A stretch of 64,000 nucleotides of DNA from a virus (taxonomy: Duplodnaviria; Caudoviricetes): positions 192,001 through 256,000 of IMG/VR virus record IMGVR_UViG_3300028048_000038; one strand, written 5' to 3'. The notes below the pieces were generated by a model that ran no database searches, was not told where the DNA came from, and worked only from the letters and a program-made list of their open reading frames with translations. Positions 1 to 64,000 of the stretch are shown here, in pieces (position 1 is the stretch's first letter; the number at the start of each line of letters is the position of its first letter). The translations under genes were made by a program, and so were the position numbers.

Positions 1-2161
1 CAGTAGCGTAGATTTCATATCCACCACTAGGCTTCGATATAACTTCAAACTTAGTGTTGTCAAACACGCTAGTTTGTGTTGTCTTGACTTCTATTGCACA
101 GCAAGTTAACGCTGACTCTGGAATAGAATTTTTTAGTTCCGCTATCTTTTTCCTTTCCCCGTTGGTAAACGGTATTGGGTTATCTACTGTCACGCCACCT
201 TCCGTGTGTAATAGCTCAAAACTATATGAGGAACTATTACATGACTTCGGTATAAGCTTTGTCAGCGTTATTGTCACTTGGGTAGTGGAATCATCCAAAA
301 CAGTTGGTACAGCAGTCGCTTCATAGTCCTCGTTCATATTTGTTGTAGCAGTGATTTCATAAATCTCACGGTTCTTCATGCCCATTGGGTATTGAATATT
401 TTTTGGCGAGTTAAAAGCAATATCAACTTTATTTACATTATAATAATATGAACCAGCCCTAATGCTTAAATCTGTCACTAAGTTTCCACTTGGAGTAGTA
501 GAGCCTTTATCTATTTGCGTAAGCACAATTAAAGGTGCGTCAGGAGCAGGCATTTGATATACAGTGAACTCATTCGTGCAGTTTGACAAACTAGCGTTTG
601 AATATCTGACTGTGACTTTGAAGCTCTTCTCTACGGATTCTGTGTTCGGGTCAGCCGTAAAGAACACTTCCTTATGACCCCAATTATCACTAACGTGGTC
701 TAGCCTTGGGTTGGAACACGGATGCTCAATACCGTCTGTGCTGAATGAGTAGGTGATGTTACCGTTGCAAGGACTGGTAACCAAAGAGGTATTGTATTCG
801 AAGTTATAGGAAGATGAAGTACCACCGCTTGCAGGTATTTGTCTACTACTACTTGTGCTTGATGGTACGTAACAGCCTTTGGTCTTAACACTTTCGCAAT
901 TTGTACAGTCAAGAGGAGTACCTCCTTGTACTATTTCAAATTCCTTCTCGCACGGGTTAATTCCGCTAGAATCTGTTATGTATAGTATAAGAGTACACCG
1001 CCTAGAATCTGATGATTCATTTTCAGATAAAACAATATTCAATTTATCATCAGCTATACCGCTTACAAGCCAATCACATTCATCTTTTTTAACAACGCCA
1101 GTTAATCTAGCGCAGTCATTAAGATATTCTGATGTAACATCAATTAAAATTCTATCAGCACTGTAACTAGCACTATGTGATGTTGTGCTTGAAGTCCAAG
1201 CATTTGTACAATTGCATCCTTCTTGTTTTATTGTTACTTTTTTTGAAAACTCCCCACAAAATGTGCCACTCATCCTTTTTAGCATACTTGCAGTGTATTC
1301 AACACCTGGCACGACTGATTTATCGCTGTCAATGATATATCCGACTTGAGTAAACTGTGCCTCCCTGTCATCAGTTGAACTATTTGGGTCTATAAGACAG
1401 TGAACATACCATCTACCATCATTATATACATATCTAAAGTTATTTATGTCGCCTCTTCCTAGCCATGAAGGGCAATAGCCAGACAGCAAGTAAAAGCCTT
1501 TATCAGACAAAGCATCTCCGCTTTTATTAGAATATGTTCTTGCTATTGACTCACGAGAACCACCGTTATGGTCAATAAGATAACCACTTAAATAATACCC
1601 ACCGCTGCTCCATGAAGTGTCTTGTAATTTTTCGCAATTTATAGTAGGACTCTGTATGTATGGTTTAGCTATTGTCTGGCAAACAGTACCATCCCTTAAT
1701 GTTATGTATATATTGACAACGCAGCTTCTTTCAGGCGATGACCTTAAAGGTAATACATCGGCATAAACTGCATATTTCTTATTGGCTTCAAGCTCTTCAA
1801 CTCTAACTAGATTTTCACCATCACTGTAGAAAATGCTACTTGCTGAACTACTACAATATGCACTAATTGAGCCACAGCCTTGTGTATTTGCAGAAAAAAG
1901 CATTACATTCCTTTCCATTACCCTAGGTGTGGGCAGATATGTGTTGGTGTATACAATTCTACCCTCTATATTGCTGCAATCACAATGTATTTCACAAGGC
2001 GGAACTTCGTAGTCAACAGATGAGCTGCAACCTTCATCGTCAACGTATGTTATCGTGTACACAATAAAATCATCTCCAACTGTATTACTAGGTATGTTGG
2101 CCACCCCGTTGTCATCTATGGAAGCACCACCAGTTTTTGGGTTTATATCCCATGTACTCAT
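1..2161 (-). CDS. Cys-rich modular Ig/BACON-like tail-fibre-associated protein (gene C); 3'-truncated by the window edge and absent from the ORF track
   Basis: ATG at 2161 gives MSTWDINPKTGGASIDDNGVANIP...YTITYVDDEGCSSSVDYEVPPC. The frame is open wherever spot-checked (start, ~530-960, window edge ...DNTKFEVISKPSGGYEIYAT). It has modules such as IPASGG...ADPNT...CTNEFTVYQ, and its N-terminus is paralogous to 2378..3265. Confidence 0.8.
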   Translation of the reverse strand, partial: MSTWDINPKTGGASIDDNGVANIPSNTVGDDFIVYTITYVDDEGCSSSVDYEVPPCEIHCDCSNIEGRIVYTNTYLPTPRVMERNVMLFSANTQGCGSISAYCSSSASSIFYSDGENLVRVEELEANKKYAVYADVLPLRSSPERSCVVNIYITLRDGTVCQTIAKPYIQSPTINCEKLQDTSWSSGGYYLSGYLIDHNGGSRESIARTYSNKSGDALSDKGFYLLSGYCPSWLGRGDINNFRYVYNDGRWYVHCLIDPNSSTDDREAQFTQVGYIIDSDKSVVPGVEYTASMLKRMSGTFCGEFSKKVTIKQEGCNCTNAWTSSTTSHSASYSADRILIDVTSEYLNDCARLTGVVKKDECDWLVSGIADDKLNIVLSENESSDSRRCTLILYITDSSGINPCEKEFEIVQGGTPLDCTNCESVKTKGCYVPSSTSSSRQIPASGGTSSSYNFEYNTSLVTSPCNGNITYSFSTDGIEHPCSNPRLDHVSDNWGHKEVFFTADPNTESVEKSFKVTVRYSNASLSNCTNEFTVYQMPAPDAPLIVLTQIDKGSTTPSGNLVTDLSIRAGSYYYNVNKVDIAFNSPKNIQYPMGMKNREIYEITATTNMNEDYEATAVPTVLDDSTTQVTITLTKLIPKSCNSSSYSFELLHTEGGVTVDNPIPFTNGERKKIAELKNSIPESALTCCAIEVKTTQTSVFDNTKFEVISKPSGGYEIYAT

Positions 2162-2195
2162 AGTTATACTATTACTTTTTTTATAATTCATTATT

Positions 2196-2285
2196 TTAAC
2201 TTGCCATGAAAGTCACACTACCTCCATGACAATCCACTTGTCTGCTAGGTGTGATGTTATATGATACACCCTCACAAGGTCTTGG
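2196..2285 (-). repeat. 90-bp near-perfect copy of the 3' end of gene 3291..4388 (matches 3291..3380)
   Basis: Direct comparison shows 2 mismatches; the copy includes the TAA stop. Confidence 0.95.
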
Positions 2286-2287
2286 TT

Positions 2288-2326
2288 CTAGCTGTACTAG
2301 GACTAATACTCCATGCCATATTCTAT
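2288..2326 (-). repeat. 39-bp exact copy of the start region of gene 2378..3265 (matches 3234..3272)
   Basis: ctagctgtactaggactaatactccatgccatattctat occurs at both sites. Confidence 0.95.
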
Positions 2327-2377
2327 ATTATTTATCTGTTTAAATTAGTTTAATAATTATAAAGAAAAAATATATTT

Positions 2378-3265
2378 TTAAAGTTCACACATTCCTCCAG
2401 TTACCCTCATAACAATATTATCAATTCTTATGCCATAGTTTATACTTGCGCACACTTTGCATGGTCCACAAATTTGAGGCCAAGGGTTGAACGCATAACA
2501 TTGACTATCTGGTATATCACATGATAAACAAGCACCATTCCATCTCATGTCATAGTTTACAATTTCATGCTTTAGTGTTGCTACCATATTAGGTATATCG
2601 AAGTCTATTGAATTTAAAATCTGTTCCTCAGTCCAACTTGAATCAACTTCAAATTTTGCTATTCCTGTTGTCTTTCCAGAAGTACTAGTTCCGCCTCCAG
2701 CGACAACACTAATATTAATATTTTTATTAGGAACTTTTAATGTTACGTCAACTGAGCCTTTTTCAATATTTGTAAATTGTACTGTATATGGTATTGAAAC
2801 TTGTTTTGTTGGTCCGCCGCCTCCCGCTTTTTGTCTTACAGTGGCAACAAACTCACATCCGTCATCTGAAACGAACACGGCTCTTCCTTCCCTATATCCT
2901 CCACTGTTATCTTCAGCTTTACAGACATAGACATAACGTTCACTGTCCCCACCAGTTGATAAATAGGTTATCCAAGAATCAGAATCACTTCTTGAGAATG
3001 TAAGAGGTGACTTAGACTTAGTTGACATTGCAACACCAGCGCCCACATTATCCTTAGCACTTTCTTCTGCGTTGAGGTTAATAAATTGATATACTGTACA
3101 GTCTGTTGGTGAACAACCAGGGATGGTGTATGTCGTACTTGAACTACACCCATCCCCGTCTGTATAAGTTATTCTATAGGTTTTGCTGTTGCCTACAGCC
3201 TCTGGAAACCAAGCATTACCACTATCATCTATACTAGCTGTACTAGGACTAATACTCCATGCCAT
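2378..3265 (-). CDS. Cys-rich Ig/BACON-like putative receptor-binding/fibre accessory protein (gene B)
   Basis: 295 aa; BACON-like segment SWIT...EDNSGGYREGRAVF...TVRQ; N-terminus paralogous to gene C. Confidence 0.6.
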   Translation of the reverse strand: MAWSISPSTASIDDSGNAWFPEAVGNSKTYRITYTDGDGCSSSTTYTIPGCSPTDCTVYQFINLNAEESAKDNVGAGVAMSTKSKSPLTFSRSDSDSWITYLSTGGDSERYVYVCKAEDNSGGYREGRAVFVSDDGCEFVATVRQKAGGGGPTKQVSIPYTVQFTNIEKGSVDVTLKVPNKNINISVVAGGGTSTSGKTTGIAKFEVDSSWTEEQILNSIDFDIPNMVATLKHEIVNYDMRWNGACLSCDIPDSQCYAFNPWPQICGPCKVCASINYGIRIDNIVMRVTGGMCEL

Positions 3266-3290
3266 ATTCTATGTTATTATTTATTATTAT

Positions 3291-4388
3291 TTAACTTGCC
3301 GTGAAAGTCACACTACCTCCATGACAATCCACTTGTCTGCTAGGTGTGATGTTATATGATACACCCTCACAAGGTCCTGGACCTGGGTCACAGCTTGGGT
3401 CACTTGAACAATCTGGGCATGATTGATAAAAAGTGTATGAATTACTAAGTCCGTGATAACTTACCGATAATGTTCTGCTATTGCTGCATCCTCCAATACA
3501 ACAATCACATGACCCAAATGAACTGCTGTCACCTCCAGCGCTTTCGCTTCCACTTCTATCATCGTATGGCGATGAATGATAAACAGTTCCACAATCATCC
3601 CTCCATTCATATCTGTCATAGAAATAACCAGTGGATGATATGCTAAAGTTTCCGCCATCACAACCAAAACTTGATGATGTAGTTGGGTATACGCTTACAC
3701 CTGTATAATGTCTTCCTTCGTAAGAATTCCACCCACCTCCAAGCGCTGCTTGGCATATTGTCGTTGTGCTACTATGACTTGCTCCTCTAAACACAATAGA
3801 CCCAGTGACTGTTGTACACCTTCTAGGTGCTGTTCTTGTCTCAGGCTGTCTTCCGATTGAGTAGTAAGGATAACTAACTGAGCCATATGTACCTGGGTTC
3901 CAAGACACCTCATTATCAGCAGTGTCTGACACGTTATAGCTTGTAGTAGAGACCATGCAAGAATTGTTCATTGATTTAGTGTATCTTGTGTAAACATGAG
4001 AATAGCCAAGTTGCTTGCTTCCACCACATTGCGAAATATCTCCACTAGCAGATGACACTGAGAAACTGTAGAATCTTGTGTACATCATAGAAAGGTCTTT
4101 TTGGTCAACCAACTGGTTTGGTGCATATGCAACGCCAGTTGCCAAAGAAACACTGTTAACTATTATCCCATCTCTATCGCCATTTGGAGTCGCTCCTTGT
4201 ACCCACGTTTGTATAACGCTTCCTCCAATCAACTCACTATATGTAGGGCAGTAATCGTCTCTATATGTGCTGCTAATGTACATTGGAGAACCGTTGGCGC
4301 TGTTTTGTACTTCACTGCCAATGAAGTTCTTCAAGTATGCTATTGTAACAACTCTAAGACATTCGGTTTGAAAATCTATACATGCCAT
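3291..4388 (-). CDS. Cys/Ser/Gly-rich tail-fibre-associated protein (gene A)
   Basis: 365 aa; directly downstream of the S74 fibre gene; repeated CxGG beta modules. Confidence 0.6.
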   Translation of the reverse strand: MACIDFQTECLRVVTIAYLKNFIGSEVQNSANGSPMYISSTYRDDYCPTYSELIGGSVIQTWVQGATPNGDRDGIIVNSVSLATGVAYAPNQLVDQKDLSMMYTRFYSFSVSSASGDISQCGGSKQLGYSHVYTRYTKSMNNSCMVSTTSYNVSDTADNEVSWNPGTYGSVSYPYYSIGRQPETRTAPRRCTTVTGSIVFRGASHSSTTTICQAALGGGWNSYEGRHYTGVSVYPTTSSSFGCDGGNFSISSTGYFYDRYEWRDDCGTVYHSSPYDDRSGSESAGGDSSSFGSCDCCIGGCSNSRTLSVSYHGLSNSYTFYQSCPDCSSDPSCDPGPGPCEGVSYNITPSRQVDCHGGSVTFTAS

Positions 4389-4418
4389 ATTATTAATAAT
4401 TTTGTAAGTTGATTTTTA

Positions 4419-6296
4419 TTATTTTTTATCTTTTAAATTTTTTATTTCTTTCTCAAGTTCAACGATTCTACCGTTAAGCATTGCGCAGAAATCCTCAAGA
4501 TAAGCTGTCTTCAATATAAGTAATGATGTATAGTCAACAGCAAGAGTTCCATCATCCTTTGTATGTACTAATTCATTTAGACCAACCTCTTGAACTTCTT
4601 GTGCTATAACGCCATATACTTTTCTCTTAGTATCATCATCTTTGAAATTAAATGACTTTGTGAAGATATTCTTTACCTTGTTTATATCCTCACGTTCAAC
4701 AAAATTAATATTCTCCTTTAAGTTTCTATCTGAAGAATATATTGCTTGACTTGCAGTTATTGTACCAGTCACACACACATTACCATTTAAATTGGTTGCT
4801 CCAGTTATGTTTGTTGTAGTGCCGCTAATGTTAGTGGTCTTCTCTTTTATAGTAAATGTACCATTATCACCACACTGTTCAAAGTTCACAGCATTACTAT
4901 TAACACCGAATCCATTACAGAATTCGAATGCCACACTACCACCTGTAGTACTACACTGCTTAAGTGAGAAAATATCTGATGTTACCTCAAATTTTCCACA
5001 CGTACTAATGGTTGTATTAGCCTCGGTAATGTTGAGGTTTGTACCACTAATAGTAGTTGCTGGAGACTTCAGTATAGTGCTTGTTGATTCTGTAATAGCA
5101 AGAGTATTTCCACTATAATCAGCAGTTGTTGCACTTTCGTTAAGTGTACCAATAACTGTAGTAGCAGTAGTTGCACTTGTATATGCACTTGTTGATACTG
5201 TATTAGCAGTATTAGCCTTAATGTTTAAAGTTTGTGTTTGACCACCGTCTGAACAGTCAATACCTATGTTTGTCTTGTTAGTGCCGACAAATGCTGCAAT
5301 ATCTCCAGCAGTAGCACAAAGGTCATCATTTGCAGTTACAATTATACTAGATTCAGAAGATGCTGCCGTAATATCTTCAACCGCTGTGATACCTACTGCA
5401 CCTTCTGAATGTATTGCTGTGTTACCAGTGGTCATAAATGTAGTATTACCAGTTGTATTGAATACTGTGTTACCACTTTCATTCGTTGTAGTAGTGCCAT
5501 TGTTATTGTAAGTGGTAGTGCCACTAGTGTTTACTGTCTTATCATTCTTATTGGTTTCACTTACAACACCATCCTTAACCTCAGTAGTAGTTCCACTTAC
5601 ATGAAGATTTTCAGTTCCTACAACTGTAGTTCTTGTCGTAGCACTCTCATTTAATGTTGTTACTGTCTCGTTCTCGTTTGTAACCTTCACTGTAAACGTC
5701 TTTCCAGTACGTGTACCAGTACCATCACCATCAGTAATGGTAGTATTACCACTAAGGTCGGTCTTATCAGTCACAGTTAATGAACTGAATGAAGGATTAC
5801 CACCTCTCATTGCGTAACGAGACATATCGATAAAGAAACCAGCACCATCATTAACACCATAATCATCTGTTGGGTTAACGTCCTTGTTATATTTATCTTT
5901 CTTGCCATTAACCTTATCATGCTTTGTGGTGTTGCTTGCTGCAACTTGGTTAAGTTTGATGATAATCTCTGATGTGTTGTTCAAAAGGTCATCATTTGAG
6001 ATTCCATAAGAACCCATTGCATCTGCTATTGGTGAATCACCGCTAGTTGACTGTGGACCACCGTCACCTCTCACATAGCCAACGTAAGGCATGACCTCTT
6101 TTCTCTCCATCCACTCAATTGTTTGAGCATCTGATGAGAATCTCACCACACCATTCTCAGTGTTCTTAATTGAAAGGAATTCTTTGTCTTTGTAGTTGTT
6201 AACTGCAATTTCACCAACCTCAAGTGTAGCTGGTGTTGGCTGCCTATCCGCAATACTGCTATGGATATGTTGCAGCTTTCTTCTGTCTTTTGCCAT
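4419..6296 (-). CDS. Tail fibre with C-terminal intramolecular chaperone (peptidase S74)
   Basis: N-terminal PTPATLEVGEIAVN fibre motif; Thr-rich beta repeats; YSSDRNLKENI...YGVIAQEV...AVDY followed by a coiled coil. Confidence 0.85.
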   Translation of the reverse strand: MAKDRRKLQHIHSSIADRQPTPATLEVGEIAVNNYKDKEFLSIKNTENGVVRFSSDAQTIEWMERKEVMPYVGYVRGDGGPQSTSGDSPIADAMGSYGISNDDLLNNTSEIIIKLNQVAASNTTKHDKVNGKKDKYNKDVNPTDDYGVNDGAGFFIDMSRYAMRGGNPSFSSLTVTDKTDLSGNTTITDGDGTGTRTGKTFTVKVTNENETVTTLNESATTRTTVVGTENLHVSGTTTEVKDGVVSETNKNDKTVNTSGTTTYNNNGTTTTNESGNTVFNTTGNTTFMTTGNTAIHSEGAVGITAVEDITAASSESSIIVTANDDLCATAGDIAAFVGTNKTNIGIDCSDGGQTQTLNIKANTANTVSTSAYTSATTATTVIGTLNESATTADYSGNTLAITESTSTILKSPATTISGTNLNITEANTTISTCGKFEVTSDIFSLKQCSTTGGSVAFEFCNGFGVNSNAVNFEQCGDNGTFTIKEKTTNISGTTTNITGATNLNGNVCVTGTITASQAIYSSDRNLKENINFVEREDINKVKNIFTKSFNFKDDDTKRKVYGVIAQEVQEVGLNELVHTKDDGTLAVDYTSLLILKTAYLEDFCAMLNGRIVELEKEIKNLKDKK

Positions 6297-6482
6297 AATG
6301 TGTTATTTTACTTAAATAAGTTATTATAAGAAAAGTAAGTAAAGACTTACTTAATAGTTTATAATAAATATTATAAGATAAATAAAAATAATAGTTTATT
6401 TGCAAGATTTATATGAAATATAATATCTTAATTATTTAAATAATATAAAGAATATATTATAATTTATATATAGTAATATACT

Positions 6483-6803
6483 ATGGGGTATGTATATTTA
6501 ATTGGGGAAAAAGACAGACCAAATAACTATAAGATTGGTTCAACGAGAGCCAAGAATATAGTGACTCGTTTGAATCAACTTCAGACGGGTAATTCTTCAG
6601 AACTATACATTAAGGAATCATACGAAACTGAATATCCTTTCAAACTTGAAAAAATGCTCCACAACCACTTTAATTCGTCTCACCTTATAAATGAATGGTT
6701 TGAGTTATCCGAAAACGATGTGGAGACTTTTAGGGGTGTTTGTGAGGAAAAGATAAAGGTAATAGAGTCATTGAAGGACAATCCCTTTTATTTCAAGGCA
6801 TAA
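6483..6803 (+). CDS. GIY-YIG superfamily (T5orf172/MUG113-like) protein
   Basis: GYVYLI...YKIGST...RLNQLQTGN...LEKMLH...EWF. Confidence 0.85.
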   Translation: MGYVYLIGEKDRPNNYKIGSTRAKNIVTRLNQLQTGNSSELYIKESYETEYPFKLEKMLHNHFNSSHLINEWFELSENDVETFRGVCEEKIKVIESLKDNPFYFKA

Positions 6804-6840
6804 AAAAAAAAGAGCAACCTTATTTGGCTGCTATTTTTTT
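6803..6840. terminator. Bidirectional intrinsic terminator
   Basis: A-tract, imperfect hairpin agcaacc/ggctgct, T-tract; lies between convergent genes. Confidence 0.6.
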
Positions 6841-8160
6841 TTATTTGACTAAATATTTTTTTCCATCCTTGATATACACCCCCTTGGGCAATCCTTCAAG
6901 CGTATTGCCGACCTTATGACCTTGGAGGTTATATACAGCACCATCATTACTAGCTTCTATCTTGGTATTTACAATTGCCGTTGTTCTTTTCGGCTGCGGT
7001 ATGTACTCCTTTGGTGGCACAAATGCCAACAAATGTAGCCAATAATTATTTTCTATTAATGCACCATAGTCTCCAATTTGTCTCCATAGGCTAGGTTGAA
7101 ATATTACATAATAAGGATGATAATAATACATACCATTGTCATCACGTCCATCAATAATGAATATATGTCGTCCACCTCCTGCCACAACTGGAATACCCCT
7201 TTCAAGGTATGAATCAAGAAAATTCCAATATTCTTCATCTGGAAGTTCTAAATATTCTCTAGTATATGAAGTTCCACTTTCATCCCAATGCTCTATACAT
7301 TCACCAATTATGAATTTTACTTCCTCATACTTATAGATGTTTCTCATCACATCATCCCATTTAACTATGTATTGCATTGCATTGGTTGCTGTCCCATAAT
7401 GGGCATAAGTTACTTTAAATGCACAGCCTACATGATATAAAAGTTCCGCAACAGCATTCGCCTCTTCATCAGTGTACCCATAACCATAATAGTCTTTTAT
7501 TAAATCCCATTTAAACTCTGTGTATGGAACTGAAACATCAATACTGCTACCACTTGGTTCACTTGGTTTCCAAACCCCTATAGTGGTATCAAATGCATCT
7601 ACACTTTTTGGGTATTTGAAATAGTTCATTACTTGTGAAATTGCGGTAGGTCCACAGCCACTCCATGCACGTCTTTCAAGTTCGGTCTCTCCTTCAAAAA
7701 TCTCTGGACAATACCTATTAAATGGTTCTCTCTGCCCCCAACGATTCGCTGCTGGCATAATTGGTTCAATTACAGTGGTATTCCTTGGAACATACTCTGA
7801 TGGAATCTCCTTATATGACCCACCCCTAGTAGTACCACGACCATCACAATCTAATATTGGTATCAATTCCTTCAACTCACTTGGGATGTTATTCTCATCA
7901 ATAGTCTGCTCCTTTGAATACGCAAGCACCTCTGGGAGTCTCTCATCACCACTCATGATGACACAGCCCTTTCCATCCTCCGCATTGAAGACGTAATAGG
8001 GCTTCATCACTTCCTCACCTCTTGTAACTGCACGTGGTGCTTTCAGTTTCTTGTCACTTAGGAACTTCTGAGCCTTTTGAAAAGCCTCACTCTCTGATAC
8101 CTTTTGCGCATTAATTGTTAATGATATAAATGCGCATAACAAAAACATTATTTTCCTCAT
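6841..8160 (-). CDS. C10 (streptopain/interpain-like) cysteine protease with signal peptide, I69-like propeptide and T9SS C-terminal domain
   Basis: Likely start MRKIMFLLCAFISLTINA at 8160; WGQREPFN; catalytic-Cys region SGCGPTAISQVMNY; HIFIIDG; CTD VYNLQG...LPKGVYIKDGKKYLVK. Confidence 0.85.
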   Translation of the reverse strand: MRKIMFLLCAFISLTINAQKVSESEAFQKAQKFLSDKKLKAPRAVTRGEEVMKPYYVFNAEDGKGCVIMSGDERLPEVLAYSKEQTIDENNIPSELKELIPILDCDGRGTTRGGSYKEIPSEYVPRNTTVIEPIMPAANRWGQREPFNRYCPEIFEGETELERRAWSGCGPTAISQVMNYFKYPKSVDAFDTTIGVWKPSEPSGSSIDVSVPYTEFKWDLIKDYYGYGYTDEEANAVAELLYHVGCAFKVTYAHYGTATNAMQYIVKWDDVMRNIYKYEEVKFIIGECIEHWDESGTSYTREYLELPDEEYWNFLDSYLERGIPVVAGGGRHIFIIDGRDDNGMYYYHPYYVIFQPSLWRQIGDYGALIENNYWLHLLAFVPPKEYIPQPKRTTAIVNTKIEASNDGAVYNLQGHKVGNTLEGLPKGVYIKDGKKYLVK

Positions 8161-8176
8161 ATGATTTAATTTTTTT

Positions 8177-8208
8177 GTAAAGATACGATTTTTTTCTGAA
8201 ATAACAAA
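8177..8208 (-). promoter_or_regulatory. Bacteroidetes-type promoter for the C10 protease
   Basis: TTTG-N19-TATCTTTA. Confidence 0.65.
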
Positions 8209-8225
8209 AAAATAGTATGTAAAAA

Positions 8226-8257
8226 CTTGTTTTTTTAACATTTTTTGTATATCTTTG
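8226..8257 (+). promoter_or_regulatory. Bacteroidetes-type promoter for the metallophosphoesterase
   Basis: CTTG-N20-TATCTTTG. Confidence 0.7.
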
Positions 8258-8277
8258 CATAAATGTATTAAATATTA

Positions 8278-9105
8278 ATGGTTAGACAAATTATACACTG
8301 TGCAGATATACATATCAGAAATTTTTTGAGATTGGAGGAATATTCAGAACAACTAGAGAAATTCATTGAGAAATGCAAGGAACTCTGTGAGGGCTTTGAA
8401 AAGGATGAGGTAAGGATTGTCATAAGTGGCGACTTGGTACACTCCAAGAACACCATATCAAATGAACTAATGGTATTCACAAGTTATTTCCTAAGACAAC
8501 TTGAGGAAATAGCCACCGTTATTGTCATTGCTGGCAACCATGACCTTATCGTAGAGAATCAAACACGTACCGATACAATGACAGCATTATTCGACACGGC
8601 AGACTTCAAGAATTGCAAGTTCTTGGATGCAATGTTGGATTACAAGAGTGGGTGTGCGATTGATGATAATGTTGTATGGGTTTTATACTCCATATACGAT
8701 GACTTCATGAGACCAACAACACTTGAAGAAACAAAGGGGACAAACCCAAATTCTAGGTTTATTGGATTGTTTCATGGCCAAATAATTGGTTCTACATTAA
8801 ATAATGGTTACGTATCAGACAGTGGTCTTGATGGTACTGCGTTTGAGGGTTGCGATTGTGTAATGGCTGGGCATCTTCACAAACGGCAAGTGCTTAAATG
8901 TGGTGATACGGAAGTTGTGTACCCAAGTTCACTGATACAACAGACATATGGGGAAACGGTATCCCAACACGGATTTGCCGTATGGAATGTTGAGGATATG
9001 TCTTATAAGTTCATAGACATTGATAATGATTATGGGTTATACGATGTGGAAATAAATGATATTAATGATATTGATGAGGACAAAGAAAAGCTGATTAACT
9101 TTTGA
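8278..9105 (+). CDS. Calcineurin-like metallophosphoesterase (SbcD/Mre11/T4 gp47-like nuclease)
   Basis: Motifs DIH, GDLVH, GNHD, FHG, GHLH. Confidence 0.85.
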   Translation: MVRQIIHCADIHIRNFLRLEEYSEQLEKFIEKCKELCEGFEKDEVRIVISGDLVHSKNTISNELMVFTSYFLRQLEEIATVIVIAGNHDLIVENQTRTDTMTALFDTADFKNCKFLDAMLDYKSGCAIDDNVVWVLYSIYDDFMRPTTLEETKGTNPNSRFIGLFHGQIIGSTLNNGYVSDSGLDGTAFEGCDCVMAGHLHKRQVLKCGDTEVVYPSSLIQQTYGETVSQHGFAVWNVEDMSYKFIDIDNDYGLYDVEINDINDIDEDKEKLINF

Positions 9106-9120
9106 TAGTTAGTCAGCTTT
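9087..9120. terminator. Hairpin terminator between convergent genes
   Basis: aaagctgattaact-tttgat-agttagtcagcttt. Confidence 0.7.
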
Positions 9121-9121
9121 C

Positions 9122-9709
9122 TTAGTATATTCTCAACACCTTTAATTTATCATCCTTATGGTGTAATAATTGTATATTAATGTTCTTATTGCTTTTATCT
9201 TGCGCCAATTCAATATACCCTATAGCATCAGCAAATATAATTGATTTAAGTTCAATTATAACATAATTTCTTTGTACATCAATATCATATGACAATGGCT
9301 TACCATCATATGAGCATTTCCATTTCAGATATTCAGAATTCACTTCTGATTTTACCATGAGCTTTATCTTATTATCATCTAATATTTCATATTGGTATAT
9401 TCTAAATGTAAATTTCTTTTCTGCTGATTCTTTCAAATTTGGTTTTATCAAGATTCTAGCCTTTTCCTTTTTATAGTTTTCCAATATAATATATTCTCCA
9501 CCTTTTATTAACTGTAGATTGAGTGTTAAACGTAGTTTATCTATCCCCTCTTCGCTGTACTCAATCAATTTGTTAGATGAAAAAGATACAACCCAAGGAA
9601 TCTTTTCTCCGTTCTCACCTTCTGACACTATAGATAATATGTGTTCTTCTTGTGGAAACTCATTTAAATCGAGTGTAAATTCATTTTCAAAACTGTTAAT
9701 CTTAAACAT
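9122..9709 (-). CDS. Hypothetical protein (two beta-rich repeats)
   Basis: 195-aa ORF at the end of the structural operon. Confidence 0.7.
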   Translation of the reverse strand: MFKINSFENEFTLDLNEFPQEEHILSIVSEGENGEKIPWVVSFSSNKLIEYSEEGIDKLRLTLNLQLIKGGEYIILENYKKEKARILIKPNLKESAEKKFTFRIYQYEILDDNKIKLMVKSEVNSEYLKWKCSYDGKPLSYDIDVQRNYVIIELKSIIFADAIGYIELAQDKSNKNINIQLLHHKDDKLKVLRIY

Positions 9710-9733
9710 AGTGGCACTAACGTTTGTTAATTA

Positions 9734-12028
9734 TTATCCATTATAATACAAATATATAGTTCCACCGTCTGATAAAACATTAATTCCATTTATGATTAAT
9801 ATCTTATTACCTGCGCTACTCTGAAACTCAGCTAAAGTAATAGATGCATTTTCATAAGTGCTGTCCAATACTTTTACCTTAGATACTAGAGTGCTTCCAA
9901 CTGTAAAATCTGGGACTGTGAAACTGTTCGACATACCATCACAGAATATTTCTACTGTACCATTAATTTCATTAGGCGTACCATTTACCAAGGTAAATGT
10001 TACAGAAATGTTTGATGGGGCTGGGTCATTACCTTTCTTCTGTTTAACCATTATTGATGCTTCACCATCCCCACAATTTTCAATGGTATAAGATATTGGC
10101 AGTTCGTAAGTTCTTTCCTCACTAGTATTGTTCTTTTCGATATCAGCATAGATAGCACCATCTTCAAATGATACATTTGAAACAAAGCTACCTCCACCCT
10201 TATTAACTGTAAATGTTACAGTACCGCCACTACACGTTGGCTCTTTATCATAGCTAATCCTACAATCTGATGATATACCAACATCTTTAATACAACTATT
10301 GAATATATAGCTACCGATAAACTCATGTTCACCACCATTTTTACTCATAGCAGTTTGTGCGCTATACGCCTCGAAGAAGGCGTTATCACAGTCACATTCT
10401 ATTGTTGGGTCTTTTGGATATTCATCTTTATCTTGATTTGAGCCGATTTGTTTAACAATTATGGTATCATAGCATTCTTCATTATTAAGTTTGAATGTAA
10501 CACCACCTTCACGAGTTGAACCACTATTCAAACTAGCAGAGTAAGATATGTTTCTTCCATTAACTGAAACAGTTAACCACTCTGGTTTATCAGTCAATGT
10601 AATATCACAAATAGCTGTGTCAGTTACTGTATCAGTACCACCACTACCAATTTCTATATTAGATTTGGTTACACATGTTTTACAAGAATCTGAGCATGGT
10701 TTCTTATACTGCTGATATTGTATAGTAAATACATTTGTACAGTTGCTGCATATATTACTTGGTAATATTGCCTTTGCGTCATCTTCAAAATTACATGGTG
10801 ATTTTTTAAAGGTATATTCTACACTAACATTATCAAGAGTACCTTCATCACAATCATCGCCACTATAAGGTAGTATATCAATATAGTCTTCCCATATATT
10901 TCCACTTGTCAATCCACTAGTACAATTTTCATATACTGTTATTGCGGAATATTCCCAAGATACTTTCATTGTACCTCCGTAATATGGAAACACATAAGGA
11001 TTTAGAGGATTTATTTCTTTCCACGTTCCACTGACTGTATCTTTATAATAACGTTTTACAGATGAAGTACTTACACAATAGCCAGTATCTGGATGCTCAA
11101 CTTCACATTGGCATTCACCACTATAGTTTAAATCCTTCTTCTGTGTAATTTTCAAATTAATTGTATTACCTCCACCACACAAAGTATGACCACTCCATAC
11201 ATATGGAATAGTTCTAACTCTTTCTCTACAGCACTCGCTACCATCACATTTTGGCACTTTCACAGTACCTTGGTGTCTTCCATAAGTCTCTTTTTTCTCA
11301 CAGTCAGTTAATGTAATTTTTTTATAATCAAAGTAAAAATTAACAGTGCCTCCGCTATAATCTACTTTTTGCGGGTTATAGTAAATATCGTTTATTTCGT
11401 AGCATTCACTAATTCCACTTTCATCGCAGCAATTCTCTGGCTTTTGAACATAACAATATAAGCCTGATATTGGTATTTCTTTAGTGGTTTGTTTTCTACA
11501 ATCAGTATAACCACTAATATTAATTGCTGGAACACTTATTGTTCTATTTTCGGCATCACAATCTACATTTGGACTTATGGGGACTTGTTGAGAACCACTT
11601 TCCCTTACTCTTGAAATTACGTGGCATTCATCTTGTCTAGTCTCCCAATATTGGTAATATACTGTTGTAGCACTATTATCTGATGTTACGTAATATGGAT
11701 TTACATATGCATCAATTAATTCATAAAATATTGCGCAGTTTCCGCAATCTTCACAGTCATCCCTTCTCTTTTGGGTAATATTATATGTTATGGTGCAACC
11801 ATTCCATCTTATTGTACCACTTGATTGTTTATCGTCAGTGCATGATGTATTGACACCTATATATATTGATTCACAATAATTTTGGACATCATCACCAATA
11901 CAACCATCTGTATTTCTAATGACACCAACCCAACAAACGGTAGCATATGCACTATCAGCATCAACTGTAATGTTTATTGTCTGACTTTTCTGTAATGTTC
12001 CGTTTTTATTTAACCAATACTCTACCAT
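9734..12028 (-). CDS. Cys-rich multi-BACON/Ig-like virion protein
   Basis: 764 aa; KPEWLTVSV...LNSGSTREGGVTF...VKQ BACON-like module; repeated ~100-aa modules ending in IxQ followed by Cys linkers. Confidence 0.7.
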   Translation of the reverse strand: MVEYWLNKNGTLQKSQTINITVDADSAYATVCWVGVIRNTDGCIGDDVQNYCESIYIGVNTSCTDDKQSSGTIRWNGCTITYNITQKRRDDCEDCGNCAIFYELIDAYVNPYYVTSDNSATTVYYQYWETRQDECHVISRVRESGSQQVPISPNVDCDAENRTISVPAINISGYTDCRKQTTKEIPISGLYCYVQKPENCCDESGISECYEINDIYYNPQKVDYSGGTVNFYFDYKKITLTDCEKKETYGRHQGTVKVPKCDGSECCRERVRTIPYVWSGHTLCGGGNTINLKITQKKDLNYSGECQCEVEHPDTGYCVSTSSVKRYYKDTVSGTWKEINPLNPYVFPYYGGTMKVSWEYSAITVYENCTSGLTSGNIWEDYIDILPYSGDDCDEGTLDNVSVEYTFKKSPCNFEDDAKAILPSNICSNCTNVFTIQYQQYKKPCSDSCKTCVTKSNIEIGSGGTDTVTDTAICDITLTDKPEWLTVSVNGRNISYSASLNSGSTREGGVTFKLNNEECYDTIIVKQIGSNQDKDEYPKDPTIECDCDNAFFEAYSAQTAMSKNGGEHEFIGSYIFNSCIKDVGISSDCRISYDKEPTCSGGTVTFTVNKGGGSFVSNVSFEDGAIYADIEKNNTSEERTYELPISYTIENCGDGEASIMVKQKKGNDPAPSNISVTFTLVNGTPNEINGTVEIFCDGMSNSFTVPDFTVGSTLVSKVKVLDSTYENASITLAEFQSSAGNKILIINGINVLSDGGTIYLYYNG

Positions 12029-12034
12029 TTGTCT

Positions 12035-15000
12035 TTAATTTGTGTATCTTATTTGTAAAATAGCCGTAGATGGAATCATCTGTGTGAGATAATTCATAAC
12101 AATATCGTCAATGTATTTCATTTCACAATCACCTTGACCTTTTTTAGCACCGCTATTGGCAAATAAATTATTATGGAGTTTAAATGTAATCCTTATTACT
12201 TTTGTATTGAAAATCTGATTAGTAATGGTGTTTTTGTCTTCAATATGATATACTTTCTGAATATAAGGTTTTTCTTCTGTTGTAGGAGCTGGATAATAAT
12301 CACTAACAGTGAACCCATAACCGCTAATCTTTGTACTCAATGCGTTCTCAAAGTTGTCATAGCATCTTTCATCAAACATGTCATTCTCTATCGAATATTT
12401 AAATAACTGCTCATAATACTTGAAATATTCTCTACCATTATCATAAACCATCATGCCATTATGAGGATTATTGCCATTGTTATCATTAACAATGGTGTTA
12501 ATCATCTTACATCTTGTCTCTCCTAAAGATAAACGTCTCCAGCCACCACTCGCATGTGTTGAATTGTAAAGCCTATTAGATTGAGAGAAATCAGCAATTG
12601 TAAAATAATTTGTATAGTTAGCCAAGTTAGGGTCAATTATCTCAAACAAATTGCTACAATTTTTATAATCATCATAACATTGAATGGTATTATTCACAAT
12701 ATAACAATTTATAGGTTGACCATTTGGTATCTCGTTTATATTAACTGTTGAAACATTCCCATTTCTATCAAATACTCTTATGATTTCATCAAAGAAATAA
12801 TCATCACCAGCTCTAACAACACCGTTTGACTTTATAAGTTCAATATATCCATTAATGGAATTTTTGCAAAAACTATCCTTCTTGATGTTATAAATCATTC
12901 CTGCCAATACAGCTATGTTATTTTGAATATATGAAACATATACAATTTGTCCGTTTGTTATTTCATATGAAGGAACTGATAACATATCTTGTAAGGTATC
13001 AAATCTTCTGATATTTCTTACTGTTTCCTTGAATAATTCACCATTTGTACTATATACAATATTATTATCCACATCGAATTGGAAACTATAATAGTTGCCA
13101 TTGTATTTAAATGCCTTATCTTGCCAACCACCATTCATTTGGAAATATGGATTCCCATCATATTGTTCGTATTTTTCGAAGTTTGGATATAATGTTCTAG
13201 TTCTGTCATTATTTTGCACATACTTAACAGGCAATCCTTGATATGATAAGTAGTTAACATCTATTCCATCCCTATTATAATTTGAGACAGACCTATAATC
13301 ATATGTAATAGTCTTTGTTGAATTAACCCAATCTATCTCATTCATTTGGTGTGCATCATCCCATCTATCAGTAATAGTGTTACTACTAGCAACATATTCA
13401 GTTATTTCATAATCATAATCACTTTGTTTACATGTTTCTGAAAGCCCATCAACAAATTTTTTATTTTTAAATCCAAACATTCCAAGAACCATATCAATAC
13501 CATCGAGAGTACCTTTATGACGCCAGATATAGCGAGAATTAAGTTTTAGTCTTCTCAAGAACTCGTTATTAACTTCATTATAACTGTATTCCCTTTCATC
13601 TGAGAATGCCTTTATTCTATTTCTAACAATTGAATTATAACCACAAGAATCAACTCTTGTGTATTCATCTGCGCTAGCAACACTCAACTTATATGACCCA
13701 TTATTATATCCACAAGGAACAGTCCCACTTGAACAACAAGATATATAATACCCATTTGGATATTGTAATTTATCTTTGCTATATGGTACTACAGTACCGC
13801 TACATTGTATGAACTTTCTAGGCAAAGTGTCACATTTATTACTAGATGGTTTAGTGATATCGCCACTAATATCATATGGAATTACTAATCTTACATTCCA
13901 CCCTTCATTTTCCAAAACATCTGTCAAGAAATAATCTGGTAAATTGCTTCTCTCGTCATATGTAACTCTATTGGTGCTTCTAATGTTATTGATATATGCC
14001 AATGTCTCGTCAAACTCCCTAGCAAAGATTCTAAGAGCCTTTTGCATCTTCTCACCACCAATTACGTATTCTTCTTCATCACCTTCAACATATTCACGTG
14101 TATAAGTCCAATCAAAATTCTTGATTGCCTCATGGGTCATAGACCTATATAGGTTATCAGTAAAGTACTCGTCATAGAATGAACCAATATCGGATAATCT
14201 TGATGTGTATGTGTTAAATCCATATGAGGTGGCATCTATGTTATATCCACCTTCTGAAGTTGGGAATACGAATTCCTCAAATTCTCTATAATAGCCGTTT
14301 TCATTCTCCTTGATAACAGAAAATATAGCTTTATATTTAGGGGTTGTCTTTGGATTTAATAGAAGTCTTTGGAAATTGTCACATTCGTTGTAGAAAGAAT
14401 ACAAGTATGGTTTATCTGGTGTAATATGAAAACAATAAGGTCTTTCACAAAAATATTTTTCATCATTAAATTCAACATATGAGTTTAATAGTTGGTATAA
14501 AGAAGTTGTGTCAGCCGTTTCAGTCTCGCCACTTTCATTTATATAATCATGTATAACTTTATAATATTCGTTTTCTATTTTGCACACAATTGTTTCCCCA
14601 CTAAGTTCAAGCGGAATGTGGTATTCTTCATTATCTGTTTTAACAAATATATCATAATATAATAATTTATCTTCATAAAGATAGTATACTACATCATCAT
14701 CACCAAGCCACGCACTAATCTCATAGGTGTCTGATGCTGTTTTCAAGGTTATGTCTGCAACTTTATCACCCTTGCATGGATAATATGTTGTTGCGCTTTC
14801 ACTTGTAACTTCTGTGGAATCTGTGGTTGCCGTATATCTTATATACTCATTTTTACCAACATTTTCTGAATAATAGTATGTTGATGTCCAAGCAGTTACT
14901 TGCTTATTATCTATTGTATATGCATTATATCCACCATTGGCAAAATACTTGAGGGTATTCGTCACATCATCTGGTTTTGTCCTAGAATGCATATTAATGC

Positions 15001-15529
15001 CAAAAGGATTGACGATATATTTTAAATCCTCAGAACCCAATATTGGTCTAGATTCGATTATGCTCCCATCAACTGTCTTTGTTTCGGTATAATAGACATT
15101 ATTGCTTGTCCCATACAGTTCTCCTGGAAATCTGTCTATAATATCAGTTATTGATGAACGTAGCATTTCAGACAATGAACCATAATAGCAGAAATCACAG
15201 AAATCATAATAATCTTGCTTTAATACTATCTTGGTATCATTATCATTGTCATCAGTGGATACAAGACCTTCTAGTGATGATACTGTCCAAATATCACCAC
15301 TAGTACTGTTTTTATCCCATTCTTTAGTATTATATTGGTTTGAGATACCACTATCATTTCTTACCGTAATAATAAAGTTATTAGAACGATAAATTGGGGT
15401 TTGTGATGAAGGAAAATTACCAACACCGCCTATTGTCGTAATATCTCTCTCATATATTGTACCATCATTTATAGATTGATGAAATGACTTTAGTACATAG
15501 TTACTATGTGTTTTTATAAACTTTGGCAT
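12035..15529 (-). CDS. Baseplate/tail structural protein
   Basis: 1164 aa in the structural operon; RYIWRHKGTLDGIDMVLGMFG resembles the P2 gpI-like/wedge KGT motif. Confidence 0.6.
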   Translation of the reverse strand: MPKFIKTHSNYVLKSFHQSINDGTIYERDITTIGGVGNFPSSQTPIYRSNNFIITVRNDSGISNQYNTKEWDKNSTSGDIWTVSSLEGLVSTDDNDNDTKIVLKQDYYDFCDFCYYGSLSEMLRSSITDIIDRFPGELYGTSNNVYYTETKTVDGSIIESRPILGSEDLKYIVNPFGINMHSRTKPDDVTNTLKYFANGGYNAYTIDNKQVTAWTSTYYYSENVGKNEYIRYTATTDSTEVTSESATTYYPCKGDKVADITLKTASDTYEISAWLGDDDVVYYLYEDKLLYYDIFVKTDNEEYHIPLELSGETIVCKIENEYYKVIHDYINESGETETADTTSLYQLLNSYVEFNDEKYFCERPYCFHITPDKPYLYSFYNECDNFQRLLLNPKTTPKYKAIFSVIKENENGYYREFEEFVFPTSEGGYNIDATSYGFNTYTSRLSDIGSFYDEYFTDNLYRSMTHEAIKNFDWTYTREYVEGDEEEYVIGGEKMQKALRIFAREFDETLAYINNIRSTNRVTYDERSNLPDYFLTDVLENEGWNVRLVIPYDISGDITKPSSNKCDTLPRKFIQCSGTVVPYSKDKLQYPNGYYISCCSSGTVPCGYNNGSYKLSVASADEYTRVDSCGYNSIVRNRIKAFSDEREYSYNEVNNEFLRRLKLNSRYIWRHKGTLDGIDMVLGMFGFKNKKFVDGLSETCKQSDYDYEITEYVASSNTITDRWDDAHQMNEIDWVNSTKTITYDYRSVSNYNRDGIDVNYLSYQGLPVKYVQNNDRTRTLYPNFEKYEQYDGNPYFQMNGGWQDKAFKYNGNYYSFQFDVDNNIVYSTNGELFKETVRNIRRFDTLQDMLSVPSYEITNGQIVYVSYIQNNIAVLAGMIYNIKKDSFCKNSINGYIELIKSNGVVRAGDDYFFDEIIRVFDRNGNVSTVNINEIPNGQPINCYIVNNTIQCYDDYKNCSNLFEIIDPNLANYTNYFTIADFSQSNRLYNSTHASGGWRRLSLGETRCKMINTIVNDNNGNNPHNGMMVYDNGREYFKYYEQLFKYSIENDMFDERCYDNFENALSTKISGYGFTVSDYYPAPTTEEKPYIQKVYHIEDKNTITNQIFNTKVIRITFKLHNNLFANSGAKKGQGDCEMKYIDDIVMNYLTQMIPSTAILQIRYTN

Positions 15530-16671
15530 GATTCTGCTAATATTTCATTTAGTTTAGTTTCAACATTCTCATCATAATTGATATAATATAGTTTAATGTT
15601 GTGTTCTTCGCAAAGTTGTTTTTTCTTATTATCTAGTGACTGAATATGCTTTAAAGATTCATCTTTATGATTCCAGCCGACAAAATGTTGTTCTCCTTGA
15701 CATTCAATGGCTATGTTATATTTTGGTAAATAAAAATCTAAATGCTGTCTATCAAGCCAAACAAAATATTTTTTATTTACTTTTTCTATAAATTGAATGC
15801 TCTTATTTTTTAATAAATTACTAGTATATTTTTCTAATTTACTATCTCTACAAAAAGGACAACCACAACCACCTAAATGGTGTGCTGGAGTTTGCCAAAA
15901 CTCACCATGTTTAGGGCAAATTATAGGAACTTCAATTGTACTACTAATATAATTTATTGTTTTTTTATCGTAAATATATTTGTCGCCATGAACATTTATA
16001 GATTTCTCTATAAATTTATCTACGTCTAGTCTTCTAATGTTTATAAGCTCTTCATAATGACAAAACTTGCACCCATTACCTTTTAAATGGTCTTCTGGCC
16101 TTTGCCAAAATTCACCATGTTTAGAACATATAATACATACTCTGCCTTTTTCATCTCTATTATTCATGTCAGTTTTAGTGTAGATATATTTGTCCCCATG
16201 AATTTTTTTAGCTAGAAAAATAAATTTATTATTGTCATATTTTTGCTTTAAATGCGCAGAATTTACTCCACATTTTTTACATCCACCGCCCATTAGGTGA
16301 TACGCTGGTCTTTGCCAAAACTCACCGTGAATTGGACAGATTATACATACTCTACCCTTTTCATCACTATTGTCTAAATCACTTCTAGAATAATCATATT
16401 TTTCACCATGAATAGTCCTAGCCTTAGAAATAAATTCATCAGTTTTCATAGAAAATTTTTCTGACATCATTTCATATTTACATTTACGACATTTTTGTCC
16501 ATTCAAATGATTACTAGGTATCTGCCAAAACTCACCATGTTTAGGACAGATTATGCACACTCTACCCTTTTCATCACGGTGTTCCAAATCTGTATTTGTG
16601 TAAATGTATTCATCGCCATGAACCTTTCTTGCTCGTTCAATAAATTCTTCTGTCGTTAACTTTCTACTCAT
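15514..16671 (-). CDS. Putative homing endonuclease: four 70-aa CPxHG repeats plus C-terminal PD-(D/E)XK/Vsr-like nuclease
   Basis: CIICPKHGEFWQ repeats with a 210-nt period; HLDFYLPKYNIAIECQGEQH. Confidence 0.8.
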   Translation of the reverse strand: MSRKLTTEEFIERARKVHGDEYIYTNTDLEHRDEKGRVCIICPKHGEFWQIPSNHLNGQKCRKCKYEMMSEKFSMKTDEFISKARTIHGEKYDYSRSDLDNSDEKGRVCIICPIHGEFWQRPAYHLMGGGCKKCGVNSAHLKQKYDNNKFIFLAKKIHGDKYIYTKTDMNNRDEKGRVCIICSKHGEFWQRPEDHLKGNGCKFCHYEELINIRRLDVDKFIEKSINVHGDKYIYDKKTINYISSTIEVPIICPKHGEFWQTPAHHLGGCGCPFCRDSKLEKYTSNLLKNKSIQFIEKVNKKYFVWLDRQHLDFYLPKYNIAIECQGEQHFVGWNHKDESLKHIQSLDNKKKQLCEEHNIKLYYINYDENVETKLNEILAESCQSL

Positions 16672-16676
16672 AACTA

Positions 16677-16708
16677 CAAAGATATTGAAAAAAAATTAAA
16701 ATTCCAAA
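16677..16708 (-). promoter_or_regulatory. Bacteroidetes-type promoter of the homing endonuclease
   Basis: TTTG-N20-TATCTTTG. Confidence 0.75.
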
Positions 16709-17614
16709 CTATTTGTCATCAATTGTTTGTGAAAAATCAATGCCATTTGTCTTTTCCTTTGCAACCTCAAAGACTGGTTTTCCAGTATATTGGTCTTTAA
16801 GAGTGTAAACCTCCTTCTGGTGATAAATTTGACCATTACTATTAAATGTAGTGATAAGACCATTATCAAGGTCTCTAAGTTGACTACCTTTAAGCATATC
16901 ACTAACGGTGTCAATATCATTTTCACACATCTCAATATCTAGTTGTATTGGTTCGAACAGTGTATTAACCAACAAAATATTTTGTCCAACCTTGCCTATG
17001 TATGGGCTTTGATTATCTTTAAACATTGCTGCTGCTGATGGTGATACCGTAATGAATGTTAATGTCGAACTATCCTCATAACGATATGTATATGTCTTAT
17101 CGCTTGATGTGGCTGGCATTGTAACTACTGGTTCACACTTATTATTCGATGTAATTATCCTATAATAATCTTGTCTGCCATTATTATCATCAAGGAAAAC
17201 GATACGATAGCCAGTAAGTTCATTGTTCTTTCTAGCCTTTTCTTTAAGGTAGTCACTATTAATTCTAGTTGTATCCAATACAATACCCCTAACATCTGGG
17301 AATGCAGTCAATGTACCAATATCAGTTATACTTGCCCTAATCTCTCTTGGTTTTATATAAACTGTATAGAATCCTTTCTTATTGAATTCACTAAGTGGTA
17401 GCTGAAGGTTATACATGCCCTCAACCACATCAGTACCATCTTCTCTTTTTGCACGTGTTAGAACTCCAGATGGAAGTGTCTTAAATGCAGCATTCGTTAT
17501 TGAATCATAACTTCTTGTTTCATGATAACAAAAAGAAATGTCCACCAAATTGCTTATTTCACTATCCTTAATGTTTATTGGAATTGATAAACCGTATGCT
17601 CCTAAAGCTCCCAT
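16709..17614 (-). CDS. Conserved structural (baseplate-region) protein
   Basis: 301 aa, tightly coupled within the structural operon. Confidence 0.6.
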   Translation of the reverse strand: MGALGAYGLSIPINIKDSEISNLVDISFCYHETRSYDSITNAAFKTLPSGVLTRAKREDGTDVVEGMYNLQLPLSEFNKKGFYTVYIKPREIRASITDIGTLTAFPDVRGIVLDTTRINSDYLKEKARKNNELTGYRIVFLDDNNGRQDYYRIITSNNKCEPVVTMPATSSDKTYTYRYEDSSTLTFITVSPSAAAMFKDNQSPYIGKVGQNILLVNTLFEPIQLDIEMCENDIDTVSDMLKGSQLRDLDNGLITTFNSNGQIYHQKEVYTLKDQYTGKPVFEVAKEKTNGIDFSQTIDDK

Positions 17615-17616
17615 AT

Positions 17617-20046
17617 TTAAACATCCATTATTTTAAAGTAATTATTGCCGTAATTCTCCAAAGCCTCCAAAGATGCTACTTCACCAAGCTTCAGATGTTT
17701 TTCAAATGCAGAGTTTATTCCTCTGTCTATATAAATATTCCCCTTAATATTTTCTGGGGCTGAAACACCAACCCTATATTCTTCCTTGACTATAGGTAAT
17801 AATATATCACCACCAACCCAATTTTTACTGCCACAGTTAGGACATGTGCTTGAATTTATGTCTTCCTTCGATTTATATCCACAACTTTTACAAACAAATT
17901 TATAAGCAGATTTCCTTATGTATTTTCCATTTTCGTTTCTTAAAGTATAATCTATTCTTGATAAATTATCGGCATATGTAGCCCCATATGGATTATCATC
18001 TATAAGTTCTTCCTTTTGTTTCAATCTATACACATATATTGGGTAACTGATTGAATGGGTGTCAACTTTTCTTACATCACTAGGCGATGAACCCTTTAAT
18101 CTTTGTTTCAAATAATATTCCACCCTAGCCTTTTCAAATTGAACTGTCTCTGTGTATGAAACGCCACTATAAGTTAATGATAATTCATTATTATTTAATG
18201 TGTATATGTTACCAACATTATAGTTAACATCACAATAAATGTCATCATCACAAATTTTATTACTATCTTTAGTTATGCCACTAATTGTGCCTTTAATACT
18301 TACACTACTATCGCTAATGGTTACAGCAGAACTTCCAATTTCTCCATCAACAGTCTTATAATAGAATTTCATTGAATTAATGACATCACCCTTAAACATA
18401 TCATCATGTCCATCAACATTTGTTACATTTGATATAACACCAATTTGATATAAAGGCTCTAACACCGTACCCTCAGCAGGTTGATGATTCGTATGCCCAC
18501 TAACATCATATATACCTTCTATAATATTACCAACATCATCAGTTAAGTAATTATCCAAATGAATAAATTTAAGTTTTGATGATGTATAACCACTTTTTGA
18601 GATGTTTTCATTGATATCATAAAGGTAAGAGGTGTTACCTGATATCAAAGAATCCCAAGAGCTTTCATCAAATTCATTCTCCATATAGGTACTATTAAAC
18701 TTATAACCCCTTTTTTCATCTTTAAGTTGCATGACGTTATCATTATTAGTTACTACCGTTCCACTTCTAGTATTTTCAGTAGCACCATAGCCATTTGCAA
18801 CTCTATAGTCAACGCCAACCTTATACTCTTCACAAAATATAGTGAATTCTCCCAAATCCTCAATAGAATTCTGTATTTCAATTGGTAAAATATGGAATGG
18901 CTCATAACACTTATAATGTGTCAAATCCATGTAAGGATATTTTCCTTTTGGAAGACTAGAAATAATTTTACTTTGTATACTACTATACCAACTTGTCATT
19001 GAGGTATAAACACTATTTCCACCACGATTTACATATTCTGTGCAATCACAGCAATCACTAACATCTTTACAATTCTTATTATTATAATTAAGTCTTTCGG
19101 TAAACCATCCAATCCATTTAATTACATCTGGATAATATAATGTGGTTCTGCCCCAATAGTTTTGATATTCCGTTGGTATGATATATGTTGGAATAACATT
19201 CTGACAAATCCATTTATAGAAACCGTTGTCAACACTTTCGATGATTTGATATTCGCATTCGCTAGATTCTATTGTTGAAGAACTAACGACACCTCCCATT
19301 AATCTTATTTCATTATCTAGATTAACATATGTTTGTAAGTCATTACCATAATACAAATATTCAGCACCTTTTTTAACTCTGATAATTTCATACAATGGTA
19401 CTTCTGTTGTTCCAGTTATATGCGAAATTGAATCTATATAACTAATTTTAAGTATACCATCAGAGATAGTAGGATTGCCGTATAGTTCTTTTCCGCTTGG
19501 AATATATGTTTTTCCATTTATAGTTTTTGTATAATATTCACCTTTTAATGTTATACAATTATTATTCCTCGTTGCACTAGTAATTTCCCTTGGATTAATA
19601 TCACCACCTTCATTATAATAATAATCAACTGCTGAACCATATTTTACACCACAATGACCATAATTGTTAAGAAGGTTATAATATTCTTTGAATTTATGAT
19701 ACCAAATACTTAAACGTTCAAAAGATATAATACGGCATTCGCACAAATCACAATTTTCTCTTGCTTCACTCTCTTTTATAACTGTTGGGGTATAAGTATT
19801 ACCACTAACAGACCTATCACAAGTTAGACAGTGATTATTATCCATATATGGTATGGAAATATCACTAGGCACTACAATATTCATTGGTGTCATACCATAA
19901 TTACTAGTATATGAATAACCCCTTTCCTTTAAATGATTATCATCAAAAAAATAAGGATTAGGGTCATTATTCATATAGGCTGGCCATATACTAGGCAGTC
20001 TGCTAGTCATTGGTTCTAATGATATTGTCTTATATATTTTTCTCAT
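17617..20046 (-). CDS. Structural-operon protein with a Zn-ribbon near the C-terminus
   Basis: 809 aa; CKSCG...CPNCG. Confidence 0.6.
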   Translation of the reverse strand: MRKIYKTISLEPMTSRLPSIWPAYMNNDPNPYFFDDNHLKERGYSYTSNYGMTPMNIVVPSDISIPYMDNNHCLTCDRSVSGNTYTPTVIKESEARENCDLCECRIISFERLSIWYHKFKEYYNLLNNYGHCGVKYGSAVDYYYNEGGDINPREITSATRNNNCITLKGEYYTKTINGKTYIPSGKELYGNPTISDGILKISYIDSISHITGTTEVPLYEIIRVKKGAEYLYYGNDLQTYVNLDNEIRLMGGVVSSSTIESSECEYQIIESVDNGFYKWICQNVIPTYIIPTEYQNYWGRTTLYYPDVIKWIGWFTERLNYNNKNCKDVSDCCDCTEYVNRGGNSVYTSMTSWYSSIQSKIISSLPKGKYPYMDLTHYKCYEPFHILPIEIQNSIEDLGEFTIFCEEYKVGVDYRVANGYGATENTRSGTVVTNNDNVMQLKDEKRGYKFNSTYMENEFDESSWDSLISGNTSYLYDINENISKSGYTSSKLKFIHLDNYLTDDVGNIIEGIYDVSGHTNHQPAEGTVLEPLYQIGVISNVTNVDGHDDMFKGDVINSMKFYYKTVDGEIGSSAVTISDSSVSIKGTISGITKDSNKICDDDIYCDVNYNVGNIYTLNNNELSLTYSGVSYTETVQFEKARVEYYLKQRLKGSSPSDVRKVDTHSISYPIYVYRLKQKEELIDDNPYGATYADNLSRIDYTLRNENGKYIRKSAYKFVCKSCGYKSKEDINSSTCPNCGSKNWVGGDILLPIVKEEYRVGVSAPENIKGNIYIDRGINSAFEKHLKLGEVASLEALENYGNNYFKIMDV

Positions 20047-23027
20047 TTGTACTTTGGATTTACATTTATTACTGCTGTTCCGTAATTACTATCTGGTTCC
20101 GTGTCATTCATGATTTTAATCTCAAATAAATTTAAGATTACATTACCGTTGTCATCTATCGTTACATATCTATCATCGAAAGTATAGGCGTATTCCTTGT
20201 TTTTAAAGTCATAGACAGCATATAATGGGACATATGACTGTGCATACACATATGATAATGGAATGCCCTTCTTGAGCATTTTTAGGTCTGATTCATTAGT
20301 TCCTACTACTGTGTTGGCAGATAACGTAAGTTTCCTTTCTGGATACACCTCAATACTATCAGTTTCGCCACTCCATTTCATTGGAACTATGAACGGTATG
20401 GTTTTACCAATTCCAGCGTGGTTGAATTCAACTTTCATATAAATAGGTTTTGGGTGTAAATTTTCAGAGTATTCCCTAAACATATAGATATAAAACCCTT
20501 CAGAAGACGTATCTGTTGAATATTTGTTATTGATTACAAATCTAGAATCCAATCTCTTTCCATCTTCCTTAAGTGAAACACAATAAGATTGTGAAAAACC
20601 TTCATCATCAATATAGTTTACAATAACAAAATTATCATCGTCATCACAATGCTCTGATTCCTTTTTATTCGCTAGTCTTTCGCCACTAACTCTTATTTTA
20701 TCACTTATAGTACATTTATTTATATCTTCAGAGAAATTTACAAATGTATTTATTCCCTTCCTTGAATTATCAATGTATTTTTTATATAATGAATTTTCAT
20801 TCATAAACACTGTCGATGTCGCCAACAATGATTGTTTTTGTGGGTCTGTTGAATCATAGAAACTTAGCCTCAAAAAAGATTTAGAAATCCTAGATTTTTG
20901 ATAAAACACATCATTATTATCAAAATACACAAAACCTAATAAATCTGAATGTTCAATTAACTTGGCGTATTTTATTTCCCTTAAATTGTCATCACTAGTT
21001 CCACTTATTGCATTAATCATTGACTTATATGGTTCATAATCAGTAATAAACCAGTTACAAAGACCACTGTATGAAACATTATTGTAATCTTCATTTACTT
21101 TCCAACTATCCAAATCTCTAGTTCTAAAATGCAGATTTATATTTATCGTGTGTACTGGACTAAAGTTAGTTCTTGAACCTACATATCTATTACTTGTTAA
21201 TATTTTAGGAGTATAAACATCCTTTTCCAAATCCACAATTCGATTGATTCTCTTATCTCTCTCCTTCTCACAGAAATCTTTCTTAACAACTTCACTTTGT
21301 AAAAGATTAAGAGCTGTATCGTTGCTGAGATTTAATGGAATATTTACATACCCGCTCTTATCTTCAATTATGAGATTATCAAATATTCTGTAAGCATCGT
21401 CACTCGTAATTGGGCTAGTTACATCTGAAAATACAGATTCCTTGGATATGGTCTTTGCTCCAAATATAATATTATCAGCTTCTAGTGAATACTGAGATTT
21501 ATTGTTAACTACCATATTAGATAGTTCTATCTCTTTATTCTTAATAAAGTCAGATGGATAATCGTTAGGGTTGATTAATGGTTTTAAAATAAACAAAGAA
21601 CCACCTTTTATGTCATCAACAACAAATTTAACCTTATTTGGCAAAGTGAGTCTTGCCAAACCATCTTTCACGATATAGTTTTTGCCTTCAATGGTTACAC
21701 CAGAATAAGATACAATTTCATATGATTCATTCGCTACAATTTCATCGCTTCTTATAACTAAGCCATATCTTGTTAATGGCTTACTAGCATTTTCATCATA
21801 TTTCATTGGAACTTGTTCACCTTCAATATCTACATATGCAATTGAACTATCTAATTTATCATATGTTACATCATATTCAGCATCATTGATTATTGCTTTA
21901 TCAAATAACTTATCCTCAACATAATATTTTACGCCATTATAGAATACAGTTCCACTTTCAACATTTATATAACAAGCATCATCATTTGAAGCATTGATAA
22001 ATGTCACTTCATTACCAATGCCAATTGTAACACCTTGATTTTCAAGCAATGCCATTATAAATCTTGATGAACTAGTTTCTCTATAGTCATAATTAGCCGT
22101 ATATTCTGTTCCATCTATTGTGATAAAGCATCTAAACTTACGTAAATCATTAATATCTTTAACATCATTACCTATCGTTACAACAAATGCACTAGTGTCA
22201 TCGTCAGTACTTGCAGATACTGTATAATTTATAACATTGCTGACATTACCATTATAAGGCACTTGAGAAACGAATGTATTACCACTTTGTATTATAGGAC
22301 AATAATAATCAAGATATTTGACATAGAAGAAATATTCACAGAACTTAAGGTCATTTACCTTATGGTGTATGGATGTGAATGAATACCCCTTAAACTTACA
22401 TACATCATGCACTAAAGAATAATCATCATAAGGCATAAAATACATACTATCACAGTCTGTTGGTTTATCGATTGTGTTACCATTATCTGTGAATTTAATA
22501 CACCCAATAGTTCCATTTTGGTTTTGTTCGTTTTTGTCAAAAATATATTTAGTACCATCTATGGTAACAAAACCATCTTCAATCCAATAAACAGTATCCA
22601 ACTTAATATAGCCATTAGTAGGGGTAACTTCAATATCTCGTTCAACGATGGTTGGTATATATTTCCCACTTTTCTCGATATATTTCTCGCATTGCCAATC
22701 TTTAATGGTAAACTTATCATTATTCTTATAAAAAAATCTATCGTTTATACAAACATAACTAATCCCATTAAACGTTTCTATTGGATATTTTTTACCAATT
22801 GCAATTACATAACCAGTCCTAGTAACAACCTCAGTTTCAAGTCTTAGAACTGAATTATTATTAGTCAATGGACTTTTAACTGAAATGGTATTATATTTTT
22901 CAAGATGGTATGATGAGTTTGTAACACCAGAAATAAACGATAAATCTAGTGCTACATATTTTTCTCTCCAAACTATGTTATTGCCTTTGAAATCGTTTTC
23001 AGTAAGTTTAACACTGTATTTTAACAT
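20043..23027 (-). CDS. Structural-operon hypothetical protein
   Basis: 994 aa; overlaps both neighbours. Confidence 0.6.
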   Translation of the reverse strand: MLKYSVKLTENDFKGNNIVWREKYVALDLSFISGVTNSSYHLEKYNTISVKSPLTNNNSVLRLETEVVTRTGYVIAIGKKYPIETFNGISYVCINDRFFYKNNDKFTIKDWQCEKYIEKSGKYIPTIVERDIEVTPTNGYIKLDTVYWIEDGFVTIDGTKYIFDKNEQNQNGTIGCIKFTDNGNTIDKPTDCDSMYFMPYDDYSLVHDVCKFKGYSFTSIHHKVNDLKFCEYFFYVKYLDYYCPIIQSGNTFVSQVPYNGNVSNVINYTVSASTDDDTSAFVVTIGNDVKDINDLRKFRCFITIDGTEYTANYDYRETSSSRFIMALLENQGVTIGIGNEVTFINASNDDACYINVESGTVFYNGVKYYVEDKLFDKAIINDAEYDVTYDKLDSSIAYVDIEGEQVPMKYDENASKPLTRYGLVIRSDEIVANESYEIVSYSGVTIEGKNYIVKDGLARLTLPNKVKFVVDDIKGGSLFILKPLINPNDYPSDFIKNKEIELSNMVVNNKSQYSLEADNIIFGAKTISKESVFSDVTSPITSDDAYRIFDNLIIEDKSGYVNIPLNLSNDTALNLLQSEVVKKDFCEKERDKRINRIVDLEKDVYTPKILTSNRYVGSRTNFSPVHTININLHFRTRDLDSWKVNEDYNNVSYSGLCNWFITDYEPYKSMINAISGTSDDNLREIKYAKLIEHSDLLGFVYFDNNDVFYQKSRISKSFLRLSFYDSTDPQKQSLLATSTVFMNENSLYKKYIDNSRKGINTFVNFSEDINKCTISDKIRVSGERLANKKESEHCDDDDNFVIVNYIDDEGFSQSYCVSLKEDGKRLDSRFVINNKYSTDTSSEGFYIYMFREYSENLHPKPIYMKVEFNHAGIGKTIPFIVPMKWSGETDSIEVYPERKLTLSANTVVGTNESDLKMLKKGIPLSYVYAQSYVPLYAVYDFKNKEYAYTFDDRYVTIDDNGNVILNLFEIKIMNDTEPDSNYGTAVINVNPKYK

Positions 23028-26000
23028 TTTATTTCTTTGTCTTTAACATAATTATTTTCTTTCTCAATTTCCATCTCTCTTCCAATTATATCATCCTCAG
23101 AATATAAACCATAATTTCCGAATGGGTCTTGTCTCTTTACATATAAATCGATTCGTCTATTAATATAGAATGCCCCATTAGTAAATGGATATGTTTCAAT
23201 CGATTTGTCTGAAGAATTTGTTCCGTTATTATTAACATTCCTCCAAATGAATCTACAGCTTCCGTCTTTTATTACATGTGCATAAGAAGGTATATTCATA
23301 TTATCTAACTTACACAGCTTATAATACAAGATATTAGATGACGATGAGAACAAATCTGGAACCTTATCAGTCTTATTACCCTTTTCATCATAGATATCAC
23401 ACACGAACACCTTTTCATTAATTGCACTTGTTGTTATACAATAGAAATATTCATCTGTTTCTGTATTATATATCATGGTTTTATCACCAACACCTAAGAA
23501 GTGGTTTTGCAAACAAGTAATTCTAGTTCCATTAGGCGCATTAACTAATGACCTAATAGTTAGGAACGTAGGCATTATTGAGTTTAACTTATCAAAGCTC
23601 TTTATAGGTATTTCATAATGAGGTACATAATAATATCCCTCATTCTTTTTATTGGCATCAGTTACAGCAGTACTTTTAATTACATATCTATCATTCTTAT
23701 CATAGTCATCATTATAGATTTCATCATATACATATGATTTAAAGTAGTCATTTGATGCTGACCTATTGGATTCCCTTTGGGCTGTATTGAATCTATGCAG
23801 CATAGGCTGTATGTGTTCTTCTACAGCATTGAAACTATCGTAACATGATAAATCACCATAGAAATTAATATCATTGTAGAACCATACCTCATCTTCATCT
23901 ATTCCATATATACTGCCTAATGACGAAGTATAATTATATATTCTACTATCATTGATTAGACTACAATTATATCCACCATTTATACCACTATTATTTATAG
24001 ACTTTATATTTCTTATATTAGTCTCATCTGCTGATTCATCTGAAAGCTCAAACCCACAAGTTATCTTACCAAAACAGTGAGAATATTCTACCGTACTATT
24101 AGCAATTTCACTAATTTTCCATTGTGTTGGCTTATTTGTAAAACCATACCACTCTTTATAACCTTTATTATTCTTGATTATTGTTAAATATAATGATGTA
24201 ATTGGTCTTCCTAGGTTATCCTTTATATTAGATATATCTATATCATCAGTAAACACTATTTCCCCAACCTCATCAGAGTATATGTTTTTTGCAAATGCAA
24301 GTCTTGAAACATGACTTTCAAAGTCATATTTTGGGCCTTGATATGTTTTAATCATGGTGCTATTGCCGCCATACAAGTCATATTCGCTTGTTGTACCACT
24401 TGCAAACTTGAAGTTTGGAAGCCTTGAGAATATTCTTACGTAATAATCACACTCAATTCCGTTAACAACTTTTTTATAAGAAATATGTTGGGATTTTTCA
24501 TCAAAATTTACATATCCATTGCTATCTGAATGAGAATTTACAATATAATACTTATGCGTTTCTCCATCATCGTCTTCTCTATAAAAATAACTTCGTTTAC
24601 CTTCGTTTAATGTGTATTCTATATCATCTAAAATTATCTTTTTGGCAACTATATCATTTTTAGTCACTTGAACCCATGAATTACTGATTTTTGTTGTAGC
24701 TCCAAATACTGTAAATATGTAATCATCTGCTACATCACTAACCTCAGCTTCTTCAATTACCATCTCATTGTTCGTCTTTCCATTTTCGGTATAAGTCCTA
24801 TAAATATTTACATAATCTCCAACAGATAAACCATGTTTTGTAACACTATAGATTACAAGCTGGCTAGCACCATTATCGGCAATTGTATTTTCATCGAAAT
24901 ACATCGTTTTTAATGCATTCAAGTTCTCATTGGTCTCTATAATATCTTCGAAACCAATAGTTGTTGAAGAACTAGGATATGTTATACAATAGTTCCAGTT
25001 TTTCTCGATTCTATGCCTTGCCTCGTTCCATTTCGGTATAAAAGAATATAAATCCCTAGACGGATACATATCTATAAAATCACCACCATTCATATACATC
25101 AAAGGTCTTTCTATACCTAATGTTTCGTTAGAATCGAATTCATCATATGACTTTATCTTAGATGCATTTGGAAAACCAAGCCATCCATTGTATTTATCAA
25201 GAAGTTTTGAATTAATGGTATCTTTAAATGAGTATATATCATCATATTCATACAAATGCCTAGCCAAAATCTTTGTATTACCATCTATTTGGGCTGATAT
25301 TGGAAAATACATTTTTTCAATAACCTTATTACCATTAATATCCCTCATCACATCAGCAATAGTGTTGAATGCTCCATATGATGCATTACTACTATGTGAT
25401 GATTCACAACCACTTTTTTCAACTTCATAAGGAAACTTATTAACTGGCTTAAATGTCTTACTTCTTAATAAATGATTATTGAAGATGTCTAAACCGCAAT
25501 GATATATAAAAGGTAATCCTTTTGAATCCTCTTTTGACAACTGCATATCCCTAATAGCATTAGTTGGATGTTTGGAGTTAACTTCATCGAAGCACTGACC
25601 ATTTTCGTAATCTCTACTTGATGAAATGACAGCTTGTGTTATGGTTGTAGAATGAGATAAAGTAGTGGCTCTATTGTCAACACTTTGATAAAATGCAGTA
25701 TTTCCACTCCAAAACTCCATAGTAGGCTCTTTGTATTTAACACAATTAAATACATCATAAGTACTAGTACTTGGTGTACCGCAAAAACCATAATTAATCA
25801 TTGTAATACCACTACTACCCTCATCTTTAACAATTTCTGTTATGCGATTAAACAGTACATTGGTACAAATAGGATTAACTTGGCATGTAAGACGTATAAT
25901 ATTACACTCTTTTCTTTCTTTTTCATATTGTTCGTATGCACTTATGATATATGAGGTGTCTGTGGATGGTATAAGTTTCCTTTTACCACCCAAAGACACG

Positions 26001-26068
26001 TTTAACCCACTTGTATTGCTAACTGAGTTCTTACTACTAAACTCATCAAGAAAAATGTTTGTATCCAT
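23021..26068 (-). CDS. Structural-operon hypothetical protein
   Basis: 1015 aa, translationally coupled. Confidence 0.6.
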   Translation of the reverse strand: MDTNIFLDEFSSKNSVSNTSGLNVSLGGKRKLIPSTDTSYIISAYEQYEKERKECNIIRLTCQVNPICTNVLFNRITEIVKDEGSSGITMINYGFCGTPSTSTYDVFNCVKYKEPTMEFWSGNTAFYQSVDNRATTLSHSTTITQAVISSSRDYENGQCFDEVNSKHPTNAIRDMQLSKEDSKGLPFIYHCGLDIFNNHLLRSKTFKPVNKFPYEVEKSGCESSHSSNASYGAFNTIADVMRDINGNKVIEKMYFPISAQIDGNTKILARHLYEYDDIYSFKDTINSKLLDKYNGWLGFPNASKIKSYDEFDSNETLGIERPLMYMNGGDFIDMYPSRDLYSFIPKWNEARHRIEKNWNYCITYPSSSTTIGFEDIIETNENLNALKTMYFDENTIADNGASQLVIYSVTKHGLSVGDYVNIYRTYTENGKTNNEMVIEEAEVSDVADDYIFTVFGATTKISNSWVQVTKNDIVAKKIILDDIEYTLNEGKRSYFYREDDDGETHKYYIVNSHSDSNGYVNFDEKSQHISYKKVVNGIECDYYVRIFSRLPNFKFASGTTSEYDLYGGNSTMIKTYQGPKYDFESHVSRLAFAKNIYSDEVGEIVFTDDIDISNIKDNLGRPITSLYLTIIKNNKGYKEWYGFTNKPTQWKISEIANSTVEYSHCFGKITCGFELSDESADETNIRNIKSINNSGINGGYNCSLINDSRIYNYTSSLGSIYGIDEDEVWFYNDINFYGDLSCYDSFNAVEEHIQPMLHRFNTAQRESNRSASNDYFKSYVYDEIYNDDYDKNDRYVIKSTAVTDANKKNEGYYYVPHYEIPIKSFDKLNSIMPTFLTIRSLVNAPNGTRITCLQNHFLGVGDKTMIYNTETDEYFYCITTSAINEKVFVCDIYDEKGNKTDKVPDLFSSSSNILYYKLCKLDNMNIPSYAHVIKDGSCRFIWRNVNNNGTNSSDKSIETYPFTNGAFYINRRIDLYVKRQDPFGNYGLYSEDDIIGREMEIEKENNYVKDKEIKC

Positions 26069-29000
26069 TAATTAAGAATATACGCTATTGTTATTTGAGG
26101 AGTATTAGGGTCTGTTGGCAATGTTTGAACTGGTGCTTGCAACAAGAAGTCTCCAATTTTATAAGAGAAACCTGAACTTGTTTTAGCTAACATATAACAA
26201 CGCCACCTACCACTACGATTAGTATCATCGTTCATAATACCCATTTCTTGAGACCATTTCATTGTTAATTGTAGCAAGATTTTTCCATCTTGTACGTATG
26301 TCTCTTCATTCATCATCTTAACAGTACTACAATCTACATAATATTCATCCTCACTGTCATTATCCTTTCTAAACATGAAAGAGAATGACATATTACTAAA
26401 ATCTACGAATGCTTGGTTGGTTAAACCAGTAGATGGGTCTCCGGTTAATCTAATACACATTTGGAATGTTACTGTTTGTGTGTAAATCTTAGATTCACCA
26501 GTTCCTTCTTCTGTTTCCTCACTTGGTTCATCATCAGTTATCGGAGTATCGTTACCTTCATTACTTTCATCATTAGTAGTTGGTTCTTCCTCTTCAGTCT
26601 CTACCTCCACTTCAGTTTCCAAATTCCTTAATTCAACATAACTTAAAGGATTATCAGCAGTTCCACTATCGAATTTGAGTAGAATATTTCTAACGTCAAT
26701 AAACTCACTAATTTCAATAGTCCTTATGTTATTGATTAACATATTATCTGCATTACTAACATATACCCTATCAACTAATACTGAAAACGCCTTAACACTG
26801 TTAAATACATTATGGTCGAGTGATTTCATGAAAGTAACTTTATTAAATGCATCACTATCTGATGTTACGTAACTTTCATCTGATGTATTATATAAGAATC
26901 TACCCCAGATTTCATTATTATAATTATCACGTAATTCTTCTCTATATTCAAATCCTTCTGGTAACACAACATCATGACCACCAAAAAGCAAACTTATTAT
27001 TGATGCATCTCCTCTAAATTGATAAAATGTAACGTTGTTCATCGCATCATCAAGCGATTTCTCAGCCGCTATTTCACCATTTGGAGTTGTGGTTTTAATA
27101 TAAGTAATTCCATCAACTTTAATAATTACACCATCTCGATTTATTTCTGTGTATGGCAATACTCTAATCAATCTAGGTAATCTAGTATATATGTCAAAGT
27201 CATTTGCGCTTTTTTGTGATATGGTAAATATTAAGTTAGCTGCATTTGCAATGAATAGGCTGTAGCCATCAGAAGTGCCGTTTAATCTATATTCAACGTT
27301 TCCTAAAGTTCTGTTATTAGATGATGGCTGCATAAAACGAACTGGTTTATCAAATTCAAAATCCAAATCGAAAGTTTCACCTTCCTTAACTTCAGCAGAA
27401 ATGGTGGCATCTTCATTTATAGTAGTCTGAACACCACCATAGGAACATGAAGTTACCCTAAAATTATAAGTACCTAAAGGCAATATGTTACACACATCAA
27501 TAAACCTCTTTGTAGGATAATTATTTGGTCTTATTACATCCTCTCTATTAAAATCACCATTATATAAGTTCGTTTGAGTTGATGGATATGAGAACACATA
27601 AGGATTAGGTGTCGCACGAAGTTTATCCAAACCTTTACCGCCTTGTCCTTGTGGTAACGGGTCAGTGATGAACTTGCTAAGTCTATTTTTATTAAAAGTA
27701 GACCAGAAATAATTTCTTATATCAACGCCACATAATGTTGCCTCATAAAAACGTTTATTCATGGTTTTATTAGCAGTTGATGTGTCACCATCCCAAAACA
27801 CGTCAGTTGGTTTGTTATAAATAGTTTTAGCATCGCTGTCACCTTGTGATATAGTGTAACTATATTCCAAAAATTTATTAGAAGAAACTGATACAAGATT
27901 ACCATCATCATCAGTGGTCGTGTCAGCACTTATTATACTAAAATCAGAATCATATGACATCTCAATTCCACCATAAACAGTACCAAATATACGTGCAGCT
28001 TTCCAAGGTCTATTTTTATCTATCAACGTTCCTTCGGTTGTAGGATTTTCATATAGACTAAAAGTAGAGCCTATAACTGGTCCTATGAATGTTAAATCAT
28101 AGTCTAGTCTTCTATCAACTGCCATTGCTCTAAGATATGGTAACGTATTTCTATTTCTATCATTATCTAGATGTTGTGGATGTTGCAAACGTTTATATAC
28201 ACGCTCAAAATTGCCAATACTTCCTTTAATAATCTTTCCAATCTCTTTTGGTGTATTACTATCGTAAGGGCTAACAGATGCGAAACTAGGACTTCTCAAT
28301 GATGACATACTAAGGTCTAATTCTTTCTTGTTCTTATATCCACCATTGTTACTAAATGCCGCAAAATAATTTCCAATTGCAGTATTGGCATAATATCCAC
28401 GTTCATATTGTCCATCATAGGTATTTAATCTTGGGTTATTAACACCTTCTCTAATACCCCATCCACCGCTATAGTTATTTCCAATTATATTAGGATACTT
28501 CTTTGTTACGGTTGCCATGTTAACATCATCCAAATAATATGTTGATTTTGCGTTATTTGAGTCAGCATACGCTGGTAACACACTTCTATACAACGTTGGT
28601 TGTACGCCACCAATTGCATGATAATTAAATTCATATGTTGTATATACAGCATCAGACAAACTAAACATTTTCTTAAACTTATAGTTAATAATTAATAGTT
28701 TGACAGAAGGAGACGTTATACTAGCATTTCCAAAATCAATGAAATCCTCCCATACAACTTGGTTTCTTGACACAGTTATTGTATCTGGTCTTCCAAATTG
28801 ATATGAGTCTTCTTGGTGAACACCAAACCAACCACAAATATTCCTATCAGTGGCATTCTCGATTAGGTCACTCTTATAGAACATACTTGTATTTGATATT
28901 GATGCGTTTTCATCGTCACTGTTTGTTCCAAGCATAAATCTTACTGGCATATCATTTAAGAATGCATTAAAGTTTTCACCATTAAATACTCTAACAATCT

Positions 29001-32000
29001 CTGTATAAGAGTTGTCAGTTATTAGTTTACCATTACACACTTGATACATTGAAATGCTATACTTCTTTGGTTGATAGACATCGATTTGCATATACTTTGT
29101 TGCGTTTGCCCCTTCTCCATCAGCATATATTCTTATTCTAGGTGTTTCACCATTACAAAAGCATTTCTTGATATCTCCAACATGTTCTGACTCCAAATTC
29201 TTAATTGCTAGATATACATAACATCCTTCAGAGATTTCACCAGTTTGGAATACGGTTTCTCCATTTTCTACTCTTTTTAATTTAATGAACACTATAAAAC
29301 CATCATAGTCAGGATTATAAGAAGGAGGAACTATATCACCAGTTGGCATATCTAGTTCACAATTCATACCATCAACAGAGAAACCACTTAATACAATTCT
29401 ACCATAATAATCGTTTTCCTCGTTACAAATGTAACTCATTCTAGACGTTGATGTATTATAGAACTTAGTACCAAGTTTATATGAGGCATAAGCAAACGAC
29501 ATTGTTTGCATATCAAGTTCTATTTTACTAGAAACTTTCTTACCATTATCATCAATAACGGTTAAACTATATATTTGATTAGACAAACCAGTTAGACCAT
29601 AATCATTTTCAACCGCTTCATAAACCTTTGGAGTGCTAGGGTCATCATCGTCATCTACTGGTATTTGATATTTAACTTTACCTTCATCTTCAACATCGCC
29701 AATGGTGAATGTTGTAGCTGTCATATCGCTTTCACCAACAACTAAATTATCAAGTGAATCATATAATGAATATGAGAATGGTGCTTGTATATCGTCTAAT
29801 ATGACTTTGATATATGCATAGGAATCCTTCTTATGATTACCTTTATATGGACAAGCACAATAAGACCTAGGTCTTGATTCTACATCAAGAGAGAATGGGT
29901 CTTTATTGTTTTGTACACATTCAGCCAAGAAAAGGTTGGTAAACTTATCAATTGCAGTATTGCCTTTGTTAATACCAAAATAGAAATAGAATGAATTATT
30001 ATACAAAGGCATATGATAATCACTACCTTTTGCATGATAAAAGTGTCTAATCCTTCCATGATATTTACCTATTTCACCTTTCTTATAGTTTTCTGCACCA
30101 AATCTGAAGGTAAGATATGCTTCATCTTGTTCATCATACATTGCTTGTTCAAAGTTTCCTTTATAGGCATTCATTGGACCTTGCATTCTTCCATCAAAAT
30201 CAGTTGGGAAAATATATTTGAACTTTGGTACAAGATATGTAGTATTTTCATCTTCGACTTGTGTAGTATACTTAGCGCCAATTTCATCGAGATATACTTG
30301 TGGCACAAATCCCAAATGATTCAATGTTGCGAACATTGAACGGTTATTCATATCATCAAGTTCATACTTGGTGATAAATCCATCTGATTCGATAAGACCA
30401 GTTTGTATACCGTTTCCACCATTTGAATATGCCATGTTGTGTGTCATATCTAAACTAACACCAAGTTCACTCAGCCTTTCAACATTAATACAAGATTTAA
30501 GTCTTGTTTCAGCATATGTGCAGAACAAGTCAATAAAAAGTCCAGTCTTATAAGCTGGAGTTTCTGAATCGCCACGATAGCCCCAGTCCATACCAGTAGT
30601 AATTGATGTTCCACTATCTTTACCTTCACTTGCATCGTATTTTGGAACATCGGTATCTTCTTCGCTTGTTGATTCTTCAATTGACGCAATTGGTGGTATA
30701 TTTGCTGTTGTTGAAGGTAATACCTTAAAGAATTGTGGTATACCATACAAGTTATCTTCATTTATATTACCCAACAAAATAATATCTGTAGCATATAATC
30801 TTATTGCCTTAAAACCAGCTTCACGATTACTGATTAATTGGTATTCACCCTCATCAACAGGTTGCATTGCTACATAATAATATACTGTAAGACCATCTTT
30901 ATTCTTAACACCTTTTATTAAGCCATTTTCATATCTTACTTGTTTTGCCTCCCTTTTATGCCACATTGTAATTGAATCATTGGAAGCAACATCACTATTA
31001 ACCGTTAGGCTTTCATCACTATATGGAATATCGCAAGTTACATATGTCTTTAATCTACTGTATCTTTTATTACAGTCACAAAACTCATTCTTTGCGCTTC
31101 TAGAGAATAATCCAAACAAAAAGGTTTGCTTTTTTGTTTTTTTCCAATACCACAAAGGCATGTATAGACAACCATTAATCCAATCTTGGTATAAATCCAA
31201 TTTTACGACATTATATTGTAGTGCAAGGTTTTGTTGTACCTTATCTTTTAGTTCACTATTATTGTCACTTTTCCTACAATTTGGCATTTCTGGGTCGCAA
31301 TCAACAGCATCTTTTCCCTTTCCACAATAGCAGCCAGGAAGATACATAACATTACCTTCTGTTAAACCAGCTGATAATGGTATACATGGAATATATGGAA
31401 TATCTGGAATCCACTTAAACAAATATTTAATAGGCCAAGGTTTCTTAAGCAAACCAAAGACATTGTTTATTAATTGTATCATTCCATTTAAAAGACATAC
31501 AAGTACGTTAATAAAGCTTATAATGACCAATACAATAGTAAACAATATACATACAATCATATACATGAAAGGTATGTCAATACTCATTTTATTAAATGGT
31601 ATTGGATTTTGATTATCTGTTATATTAGAACCCTTTAATGCCCCATAGTTATCTGAATACGGTCTATGGGCAACTTGCACCTTTGGTATATAGTTTTTTA
31701 CGCTATACACGTTATTCCAATAAAGGTCACGAAAACAGCTTTGTGGTGTATTTGAACCAAAGTTATATAATTTTTCAAAATCAGCACCACTTACTTGTGA
31801 CCTAGGGGTTATATTGTTACCATCTTTGTCCTCCATTATCAATGGATTCATTGGAACTAGGTATTTCGCTGTGTGTCTAGAATATCCCTCATCTCCAGTT
31901 TCAGTCTTACTAAATCTGAATCTAACTTGAGTTCTAGTTGGGATACCTTTGTTTGGGTTATCTGTTGGAACAATATTACCATACTCATCAGTTCCAACAT

Positions 32001-32970
32001 AGTCAAGGTTCATTGGTATTTGATAACACCAAACACCATCACTATCGATAAGTCTGTTTCCTTGTATTTGATAACTTTCAACTAATCCATCGACTGTCTT
32101 ACGAATCATTTCAATAGTACCTTCACCAGCCACTAATTGATTATTCATACCGTTATCTTCATCTGGAGCACACTTATGCCCAATAGCATTAGCATCATTA
32201 TCTGAAACAATAGAACCCATGAATATACAAGTTGGCTCGAACTTATAATCAACTTGCATATCGCATCTTGTAATCGCTGCGATACCGTTATTTATGTCAC
32301 CCCAAAATGGATATACAAATATGCTCTTATCTTGTGAAATAATCTGTCTTAAGTTATCAAGATTGGTACTTTCCTTGAATTGGTTTGCATTATCAAATTC
32401 AGTTATATTATAACCTTTATAGATAAAATCACGTGGTTTTTGTGACAAAATACCTATATCTGAAAGGTCTATATCAGTATGAACTTGCTGTGAACCAGTA
32501 GGTACACCGAATATCATGTAGTCACCAGCTTTATTTGTGACTGTTGTGTACTTCCAATATTTTTCATAGACCTCAAGATATGTATTATCATCCAATAAAA
32601 GTCTTTTACTAGGAAATGTTCCAACAATCCTATAACACTCGTCATCGCTATAATCTGGTAACAAATTATATCTAATGTTATTTCTATCCTTTGTTGTTAC
32701 ATCTTTATATGGATAGATATTTTCAATTTCAGTGGTATCGGTTGTGTCTCTTTCAATAAACACAGATACCTTTGCATTTGGAATTCCAAATGCATCATTA
32801 GCAAGAATTCTTCCAACTATAACGCCATAGTTGGAAGAATGTAATTTATAAGCATCCTTCTGTGCAAGTTTCAATGACAAGACTTCAAGAAAATCAAAAT
32901 CTTGTTTCATATTTACATTGAGAACTGTGTCACTAGATATATTTGTATGTATTCTATATGATTTTTCCAT
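26068..32970 (-). CDS. Very large baseplate/tail-associated protein with an internal hydrophobic segment
   Basis: 2300 aa; N-terminal carboxypeptidase-regulatory-like segment (GIPNAKVSVF...TNKAGDYMIFGVPTG); follows the gp6-like gene. Confidence 0.65.
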   Translation of the reverse strand: MEKSYRIHTNISSDTVLNVNMKQDFDFLEVLSLKLAQKDAYKLHSSNYGVIVGRILANDAFGIPNAKVSVFIERDTTDTTEIENIYPYKDVTTKDRNNIRYNLLPDYSDDECYRIVGTFPSKRLLLDDNTYLEVYEKYWKYTTVTNKAGDYMIFGVPTGSQQVHTDIDLSDIGILSQKPRDFIYKGYNITEFDNANQFKESTNLDNLRQIISQDKSIFVYPFWGDINNGIAAITRCDMQVDYKFEPTCIFMGSIVSDNDANAIGHKCAPDEDNGMNNQLVAGEGTIEMIRKTVDGLVESYQIQGNRLIDSDGVWCYQIPMNLDYVGTDEYGNIVPTDNPNKGIPTRTQVRFRFSKTETGDEGYSRHTAKYLVPMNPLIMEDKDGNNITPRSQVSGADFEKLYNFGSNTPQSCFRDLYWNNVYSVKNYIPKVQVAHRPYSDNYGALKGSNITDNQNPIPFNKMSIDIPFMYMIVCILFTIVLVIISFINVLVCLLNGMIQLINNVFGLLKKPWPIKYLFKWIPDIPYIPCIPLSAGLTEGNVMYLPGCYCGKGKDAVDCDPEMPNCRKSDNNSELKDKVQQNLALQYNVVKLDLYQDWINGCLYMPLWYWKKTKKQTFLFGLFSRSAKNEFCDCNKRYSRLKTYVTCDIPYSDESLTVNSDVASNDSITMWHKREAKQVRYENGLIKGVKNKDGLTVYYYVAMQPVDEGEYQLISNREAGFKAIRLYATDIILLGNINEDNLYGIPQFFKVLPSTTANIPPIASIEESTSEEDTDVPKYDASEGKDSGTSITTGMDWGYRGDSETPAYKTGLFIDLFCTYAETRLKSCINVERLSELGVSLDMTHNMAYSNGGNGIQTGLIESDGFITKYELDDMNNRSMFATLNHLGFVPQVYLDEIGAKYTTQVEDENTTYLVPKFKYIFPTDFDGRMQGPMNAYKGNFEQAMYDEQDEAYLTFRFGAENYKKGEIGKYHGRIRHFYHAKGSDYHMPLYNNSFYFYFGINKGNTAIDKFTNLFLAECVQNNKDPFSLDVESRPRSYCACPYKGNHKKDSYAYIKVILDDIQAPFSYSLYDSLDNLVVGESDMTATTFTIGDVEDEGKVKYQIPVDDDDDPSTPKVYEAVENDYGLTGLSNQIYSLTVIDDNGKKVSSKIELDMQTMSFAYASYKLGTKFYNTSTSRMSYICNEENDYYGRIVLSGFSVDGMNCELDMPTGDIVPPSYNPDYDGFIVFIKLKRVENGETVFQTGEISEGCYVYLAIKNLESEHVGDIKKCFCNGETPRIRIYADGEGANATKYMQIDVYQPKKYSISMYQVCNGKLITDNSYTEIVRVFNGENFNAFLNDMPVRFMLGTNSDDENASISNTSMFYKSDLIENATDRNICGWFGVHQEDSYQFGRPDTITVSRNQVVWEDFIDFGNASITSPSVKLLIINYKFKKMFSLSDAVYTTYEFNYHAIGGVQPTLYRSVLPAYADSNNAKSTYYLDDVNMATVTKKYPNIIGNNYSGGWGIREGVNNPRLNTYDGQYERGYYANTAIGNYFAAFSNNGGYKNKKELDLSMSSLRSPSFASVSPYDSNTPKEIGKIIKGSIGNFERVYKRLQHPQHLDNDRNRNTLPYLRAMAVDRRLDYDLTFIGPVIGSTFSLYENPTTEGTLIDKNRPWKAARIFGTVYGGIEMSYDSDFSIISADTTTDDDGNLVSVSSNKFLEYSYTISQGDSDAKTIYNKPTDVFWDGDTSTANKTMNKRFYEATLCGVDIRNYFWSTFNKNRLSKFITDPLPQGQGGKGLDKLRATPNPYVFSYPSTQTNLYNGDFNREDVIRPNNYPTKRFIDVCNILPLGTYNFRVTSCSYGGVQTTINEDATISAEVKEGETFDLDFEFDKPVRFMQPSSNNRTLGNVEYRLNGTSDGYSLFIANAANLIFTISQKSANDFDIYTRLPRLIRVLPYTEINRDGVIIKVDGITYIKTTTPNGEIAAEKSLDDAMNNVTFYQFRGDASIISLLFGGHDVVLPEGFEYREELRDNYNNEIWGRFLYNTSDESYVTSDSDAFNKVTFMKSLDHNVFNSVKAFSVLVDRVYVSNADNMLINNIRTIEISEFIDVRNILLKFDSGTADNPLSYVELRNLETEVEVETEEEEPTTNDESNEGNDTPITDDEPSEETEEGTGESKIYTQTVTFQMCIRLTGDPSTGLTNQAFVDFSNMSFSFMFRKDNDSEDEYYVDCSTVKMMNEETYVQDGKILLQLTMKWSQEMGIMNDDTNRSGRWRCYMLAKTSSGFSYKIGDFLLQAPVQTLPTDPNTPQITIAYILN

Positions 32971-32973
32971 AAA

Positions 32974-33210
32974 TTATCTCATATATTTTGACATGAACTC
33001 TGGTAATACTATTGGTTCACTATTTTTGAAAATCATTTTATATAACGCAATAAAAACTAGTGTTGGAGTTACTACCAAAGCAATTAATATTGCAATGGCA
33101 AATAATATACATCTGTATGTGTATCGATAACACTTTTCTAAAAAAGTCTCATTCACTGGGACACCATATTTATCTTCTATTTCTATCTTCTTTTTACAAT
33201 TACAAGCCAT
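32974..33210 (-). CDS. Small membrane protein with N-terminal CxC
   Basis: MACNCKKK followed by a long hydrophobic stretch. Confidence 0.7.
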   Translation of the reverse strand: MACNCKKKIEIEDKYGVPVNETFLEKCYRYTYRCILFAIAILIALVVTPTLVFIALYKMIFKNSEPIVLPEFMSKYMR

Positions 33211-33228
33211 AACACTTACATATTATCA

Positions 33229-35217
33229 TTAAACACTTTTACAACGTATTCTTATATCATCACCATCTGGGTTCTTAATCTCCCACATTGAATTGAAGTC
33301 ACTATAGAGCACCTTTTGGGTTGCGTCCAAATCCAATTGTTTCTGTCCGCTAAACAGTGACTCTTGAGCCGTATCACAACTGTTACCTTCTACTATCGTT
33401 GGAAGAGGACAAACATCTGTGCTGTATCCATTGCCACTGAGCGTATAGATTCTAAGGTTAATAATGCTTATGACACCATCTTGCATGTTGATTTCCTTTT
33501 CCAAATCACCAACAAATATATCCTCGCCCATATCGTGCTTGTTAACACTGAAATATTCAGAGATATTTGTTATGACATTTGATATTACATTGGCTGCATT
33601 ATAGTTCTTATCGATGAACAAATCAACAGCAACGCCAATATTATAGATTCTTCCACTCCTAATCTCAATATAATCATTTATCTGCTTATAGTGAGACATG
33701 TACTCAATTGTGTTATTTACTAGAGTTTGAGGTAGCAATGATGTAAGTTTACCATCGCCATCCAAACCAAGCATGTCAATTTCTATCTTATTGTTAGTTT
33801 CGATAACGCTGCTTCTGAATGGAGCACCATATTTAGGCGGCATCTGCATTAACTTAATCTTATAATCCTTTACAGTTACGGCACGATTCTGAGAAGAAGT
33901 ATTGTACTTCATAAGCGCCTTGATTTCCTCAGTTGATGGCTCATTCTTACCAGCCAATGCTGTTGAGATGTTAGTAACCTTCATGGAATTGATAACATCA
34001 CCTCGTATACTACCGTTAGTTCCTTCAGTATTACCCCAATCTATATTTGCTATTGTAAGTTTATTGATAGAACCAGGCCCTAAATTAGTGGATACACCAC
34101 CCCCTACTCTATATAGGACGAACATAGTCCACCCTTCTTTTGGAAGAATACCTAACATATCGTTGTTTATTATCTTTGAAGCAGCATACTCACCATATTT
34201 GGTAGTGCCAGTTGGAACGCTGTCATAAACGTTTCCAGCACCAAATATTATCTTCATATACCCATTATCAGTAAATTCTGTAATGAATTTTTGAGTTAGT
34301 GGTTTCCATTTACCACAATAATATCTAGTTGTTCTAGTTGATGTGCCACCACTGCCTTGTGTGACATCTGTATATACATCTGGATTGTATATATCCTTAA
34401 CAACATTGTTATCAACCTTATTGAATTCACTGCCAAATCTCCATTGGTCTGCCAACGAATCACATTCAAAGAAACGGTATGTCATAACAGCTTCCTTGGT
34501 TATTCTATATTCTTCAGAATCAATATAATATTCATATATCTCAGGATTCTCATTAAAATCAGAACTCTCCTTAAATATAATTGATTCGATGTTCATCACA
34601 TTAGACTCTGGCAACACAAATTCCATAAATGGCTGTAAATCACTTGAATATATGACTTTCTTATATACTTTGGTATTACCATTGATTACAATGGTAGATT
34701 TTGTGACGGTATATCCAGTTATGTTACCATTATTATCTCTAGATGGAACAATCTTTCTGTTCGAATAGCCATCACTATTGAACTGTTGTTTGAAATCTAT
34801 ATTCTCAGTAAGCTCAAAGTTATAGGCGCCAGCAGAAACAATACTAGTTCTCTGTAATATAGGGGCATATCTCCAATCTGGCAATGATATATTATCAGAA
34901 CTAACTGGCAATTCACAACTAATTTCAACTTCACAAGAAGATGCTTTGCGTCCAGGGATTTTCAAACCATTGGTTCTTGCCATATTCAATACAGTACTTC
35001 TAAGATTCGCACTATCAATATTTGTCTCTTGATACTGTCTGTCGATATGATAAGAAAGTGAATCGCCTACGTCAGAAACAAGGTCAATCATCCAAGAACC
35101 AATGCTTGAATCATTGAAGTCATCAAATAACTCAGGATAGTATTTATTGCTAAACTTTATCAGCTCTTCTTTAATTGATTCAAAATCACGAGCTAAATAA
35201 TTAATCTTACGATTCAT
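33229..35217 (-). CDS. Baseplate wedge subunit (T4 gp6/baseplate J-like)
   Basis: NYLARDFESIK, YRVGGG, QNRAVTVKDY. Confidence 0.85.
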   Translation of the reverse strand: MNRKINYLARDFESIKEELIKFSNKYYPELFDDFNDSSIGSWMIDLVSDVGDSLSYHIDRQYQETNIDSANLRSTVLNMARTNGLKIPGRKASSCEVEISCELPVSSDNISLPDWRYAPILQRTSIVSAGAYNFELTENIDFKQQFNSDGYSNRKIVPSRDNNGNITGYTVTKSTIVINGNTKVYKKVIYSSDLQPFMEFVLPESNVMNIESIIFKESSDFNENPEIYEYYIDSEEYRITKEAVMTYRFFECDSLADQWRFGSEFNKVDNNVVKDIYNPDVYTDVTQGSGGTSTRTTRYYCGKWKPLTQKFITEFTDNGYMKIIFGAGNVYDSVPTGTTKYGEYAASKIINNDMLGILPKEGWTMFVLYRVGGGVSTNLGPGSINKLTIANIDWGNTEGTNGSIRGDVINSMKVTNISTALAGKNEPSTEEIKALMKYNTSSQNRAVTVKDYKIKLMQMPPKYGAPFRSSVIETNNKIEIDMLGLDGDGKLTSLLPQTLVNNTIEYMSHYKQINDYIEIRSGRIYNIGVAVDLFIDKNYNAANVISNVITNISEYFSVNKHDMGEDIFVGDLEKEINMQDGVISIINLRIYTLSGNGYSTDVCPLPTIVEGNSCDTAQESLFSGQKQLDLDATQKVLYSDFNSMWEIKNPDGDDIRIRCKSV

Positions 35218-35220
35218 ATA

Positions 35221-36135
35221 TTAATGTCTTTTAATTTCATTTATTAATAAATCTTTATTTGTATATACGCCATCATATTCAAATGTTGAATAATATAGTA
35301 AGAAGATGTTATTTTTCTCACATAGGATTTTTTTCTTTTTATCTCTTTCAATTCTTTTTTCAAGTCCTCTCTCCCCACCAAAAAAATCGACAACCTCAAA
35401 ATGTTGTATACCTTGGCACTCTATTGCTGCGTTATATTCTGGCAGATAAAAATCCAAGTGTTGTTGTCCTAGCCAATCAAATGTTTTTTTGTGAATATAA
35501 TTAATGCTAAGTTTATCCAAAAATACTCTAATTTCTTTTTCCAAACTACTCTCTGAACAAATTGGGCAACCACATCCTCTCAAATGGTGATGTGGTGTTT
35601 GTAAAAACTCTCCGTGTTTAGGACAAATAATACAAACATTTGTATCTCTATTAATGTATTTTACTTTTGAATAATCATACTTATTGTCATGGATTTTTAT
35701 AGCCTCTGCAATGAAATTTTCTTTTGTTTTTCTTTGCTTATTGTGGCTTGAAATCTGTCCGCATTTTTTACATCCATGACCATTTAGTAAATGATATGGC
35801 TTAATCTCAAATTTTCCATGAATAGGACAAATCAATTTAATCTTTGTATGCATACCAATATAATTCACTAAAGAGTAATCATATTGTGGAAAAATTGTTT
35901 TGGCTTTTTCAATAAAATGTTCTTGAGAAATAAGTTTCTTTTTACTCCTAGTCTCTATTCCACATTTTCCGCACATATGTCCACTTAGAAAATCGTTTGG
36001 TCTTATCCAAAACTCTCCGTGTTTTGGGCATATAATACATACTTTAGTTTTATTGTCTTTATATTCAACTTTTGAATAATCGTATTCTTTGTCTTGAACT
36101 AATTTGGCTTTAACAATGAATTCCTCTTTAGTCAT
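35221..36135 (-). CDS. Putative homing endonuclease, paralog of 15514..16671 (three CPxHG repeats)
   Basis: CPKHGEF repeats; HLDFYLPEYNAAIECQGIQH; sits between the gp25-like and gp6-like genes. Confidence 0.8.
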   Translation of the reverse strand: MTKEEFIVKAKLVQDKEYDYSKVEYKDNKTKVCIICPKHGEFWIRPNDFLSGHMCGKCGIETRSKKKLISQEHFIEKAKTIFPQYDYSLVNYIGMHTKIKLICPIHGKFEIKPYHLLNGHGCKKCGQISSHNKQRKTKENFIAEAIKIHDNKYDYSKVKYINRDTNVCIICPKHGEFLQTPHHHLRGCGCPICSESSLEKEIRVFLDKLSINYIHKKTFDWLGQQHLDFYLPEYNAAIECQGIQHFEVVDFFGGERGLEKRIERDKKKKILCEKNNIFLLYYSTFEYDGVYTNKDLLINEIKRH

Positions 36136-36524
36136 TATACTCGTACTACTATACTATCATTAGTTGTTTTATTTCCTTCTGAAACACTGTAATCCAATCT
36201 TACATATATCTCAGCTTCATCCTCTTCATTCTTAACCACTTGTATATTGTTAAGAGTTATGTCCCTAGACCATCTTCTTACAGATTCACTAACCTCATTT
36301 TTAACAGCTTCCCAAGTGATATTCTCATTTGGGTCGAATATGAACTTAATGAGGTCTGTTCCAAACTCTGGATTTCTGATTCTTTGTCCCTTTGGTGTAA
36401 AGACAATATGCATCAGCTCACTTCTAGCCTTGTCTTTAGTGCTACCATTGGCGTTGACAAAAAAATGTTGAAACCCATCACTGCGAAATGGATATGTTAT
36501 GCCAAAGTATTGTTTCTTGTTCAT
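36135..36524 (-). CDS. Baseplate wedge gp25-like (sheath initiator)
   Basis: GITYPF...TPKGQRIRNPEFGTDL..FIFDP. Confidence 0.85.
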   Translation of the reverse strand: MNKKQYFGITYPFRSDGFQHFFVNANGSTKDKARSELMHIVFTPKGQRIRNPEFGTDLIKFIFDPNENITWEAVKNEVSESVRRWSRDITLNNIQVVKNEEDEAEIYVRLDYSVSEGNKTTNDSIVVRV

Positions 36525-36611
36525 TTGAAAAATGTTTTATATAAGTATTTAAAAAATAAGTTTTTTTATCTAAAAAATAAATAAAAAAAGTGCAAGACCA
36601 ACTTGCACTTT

Positions 36612-37238
36612 CTATTCTATAATTGTCCATATTTCTGTGAAATAATTGAAATCATCATATTCTAGAAGAACATATCCACTCTCCCCAAAATTCTTACCCC
36701 AAGAATTCCTTATGATGAATCCCTTGTCATTATAGCCTACAATTGAGATGGCATGCCCACCTTGGAATTCTGAATAATCATTCTTCTTCCAAAATTGCCA
36801 TTTCCTATCGTCATATACTAGCAATCCACCAACACATGGGCCATTCATTATCAAAGCTTGTTTTAATGCCAATTCAGAAGGAATCTTAGCGTATCTGTTT
36901 ATCTTGTATATACCACTTTCGGTTTTAACGCCTTCATGTCTCAAGAAATAAAAAGCATCCTTAAACGACATCCCATCATTACTCTCGTTGGTTCTGTTAT
37001 TGAATATCTGCATAAGGTCAACCTTATTATCACGATGGTTGTCACCGTCTGATAGGTTCTTATTCCAATTTATATAGGCTGAAACTGAGCAAGGAACACA
37101 TATCGGCTTCTGACCTTGATTAATCACGTCAGGGAGAAACTTCTTATATGAATATTCCTTTGGTATATCAAAATCCTTAAACTCATTAAATTCTTGTTCA
37201 CTACCATCTATCTTAGATGCTACAAATCCATAATTCAT
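36612..37238 (-). CDS. Papain-like C1 cysteine peptidase
   Basis: NQGQKPICV, GGHAISIVGY and IIRNSWG give an intact Cys-His-Asn triad. Confidence 0.85.
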   Translation of the reverse strand: MNYGFVASKIDGSEQEFNEFKDFDIPKEYSYKKFLPDVINQGQKPICVPCSVSAYINWNKNLSDGDNHRDNKVDLMQIFNNRTNESNDGMSFKDAFYFLRHEGVKTESGIYKINRYAKIPSELALKQALIMNGPCVGGLLVYDDRKWQFWKKNDYSEFQGGHAISIVGYNDKGFIIRNSWGKNFGESGYVLLEYDDFNYFTEIWTIIE

Positions 37239-37240
37239 AC

Positions 37241-37576
37241 TTACTCAACAATTATTCTTTTAATTATTTTTACACTATCATCCATAGTATCTTCTGCCCT
37301 ATATACAGACTCAGTAAGACTATCCCTCTTCATGTACATGAATAATGAAACCCTTTGATTAGACTCATATTCCTTAAGTCCAAGGAATTTCCAATCAGAC
37401 AACTTCCTTGGCAAAGTGTCTGCAATACACAGAGAATCAAACTGCTGCATTGAAAATTTCTTATTTATAGAATTTAACATTGTATTTCCAACATTCTCTT
37501 CTCCACCATTAGTAGTTATCTTATAAGAGCACCCTAGAATGGTAAACGCAAATAAAAGATAAAGTATTTTTCTCAT
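37241..37576 (-). CDS. Predicted lipoprotein
   Basis: Lipobox MRKILYLLFAFTILG-C. Confidence 0.65.
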   Translation of the reverse strand: MRKILYLLFAFTILGCSYKITTNGGEENVGNTMLNSINKKFSMQQFDSLCIADTLPRKLSDWKFLGLKEYESNQRVSLFMYMKRDSLTESVYRAEDTMDDSVKIIKRIIVE

Positions 37577-37607
37577 AGTTCTTTTTACTATAAATATAAA
37601 AAGGTGA

Positions 37608-38126
37608 CTATTTAGCCACCTTTTTCTTACAAAATAACTTCGTTATATCTTCGAAATCAATTTTTAAAACACCATCCTCTAATTTATTATGCACTAACTT
37701 AAACAGTTTCTGATTCGTAGTTTCTTTATCCAAACCGCCTAAACTTTCGTCATAATGTCCTATCTTGATATAATCAAACCATTTAAAATTTATGTTTTTA
37801 TAGAAATTATCCATTCCACTATACCAACCAACCTTAAGTTCTCTTATCTCGTGAACATATTCTGCCAAAGTGTTTATTGCTTCTGGAGTAGCATCACCTC
37901 CCATAAAACATACTGTTGTGATACCATCGTTCTTGTCAATCAGTCTATTTAACTCATCTATCGTAAGTTCTGTACCTACATCTTCCCAAAGGAACTTTGA
38001 ATGACAACCCTTACAGTGACACGGACAATTCGTTATGTTAATCGCCAACGTTATTTCATTCGGTATTTCCTCGAATACCACCATTGCATTATAATACTTC
38101 ATTATCTCTTCGTTATATAATCCCAA
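37608..38126 (-). CDS. nrdG: Anaerobic RNR activase (radical SAM)
   Basis: CPCHCKGCHS (CxxxCxxC); downstream of nrdD. Confidence 0.9.
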   Translation of the reverse strand: MGLYNEEIMKYYNAMVVFEEIPNEITLAINITNCPCHCKGCHSKFLWEDVGTELTIDELNRLIDKNDGITTVCFMGGDATPEAINTLAEYVHEIRELKVGWYSGMDNFYKNINFKWFDYIKIGHYDESLGGLDKETTNQKLFKLVHNKLEDGVLKIDFEDITKLFCKKKVAK

Positions 38127-38335
38127 TTAGAATCTTTAATATAAAGTCCACATTCACATTTATTTCTCATTGTGTAATCAGTGCAAGGACAGTGCAAATC
38201 TTTGCCCTCATAGTCCTCAGAATCGTGTATACAAGGACATATACCCTCACATTTCTCACACCTCTTAAGAATTGCATTCACAACCTTATCATTTGGGTTA
38301 AGAACCCAGCCTTCTTTCCTATATATTTGTATCAT
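38102..38335 (-). CDS. Ferredoxin:thioredoxin reductase catalytic-subunit-like protein
   Basis: Likely start MIQIYRK at 38335; LNPN...CPC-x13-CPC-x8-CECGLY. Confidence 0.8.
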   Translation of the reverse strand: MIQIYRKEGWVLNPNDKVVNAILKRCEKCEGICPCIHDSEDYEGKDLHCPCTDYTMRNKCECGLYIKDSNWDYITKR

Positions 38336-38356
38336 ATCAATTGTCTTTAGATTAAA

Positions 38357-38381
38357 ATTGGGTACTGCGAGAGTACCCAAT
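38357..38381 (-). terminator. Hairpin after nrdD
   Basis: ATTGGGTACT-ctcgc-AGTACCCAAT followed by a short T-run on the minus strand. Confidence 0.6.
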
Positions 38382-38387
38382 CTTTTT

Positions 38388-40580
38388 TTATTCTTCATTA
38401 TAATGTCTCATATGTTCTTCTACTTGTCTTGCTTCGTTGAAAGAGCTTACACGTTTCAAGTAGCCGATAATTCTAGTTAAGTAGTCAACGTTATGGCTTC
38501 CACACTTAGGGCAAACCTCAAGGGTATCCTTGCTTATGTATCCACAATCGTTACATACTGTGTTCTTACAGTTGAATGTGAAGTAACTACAGCCATATTC
38601 TGAAGCGACTCTTAGCAACTGTCTGTACTGGTCAAATGAAAGATGCTCATTGATGTTCAAGTGTGCTGCTTGTCCTCCATCAAGATACTTCACATAGTTG
38701 TTGCCATGTAGCTTCATCTTATCAAGGATTGAAAGCTCTGTATCCTCTGGATTGAAGAAATAGCTACTGTACATCACGTGCTTTGGTGATACGTAGTATC
38801 CATCTTTCTTATCCCAATTATAGTTCTTGTTTGAAAGGTTCTCACCTGGAACGAACTCAGTATTGTACATACAATCTCTTGTCTTATCTTTCTTGTTAGA
38901 AATGTTGATAGTCTCAAGAATTAAGTTTACAAACTCCTCATACTTGTCGTTAAGGTTTGTGTCAATTGACAAGAACTCTGCTGCATCTGTAAGACCATTC
39001 ACACCGATGGTTAGATACTGTTTCTTCATGTTGATGAATCCAGCTCTATAGATGTCAAGCATATTAGCGTTAAGGAAGTCCTTAATAATCTCATTGAATG
39101 CTCTCTGGTACTTGTGTACCCTCTCGGTCATATTAGTGATACCGTTTGAGATATATTGATAAAGTAGTTTCTTATCCTTTACCTTGTCAATATCCACTTG
39201 TTGACCTTCTTTAAGGATGATTCCTTCGTATTCCTCGAAATATTCTCTTGTGGCATTCTGTATTACACGGTTAAGGTTAATTGTCATAACTGACTTAGAA
39301 CCAGTTGCAACAGATGCTGTACCCATTGAGAATTGGTGTGTTGTGTGGTTGTGTTCATCGTCTTCTCCGTCCTTAAGAGAGTTTCTGAGTCTGCAACAAG
39401 AACTCAAAGAGTCTGGTGAGTCACTCAAATAGCAGAAGAATGAATGTCCCTCAGACCACATTTCTGCTGTAAAATCGGCATATTCCTTGTCAACAACGTC
39501 ATGTCCATCAGTAAGCATGGCCATTGTCTCTACTGGGAATGTTAATACATATTTGGTTCTTTCCTCATTGAACCACTTCATGAATTTCTTCTGAAGCCAA
39601 GATAGTGTTTCCCACTTTGGTGCTGTTCCATCAGGGAACTTGAACTCTCCAAATACTCCATCGAAATAGTTTTTATCAAAATAGCCAACGTTCCAGAATA
39701 CGGTTTGGTATCCTCTGTTACCAGCTGGCATATTCATAGAGTGTACTACTTGTTGGAATGCATTCTCTATTACTTGTTCAAGTGTTCTACCCTTCTTGTT
39801 TAGCTCAACTTGCTTATCAAGTATTGTGAGATAATCATCGCCATAATCCTTTCTTATAAAGTAGTCCATATACATAAGGAACTCTGGGGTGGCAACTGCA
39901 CCCATGAATTGTGAAGATACTGAATAAACGAGATTGATGAATTCACCACAATATGATTTAAGGTCTGTTGGTGCTTTAGATTGTCCTCCAATTTTAGTTA
40001 AACCATCGATGAGGAATGGATACATTGTGATTGCAACGCAATATGGGTATCCTGGTGTTCCACTTTCATCGTGTTTGTACAATACATGTGATTCGAGGTC
40101 TTTAATGTATTGGTCTGCAAGCTTCTTAGTGTACAATACTTTGATTTTATTCTGCATAATGTACCTATTCTGCATGATGTTCTTTCCCTTATGTAACTCT
40201 TGACCCAACGTTACAACGTTCTTATTCTCAACGTTTGCGTTGGAATCGTACTTAGAACCTGTTGATGCATTTGAAGCGTTAATGTAATCCTTTATGAAGT
40301 CGCTATCCTTTTTAAGAGTACTGCTCTTTCCTTCCTTTTCCTCATACTTCTTTATATACTCTCTAGCTACCTTCTTATTTACAGACATAAGGGCTTCCTC
40401 TACTTGTCTTCGTATCTCATTAGAAGATATTTTATCGTAGATAAACAAGTTTCTAATTAAAGACTCAATCAATCCATCAGGACATACTTCACCAGTTGCT
40501 GCATACGCTTCACAGATTCCATGTTTCACCTTCGAAGGGGCATATTCTTCGAAGGAACTATCGCTCTTTCTTACTTCCAT
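38388..40580 (-). CDS. nrdD: Class III anaerobic ribonucleotide reductase with ATP cone
   Basis: N-terminal ATP cone; YCVA; SSCCRL; Zn site CNDCG...CPKCG; glycyl-radical loop RIIGYL. Confidence 0.95.
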   Translation of the reverse strand: MEVRKSDSSFEEYAPSKVKHGICEAYAATGEVCPDGLIESLIRNLFIYDKISSNEIRRQVEEALMSVNKKVAREYIKKYEEKEGKSSTLKKDSDFIKDYINASNASTGSKYDSNANVENKNVVTLGQELHKGKNIMQNRYIMQNKIKVLYTKKLADQYIKDLESHVLYKHDESGTPGYPYCVAITMYPFLIDGLTKIGGQSKAPTDLKSYCGEFINLVYSVSSQFMGAVATPEFLMYMDYFIRKDYGDDYLTILDKQVELNKKGRTLEQVIENAFQQVVHSMNMPAGNRGYQTVFWNVGYFDKNYFDGVFGEFKFPDGTAPKWETLSWLQKKFMKWFNEERTKYVLTFPVETMAMLTDGHDVVDKEYADFTAEMWSEGHSFFCYLSDSPDSLSSCCRLRNSLKDGEDDEHNHTTHQFSMGTASVATGSKSVMTINLNRVIQNATREYFEEYEGIILKEGQQVDIDKVKDKKLLYQYISNGITNMTERVHKYQRAFNEIIKDFLNANMLDIYRAGFINMKKQYLTIGVNGLTDAAEFLSIDTNLNDKYEEFVNLILETINISNKKDKTRDCMYNTEFVPGENLSNKNYNWDKKDGYYVSPKHVMYSSYFFNPEDTELSILDKMKLHGNNYVKYLDGGQAAHLNINEHLSFDQYRQLLRVASEYGCSYFTFNCKNTVCNDCGYISKDTLEVCPKCGSHNVDYLTRIIGYLKRVSSFNEARQVEEHMRHYNEE

Positions 40581-40765
40581 TAAAGCAAAACTTTATTTGT
40601 TCATTAATTTATTATTTTCGATTCGGTTAACCATTAATTTTACATCTGATGTTAAAATAAATATGGAATTAAATCACAAAAAAAACATCAAAAATTAAAA
40701 AAATTGGTCATCAAAATTGCAACTATCTGATAACCAACTTATACTAAAATGAAAAAATTTTTTTT

Positions 40766-42172
40766 TTATTTTTTCTCATTTCTAACGCTCATAAAAATCT
40801 CTTTTTGTGTATTTAGTCTTATATCTTCTTGCTTCTTTTTAAGCTCGAACAAACTATCCAATTCATCAACATTATCAGTACTTATACGACATGTTCCGTT
40901 ATTGAATTCTACATTATTAAAGACCTTTCCACTCTTTCCCGCACGATTTTTGAGAATAGCTATTGTTGCTTTATTATTGGCTATATCATCCACTGTTCTT
41001 GCAATAGACATAATAACATGTGCAATCTGAGCTTTCTTAACCGAACCACCAATCTTATCCATTGTAACTAGTTCTAGGTTGATTGAATCTTTAGTACCTT
41101 GTGATGGAATCCAAATAGCCATATCAAGTTCACCAGCCATCGCTTCAAACCTACGCATAGTTTTACCCTCTTGTGAGAACTCATTACTCGTTGTTCTATC
41201 AGTTTCATGTTCAAGACACTCGAAATAATCAATAATCGTCAAATCTGGCTTAAAGCCACTATTAATCAGTTTCTTGATAAACCTCTCAAGTTGTCTTGCT
41301 GTCTTCTCACCACTTGGGAATTTAACAATTCTAAGATTCTCATTAAGTTTGTCCTTATCTGGAAAATTCTCAATTGTTTCCCTTACCCTATCAATATTCT
41401 CTGGCTTTGATAAATCTTTTGCTTCAATTCCAGTGATACGCCCAAGGTGTTTTCTCTGAATCTGCTTAATTCTATCCTCAAATACGATTTGTAATACCTT
41501 ATAACCGCAGCAAGCTGCATGTGAAGCCATTGCTGTGGTAAGGCTTGTCTTTCCGAATGAGGTAGGTCCAATAATAACACCTAACTCTCCCTTACCAAGT
41601 CCACCTTCTAATGCTTCGTCAATTTTTCCTATGCCTGTTGGAATTGGTATTCTATAATCATCTGACAAAGTTTCACCTATATGGTCAAAAGGTTTTTCTC
41701 CAAAATCATTGTGTATTCCTTGCGTCATGGCATCGTTTAATAATCCCACGCAAGTATCATACTTTTCCACATCGCCATTTCCTGCGATTCTAAGTATCTC
41801 GTTGGCTGTTCTGACAATATTTTGTTGTCTAAAGAACTTCTCAGCCAAGTCCTTTATTCTATCCACACCGTCACTTGGGGTATTCTTAACTTTTTCAATA
41901 ATTGCGAGATATGTTTCAATCTCTTTTTCAGAGTGTGAAATATCTCGCAATTCAATCTCCATCATATCATACGATGGTACGTTACCCTCTCTTTCGAAAA
42001 AGTTCTTCATTACACCAACAAATGTCTTGAGGTTTGGGTCGGTAAACATGTTTTGGTCTATGATACTGCTCAAATCCTCAAAGAAAGTGTGGTTTTCCAT
42101 GAACTCATGGGTGAGCTTATATTGAAATTTCTCACCTAGGAATCCTAAATCTTTTTTATTATTTTGAGCCAT
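40766..42172 (-). CDS. DnaB/T4 gp41-like replicative helicase
   Basis: IPTGI..ID..L.GGL; Walker A GPTSFGKT; IIDY; KNRAG. Confidence 0.9.
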   Translation of the reverse strand: MAQNNKKDLGFLGEKFQYKLTHEFMENHTFFEDLSSIIDQNMFTDPNLKTFVGVMKNFFEREGNVPSYDMMEIELRDISHSEKEIETYLAIIEKVKNTPSDGVDRIKDLAEKFFRQQNIVRTANEILRIAGNGDVEKYDTCVGLLNDAMTQGIHNDFGEKPFDHIGETLSDDYRIPIPTGIGKIDEALEGGLGKGELGVIIGPTSFGKTSLTTAMASHAACCGYKVLQIVFEDRIKQIQRKHLGRITGIEAKDLSKPENIDRVRETIENFPDKDKLNENLRIVKFPSGEKTARQLERFIKKLINSGFKPDLTIIDYFECLEHETDRTTSNEFSQEGKTMRRFEAMAGELDMAIWIPSQGTKDSINLELVTMDKIGGSVKKAQIAHVIMSIARTVDDIANNKATIAILKNRAGKSGKVFNNVEFNNGTCRISTDNVDELDSLFELKKKQEDIRLNTQKEIFMSVRNEKK

Positions 42173-42208
42173 CAAAAAAACCACTCTTTGAAATCTGTTA
42201 TTTTCCTA

Positions 42209-42982
42209 TTAAAGATTCTTGAAATAGCGATTGGTCTTGTTCATGACTGCACGTTCCCAATCCTTTTCAATTTTCTTGTTTGCTAGGCGCAAACTATAAG
42301 CATATTTCTTATCCTTACCATTTGCGTCCTTGCCATAATCGTCAATTACGGTGTACTTGCTGAGATATTTTCCATTTTCTCTAGGGTCAAAATACCCCTT
42401 TTCCTTAATCTCCTCCTTTGAGGGGGAACAAGCCTCGCAAATCTTCTTTGTAATCTGAAGCAATACGTCTGGCTTGTCGATTATCATTCTCTTCAGAACC
42501 TCATGTTCAAATGAAAGTCTTCCCTCATTTGCTTTGAAAAATGCTTCCTTCTCGTATGAGAATGTTTGACCATCCTTATTTGTGACCTTTACATTCTTAT
42601 TACTTAGGTCAACCTTGTCACGGATGTACTTAGGATAGGCATAACCATCCCAGATTTTAGTGATTACGTCTCTCTTGTTGTCAGATATTACAATCTTAAA
42701 TGTACAAGCCCAAGGCTCAATGAGTTTTGTATTGAATTCATCATTCTCATCTGGTGCTTGTGGATTGTAATAATACCAAGTATAAACACGACTCTTAGAC
42801 TTTAAATCATTGTCAATTAACTTAACGATTTCATCAAGTTTCTCCTTAAACTCCAATGTGTTCATACTGTTCTCAATGAAATTGTAGATTCTGAAATTTC
42901 TCTTACAGATAATGTTGTCATTAACATACACGGTAAATTCAAACCTCTCCTCTTTGTAATCCTTAATTTCCTTATTTTCCAT
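42209..42982 (-). CDS. Hypothetical protein
   Basis: 257 aa with its own host-type promoter. Confidence 0.75.
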   Translation of the reverse strand: MENKEIKDYKEERFEFTVYVNDNIICKRNFRIYNFIENSMNTLEFKEKLDEIVKLIDNDLKSKSRVYTWYYYNPQAPDENDEFNTKLIEPWACTFKIVISDNKRDVITKIWDGYAYPKYIRDKVDLSNKNVKVTNKDGQTFSYEKEAFFKANEGRLSFEHEVLKRMIIDKPDVLLQITKKICEACSPSKEEIKEKGYFDPRENGKYLSKYTVIDDYGKDANGKDKKYAYSLRLANKKIEKDWERAVMNKTNRYFKNL

Positions 42983-43026
42983 AAATTAAATTGTTAAAAG
43001 TTAAACATATTTGTTGAATTGTGTTG

Positions 43027-43058
43027 CAAAGATATTAAAAAAATGTTAAAACTCCAAA
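43027..43058 (-). promoter_or_regulatory. Bacteroidetes-type promoter
   Basis: TTTG-N20-TATCTTTG. Confidence 0.75.
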
Positions 43059-43085
43059 TTTTTAAGTTAAAATTTTTAAAAAAAA

Positions 43086-43421
43086 TCATAACCCAAAATT
43101 GATAAATACATCTTCCAATGTTACATATCTGATGTCCACACACGTGGTAGCCTCAAATTCCTTCCCATTTTTCTTTTCATATATATCATCAAATACCTTA
43201 TACCTATTATCTTCCATACCAAGGCAGATATAAGTATCCTCTGGTCTTGAAACCGCCAATTCAAAGTTACTTTTTGATAACCCATTAACTATCTGCGGAA
43301 AGTAATAAATAAGGTTCTTAACTCTATTATATGTTTTTATATCCTTTGTTTTTAACAAATTCTTAAGATATCCTTCAAGCCAATCACAATTATTCTCTTG
43401 TATTCTTTCTTTCAGTCTCAT
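43086..43421 (-). CDS. Hypothetical protein
   Basis: 111 aa; overlaps the end of the exonuclease gene. Confidence 0.65.
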   Translation of the reverse strand: MRLKERIQENNCDWLEGYLKNLLKTKDIKTYNRVKNLIYYFPQIVNGLSKSNFELAVSRPEDTYICLGMEDNRYKVFDDIYEKKNGKEFEATTCVDIRYVTLEDVFINFGL

Positions 43422-44571
43422 ACGCCTTAAATCTTTTGTGCTCCATTAAAATAACTCTTCCGAATGGTTCAAGTATATTACCAAACTTTTCCTCATCTAA
43501 AATCTCGTTCACCTTATTCTCCTTAACTATCTCATAGATATTTTTAATGCTCCTATCACTTATATCTATAGGAGCATAAGATTCTTCATCCATTGTCTCT
43601 CTTGCCTCATCGGTCAATAGTGGCTTCGATAGGTCAATGATTTTCTCATTGATTTCATATAGCCTATCCCCTTGGCATCCATCTGTAACTCCATTAATGA
43701 TGTTTTCAAGCGATTTAAGCGGTTTTTTCTTACTTGCCTTCCTCTCATCAAGCAACTCCCTAGAACGCCTCAGAATGAAGCCCAAATCAATTTTCTTCTC
43801 CTTTATCTCTGGGAACAATTTCCCCAGTGTTTCATTACCAACACCCTTAACACCTTTTATATTATCAGACACATCACCGCATATCATTTTTTCAAGAACC
43901 ACATTCTCAGATAAGACACCTATCTCCTTTACTGCATTATCCTTTGTTATGAATTCCTTTTTTCTTGGGTTATATATTACAACAGTATCGGATATTAATT
44001 GCGTGAGGTCTTTATCTGAAGAAACAATAACTACCTTTTCATCTTGTTTTTTTGATGCAACATAGTAACTTATAATATCATCACCTTCAACATTCTCAAA
44101 CTCATATTGTCTTATACAAAGCTCATCTAATATATGTTGAATAATAGATTTCTGCCTAGCAAAACTTTCGTCATCACTTTCTTTTGTTTGATTTTTTTCC
44201 CTAGAGTACTTCAAGATGTTCCTTGCATAGTTCTCTATGTATTTATCATATTCACTCTTATTCGGATTATGTAGTTCATAGTTCTTATCCCTATTGGCTT
44301 TATAGTCCTTATATAACTCCCATCTAAGGACTCCACTTCCCTCGCCATCGTATGCAGCAATGCAATAGTTAAAGTCCTTCTTTCTAAGAACGTCACCTAT
44401 CATCTTGATAGATGTGAGTATTATTCCATATTCTTTGCCATCATTGTTCATTTTATGGTCTACTGAAGCCATTTTCATAATGTTGTTCATATCGAAAATA
44501 ACTGTGTAACCGCCACTCTTAGACTTTATTCCATTGGCTTCTGCTACTCTTTTCCTAATTGGTTGTATCAT
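43390..44571 (-). CDS. 5'-3' exonuclease / flap endonuclease (T4 RNase H-like)
   Basis: YKANR, EGDDII, SSDKDLTQL, GDVSDNIKGVKGVG. Confidence 0.9.
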   Translation of the reverse strand: MIQPIRKRVAEANGIKSKSGGYTVIFDMNNIMKMASVDHKMNNDGKEYGIILTSIKMIGDVLRKKDFNYCIAAYDGEGSGVLRWELYKDYKANRDKNYELHNPNKSEYDKYIENYARNILKYSREKNQTKESDDESFARQKSIIQHILDELCIRQYEFENVEGDDIISYYVASKKQDEKVVIVSSDKDLTQLISDTVVIYNPRKKEFITKDNAVKEIGVLSENVVLEKMICGDVSDNIKGVKGVGNETLGKLFPEIKEKKIDLGFILRRSRELLDERKASKKKPLKSLENIINGVTDGCQGDRLYEINEKIIDLSKPLLTDEARETMDEESYAPIDISDRSIKNIYEIVKENKVNEILDEEKFGNILEPFGRVILMEHKRFKAYETERKNTRE

Positions 44572-44588
44572 TTGAATGTTATTTAATG

Positions 44589-44619
44589 CAAAGATATATA
44601 AAAAAAGTTAAATTTCAAA
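44589..44619 (-). promoter_or_regulatory. Bacteroidetes-type promoter
   Basis: TTTG-N19-TATCTTTG. Confidence 0.75.
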
Positions 44620-44654
44620 ATAAAAAGGTATTTATTGTTATAAAATATGTAAAA

Positions 44655-45911
44655 ATGAAAGTAAATATTACAGAAAATCAATATAATAAACTAAAATTGA
44701 TAGAGGATGAGAACCCATATTATAATGACCAAAAAATAAATGGGGAAAATCTTAATGTTCTATGGGCTGCGATTAAAAAGAAACAGCAAGAACTATTCCA
44801 AGAAACCTTCAATGATTTAGATGAATTGACTAGAAGCAAAGCTGAAATATACGGAGAAGAAAAACTCGATGTTCCAAGAGTAATTGCTTTAGCTGGTAAT
44901 GCGAAAGTACCTCAGAATGTTCTTATGATTAATATTACATCTGCTTTGGCTTGCCCTTCATACTATCTTGGTATCTGTACAATTAAGAATGGAGCTTGTT
45001 ATGCACAAAGAGGTGAAAACCAGTATCCAAATTCAAGAAACAGAAATCTTCAAAATGACTTGATGAATACTGAACTATTAAGGAAGTATCAAAAAGGTAA
45101 TAAGAAACCAATGAGAGATTATTTCAGTCTTGTTGAAATGTATATCCAAATTGGTAATGCAGCAGCAAAAAATATATATACTCAAACAATAGATTCCTTA
45201 AGAAGAAGAGGAAAAGTAATAACTCCAGAGGTAGAACAAACAGTAAAAGACATTTCAGAAGAACCAAAAATAACTGATATAAGACTTAATGAAGCTGGAG
45301 ACTTCCCTTGCCAATTATCAGTTGACCTTTGGAGTAAATTCGCTAAAAAAGTCGGTGCTAAATACGGAATAAAAGTACATGCTTATACTGCAAGAAATCT
45401 AGATTTCTCAAATAGACCAGAGAATTTCTCTGTTCTTCCTTCACATGAAGGTATCAATATAGGTGAAGAACCAAATAGAAGATTCCATGCTGTAAATGAT
45501 AACCTCTATGACTCATTACAAGGTGGAGACCAAGTAGATAATAATTTCCAACCTATACTTGGTGAACATAATGGTAAATTCTTCTATAAATGCCCTTGTG
45601 GCGAGGGAGAGCCACATTGTGACTTGTGTAGAGTATGCTTTAACCGTAATAAAACTGGAAAACCATATACTATCTTTGTTAGGTATCATGGCTTAACAGC
45701 AGCCAATGGCTTAAAGCATCTATTCAAAAAAGATGAGATTGATAAGTCCATTAAGTTAGCTATTCAAAACGGATGGGCTAGCCCAAGTGAAATCAAATCA
45801 TATAATTCTCAGAAGAATCAAAAACGTTTAAATACTATGTCAGATAAAATTGACAATATGAGGGCAAAAGCCCAAAAACCATTAGGAAAAAGAAAAAAGG
45901 CTAAGATTTGA
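44655..45911 (+). CDS. gp88-like Fe-S/radical-SAM-like protein
   Basis: Likely start MKVNITENQ at 44655; GNAK, CP-x6-C-x6-CYA, IRLNEAGDF, AYT, CPC...CxxCxxC. Confidence 0.7.
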   Translation: MKVNITENQYNKLKLIEDENPYYNDQKINGENLNVLWAAIKKKQQELFQETFNDLDELTRSKAEIYGEEKLDVPRVIALAGNAKVPQNVLMINITSALACPSYYLGICTIKNGACYAQRGENQYPNSRNRNLQNDLMNTELLRKYQKGNKKPMRDYFSLVEMYIQIGNAAAKNIYTQTIDSLRRRGKVITPEVEQTVKDISEEPKITDIRLNEAGDFPCQLSVDLWSKFAKKVGAKYGIKVHAYTARNLDFSNRPENFSVLPSHEGINIGEEPNRRFHAVNDNLYDSLQGGDQVDNNFQPILGEHNGKFFYKCPCGEGEPHCDLCRVCFNRNKTGKPYTIFVRYHGLTAANGLKHLFKKDEIDKSIKLAIQNGWASPSEIKSYNSQKNQKRLNTMSDKIDNMRAKAQKPLGKRKKAKI

Positions 45912-45927
45912 TTTCTTAGCCTTTTTT
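45893..45927. terminator. Bidirectional terminator
   Basis: aaaaaaggctaaga-loop-tcttagcctttttt. Confidence 0.8.
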
Positions 45928-45947
45928 ATTTCCTCAAGTACCATATT

Positions 45948-46283
45948 TTATCTATTCTTACTTAACTCTACAAGTCTTTGCTTATATTTCTCTCTATCCT
46001 CTTGAGTTAAAACATGTGGTGTCCTCCCAATGTGCCATTTTCCGCAAGACCAACACTTGTAAGCCGATAACTTATGTATGGTGTTTCCATAGGCATTGTA
46101 ATAGCAAGCTTGCTTAAACGCTTCTTCCTCGCTATTAAACTGCTTCTTTGGTTTCTCAACCTTCTCGCCATTCTCACCAATATACTTAAATGTAGTACAT
46201 TTCATATTGGTTGGTTTGAATTTGTTACCACTCATACCCATACCACTGCTTTTTACCGTGTCCACCAGAATCGTCTTCGCCAA
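45948..46283 (-). CDS. Small Zn-finger protein
   Basis: AYKCWSCGKWHIG. Confidence 0.65.
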   Translation of the reverse strand: MAKTILVDTVKSSGMGMSGNKFKPTNMKCTTFKYIGENGEKVEKPKKQFNSEEEAFKQACYYNAYGNTIHKLSAYKCWSCGKWHIGRTPHVLTQEDREKYKQRLVELSKNR

Positions 46284-46404
46284 TCTTCTTGTTCTTGATA
46301 CGAAGCCACTTGTTCATCTGTTTCTTAGCCCACTTATAGGACTTACGCTTACGTCTCTTCTCAGAGTACATGTAAGGCTCTAACTGTTCTCTATATAATG
46401 CCAT
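46225..46404 (-). CDS. Small basic protein
   Basis: MALYREQ... lies directly downstream of the promoter at 46419-46450. Confidence 0.55.
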   Translation of the reverse strand: MALYREQLEPYMYSEKRRKRKSYKWAKKQMNKWLRIKNKKIGEDDSGGHGKKQWYGYEW

Positions 46405-46418
46405 AACTTCTTTTTCTT

Positions 46419-46450
46419 GTAAAGATATGAAAAAAAATTGAGCTGACAAA
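46419..46450 (-). promoter_or_regulatory. Bacteroidetes-type promoter
   Basis: TTTG-N20-TATCTTTA. Confidence 0.65.
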
Positions 46451-46475
46451 ATATCAGCCCAAATTTTAACATTTT

Positions 46476-47627
46476 TTATCTTACATAAAAGCCTAGTGGC
46501 TTATTCTTTAACACCTTCATCAATTGGTCATTCAACTCAGCTTGATTCTTCATTAAGTTCCAAGGCAACATCCTATCCAAACGTTCCTTTAACTCATTAA
46601 GTACTGTCTCCTTCTCTTTTTCGCCTTGCTGAAGCAACATGTTATAGTCCATCTGCGCCTCTGCCTCTGGAATCTTTATCTGGCCACTAAATGTACCCCT
46701 TATAATGCCAAGCAATATCTTAGCCTCTGCAACAAGCAAACGTCTTATAATCTGCTGAGTTGGGTTGTTCATCAACTCATACCTCATCTTATCCAATGGC
46801 ACTTGGTCTGGCGTTATAATCACATCATCCTTATTCTCAAGTCTGCAAAGGTCTGCTGCATCATCACCACCACTTACATCATAGTATGTATACCAACAGA
46901 TACAGTTAGCATAACGATTCCATCCCCAAGTATCATCAGCAGCAATACCGCCAACCATATTTGGAGAACCAGGAACTGACATCAAGTGTACAAGGTGTGT
47001 ACCCTCTGGACCAGCAGTTACCTTATAAGCCAAGTCACCTCTCAATAGAGAATTCTTATATTTCAAGTCAACTGACATCAACGCTGTGTCATATGCAGAA
47101 CCAACATAGAAACCAGTGATACCCATACCATTACCCATGTTACCATACTGTCCGAAACCGCCACCGATACCTGTATCAAGTGTACCTAAGTTTCCATACA
47201 ATGCTGCCTTGGTAGTAGATGGGGTTATATACATTACCTTATTAATCTCACGACCAGCTGGAATGACATATACTTGCTTTCCCTTTTCGATTCTAAAGAA
47301 ATCCTTCTTAAGCTCGTAGTTACCTCTCTGCTGCAAACCAACTTCACGAGAGAACCAATATGAGTAATCACGTGACCAATCCATAGTTCTAACAGTCATA
47401 GCGTATGCCAATTCGTTGGCATTTTGAAACTGTATAGCATTCTTATTCTGTATATTAAGCCATTGTGTCTCTAATACCCAATTCTGAACCTTCTCAGAAT
47501 AATCACCGATTGCCACATCTAGAAGGTCACAAAGCTGCTCATCCTCAAGCTGAACCTTTCTCAATGGAGCACCAAGCATCGTTCTTACAGTTCTGAATAG
47601 AGATTGTATATCTTCAGATAAAACCAT
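46476..47627 (-). CDS. Neck/head-completion protein (T4 gp13-like)
   Basis: LGAPLRKVQLEDEQL; AEAKILLGIIRG.F...Y..L...G..EK. Confidence 0.75.
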   Translation of the reverse strand: MVLSEDIQSLFRTVRTMLGAPLRKVQLEDEQLCDLLDVAIGDYSEKVQNWVLETQWLNIQNKNAIQFQNANELAYAMTVRTMDWSRDYSYWFSREVGLQQRGNYELKKDFFRIEKGKQVYVIPAGREINKVMYITPSTTKAALYGNLGTLDTGIGGGFGQYGNMGNGMGITGFYVGSAYDTALMSVDLKYKNSLLRGDLAYKVTAGPEGTHLVHLMSVPGSPNMVGGIAADDTWGWNRYANCICWYTYYDVSGGDDAADLCRLENKDDVIITPDQVPLDKMRYELMNNPTQQIIRRLLVAEAKILLGIIRGTFSGQIKIPEAEAQMDYNMLLQQGEKEKETVLNELKERLDRMLPWNLMKNQAELNDQLMKVLKNKPLGFYVR

Positions 47628-47694
47628 ATTAATTTATTTATTTACTATAAATATTATGGTTATAAAAAAAGCAGCAATATTTCTATTGTTGCTT

Positions 47695-47865
47695 TTATGT
47701 TTCTTCATTTATTTCTTCTTCGGCTTCCCTCTGTATAAAACGTCTCATACTACGTTTCTTACACTTGGTAAGCAAATGCTTCCTATCTGACTTGTCATCC
47801 CTTTCATTGGGAAAAAAGTAACCAAGAGCATACTTAATCTTTCTTTTCATTGGAAATCTTTTCAT
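47695..47865 (-). CDS. Small basic hypothetical protein (56 aa, not in the track)
   Basis: Manually translated MKRFPMKRKIKYALGYFF...EINEET*. Confidence 0.5.
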   Translation of the reverse strand: MKRFPMKRKIKYALGYFFPNERDDKSDRKHLLTKCKKRSMRRFIQREAEEEINEET

Positions 47866-48226
47866 TTTTCTTCCTTTCTTCCATTTTTTCCTTTATTAGC
47901 TTCCTTTGTAATCTATCGGCAATCACATCACCATGACATGCCTTTGGTTTGCAGAAACATTGAAGGTATATATCTTCCCCATTTTTGTAATGTTCATATA
48001 TTTCATCGAAAGCCCTAGTAAACCATTCATCCTTTCCATAGACTTCATCGAAATACTTTTCATAGGCTTCGATAGCTTGTTCCCTAGTCTTGAATGACAT
48101 GGTTTTGAATATGCTTCTGACACCATTATGAGTGAATGGATTTCCTAATGGGCTACCTCTGCCGATATAGAAATTATTTTCTTTACTTGTATAATCCTCT
48201 TGATGACTATTATAAACGTATATCAT
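47834..48226 (-). CDS. DUF4326-family protein
   Basis: YIGRGSPLGNPF...L.CFCKPKACHGDVI. Confidence 0.85.
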   Translation of the reverse strand: MIYVYNSHQEDYTSKENNFYIGRGSPLGNPFTHNGVRSIFKTMSFKTREQAIEAYEKYFDEVYGKDEWFTRAFDEIYEHYKNGEDIYLQCFCKPKACHGDVIADRLQRKLIKEKMEERKKNEKISNEKKD

Positions 48227-48732
48227 AGTTCAACTCCATTCCTTAACATCCATTTATTGTATGAAACATACCAATGATTGACATACCTATCATATCTTGC
48301 AATGTTTTCTTTGAGAAAATTATGCCACTTCTTTATCAATCTAGTTTCCCAATATCGTCTATATCCAATCTTATCTGGAATCTCAGTCGCCTCTCTTCCA
48401 AGAAATCTATTCTTATTTTTTGATGTTCCAATAATTGATGGCATATAAAATAAAAGATATCTCATAAATGATGATAAAGACGTACAAGTAGATGATTCAC
48501 CATATCTTCCAAGATGATTCGATAAATACATACTATTATACATAATTCTCTCTGCAAAAGAATTCTCTATTTCAAATATTTCTTTTTCTTTCTCAGAATA
48601 AAATCTTTTTCTCCATATATAAAGATTCTTCTTATCACGTATCTTGGTACGTATTTCCGTCATTAGTGCTAATCTCTCGTTTGGAGTAACCCCATGTTTT
48701 AAAAACAGTTTAAAAATTTCAGTTGGTGTCAT
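48223..48732 (-). CDS. Hypothetical protein, paralog 3 of tandem triplet
   Basis: MTPTEIFKLFLK...KWHNFLKENI. Confidence 0.7.
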   Translation of the reverse strand: MTPTEIFKLFLKHGVTPNERLALMTEIRTKIRDKKNLYIWRKRFYSEKEKEIFEIENSFAERIMYNSMYLSNHLGRYGESSTCTSLSSFMRYLLFYMPSIIGTSKNKNRFLGREATEIPDKIGYRRYWETRLIKKWHNFLKENIARYDRYVNHWYVSYNKWMLRNGVEL

Positions 48733-49231
48733 TGGTCTTTAATTTAAAATCGTAACACTCACCCTTCTTGAATGGGCTGTTAAACTTTTTCTCACTCTCT
48801 ATCCTTTCCCTTAAAAACTGATTCCATTTCCTTTTATAGTAGTTGATGTACATTCCAGCATTATAATATTGAAATGTCACAAAATAGTCCTTAACCTCTC
48901 CAGTATAGTTACCAAGCCAATCCTTAATTCTAAACTTTCTATCCTTACCCTCATTTTTAACCTTAAAATCATTCGCTATCCGCATCCATCTAGGATTTTT
49001 ATGTCTGTTTTTCTTCAGATTAGGGGCAAGGATGAATAACCTAGTCATGTAGTTATTCAATGCCCTTTTATTCCTAGCTAGATAGTCTTCAACAAATGTT
49101 GGGGTATATAGAGGTCTTTTCCTAAAATACTTATTACCATTGTCCTTCAATATCGTATACTTGAAGAATCTCATTTCATCGATGGTACAGCATTCCTTGA
49201 GGAAAAGAAATAATACTTGAGTCGCTGTCAT
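48719..49231 (-). CDS. Hypothetical protein, paralog 2 of tandem triplet
   Basis: MTATQVLFLFLKE...KWNQFLRERIESEKKFNS. Confidence 0.75.
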   Translation of the reverse strand: MTATQVLFLFLKECCTIDEMRFFKYTILKDNGNKYFRKRPLYTPTFVEDYLARNKRALNNYMTRLFILAPNLKKNRHKNPRWMRIANDFKVKNEGKDRKFRIKDWLGNYTGEVKDYFVTFQYYNAGMYINYYKRKWNQFLRERIESEKKFNSPFKKGECYDFKLKTNDTN

Positions 49232-49686
49232 TATTTATATTCGTAACTATACGTTTCACCTTCCTTATAGACACTATTGAATTTCTTCTCACTTGTTATG
49301 TGTTTCTCTAGAAATACATGCCACTTATCACGATAAATCGAAACACATTTTGAGTTTACATGTGCCTTGAAAAAATATTCATCCTCTTCTCTAGGATTCG
49401 CATGCCAACCGAAATAGCGAGGTCTTATGTCACTATAAATCTTCTTATATGTTGGATTGTCTAACCCACACACTAGAAGACTAGGACAAAGGACAAACAC
49501 TCTTGTCATAAACCCACCAAGAGTCCTTCTTGTCCTACAGAGGTATTCCTCAACAAATCCTTTTCCCAATACTGGTCTTATCTTACCCCCTCTTCTTCTC
49601 CTTGATAAATGGTGCATGAAAAAGAGATATTCGTTCACGGAAAGTTCCTTCTTGAGAAAGAGCATGAATACTTGAGTTGCTGTCAT
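49231..49686 (-). CDS. Hypothetical protein, paralog 1 of tandem triplet
   Basis: MTATQVFMLFLKK...KWHVFLEKHITSEKKFNS. Confidence 0.75.
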   Translation of the reverse strand: MTATQVFMLFLKKELSVNEYLFFMHHLSRRRRGGKIRPVLGKGFVEEYLCRTRRTLGGFMTRVFVLCPSLLVCGLDNPTYKKIYSDIRPRYFGWHANPREEDEYFFKAHVNSKCVSIYRDKWHVFLEKHITSEKKFNSVYKEGETYSYEYK

Positions 49687-49889
49687 TGGAAATTCTTATC
49701 TACGTACCTCAGAATCTCGTTGATTTCCTTTGGATTCTTCTTTGAAAACTTGTCGAACAACTTAATCGCAAGATTACGGTCAATCTCGTTACTCTTAAAT
49801 GCCTCGACAGCATTCAAGATGCCTTCTACTTGGTCACTAGGCATGTTCAACATTGATGCCATAGTTTTCTTCAAAAACATATTTGCCAT
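49683..49889 (-). CDS. Small hypothetical protein
   Basis: MANMFLKK start lies downstream of the promoter at 49908-49939. Confidence 0.6.
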   Translation of the reverse strand: MANMFLKKTMASMLNMPSDQVEGILNAVEAFKSNEIDRNLAIKLFDKFSKKNPKEINEILRYVDKNFQ

Positions 49890-49907
49890 AACATTAATCC
49901 ATTTCTG

Positions 49908-49939
49908 CAAAGATATACAAAAAAATCCTAATTAACAAA
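49908..49939 (-). promoter_or_regulatory. Bacteroidetes-type promoter
   Basis: TTTG-N20-TATCTTTG. Confidence 0.75.
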
Positions 49940-49941
49940 TT

Positions 49942-50112
49942 TTAGAACGTGTTTTTTACAGAATCTAACCCTTCATAAAGTTCTTTAACCTCTTCACTTG
50001 TCAATACAACATCATCAATGTAATGACCATGCTTATCATACACAGTGAGCGTGTAACTTCTCTCGTACTTATCGTACTTCAACTCAATTTTATCATTACT
50101 AATTATATTCAT
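49942..50112 (-). CDS. Small hypothetical protein (56 aa, not in the track)
   Basis: MNIISNDKIELKYDKYERSY...KNTF*. Confidence 0.55.
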   Translation of the reverse strand: MNIISNDKIELKYDKYERSYTLTVYDKHGHYIDDVVLTSEEVKELYEGLDSVKNTF

Positions 50113-50155
50113 ATCATTTAAATTTTAGAATAAATATAACAGTAATTTCAAAAAG

Positions 50156-50188
50156 AAAAATGCTGACTATCTTCACAGACAATCAGCA
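50156..50188 (-). terminator. Terminator with GUGA tetraloop
   Basis: TGCTGATTGTCT-GTGA-AGATAGTCAGCA-TTTT. Confidence 0.65.
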
Positions 50189-50205
50189 CTCTCAAACTAT
50201 GAAAA

Positions 50206-50409
50206 CTAATCCCATCCCCAAATCTCATGGGAAAAGGGTTTTCTCATGGACATCTTTTTCAAATCTTCATCGGTAAACCACTTTTTCTTTCGGAAGAACC
50301 ACTTGAATTTTTTATGTTTACTTCCCATCACATGTGCTTTCCAAGCTTTCTTATGTGGCATTTTATTCCAAAATCTTTTTGGGGTTTTGAATTTCTTACC
50401 TTTTGACAT
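50206..50409 (-). CDS. Small Lys/Trp-rich protein
   Basis: 67 aa; overlaps the end of the HNH gene. Confidence 0.55.
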   Translation of the reverse strand: MSKGKKFKTPKRFWNKMPHKKAWKAHVMGSKHKKFKWFFRKKKWFTDEDLKKMSMRKPFSHEIWGWD

Positions 50410-51427
50410 ATTTGAACACTTTTTTATGATGTGTTTTTAATTCTCCTCTGCACACTCTATATACATTTTTGGGGTCAAATCCATCATCTAATAATTCTTT
50501 GACTGATGTATACCTTTTTTCAATTTCCCCAGTTTCTCCAATTCTATCCAAAATTCTAAATTTTTTCTTTTGGTACTCCCTTAATGTTTTAGAATTTCCA
50601 TTTGAAAATCTCCATTTTATATCTCCGAAAATACTTCTTATATAATTTCTCATTTCTTTTGCGTTTGTTGGCAATAAATGCTTTTCACACCATTTTACAA
50701 TAGTTTTATCACTAACATTATGTTTACTACCAACGGCTTTAAAAGAGCCTAACACTCTAAAATCATTAATTAATTCTTCTTTTGAAACCATTTTACTAGC
50801 CCTAACAACTTTCGTTTTTTCTTTCTTAACTTTTAACTTTCTACCGCAGTAATTGTCGGTTAAAGCGTGACAATTTGGGCAAAGTAATTGGATATTTTCT
50901 AGCCTATTATCAGTTCTATCTCCATTTATATGATGTAACTGTAATGGAATAATTTCTCCTTCCCACTCAGTTCTACCGCATTTTTCGCATTTATGCTCTT
51001 TTACTCCTTCTTTTATAAGCCTATTTCTTAATTTAGATATTGTAATTGCAGAACCAACCACTAAATAATCAGATAATGATTTTTTTTCTTCTATCCCATT
51101 AGGTTTGTATTTTTCATTATACGTAAAATGAGAAATATCTACATTATTTTCCTCAAGAATTTTTTTTATTTGTTTATAATATTCATTTGTACTTTTTTTA
51201 CCAAGTATTTTCAATATCTGATTTATATTAGAACACTTTTTTGCCAAAGCACAAACAGTATCTATATATTTATCTCTTGATGCCATTTTAGCATCATACT
51301 TATTTAAATCAATCTTACTACAATAACTAGCATTTGATTTTGTAATTAATAATTCTTTGGAAATTTCACCAAAACTTTTGCCTTCGTTTCTTAAATTTTG
51401 TACTTTTTCAATTAAAATTCTGTCCAT
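50396..51427 (-). CDS. HNH homing endonuclease with NUMOD1-like C-terminus
   Basis: CEKCG...LQLHHINGDRTDNRLENIQLLCPNCH. Confidence 0.85.
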   Translation of the reverse strand: MDRILIEKVQNLRNEGKSFGEISKELLITKSNASYCSKIDLNKYDAKMASRDKYIDTVCALAKKCSNINQILKILGKKSTNEYYKQIKKILEENNVDISHFTYNEKYKPNGIEEKKSLSDYLVVGSAITISKLRNRLIKEGVKEHKCEKCGRTEWEGEIIPLQLHHINGDRTDNRLENIQLLCPNCHALTDNYCGRKLKVKKEKTKVVRASKMVSKEELINDFRVLGSFKAVGSKHNVSDKTIVKWCEKHLLPTNAKEMRNYIRSIFGDIKWRFSNGNSKTLREYQKKKFRILDRIGETGEIEKRYTSVKELLDDGFDPKNVYRVCRGELKTHHKKVFKYVKR

Positions 51428-51496
51428 TAGTATAATCGTTTATTATAAATATAATAAACTTTTAAAAAATATCAATATACTAAAGGGAAAAATATG

Positions 51497-51584
51497 TTAG
51501 GGGTGTGAGATTCGAACTCACGATGTGGTATTAGCACATACAGGGACCAAAATCCTGCGCCTTAAACCTCTCGGCCAACCCCCA
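51497..51584 (-). tRNA. tRNA-Gln(TTG) with an atypical long variable arm
   Basis: TGGGGGT/ACCCCTA acceptor; anticodon loop TTTTGGT; 19-nt variable region; T arm GTGAG-TTCGAAT-CTCAC; no encoded CCA. Confidence 0.85.
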
Positions 51585-51610
51585 ATAAAGGTATAAATAA
51601 TTTTTGTAGC

Positions 51611-51671
51611 TCTGATGCTCTAGCCAGTTGCGCTACTCACCAATGTTGTGCTACCATTACACCATACCCCA
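51611..51671 (-). pseudogene. Two fused tRNA 5'-half remnants
   Basis: TGGGGTATGGTGTAATGGTAGCACAACA (51644-51671) and TGGTGAGTAGCGCAACTGGCTAGAGCATCAGA (51611-51642). Confidence 0.65.
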
Positions 51672-51687
51672 ATGATATTATGATAGT

Positions 51688-51954
51688 TCATACTTCATTA
51701 TTTTCAAATGGTAATGGTGGTATTTCCATCCAATACTTGACCCAAACTTTTTCCCAACGTTTATTTTTCCAATGATTGTTTCCATAGTAATAGACAATAT
51801 CCATTTCTAAATCTTCATCTGTATATGGTTCATCATCGTCACAAATATCATTTGGGTCTTCACTCCAAAATGCAGCCAAATATCCAATTTCTCCCAAATC
51901 GTCATAATTTTTGACAATTGGTAATTCATTTTTTTCAGTATTATTCCAATTCAT
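51688..51954 (-). CDS. DUF551-like small protein
   Basis: MNW....ELP ... VKYWMEIPPLP. Confidence 0.65.
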   Translation of the reverse strand: MNWNNTEKNELPIVKNYDDLGEIGYLAAFWSEDPNDICDDDEPYTDEDLEMDIVYYYGNNHWKNKRWEKVWVKYWMEIPPLPFENNEV

Positions 51955-51974
51955 AACATCTAAGTATTTTGTTG

Positions 51975-52053
51975 TACCCTCGGTGGGACTCGAACCCACA
52001 CTCCGAAGAACTGACCCCTTAAATCAGCGTGTCTACCGTTCCACCACGAGGGC
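51975..52053 (-). tRNA. tRNA-Leu(AAG)
   Basis: GCCCTCG/CGAGGGT acceptor; CTGAT-TTAAGGG-GTCAG anticodon arm; V-arm with TTCG loop; A73. Confidence 0.9.
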
Positions 52054-52059
52054 ATATCA

Positions 52060-52260
52060 TTATTGTTTAAATATTTCCACAAATTTCTTTCCCAAGTCTG
52101 TTAACTCAAAAGAGCCATTGCTTTCCTTAATAACGTCAAGCCCTATTAATCTTTCAACGTTATTCTCACCAATGATTTCAGATAGTTTATTAATGTCACC
52201 ACTACCATCAACAATCATTGGTTCATGCATAATGGTCTTAAAAGCAACATTTTTATCCAT
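52060..52260 (-). CDS. Small hypothetical protein between tRNAs
   Basis: 66-aa ORF. Confidence 0.6.
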   Translation of the reverse strand: MDKNVAFKTIMHEPMIVDGSGDINKLSEIIGENNVERLIGLDVIKESNGSFELTDLGKKFVEIFKQ

Positions 52261-52261
52261 G

Positions 52262-52342
52262 TAGCTAGAGAGGGACTTGAACCCTCATTCCGAAGAACTA
52301 CATTTTGAGTGTAGCGTGTATACCAAATTCCACCATCTAGCC
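52262..52342 (-). tRNA. tRNA-Leu(CAA)
   Basis: GGCTAGA/TCTAGCT acceptor; CTACA-CTCAAAA-TGTAG anticodon arm; A73. Confidence 0.92.
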
Positions 52343-52349
52343 ATTTAAA

Positions 52350-52448
52350 AGGTACAGACGTTTTTATCTCGAATAAACTACACGTGGCATTGCCCTTCGT
52401 TGACAATCACAGTCGATGGTTGGGGGTTCACGCTCGTCTTCTGTACCT
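52350..52448 (-). ncRNA. Candidate ~99-nt structured RNA heading the tRNA operon
   Basis: Ends pair perfectly (AGGTACAGA/TCTGTACCT); GC-richer than the flanks; lies between the promoter and tRNA-Leu. Confidence 0.5.
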
Positions 52449-52500
52449 ATTCTTTCGCATAAAAAATTGCATTATGAATCGAGGATATCAACTCATAATG

Positions 52501-52532
52501 CAAAGATATGAAAAATTTTTGAAATAACCAAA
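52501..52532 (-). promoter_or_regulatory. Bacteroidetes-type promoter for the tRNA/ncRNA cluster
   Basis: TTTG-N20-TATCTTTG. Confidence 0.75.
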
Positions 52533-52546
52533 TTTATTAAGAAGAT

Positions 52547-52675
52547 TTAACGAATAATTCTCTTTTCAATTCTTCTTCCACCAACGCTTCCGTTGTTTAA
52601 TGGATTACTTGGTTTTTGTACCGCTGGCTTACTTTGAGCAGCAGCATTTTGTTTATTCTTACATCCACATGCCAT
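52547..52675 (-). CDS. Small MACGC protein (42 aa)
   Basis: MACGCKNKQ...RRIEKRIIR. Confidence 0.55.
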   Translation of the reverse strand: MACGCKNKQNAAAQSKPAVQKPSNPLNNGSVGGRRIEKRIIR

Positions 52676-52703
52676 AGCTTTTATATATTTTTTAATAACG
52701 TTA

Positions 52704-53162
52704 TTAATACTCAGAAAAATAATCTTGTTCACTTGGAATATCAAAATCGGTATAATCGACATTAATAACACTTTCCAATGCTCTCTTTACAATTCCATTA
52801 TCGTGAATTTGGATGCAGCCTTCACCATCACGGTTGCAGAACTCAATGCTTCCAACCTCCACTGTCGGTTTGTCAATTATTTGGTCATCGTCATTTGGCA
52901 CATCGTAAGAATTACTTCTCATACCTTGTTGCATATATGGGTCACATTCCACATTATATGTTATATATGCGTAATCGCCACCTTGCAAATAGAATTCACC
53001 TTCATTTTCTCCAGCTGTAACATCTAGTTGTCCTTGGCTTGCAATGGATTGGGCGATATTTTGCAAGAGCAAGTTGTTATCTTGTTCATGCAGTATTCTC
53101 AGCACACTGCGTTGGACAAGATTGTGCAAATCTGACTCAGTTAATCTAATTATTTTCCTCAT
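52704..53162 (-). CDS. Acidic protein with KIIRLTE leader (putative internal virion protein)
   Basis: MRKIIRLTESDLHNLVQRSV. Confidence 0.7.
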   Translation of the reverse strand: MRKIIRLTESDLHNLVQRSVLRILHEQDNNLLLQNIAQSIASQGQLDVTAGENEGEFYLQGGDYAYITYNVECDPYMQQGMRSNSYDVPNDDDQIIDKPTVEVGSIEFCNRDGEGCIQIHDNGIVKRALESVINVDYTDFDIPSEQDYFSEY

Positions 53163-53239
53163 TATATTTTTTTTTATATATTTCTATTATAAATATAATG
53201 AGTTAACAAAAACTATTAAACAAATAACGTTAAAATTAC

Positions 53240-53665
53240 TTATAAGCCAAGATAATCCAAAATTGGATAACAATTCTTTCTTATTTCCTCCTTTTCATCT
53301 GCGGTATATTTGGATTTATTGCTGATTAGATAGTCAACCTCTTCCCTACCGTTTCTCTCAGCCACACACTTCGTTAAGTGTGAGCATTCCCAATCAATTA
53401 CAGCACCAAGCCAATCAATCTTATTCATACCATGACTTCTGCCATAAAACACATGATGGCTATTATGGTACTTATGCCATTTTCTTACACGGAGATAATC
53501 ACCCCATATTAACTTAAGCCAAGGCTTTTCAATGTCATGCAATAGCCACTTTGGTTTCCATACACCTAGCTTCCACGCTGTATAGTTAAAAGCTAGCCAA
53601 TGATAAAACCAATAGCTGAATGTACTCTTCTGTTTTACTGTGAATTTCTTAAAATTTATCTTCAT
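53240..53665 (-). CDS. HD-like metal-dependent hydrolase (DUF5662-like)
   Basis: H...LHDIEK...HKYHNSHH...IDW. Confidence 0.55.
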   Translation of the reverse strand: MKINFKKFTVKQKSTFSYWFYHWLAFNYTAWKLGVWKPKWLLHDIEKPWLKLIWGDYLRVRKWHKYHNSHHVFYGRSHGMNKIDWLGAVIDWECSHLTKCVAERNGREEVDYLISNKSKYTADEKEEIRKNCYPILDYLGL

Positions 53666-53671
53666 ACTTAG

Positions 53672-53703
53672 CAAATATATAAAAAAATCCGATATTTTCC
53701 AAA
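53672..53703 (-). promoter_or_regulatory. Bacteroidetes-type promoter
   Basis: TTTG-N20-TATATTTG. Confidence 0.7.
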
Positions 53704-53704
53704 C

Positions 53705-54388
53705 TTATTTCTCTTTTTTAGTAGATATTAACACTTTATCAGCTATGCACAAATCCTCCACTGCTTCTGCACCTATATACCATTTGTCTCTATCGCATAA
53801 TTCTTCTATCTCTTCGTATGTCTTTCCACAATTGTCTGAAAGAATCTTATACAAGTCATCTTGGCATCTTAATGTTTGTTCCATTTCAATCTTAATATCG
53901 GCAGTATGTCCTTGAAAACCACTTGAAACAGAATGTATCATTACCCTACTATGTGGCAATACAAACCTTTTACCCTTTGTACCACAGCTTAATAATACAG
54001 CACCCATAGAAGCTGCCATCCCAAGACAAGTTGTTGAAATATCTGACTCAATGAAGTTCATGGTATCAATCAATGATAGCCCAGCTAAGACATCACCACC
54101 TGGACTTGATATATAAAGACTTATATCCCTATTATCAACTGAGTTTAAGTAAAGCATTTGTGCTATCATGGTATCCATTGATAAACTATCTACTTGCCCG
54201 CTTAGAAACAGTATTCTGTCTTGTATCAATCTAGAAAATACATTCATTTCTGAAACTCTCATTGCTGAATCACGTTCCTCAATAATGGTTGGATATACCA
54301 TGTCCTTAATCTTATCGTCAATTACTGAAGGTGACATACCCACCTTATCAATCGCAAAATGTCTAAAATCCTTTGTAATAATATCCAT
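53705..54388 (-). CDS. clpP: ATP-dependent Clp protease proteolytic subunit
   Basis: SRLIQDRILFL, YISSPGG, GMAASMG (Ser), MIH (His), DRD (Asp). Confidence 0.92.
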   Translation of the reverse strand: MDIITKDFRHFAIDKVGMSPSVIDDKIKDMVYPTIIEERDSAMRVSEMNVFSRLIQDRILFLSGQVDSLSMDTMIAQMLYLNSVDNRDISLYISSPGGDVLAGLSLIDTMNFIESDISTTCLGMAASMGAVLLSCGTKGKRFVLPHSRVMIHSVSSGFQGHTADIKIEMEQTLRCQDDLYKILSDNCGKTYEEIEELCDRDKWYIGAEAVEDLCIADKVLISTKKEK

Positions 54389-54389
54389 G

Positions 54390-54755
54390 TTAATTTAAAA
54401 ATTTGTTATGTTCTTCTTTATAATTTTCTGCAATGAATTTTCCTAGTTTTTTCCTATATGCAAGTATGTAATCTTTATTTTGCACTTTTAAACTGTTTAT
54501 ATTTACAACTTCAAAAGGTTCTTTATTCTCTATAAAATCAAATTTCAAACCATTTATTAGATATTTTTTGGTTCTATTCATTCTAATTTTACGAGTCAAA
54601 GGCAATTCTTTATATGGCAAATTTATAGAATCAATATTATCAACGATAATATCTACATCATGATATGATTTACTATAACCTTGTAAATAAAGCCCATAAG
54701 AGCCTCCAATAGCTCTATAATCAACATTATTTAATACATTTAAAAGTATTTTCAT
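54390..54755 (-). CDS. Minimal nucleotidyltransferase-fold protein
   Basis: IGGS...HDVDII...FDF. Confidence 0.65.
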   Translation of the reverse strand: MKILLNVLNNVDYRAIGGSYGLYLQGYSKSYHDVDIIVDNIDSINLPYKELPLTRKIRMNRTKKYLINGLKFDFIENKEPFEVVNINSLKVQNKDYILAYRKKLGKFIAENYKEEHNKFLN

Positions 54756-54758
54756 ATA

Positions 54759-54965
54759 TTAATTTAAATTTAAATCATCAAATCTAACATACTCTCCAGT
54801 ACGTATATACCAATTTTCCAAGACAAATTGGATTCTTTGCCTAGTCACTTCATTATTAACCTCGCCCTCAAACTGACTTAATACCTCATCTAATGTTTGC
54901 GGTTCATACATTGGCATGTAATTGCCAAATACAATCTGATTCCTCGGTAACTCTAAACTTGCCAT
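54759..54965 (-). CDS. Hypothetical protein
   Basis: 68-aa coupled ORF. Confidence 0.6.
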   Translation of the reverse strand: MASLELPRNQIVFGNYMPMYEPQTLDEVLSQFEGEVNNEVTRQRIQFVLENWYIRTGEYVRFDDLNLN

Positions 54966-55859
54966 TTATTTTCCTCTTTCCTTTGGATAATCGTATATTT
55001 TATTCAACTCTAAGAATCTCTTCCTAAGAGCCTTTGTTTCTCGTTTATCTCTTCCAAGTACAAATGCATATTTGTGTTTCGATGGAAAAGATATTTTTTC
55101 AGCCTTCGCATACATTTCCTTGGAATAATTTCTAAGTTTCTGCTCTATTTCATCTGGTACATTTTCCCATAACATACATTGGTCTGTGTTCCAATTCTTT
55201 TGCCATTCAATTCCCAAGTCCTTTGCATATCTTTTATAGAAACTCCTTGCTCTAAATGCTCTATCTGTGACAATCTTCTCTTGGTTGTATGGATTAATGC
55301 ACCTTACAGTAGTACCGCTACCTTGTCCTAGATAGAAGAAATTAAGCCCTTGATAGATACTTCCAACCTCTTTTGCTTGTGGGTCACTATAACAAGTGAA
55401 CAAACGGTATCTAGTATTTTCGACCATCCATTTCATTGCCCACATAAGAAACTTACTACCAAGATTGAATGGGCACCAGCTTGCGCTTGCACCTCTCGCA
55501 ATTAGTCTTTCTAGATTCTTCGTTTCTTCACCCAATAGTTTACTAAATGCATTTGGCATGCCCATTATGATAACACCGCCTAATATACCCTTATATCTTG
55601 CCGTAAACCAATGTGTTGGAAAAGAGCCAATTGTTCCTAACCATTCGTAACGTTTGATGAATTCGGTTGCTTCTTTTTTTTCATTTGTTGAATCAATATA
55701 AGAAAACACAAAATCATCTAATGAAATATTATTAATATCTTCTTGAGACCATCCGTATTTCTCCATGTCCTCTTGTAATGTATCCAATCTCTTCTGATAT
55801 TGGTAACACCAAGGTTTATCATAATTCTTTATTTTCTCAAGTAACTTAATATCACTCAT
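54966..55859 (-). CDS. Mom-like (GNAT) DNA modification enzyme
   Basis: FIKRYEWLG...GVII.G.P...LIARG...YSDP....GSIYQGLNFFYLG...KHKY. Confidence 0.65.
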   Translation of the reverse strand: MSDIKLLEKIKNYDKPWCYQYQKRLDTLQEDMEKYGWSQEDINNISLDDFVFSYIDSTNEKKEATEFIKRYEWLGTIGSFPTHWFTARYKGILGGVIIMGMPNAFSKLLGEETKNLERLIARGASASWCPFNLGSKFLMWAMKWMVENTRYRLFTCYSDPQAKEVGSIYQGLNFFYLGQGSGTTVRCINPYNQEKIVTDRAFRARSFYKRYAKDLGIEWQKNWNTDQCMLWENVPDEIEQKLRNYSKEMYAKAEKISFPSKHKYAFVLGRDKRETKALRKRFLELNKIYDYPKERGK

Positions 55860-56163
55860 CCTTCTTCCTATCTATACCAATTGTACAATAAAATATATCA
55901 TCTAAGCAATCGTTATCTAACTTAATTACCCATACATTGAAACCATTATTCTCTAATTCTTCAAATATTCTTGATAAATCAGTAAAATAATTTTTCCATT
56001 CTCCATGCCCATTCAAGCCTCCGCATAATGTAATTGTCTTAATGCTATCTTTATCAACCTCACTCTCCAAAACAGCGATTTTGCTTTTATCGCTTCCTAC
56101 AGAGTTAATTATTGGTTTAATCTCTCCAACAATCTCACTAAGAATTTTCTCGTTATCTTCCAT
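55852..56163 (-). CDS. Hypothetical protein
   Basis: 103-aa ORF. Confidence 0.65.
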   Translation of the reverse strand: MEDNEKILSEIVGEIKPIINSVGSDKSKIAVLESEVDKDSIKTITLCGGLNGHGEWKNYFTDLSRIFEELENNGFNVWVIKLDNDCLDDIFYCTIGIDRKKDE

Positions 56164-56208
56164 AATAATAATAAACGTTAAAAGGGGATTGCACTAATCC
56201 CCTTGTTA

Positions 56209-56913
56209 TTAATCATTGGTAATCTTCTTACCAATCTCAGCCTCATAATCTGATGTGTTCTTAGTGGCTGCTTCATCAAGGGTTGCACAGAACAAAGCAC
56301 TAGTTGCTGCCAATGATGCATCAGTCTTAGCCATTGTTCTATATGCCGTAGTTGCACAGTTAATGACATCATAATTATTAGTCATATGCTTTCTTGATGA
56401 ATAAGTCTTGAACTTAAAGCCAAGGTCATCTGCAACTTTGGTAGAAGTTATATCTACACCTTGGTAGATAAACTCCCAAGAATACTTTTCACTTTGTTCC
56501 TTAATTTTATCTTGAACCTCCTTCAATGTATATTCATTTGAAGCATTCTCCATACCATCAGTCATAACAACGACAAGCGTCTTTCCTGGAAGTTCTTCAC
56601 CATTCTTATCCTTTTTGTAAAGCCATTCTCCAACGTTATCAATGGCAGTACAAATACCATCATTCATGGCTGTCATACCACCTGGTAAATAATTAAACTT
56701 TGCAATATCATTGATGTCAATGCCAAGATATTCTTGATTTACTTTTTCATTGAATGTGAAAAGTGATACAGTCACCTTACCATCCTTATCCTTCTTTTGT
56801 TCCTCGATTATCTTATGGAAGCCACCAACAACATCCTCTTTTGAAGAGTACATGCTTCCACTTTTGTCAATAACAAATACAAGGTTAATCCAATTTTTGT
56901 TAAGATTGCTCAT
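56209..56913 (-). CDS. von Willebrand factor A domain protein
   Basis: MIDAS DKSGSM; GMTAMND; VMTDGMEN. Confidence 0.88.
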   Translation of the reverse strand: MSNLNKNWINLVFVIDKSGSMYSSKEDVVGGFHKIIEEQKKDKDGKVTVSLFTFNEKVNQEYLGIDINDIAKFNYLPGGMTAMNDGICTAIDNVGEWLYKKDKNGEELPGKTLVVVMTDGMENASNEYTLKEVQDKIKEQSEKYSWEFIYQGVDITSTKVADDLGFKFKTYSSRKHMTNNYDVINCATTAYRTMAKTDASLAATSALFCATLDEAATKNTSDYEAEIGKKITND

Positions 56914-56914
56914 T

Positions 56915-57136
56915 TTACTTTAAATTTTTTAAATTGTCATTAGGTTCATATATAATCTGTAATTCTCCATTTGCATCAACTGCTACATTAGCATTATCAA
57001 TTGCAGCAAATGTTCTCTTTCTCATTTCCTCATCTTCCATGAGTTTAGGATATTCCTTAAGCACCATTCTCTTAGCCTTTTCTCTAAGTTTATTGCTCTT
57101 CTTATTCATTATCCTATTATAAGAACTTTTAGTCAT
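56915..57136 (-). CDS. Hypothetical protein
   Basis: 73-aa coupled ORF. Confidence 0.6.
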   Translation of the reverse strand: MTKSSYNRIMNKKSNKLREKAKRMVLKEYPKLMEDEEMRKRTFAAIDNANVAVDANGELQIIYEPNDNLKNLK

Positions 57137-57142
57137 ATCGAT

Positions 57143-57613
57143 TTATTGTTTTTTCTTAGCAGCCCTCTCTTCTGCTTTCTTTAGTTTCTCTTCTTCCTTG
57201 CGTCTGCGCTCTTCATCCTCAATTTCCTCAATTACGATGTAAGATGCCTCCATGATATCAACATAATTTTCATACTTTTTACGCATTCTGAAAAGTTCCT
57301 TTGCAATATCGCCATCAACATTCAACTTATCCTTTTCGGTATCATAAGAAATGTTGCTGATAGCACCTTCCATAAGTTTATCCTTATATTCATCTGTAAG
57401 TCTATCAAAAGCCTCTTCATAAATCACAAGGATTGCGTCTTTCTTTGTTAGATAATGAATGGTTGCGCCAGCCTTAGTTGCTTTTAATACATTCTTAGAT
57501 TTTGTAACTGATATAACCTTTAAATCAATTCCCATTTGTGGAAGACCAGTCTCTTCGAACTTGGCTTGAGCCAACTCTGCAATGTCTTGACTTGTTTCAA
57601 AAAATTTTGCCAT
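57143..57613 (-). CDS. Phage metallopeptidase-like fold protein lacking HExxH
   Basis: Start MAKFFETS; DAILVIYEEAFDRL...KLMEGAIS. Confidence 0.45.
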   Translation of the reverse strand: MAKFFETSQDIAELAQAKFEETGLPQMGIDLKVISVTKSKNVLKATKAGATIHYLTKKDAILVIYEEAFDRLTDEYKDKLMEGAISNISYDTEKDKLNVDGDIAKELFRMRKKYENYVDIMEASYIVIEEIEDEERRRKEEEKLKKAEERAAKKKQ

Positions 57614-57661
57614 AATTCTATTTGTTAAGTTATTTATTTCATTGAAATGTATTTCATGTTG

Positions 57662-57693
57662 CAAAGATATATAAAAAAAGTTAAAATTCCAAA
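57662..57693 (-). promoter_or_regulatory. Bacteroidetes-type promoter
   Basis: TTTG-N20-TATCTTTG. Confidence 0.75.
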
Positions 57694-57740
57694 TATTTAT
57701 TTAATTAAATTTAAAAAATAATTAACTTTTAAAGAAAAAC

Positions 57741-58079
57741 ATGAATACAAAAGAAGTAGTGACAATATTAAACAATTTAACAATAGATGACAAATTAGAT
57801 ATACGTGAGAGAGCTGCCATCGATGAAGCTCTACTATTTTTATCTAGGATAGAACACAGAGGTGAACAACAATATGATTTTCAAGGGCAGCTAGTTAAAC
57901 AATTAACAATGAAGGAATTAAGGAAATTTGTTAGGGATAATGGAACATTGGATGACACTGTAAAGCTATTGGTGCTTGAAGATGACGGCATGGCTTATGG
58001 AGCAAACAATGGTTATTGTTCTGACTTATGTGTTTCAGAAGATGAGAACGGAAAAAAAGAGGTACAAATTTGGTTTTAA
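57741..58079 (+). CDS. Hypothetical protein
   Basis: 112 aa; divergent from the promoter above. Confidence 0.7.
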   Translation: MNTKEVVTILNNLTIDDKLDIRERAAIDEALLFLSRIEHRGEQQYDFQGQLVKQLTMKELRKFVRDNGTLDDTVKLLVLEDDGMAYGANNGYCSDLCVSEDENGKKEVQIWF

Positions 58080-58082
58080 GAT

Positions 58083-58778
58083 ATGGCTCGTAGGAATAAA
58101 AAGAAAATATATAGTATTATATTAATCAATCACGGCAAACAGTTACATACAATATATTCAGATACAACAGAAGAAAAGATATATAAGAAGTTTGAAAAGT
58201 TATTAAAGGAAAATAAGAAAATAATGTTTCCAATAAGATATAACAACCACAAACATGTAATGATTGAATCTGAATACGAACTTGTCATCATCAAATGTAG
58301 GGATGATAATGAGAGTTTGGTTAATAAAGTTAGAACTGACTCTGGTGAATTCATTGATTATGCCACAACTGATGAAGATTGGATTGTCATTGACCGTGCT
58401 CCATATGACATTGAAGAGACATTTTGGGTATATGGCTATCATCCAAGACTTCAAAGAAAAGATTTTAAATGGATATTTGATAATTTTATCTCAACAGATG
58501 TCAAGAATAAATACATGTTTAAAACAGTGCAAGTATATAAGAACAAACTATTGGTGGATTGTAATGGAAAACTTGAGATGGTAATCTGTAAAAACAGACA
58601 AGATGGAATAAGACTATATAACAAAATTGAGGATGAAACAGTAAAGAATAAATTCAAGTATATTGCTTTTATGGGCGATGTTGGTAAAAGCAGATATAAA
58701 GACGATTGGATTAAAAGAATAAAAGAACTAACCCATTGGAGCGATGAGAAAATTAAAAGACGCAACACAAGACCATGA
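58083..58778 (+). CDS. Hypothetical protein
   Basis: 231-aa coupled ORF. Confidence 0.75.
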   Translation: MARRNKKKIYSIILINHGKQLHTIYSDTTEEKIYKKFEKLLKENKKIMFPIRYNNHKHVMIESEYELVIIKCRDDNESLVNKVRTDSGEFIDYATTDEDWIVIDRAPYDIEETFWVYGYHPRLQRKDFKWIFDNFISTDVKNKYMFKTVQVYKNKLLVDCNGKLEMVICKNRQDGIRLYNKIEDETVKNKFKYIAFMGDVGKSRYKDDWIKRIKELTHWSDEKIKRRNTRP

Positions 58779-58812
58779 AAAAGAGTGAGGATTGTTCCTC
58801 ACTCTTTTTTTT
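58778..58812. terminator. Bidirectional terminator
   Basis: aaaaagagtgagga-ttgt-tcctcactctttttt. Confidence 0.8.
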
Positions 58813-59379
58813 TTACCACATGCCCAAAACTAGGAATGGTGTATTGAAATCTTTCAACGTTGGATGTTTTGTATCCTTTTCAGATAATATAGCCTTATCC
58901 ATAGGTATTCTCCAATCAATACCAAGAGATTCATCCAAGATGTTTATACCGCCATCTGCTTCTGGGTGATAGAACTCATCACACTTATATTGGAATATTG
59001 CTGTATCTGATAGAACTGAAAATCCGTGTGCAAATCCCTTTGGGATGAATAATTGTCTGTGATTATCTTCTGTAAGTTCTACAGCAACGTGTTTTCCGTA
59101 TGTTGGACTGCCCTCTCTTATGTCTACGGCAACATCCAATACCGACCCCTTAACACACCTTACTAACTTACTCTGTGTATATGGCGGCTTCTGAAAATGT
59201 AAGCCTCTCATGACTCCATAAGATGACTTGCTTTCATTATCTTGAACGAAATTTATCTTTCCTACCTTTTCTTCAAATTCTCTCTGTGAGAAAGATTCAA
59301 AGAAATATCCCCTTGAATCCTCAAAAATCTTAGGTTCTATAATTACAACACCCTCAATATCAGTCTTTATTACATTCAT
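58813..59379 (-). CDS. rmlC: dTDP-4-dehydrorhamnose 3,5-epimerase
   Basis: DSRGYFFES, FVQDNES, RGLHFQ, GFAHGF, YKCDEFY. Confidence 0.95.
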   Translation of the reverse strand: MNVIKTDIEGVVIIEPKIFEDSRGYFFESFSQREFEEKVGKINFVQDNESKSSYGVMRGLHFQKPPYTQSKLVRCVKGSVLDVAVDIREGSPTYGKHVAVELTEDNHRQLFIPKGFAHGFSVLSDTAIFQYKCDEFYHPEADGGINILDESLGIDWRIPMDKAILSEKDTKHPTLKDFNTPFLVLGMW

Positions 59380-59621
59380 CTTTGCTTTATAATAACTTTA
59401 ACCAAATCAATATTTATGTCTATTTCTCCTTCAGATGGTATAAACTCTTCATCTTCGCTCTTTCTGTTTCTCAAGAACAAATCTTCATCAACTTTCTTAA
59501 ATTCATTCTCATTAAGATACACGTAAAGTTCAGATTGATTTGCAACACCATCTTCCTTTAGTTTCTCCGAAATCATTTGACCAAGCTCAAATATGCTAAA
59601 AGTTCCAAACTTAAATTCCAT
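59376..59621 (-). CDS. Hypothetical protein
   Basis: 81-aa coupled ORF. Confidence 0.65.
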   Translation of the reverse strand: MEFKFGTFSIFELGQMISEKLKEDGVANQSELYVYLNENEFKKVDEDLFLRNRKSEDEEFIPSEGEIDINIDLVKVIIKQR

Positions 59622-59622
59622 T

Positions 59623-59844
59623 TCAATTGAACATTTTCAAGAAATTATTAATCTTAAACTTTACTTTTGTCCAGAAAGTAAACTCAACTTTCTTATTGCC
59701 ACTTAAAACCTCATCCATGTCTTTGCCCATTGTCCCTTTCAATTGTTCTGCGATATTCCATTGATGTCCCTTTAGGGCTAGTCTATCCATTTTCTTCTCG
59801 CTATTGTAAGTGACTAGTTCTCTTTCAAACTCATTCATTTGCAT
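59623..59844 (-). CDS. Hypothetical protein
   Basis: 73-aa coupled ORF. Confidence 0.65.
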   Translation of the reverse strand: MQMNEFERELVTYNSEKKMDRLALKGHQWNIAEQLKGTMGKDMDEVLSGNKKVEFTFWTKVKFKINNFLKMFN

Positions 59845-60193
59845 TACTCCTTTCTAAAGCCTCTTGAAAAGTATGTATCAACCATACAATGCCGCTTGCA
59901 AAAAAGCCATCTAGAATCATTATTACCCACCAAGGAGAATAGCCAGCAAGTAACAGCATCATTGGAGTAAGTGCAAGTTCTGGTAAGAAAAATGAATTTG
60001 TTATACTAAGAATAAATCCTACCCAAGTAGGAAAACATATCATACATGAGAACAGCTCTCCAAGATTAGGACTAAGTTTATTAGCTAAATCTCTAATTTT
60101 ATCATACACATGAGCTGGACCGTGGGCATACACAAAATGATTTGAAATAGCATATGCAACAATTGAAAAAACAAAAACAACAATCCACTCCAT
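59831..60193 (-). CDS. DUF1360-like membrane protein
   Basis: LGELFSCMICFPTWVG plus transmembrane helices. Confidence 0.7.
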   Translation of the reverse strand: MEWIVVFVFSIVAYAISNHFVYAHGPAHVYDKIRDLANKLSPNLGELFSCMICFPTWVGFILSITNSFFLPELALTPMMLLLAGYSPWWVIMILDGFFASGIVWLIHTFQEALERSNANE

Positions 60194-60669
60194 TACTGTT
60201 CCTCCGTTATTTCTTCTACAGTATTATTTTCTTCAATTTGAGACTCTTCTTGTGGCTTCTCAGCCTCTTTCTTCTTCTTGGTGTACTTCCTCTTAGGTTT
60301 CTCAGTTTTAACCTTCTCAGTGACAAATTTAAGTGTTGTCAACTCGTCATATGAAAGCTCTGAGAATAGTTCCTTCAATTCAGTAACCTTATCCTTAAGA
60401 AGCTTGAGTTTAAGCACAATATCGTTATTTGCCTTGATTGTTTCCTCAACCAAGTCAAACATGTCTTCATAACTAGTATCCTTTGAATCTGCATAGTAAT
60501 AGGTTAAAGCGCCATCATCTGATGGAGTAACCTTTATCCTACCGTCATTGGAAGGATATGCTTTCCAGTTTCTTGGATATACGACCTTGACCATGAGTGC
60601 CTCATTGTACATTTCTATGCCACGAAAATAAGGCTTCATGTCATTCATTCTTTCTTGTAATGTCTTCAT
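60193..60669 (-). CDS. Hypothetical coiled-coil protein
   Basis: 158 aa. Confidence 0.7.
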   Translation of the reverse strand: MKTLQERMNDMKPYFRGIEMYNEALMVKVVYPRNWKAYPSNDGRIKVTPSDDGALTYYYADSKDTSYEDMFDLVEETIKANNDIVLKLKLLKDKVTELKELFSELSYDELTTLKFVTEKVKTEKPKRKYTKKKKEAEKPQEESQIEENNTVEEITEEQ

Positions 60670-60861
60670 TTAAAATCCGCAAATCAACATTGTTAGTATA
60701 TATGATAATGCAACACCGAAAACGATAAGCTCGTTCTGTGTAGCTAGTTTTCCACTCTTAAGACGGAAAACACTTATAACATGGAATATATCGACAATCA
60801 ATGTCAATATAGCCATTATAAACAAAAATACTTTTAACTGTAATAATAAAGTTGCAATCAT
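60670..60861 (-). CDS. Small two-TM membrane protein
   Basis: 63-aa hydrophobic ORF. Confidence 0.6.
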   Translation of the reverse strand: MIATLLLQLKVFLFIMAILTLIVDIFHVISVFRLKSGKLATQNELIVFGVALSYILTMLICGF

Positions 60862-61058
60862 GGTTCTACCATATTTTCTGTGTGATTATTCTTAACTGTA
60901 ATGATTTCATCACCATTGACAGCACGTTCAACCCCATCAACATCAACCAAATACATATTAGCTGGTTTGAATGTAAATGGATTGACCAATTTCATCATGT
61001 CTTTTACAACATAATCACCATCCTTTGTGGTAATTATACTACCCTTCTTTATCTCCAT
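60858..61058 (-). CDS. Small hypothetical protein
   Basis: 66-aa coupled ORF. Confidence 0.6.
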   Translation of the reverse strand: MEIKKGSIITTKDGDYVVKDMMKLVNPFTFKPANMYLVDVDGVERAVNGDEIITVKNNHTENMVEP

Positions 61059-61137
61059 AATTATATTAAATATTACATTCTTTATAAAAGATAAAAAAAA
61101 TGCTCAAAAACTAAATAGTTTTCAAGCATTTTATATT

Positions 61138-61614
61138 TTAATATCCACTTTCGGCATCATTAGCGAAATCTCCAACTTCTATCTTCTTATATATCACCCT
61201 TGCAAGATGGTCTCCAAGTGTTGTATTAAACCATTCGTCAAATTGTAATGACTGAACATCACTTCGATTCATTTGTCTACCAAAGCCACTATGTCCCAAT
61301 ACAACGTTATCTATAGTGAAATCACCATCAAAACTACCTCTTATAGATACTGCTTCACTCATTCCTTCACCATAATCGGCTTCGAATTCATAATATGAAT
61401 CTCCAGTTTCCCAGACATATACATTCCTTAAATCTTGAGGTGTTATATGTTCAACTTCACTTATTGGATTATAAGTGTCAAGCTCATTTGGATTTCCAGT
61501 ACTTGCAAAGTCTTCATCTGAGAACTGATTAAAATCTTCTTTCAAGATTCTAGTTACAGATTCTTTTACAATGTTATGGAGTTCGCCTTCTGTTAATCTA
61601 ATTATCTTTTTCAT
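61138..61614 (-). CDS. Acidic protein with KIIRLTE leader (putative internal virion protein)
   Basis: MKKIIRLTEGELHNIVKESV. Confidence 0.7.
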   Translation of the reverse strand: MKKIIRLTEGELHNIVKESVTRILKEDFNQFSDEDFASTGNPNELDTYNPISEVEHITPQDLRNVYVWETGDSYYEFEADYGEGMSEAVSIRGSFDGDFTIDNVVLGHSGFGRQMNRSDVQSLQFDEWFNTTLGDHLARVIYKKIEVGDFANDAESGY

Positions 61615-61615
61615 A

Positions 61616-62317
61616 TTACTTTAAATCTAATGTTACTGAAGCGCCAACCATTATACCCCATTGTTTATTGATTGGGTCATAACCAACAGTGACACCAGGC
61701 CCGAATGAGAATCTGTCCAAGAAGTTTCTCTTCTCTTTCTTTTTCCAAACGGTTGGGTTTGTTACCGTTCCACCATTATCTGGTTTAATCGTTATCTCGT
61801 TAGCTCCACCTTCTTCTTTATTAACTATCGTAAACTTATTCTTCACCTTTGCTTGTATTGAATACCAATTTGGTTCTGTAAACGAATTTACATTCAACTT
61901 ATATTGGAATGTGTCATTTGGCTCGCTTGCATATTCATATGTCTTCGCAACTGAAGGAATAACCATAGGAATTGTATCATATACGGCACTATCCTTTATA
62001 ATTGGCTTACTACTGCTTTGACCAGTATTATATTCCTTTTCATGATAGAACTGTACAATATAGTCTATTTTGTCCTTGTATTGTTTCAAGGAATCATATA
62101 GTTCTCTGTTTTCTTTCTTTAGTTCCTTGAATTTCTTCTCATAGTACACCTTGTGATATGTTCCAGTGGTGTCGGTGAACTCTATTTCATCTATATGTTT
62201 CTGTTTTTCATGAAGTTTATAGTTGAAATATGCCACCAATCCTATTATCAAAACAATCAATAGTGCAATTATCCATGAAGAATATTTCTCGTAAAACTTT
62301 TTAAAAAATTCTTTCAT
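61616..62317 (-). CDS. Membrane-anchored coiled-coil protein (possible unimolecular spanin-like)
   Basis: N-terminal TM, coiled coil, C-terminal amphipathic beta hairpin FSFGPGVTVGY...GASVTLDLK. Confidence 0.45.
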   Translation of the reverse strand: MKEFFKKFYEKYSSWIIALLIVLIIGLVAYFNYKLHEKQKHIDEIEFTDTTGTYHKVYYEKKFKELKKENRELYDSLKQYKDKIDYIVQFYHEKEYNTGQSSSKPIIKDSAVYDTIPMVIPSVAKTYEYASEPNDTFQYKLNVNSFTEPNWYSIQAKVKNKFTIVNKEEGGANEITIKPDNGGTVTNPTVWKKKEKRNFLDRFSFGPGVTVGYDPINKQWGIMVGASVTLDLK

Positions 62318-62320
62318 ACG

Positions 62321-63079
62321 TTAATGGTTTTTCATAACTATATCCAAGTCCAACAATTGTGTCAACGTCTTGTCGTGCTCAGTAAGTTTCTTTTCTATCA
62401 ATGAAGGGTCTGGAACATCTTCGTATCTATGGTATGACACGCACAAGAAGCCAAGTGGTGTACCACCGCTGCTTATATAAATCATTCCAAGATATACGCC
62501 CCCAACACTCTTAATGTGATTAGCGAATTCGCAGTCAATCTTCTCTATCTCATCAACAGTTCCGATAATCATCTTCTGCTTTTGCAGATAATGAGGATAT
62601 TTGTAAAGTGTCAACGGAATATCTTGAAACTGCATTGCAATTCTGTCAACCTTTTTTTCTTCATTGACCTCTTCATATGACATATCTGCAAACCTGAAAG
62701 GAAGCCCACTTGTATTTCTCTTACCGTTGTGCAGTTCAAACAAGAATGCTCTATCTGCATTAAGTGTATATGTAAGTAATTGGAGGTCATGTTGTATCTT
62801 AGGTGTTACAACAAAATCCCTTATATTCTCCTCTTTCTGGCTTTTAACCAAATTCATCGATGTCTCATGCATCGCATCTTTATCGCTTATGAACTTGTAA
62901 GCGAAAAATCCTCCTAATAGTGTGGCTAGAAAGAAAAACATAACTAAATAAACTTTAACAATCCTTGTCCACTTTGCATTTGCGATAGTATTTGCAACAT
63001 TGTTCAATGCTTTTGTGATTGAAGAAACTTTCTCTCCGCTAGGTTGATTTAAATTAATATTTATGTCCTTGTTTTCCAT
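62321..63079 (-). CDS. Putative T4 gpT-like holin (single TM plus GAF-like domain)
   Basis: Single TM followed by ADRAFLFELHNG...GFLCVSY. Confidence 0.55.
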   Translation of the reverse strand: MENKDININLNQPSGEKVSSITKALNNVANTIANAKWTRIVKVYLVMFFFLATLLGGFFAYKFISDKDAMHETSMNLVKSQKEENIRDFVVTPKIQHDLQLLTYTLNADRAFLFELHNGKRNTSGLPFRFADMSYEEVNEEKKVDRIAMQFQDIPLTLYKYPHYLQKQKMIIGTVDEIEKIDCEFANHIKSVGGVYLGMIYISSGGTPLGFLCVSYHRYEDVPDPSLIEKKLTEHDKTLTQLLDLDIVMKNH

Positions 63080-63108
63080 TTCTACCTTTATACTAAATTA
63101 AATCGTTA

Positions 63109-63933
63109 TTAATCCTTCATTAACTTTCTAGCCTTATTTACCATATCGGCAAATTCCTTGTCCTCTTGTACCCTAAAACTAGAAGTTGATGTCTTAGCCT
63201 CTGCGTATTTATAGTCCCAAAGCTGTTTCATTCTCTCCTTCTGTTCATTTACCAAGGTCATGTTAGGCTTCTTAGTAACTACTGGCTCTTTAGCATGCCA
63301 TTCAACAAGATACTGATTATCAGCACTGTCTTTCATTACGAATCTGTTACCTTCTGTCTTATACTCATCTGGAATTCTAGTCATCATGTGATTCTCAGAA
63401 ATAAATTGCGTATTCTTAAAGGTAAGCATCTTGATTTTCTTTGACTCTCCCATTGTTTTCCTATTTTTTTCTACTTCAGTTTTATTAAGTTCTCTACCCG
63501 TTAAACCAATTTCAACTGCTGCGTCCTTACCGTCCTTAACAGCTTCAGCATGGTCTACTGCTGCTTTATAAATATTGCCCTCATCATCAAATGTTGCATT
63601 TCCAAAAGGTTCACCTTTGTGTTTGGTCTCTGCATCTTTTGATGGGTAGCCCTTCATCTGAGACTTAACTCTGTCTTGGAAAGGCTTATTGATGCTATCA
63701 TAGGTCAAATCATGCATACCTTTGTTGTCAGTGGCTGCAATACCACCACCAAGTTTCTTCTTGTCCTTTGTAAGTCCACCGTCATATTTCTCGGTTTCCT
63801 TCTTGGTATCACTGTAAGCCTTGTCATTGATTTTTTTGCTTTCATCTGCCCCAAAAACAACAGGTTTAAACTCATTTTGGCTTTCCTTGATGATTTGCCT
63901 CAAATTACCTACATTTATTTTTACGATACTCAT
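63109..63933 (-). CDS. Hypothetical (possible head-associated) protein
   Basis: 274 aa, charged; leader ...LRQIIKES. Confidence 0.6.
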   Translation of the reverse strand: MSIVKINVGNLRQIIKESQNEFKPVVFGADESKKINDKAYSDTKKETEKYDGGLTKDKKKLGGGIAATDNKGMHDLTYDSINKPFQDRVKSQMKGYPSKDAETKHKGEPFGNATFDDEGNIYKAAVDHAEAVKDGKDAAVEIGLTGRELNKTEVEKNRKTMGESKKIKMLTFKNTQFISENHMMTRIPDEYKTEGNRFVMKDSADNQYLVEWHAKEPVVTKKPNMTLVNEQKERMKQLWDYKYAEAKTSTSSFRVQEDKEFADMVNKARKLMKD

Positions 63934-64000
63934 AATTAATTAAATTTATCTATATTGATTTATGTATAATCCCCTTAACATTTGCTCAAACATAAGTTGA

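Follow-up and report, generated by a model that had tools for sequence, protein, structure and literature searches.

A bacterial Ig-like group 2 (Big_2) domain, split between its strands B and C, probably serves as a protein-protein joint with matched plug and socket pairs in a 410 kb phage. The window analysed here is a stretch of 64,000 nucleotides from this phage. The cut would fall within the loop that links these two strands. The tail-fibre or baseplate scaffolds A and D would display a plug of ~22–26 residues, either at the C-terminus or in a Gly/Pro-flanked loop, and the separately translated accessory proteins B and C would start with the remaining ~52 residues, the socket. After translation, the plug would complete the β-sandwich of the socket and attach the cargo, a putative adhesin, to the virion.

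The tail of A and the heads of B and C are present on the three minus-strand genes as quoted in the first-pass annotation (Table 1). A sequence search yielded 52 homologues of A. Neither A nor its N-terminal domain belongs to a family in Pfam, PHROG or Atlas, and A has no match among annotated phage records. Viral contigs scanned singly with A, the head of B and D gave no matches. In every locus with this neighbour annotated, a fibre gene with an S74 domain precedes A. The head of C starts at ATG 2161; the 10 extra residues of a longer ORF (from 2191) are missing in the close relative L002.

Table 1. Positions of the plug and socket features and of neighbouring genes in the window.
Feature	Position	Strand	Description
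Gene C	1..2161	-	759-residue cargo with BACON domains (BACON E 6e-7); extends 118 nt beyond the left end of the window
Socket of C	1994..2161	-	residues 1–56; closest to the L023 socket
Copy of the plug of A	2195..2285	-	91 nt, 98% identity; no start codon in its frame; absent in L002
Copy of the start region of B	2288..2332	-	45 nt, 98% identity; opens a 15-codon ORF only
Gene B	2378..3265	-	295-residue cargo: socket, BACON-like domain (below the Pfam cut-off), variable tip
Socket of B	3113..3265	-	residues 1–51, candidate strands C–G of a Big_2-type domain; Cys51 after strand G
A-B spacer	3266..3290		25 nt, A/T-rich, out of frame, stops in the frame of B; length varies among loci
Gene A	3291..4388	-	365-residue Cys-rich scaffold/adaptor; N-terminal core conserved, C-terminal part variable
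Plug 1	3294..3371	-	residues 340–365 of A, candidates for strands A, A' and B, which open a Big_2-type domain; Cys355 co-varies
Tail-fibre gene	4419..6296	-	Peptidase_S74 chaperone domain at the C-terminus; lies upstream of A as gene context
C10 peptidase	6841..8241		connection to the joint only putative
Gene D	9734..12028	-	764-residue Cys-rich scaffold containing BACON; plugs of the homologues sit in a loop, C-terminally or both
Plug 2	10199..10264	-	residues 589–610 of D, inserted into a BACON-type domain loop ahead of Gly-Gly-Gly; C is the likely partner
Baseplate wedge genes	33229..36524		gene context

The two halves of the domain

The heads of B and C share 51% identity over 53 residues (tblastn, E 2.5e-10) and both retain the Cys after strand G. 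Behind the heads the two proteins diverge, as first described, with no relation between the bodies (best blastp E 3.5). The shared head exceeds chance similarity, since it belongs to a head family conserved across dozens of related phages. Single sockets have no Big_2 match in Pfam at E ≤ 0.1 and match other Ig-like families weakly. The socket profile, on the other hand, finds bacterial adhesins with intact Big_2 repeats. HHalign aligns it to the intact repeat with 97% probability (E 1e-10), covering only positions ~33–78 of 80, and this reference repeat folds as Big_2 (Foldseek E 5e-5, TM 0.82 to 7R3T/7QUZ). Fold comparison, with middling Z-scores, likewise confines the alignment of the socket model to the later portion of Big_2 domains, for example residues 43–95 of LigB (2MOG; Z 4.0, rmsd 2.8, 47 aligned residues) and 61–128 of 7QUZ (Z 4.7, rmsd 2.2, 52 aligned residues). 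In a PDB sequence search the profile matched residues 62–111 of 7QUZ with E 0.054. Additionally, the socket carries the Y-T-D-x-x-G-C motif of Bacteroidota T9SS adhesin repeats. Judged by sequence, B and C thus begin with strands C–G of a Big_2-type Ig domain, which make up its last two-thirds.

The tail of A resembles the missing first strands, and its homology to the Big_2 domain is weaker than that of the socket. Several plugs align unaided to positions 5–29 of the intact repeat, whereas HHalign places the plug elsewhere with a probability of 3%. Joining plug and socket raised the score against the intact profile by more than 2 bits in 54% of 504 combinations, compared with 6.5% for shuffled plugs. 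For the window's own plug the gain is just 2.1 bits. For the split group 2 domain of the first-pass annotation, the socket side and the position of the cut are well founded and the plug side less so. Plug calls are partly circular because the plug profile was trained on the same plugs, and the genome-wide plug search was insensitive, as plugs seen by alignment escaped it.

In related phages the plug is mobile and occurs C-terminally, in tandem (P0006, P0007 and P0036) or inserted in loops. The site of plug 2 in D is empty in L043 and in the homologues of L017, L040 and L062, consistent with an optional loop insertion. This second plug had been overlooked at first. The C-terminus of D ends in a G-G-T-I-Y-like strand, possibly a further plug; it received no score, and similar ends close other domains.

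Position rules are strict. The socket lies at Met1 in 35 of 36 distinct matches in the loci and is N-terminal in all 40 phage-type proteins found by protein search (103–2000 residues). The expectation of variable cargo behind the socket was borne out, with at least 13 unrelated cargo groups in related phages; the same head as in B is found on variants of 295, 339 and 392 residues. No in-frame fusion of plug and socket was found in the loci or among the protein matches listed, which comprised at most 8000 candidates. In the loci examined, no socket protein carries a credible plug and no plug protein a socket. A plug-like match on a socket protein of L031 was rejected, being the F-G hairpin of the socket itself. 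At the level of sequence, the Big_2 strands are not all in one polypeptide.

Alternatively, frameshifting, ribosome hopping or splicing from A to B might restore the domain as a single covalent chain. Programmed frameshifts append Ig domains to phage structural proteins, and the stop codon of A is only 25 nt from the start of B. This explanation is extremely improbable. Spacers between plug and socket genes range from 22 to 429 nt in frames 0, 1 and 2, and in 11 of 18 loci the plug is followed by 59–268 residues up to the gene end; simple readthrough is therefore excluded. Each socket opens with a Met of its own, preceded by an A/T-rich leader, and second and third sockets have no plug upstream. 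A conserved frame relation with a shift site between the ORFs was not found across the loci.

Coupling of plug and socket

The halves are coupled across homologous loci, as predicted. The next gene is a socket gene in all 18 loci with a plug in A, but in only 2 of 17 without one (Fisher p 4e-8). The association persists in loci not picked for the plug (7/0/2/14 when presence of a plug in A is tabulated against a socket in the gene that follows, p 1.5e-4). In the two exceptions, L031 and L032, a socket follows an A without a detected plug; the D homologue of L031 has plugs and that of L032 is out of view. Plug and socket counts are equal in the window (2/2) and in L005 (3/3) and unequal in L053, with up to four plug-like stretches and two sockets in view.

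A Cys ending plug strand A' and the Cys just after socket strand G co-vary in 16 of 16 cases (10/0/0/6, p 1.2e-4), with states assigned by eye and afterwards checked by pattern. Six of these cases were called in advance and all came true. On the tree the pair changes four times. Independent contrasts agree in 3 of 3 and number only 3–4; those on supported branches (2 and 3, p 0.5 and 0.25) fall short of significance. With Cys masked, plug and socket similarities are still correlated (Mantel r 0.49; partial r 0.45 once the A core is accounted for, p 4e-4). Co-inheritance can mimic such co-evolution, since the plug and socket genes are linked. In many pairs the two Cys would probably form an inter-chain disulfide. 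The first-pass annotation had argued against readthrough and for non-covalent docking; the former holds, whereas the joint may not be purely non-covalent given the co-varying Cys. A second candidate pair (a Cys before plug strand A and one in the F-G turn of the socket) was dropped because its register varies and L016 and L044 are discordant.

It is distinctly unlikely that the plug is an unrelated short motif, associated by linkage, and that the truncated socket suffices by itself as a mini-domain that self-assembles or docks onto a different virion protein. The socket alone is predicted with a pLDDT of 89, a value that shows neither stability nor dependence on the plug; the weak plug homology and the few contrasts would fit as well. 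However, the halves cover one domain complementarily and without overlap, and the plug of D matches the class of C from 7 kb away. Furthermore, in five of the six Cys cases forecast, the plug sits 59–268 residues before the gene end, and not one of the 18 plug-bearing A genes is without a downstream socket.

A split domain acting as a joint is also consistent with complex prediction, where plug and socket scored 0.54 and the best control 0.02; three runs share at least 95% of contacts and the partner has a pLDDT of 78. Of 80 solved complexes 58 passed the mark, as did 2 of 110 mismatched pairs. Passes at 0.60 or below include 7 of the 80 solved complexes and both mismatched pairs, so the model only hints that plug and socket form one physical domain. 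The pass may also stem from a remembered Big_2 fold. The halves probably join, since they co-evolve like matched pairs, and docking in trans, as first proposed, is the mode to which the prediction weakly points.

Pairing in the window

The first-pass annotation had B and C interchangeable on one adaptor, which would give mixed fibre tips on the tail of A. B and C do have similar heads with the same Cys, and in L001 and L023 a C-type gene comes immediately after A. A dead copy of the plug of A lies just upstream of C, and in the calibration of the complex prediction near cousins of a true partner often cross-react. Nevertheless, free exchange is rather unlikely and the claim was not upheld. The window holds two plugs and two sockets in matched classes; the head of C and the plug of D are both closest to the cognate pair of L023. 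Plug classes co-vary with socket classes, and extra plugs accompany extra sockets in L005, L024 and L053. Probably, B-A and C-D are cognate pairs, because the plug in the loop of D matches the socket class of C. Each cargo would have its own site, B on the tail of A and C on the loop of D.

The B-C spacer contains copies of the plug and of the start of B, which had also been missed at first. The 91-nt copy may be a dead fragment, a recombination scar or an assembly artefact. Direct repeats of 91 and 45 nt with 98% identity thus flank B, and a crossover in the 91-nt repeat would delete B and leave A beside C, bringing C behind the plug of A. Such a recombinational switch can coexist with a split joint. 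It is very unlikely, however: the repeats are missing in the closest relative, L002, docking in trans needs no adjacency, and the duplication may be a one-off scar or artefact. Its junction was not found in viral contigs, a set that may exclude the phage's own genome and near copies.

Known joints and implications

In chaperone-usher pili (Fim, Pap, Caf1) and type V pili of Bacteroidia, a peptide of the neighbouring subunit completes an incomplete Ig-like fold in trans. One strand is donated, the subunit holds donor and acceptor and polymerises, and a chaperone/usher or protease is involved. In the phage the first strands would be donated, and no protein has both halves; a dedicated chaperone/usher or maturation protease was not seen among the neighbours scanned. 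The likeness to pilus donor-strand complementation first drawn holds for a fold completed in trans, but the donated piece would be a hairpin of two strands or more, closer to BppU/BppA of the Lactococcus phage Tuc2009.

In the Tuc2009 baseplate tripod, a C-terminal hairpin of ~25 residues of BppU completes the β-sheet of domain 2 of BppA, which has ~57 residues (Legrand et al. 2016, PMC4742702). Together they form an Ig-like (titin-like) composite that fixes a carbohydrate-binding module to the tail (PMC4742702). Here too, a scaffold piece of ~25 residues is found with an incomplete sandwich of ~55 residues on a separate accessory gene. In Tuc2009 the acceptor is C-terminal and forms one pair, whereas here it is N-terminal, Big_2-derived and present on many cargos; the plugs move between sites, occur in tandem or inside loops and fall into classes that match those of the sockets, and one Cys pair co-varies. 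With these short queries, the Tuc2009 chains are absent from PDB sequence matches up to E 10 and from the listed fold matches. A literature search, with subscription journals thinly covered, returned nothing relevant on donor-strand or split-domain joints in phage fibres. Tuc2009 is the only solved phage precedent for the principle; what is new is therefore that plugs are mobile and can insert into loops, and that co-variation is specific to the pair.

The fold family (PF02368) is shared with intimin, Leptospira Lig, Bacteroidota T9SS adhesins, lambda gpV and T5 pb6. Known Big_2 domains are intact and single-chain, whereas here the domain appears split over two proteins. The branched receptor-binding systems of phages G7C, CBA120, KP32 and K1-5 (adaptor) and cohesin-dockerin scaffolds likewise tether variable cargo to a scaffold through a docking module that is short, conserved and N-terminal. 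These systems use whole docking domains (T4 gp10-like, dockerin), unlike the split fold proposed here. The engineered SpyTag/SpyCatcher pair, a split CnaB2, consists of a peptide and an incomplete Ig-like domain joined through the last strand by an isopeptide bond. The phage joint would be natural, would use the first strands and would form a disulfide at most.

Loop-inserted and tandem plugs would create branch points and a branched fibre, and cargo bodies would be exchanged by recombination behind a constant socket. Tentatively, and at somewhat less than even chances, the pairs may be orthogonal split-Ig connectors that act as an address code, in which a plug of ~22 residues in a loop or tail of any scaffold accepts its cognate socket only and is locked by a disulfide. 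If so, the fibre would be a branched multi-adhesin tree in which relocating small plugs rewires the layout, and the pairs would form a natural SpyTag-like set. Matched pairs, some perhaps held by a disulfide, would lend themselves to use as protein-assembly tags. Plug and socket would be two short markers that predict unannotated virion-attached proteins and their place. The joint would explain how this family of ~400-kb phages attaches and exchanges many unrelated accessory proteins without altering the fibre.

Composition of the split domain

The socket, found at the N-terminus of cargo proteins B and C, was analyzed with a profile built from nine such heads. A search of 1.84 billion proteins gave 7,328 matches, headed by giant bacterial repeat proteins; the repeats that align with most of the socket head are Big_2. 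As an independent reference, an 80-position profile was derived from 75 intact bacterial repeats of Big_2 type; the predicted fold of one intact repeat (pLDDT 92.6) matched Big_2 structures (E 5e-5, TM 0.82). The socket alignment reached 97% (E 1e-10) against this profile and covers only positions ~33–78. The socket model (pLDDT 89) aligned with the later part of Ig-like domains with middling Z (LigB: residues 43–95 of 95, Z 4.0, rmsd 2.8, 47 aligned). Partial coverage and structural alignment together indicate that the socket is a Big_2-type domain from which strands A, A' and B are missing. A self-sufficient mini-domain is improbable.

The homology of the plug, the short first part of the domain, to the intact repeat is weaker than that of the socket. 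Several plugs align on their own to profile positions 5–29. When a plug was added ahead of a socket, the score rose by more than 2 bits in 54% of the 504 combinations (shuffled plugs 6.5%; A's own plug 2.1 bits). HHalign detected no plug homology to the intact-repeat profile. The first-pass annotation, which divided one domain between the tail of scaffold protein A and the heads of B and C, stands well for the heads but less firmly for the tail.

We consider the behavior of the plug more telling than its homology. Plugs are located at C-termini, in tandem (related proteins P0006, P0007 and P0036) and in protein interiors between Gly or Pro linkers. In D, the second scaffold protein, the plug is inserted in a domain loop. 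A plug-like insertion at this site is shared by the D homologues of the related phage loci L005, L012, L031 and L053; none was found there in the homologues of L043 and L017/L040/L062. A loop-hung stretch this short is unlikely to fold alone.

At the end of most D homologues lies a divergent tail that resembles a plug (Cys, strand, Cys, G-G, strand); the plug profile misses it in most cases, and it is likely a further plug class. Locus L025 (819–4591) contains a tandem pair of full A homologues, with a plug detected in neither. In L019/L050, two records of one contig, an A homologue is present as two overlapping ORFs (6974–10413), by either frameshift or assembly error.

Met at position 1 opens 35 of the 36 distinct sockets in the fetched loci, and the cargo bodies behind them form 13 unrelated groups, in line with the variable cargo anticipated earlier. 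A search for longer proteins (103–2000 aa) gave, among the matches listed, 9 bacterial repeat proteins and 40 new phage-type proteins with the socket N-terminal in all (one with an apparently mis-called start); no in-frame plug-socket fusion from these phages was among the matches listed. Near their N-termini, two proteins (L063, 12284–13453; L039, 8935–12126) match the socket motif over its second half alone and may be either divergent sockets or differently cut.

Gene arrangement and probable cognate pairs

Coordinates of the main features in the window and of D homologues
Feature	Coordinates	Strand	Remarks
Gene A	4388–3291	minus	365 aa
Gene B	3265–2378	minus	295 aa
Gene C	from 2161	minus	
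Permuted duplicate, B-C spacer	2195–2332		45 nt of B's start, then 91 nt of A's plug; each copy 98% identical
Plug in gene D	10199–10264	minus	residues 589–610; insertion in loop of BACON-type domain
Fibre gene with Peptidase_S74 chaperone domain	4419–6296	minus	tail region; followed by A, B, C
Peptidase_C10 + Inhibitor_I69 gene	6841–8241	minus	apparent signal peptide; inside fibre cluster
Cys-rich repeat protein with C-terminal nuclease-like domain	15514–16671	minus	inserted among structural genes
Cys-rich repeat protein with C-terminal nuclease-like domain	35221–36135	minus	inserted among structural genes
Baseplate wedge genes	33229–36524	minus	tail region
D homologue, L012	3–2069		divergent plug-like tail
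D homologue, L031	16–2259		divergent plug-like tail
D homologue, L043	129–2276		divergent plug-like tail
D homologue, L053	392–2761		divergent plug-like tail
D homologue, L060	5236–6897		divergent plug-like tail
D homologue, L062	16506–18863		divergent plug-like tail

The end of A and the starts of B and C quoted previously are all present in the three ORFs. The C ORF could also be opened at 2191; in L002, a close relative, no ATG lies upstream, which makes 2161 the likely start. As noted before, the heads of B and C are alike (51% identity, E 2.5e-10) and the bodies have nothing in common; the A-B spacer (25 nt) does not keep the reading frame and contains stops in that of B. Spacers range from 22 to 429 nt and occur in all frames, plugs can be internal, and the sockets have their own starts; this rules out covalent rebuilding by recoding or splicing, in line with the earlier argument against simple readthrough.

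In the B-C spacer duplicate, the plug frame of the 91-nt copy has no start codon. The duplicate was not found in L002; it is a candidate recombination scar, switch substrate or assembly artefact. Repeats flanking B could allow its deletion, but L002 has none around B. The C-terminal domain of B (2378–2830) recurs in L004 (2994–3878), L024 (2357–2953), P0054 and P0055 behind differing sockets and middle domains, which shows module-level shuffling of cargo bodies.

The genome carries two live plugs, one in the tail of A and one in a loop of D, and an equal number of sockets. The socket nearest to C's head is that of L023; the plug nearest to D's is also from L023, there located in A. For B's head, the nearest sockets are those that pair with A-type tails. 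Locus L005 has three plugs and three sockets, L024 two sockets and at least two plugs, and in L053 plug-like stretches outnumber the sockets in view. These counts and nearest-relative matches make cognate pairs B-A and C-D the moderately likelier arrangement, rather than B and C being interchangeable on one fibre adaptor as first suggested. Cross-binding between the pairs may occur.

Complex prediction of B(1–56) with A(336–365), both entered as alignments, scored 0.54 (best control 0.02), with at least 95% of contacts shared between runs and a partner pLDDT of 78. In calibration, 58 of 80 solved complexes passed the mark, as did 2 of 110 mismatched pairs; since scores of 0.60 or under comprise only 7 of the 80 and both mismatches, the predicted complex lends weak support. 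A predictor may also pass two halves of a fold that it has already learned.

Coupling and co-variation of plug and socket

Downstream sequence is available for 35 non-redundant A loci; a socket gene comes next in 18/18 loci with a plug in A and in 2/17 without (Fisher p 4e-8), as counted with a plug profile trained on these same plugs. The 23 loci gathered irrespective of plugs give 7/0/2/14 (p 1.5e-4). The tree is poorly resolved: it shows ~7 changes of the trait, and only 2 contrasts fall on supported branches, so that a tree-aware test cannot reach significance.

Some plugs end strand A' with a Cys (Cys355 in A) and others do not; likewise, a Cys just past strand G (Cys51 in B) is present in some sockets and missing from others. 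Since strand A' of the Big_2 fold pairs with the end of G, both Cys should be close together. Agreement in Cys state was predicted before six new loci were fetched: three Cys-less plugs accompany Cys-less sockets and three Cys plugs accompany Cys sockets (overall table 10/0/0/6, p 1.2e-4). The Cys state changes 4 times on the tree, with independent contrasts concordant in 3/3 (sign test p 0.25). Plug and socket similarity remain correlated when Cys is masked (r 0.49; partial r 0.45 after the A core, p 4e-4). Some of this co-variation may come from linkage; however, 59–268 residues of A follow the plug in 11/18 loci.

Genome setting and comparison with known systems

The window comprises bases 192,001–256,000 of one 409,537-nt virus record, with the split-domain genes in its minus-strand tail region. 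The relatives come from metagenomes that we take, by their sample names, to be rumen datasets. The host may belong to the Bacteroidota, judging from the BACON domains, the C10 peptidase and the lack of a Shine-Dalgarno motif in the A/T-rich leaders. The peptidase gene is probably host-derived and of Bacteroidota type; L005 and L006 have one too. Both Cys-rich nuclease-like proteins resemble homing endonucleases; for the one at 15514–16671, the Pfam matches were no more than weak.

In the Lactococcus phage Tuc2009, a 25-residue C-terminal hairpin of the baseplate protein BppU completes a sheet of BppA domain 2 (residues 230–286), which gives a unit similar to a titin Ig domain (PMC4742702). This joint works like the proposed plug-socket system; no evidence of homology between the two was found in searches of PDB sequences. 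Pilus strand exchange is more distant, and no protein here has both halves. Compared to known systems, the mobile loop-inserted plug, the matched plug and socket classes and the co-varying Cys pair are distinctive. With good probability, plug and socket are the two parts of one genuine and conserved Big_2-type domain, which is split in nature and most likely serves to dock accessory fibre proteins.
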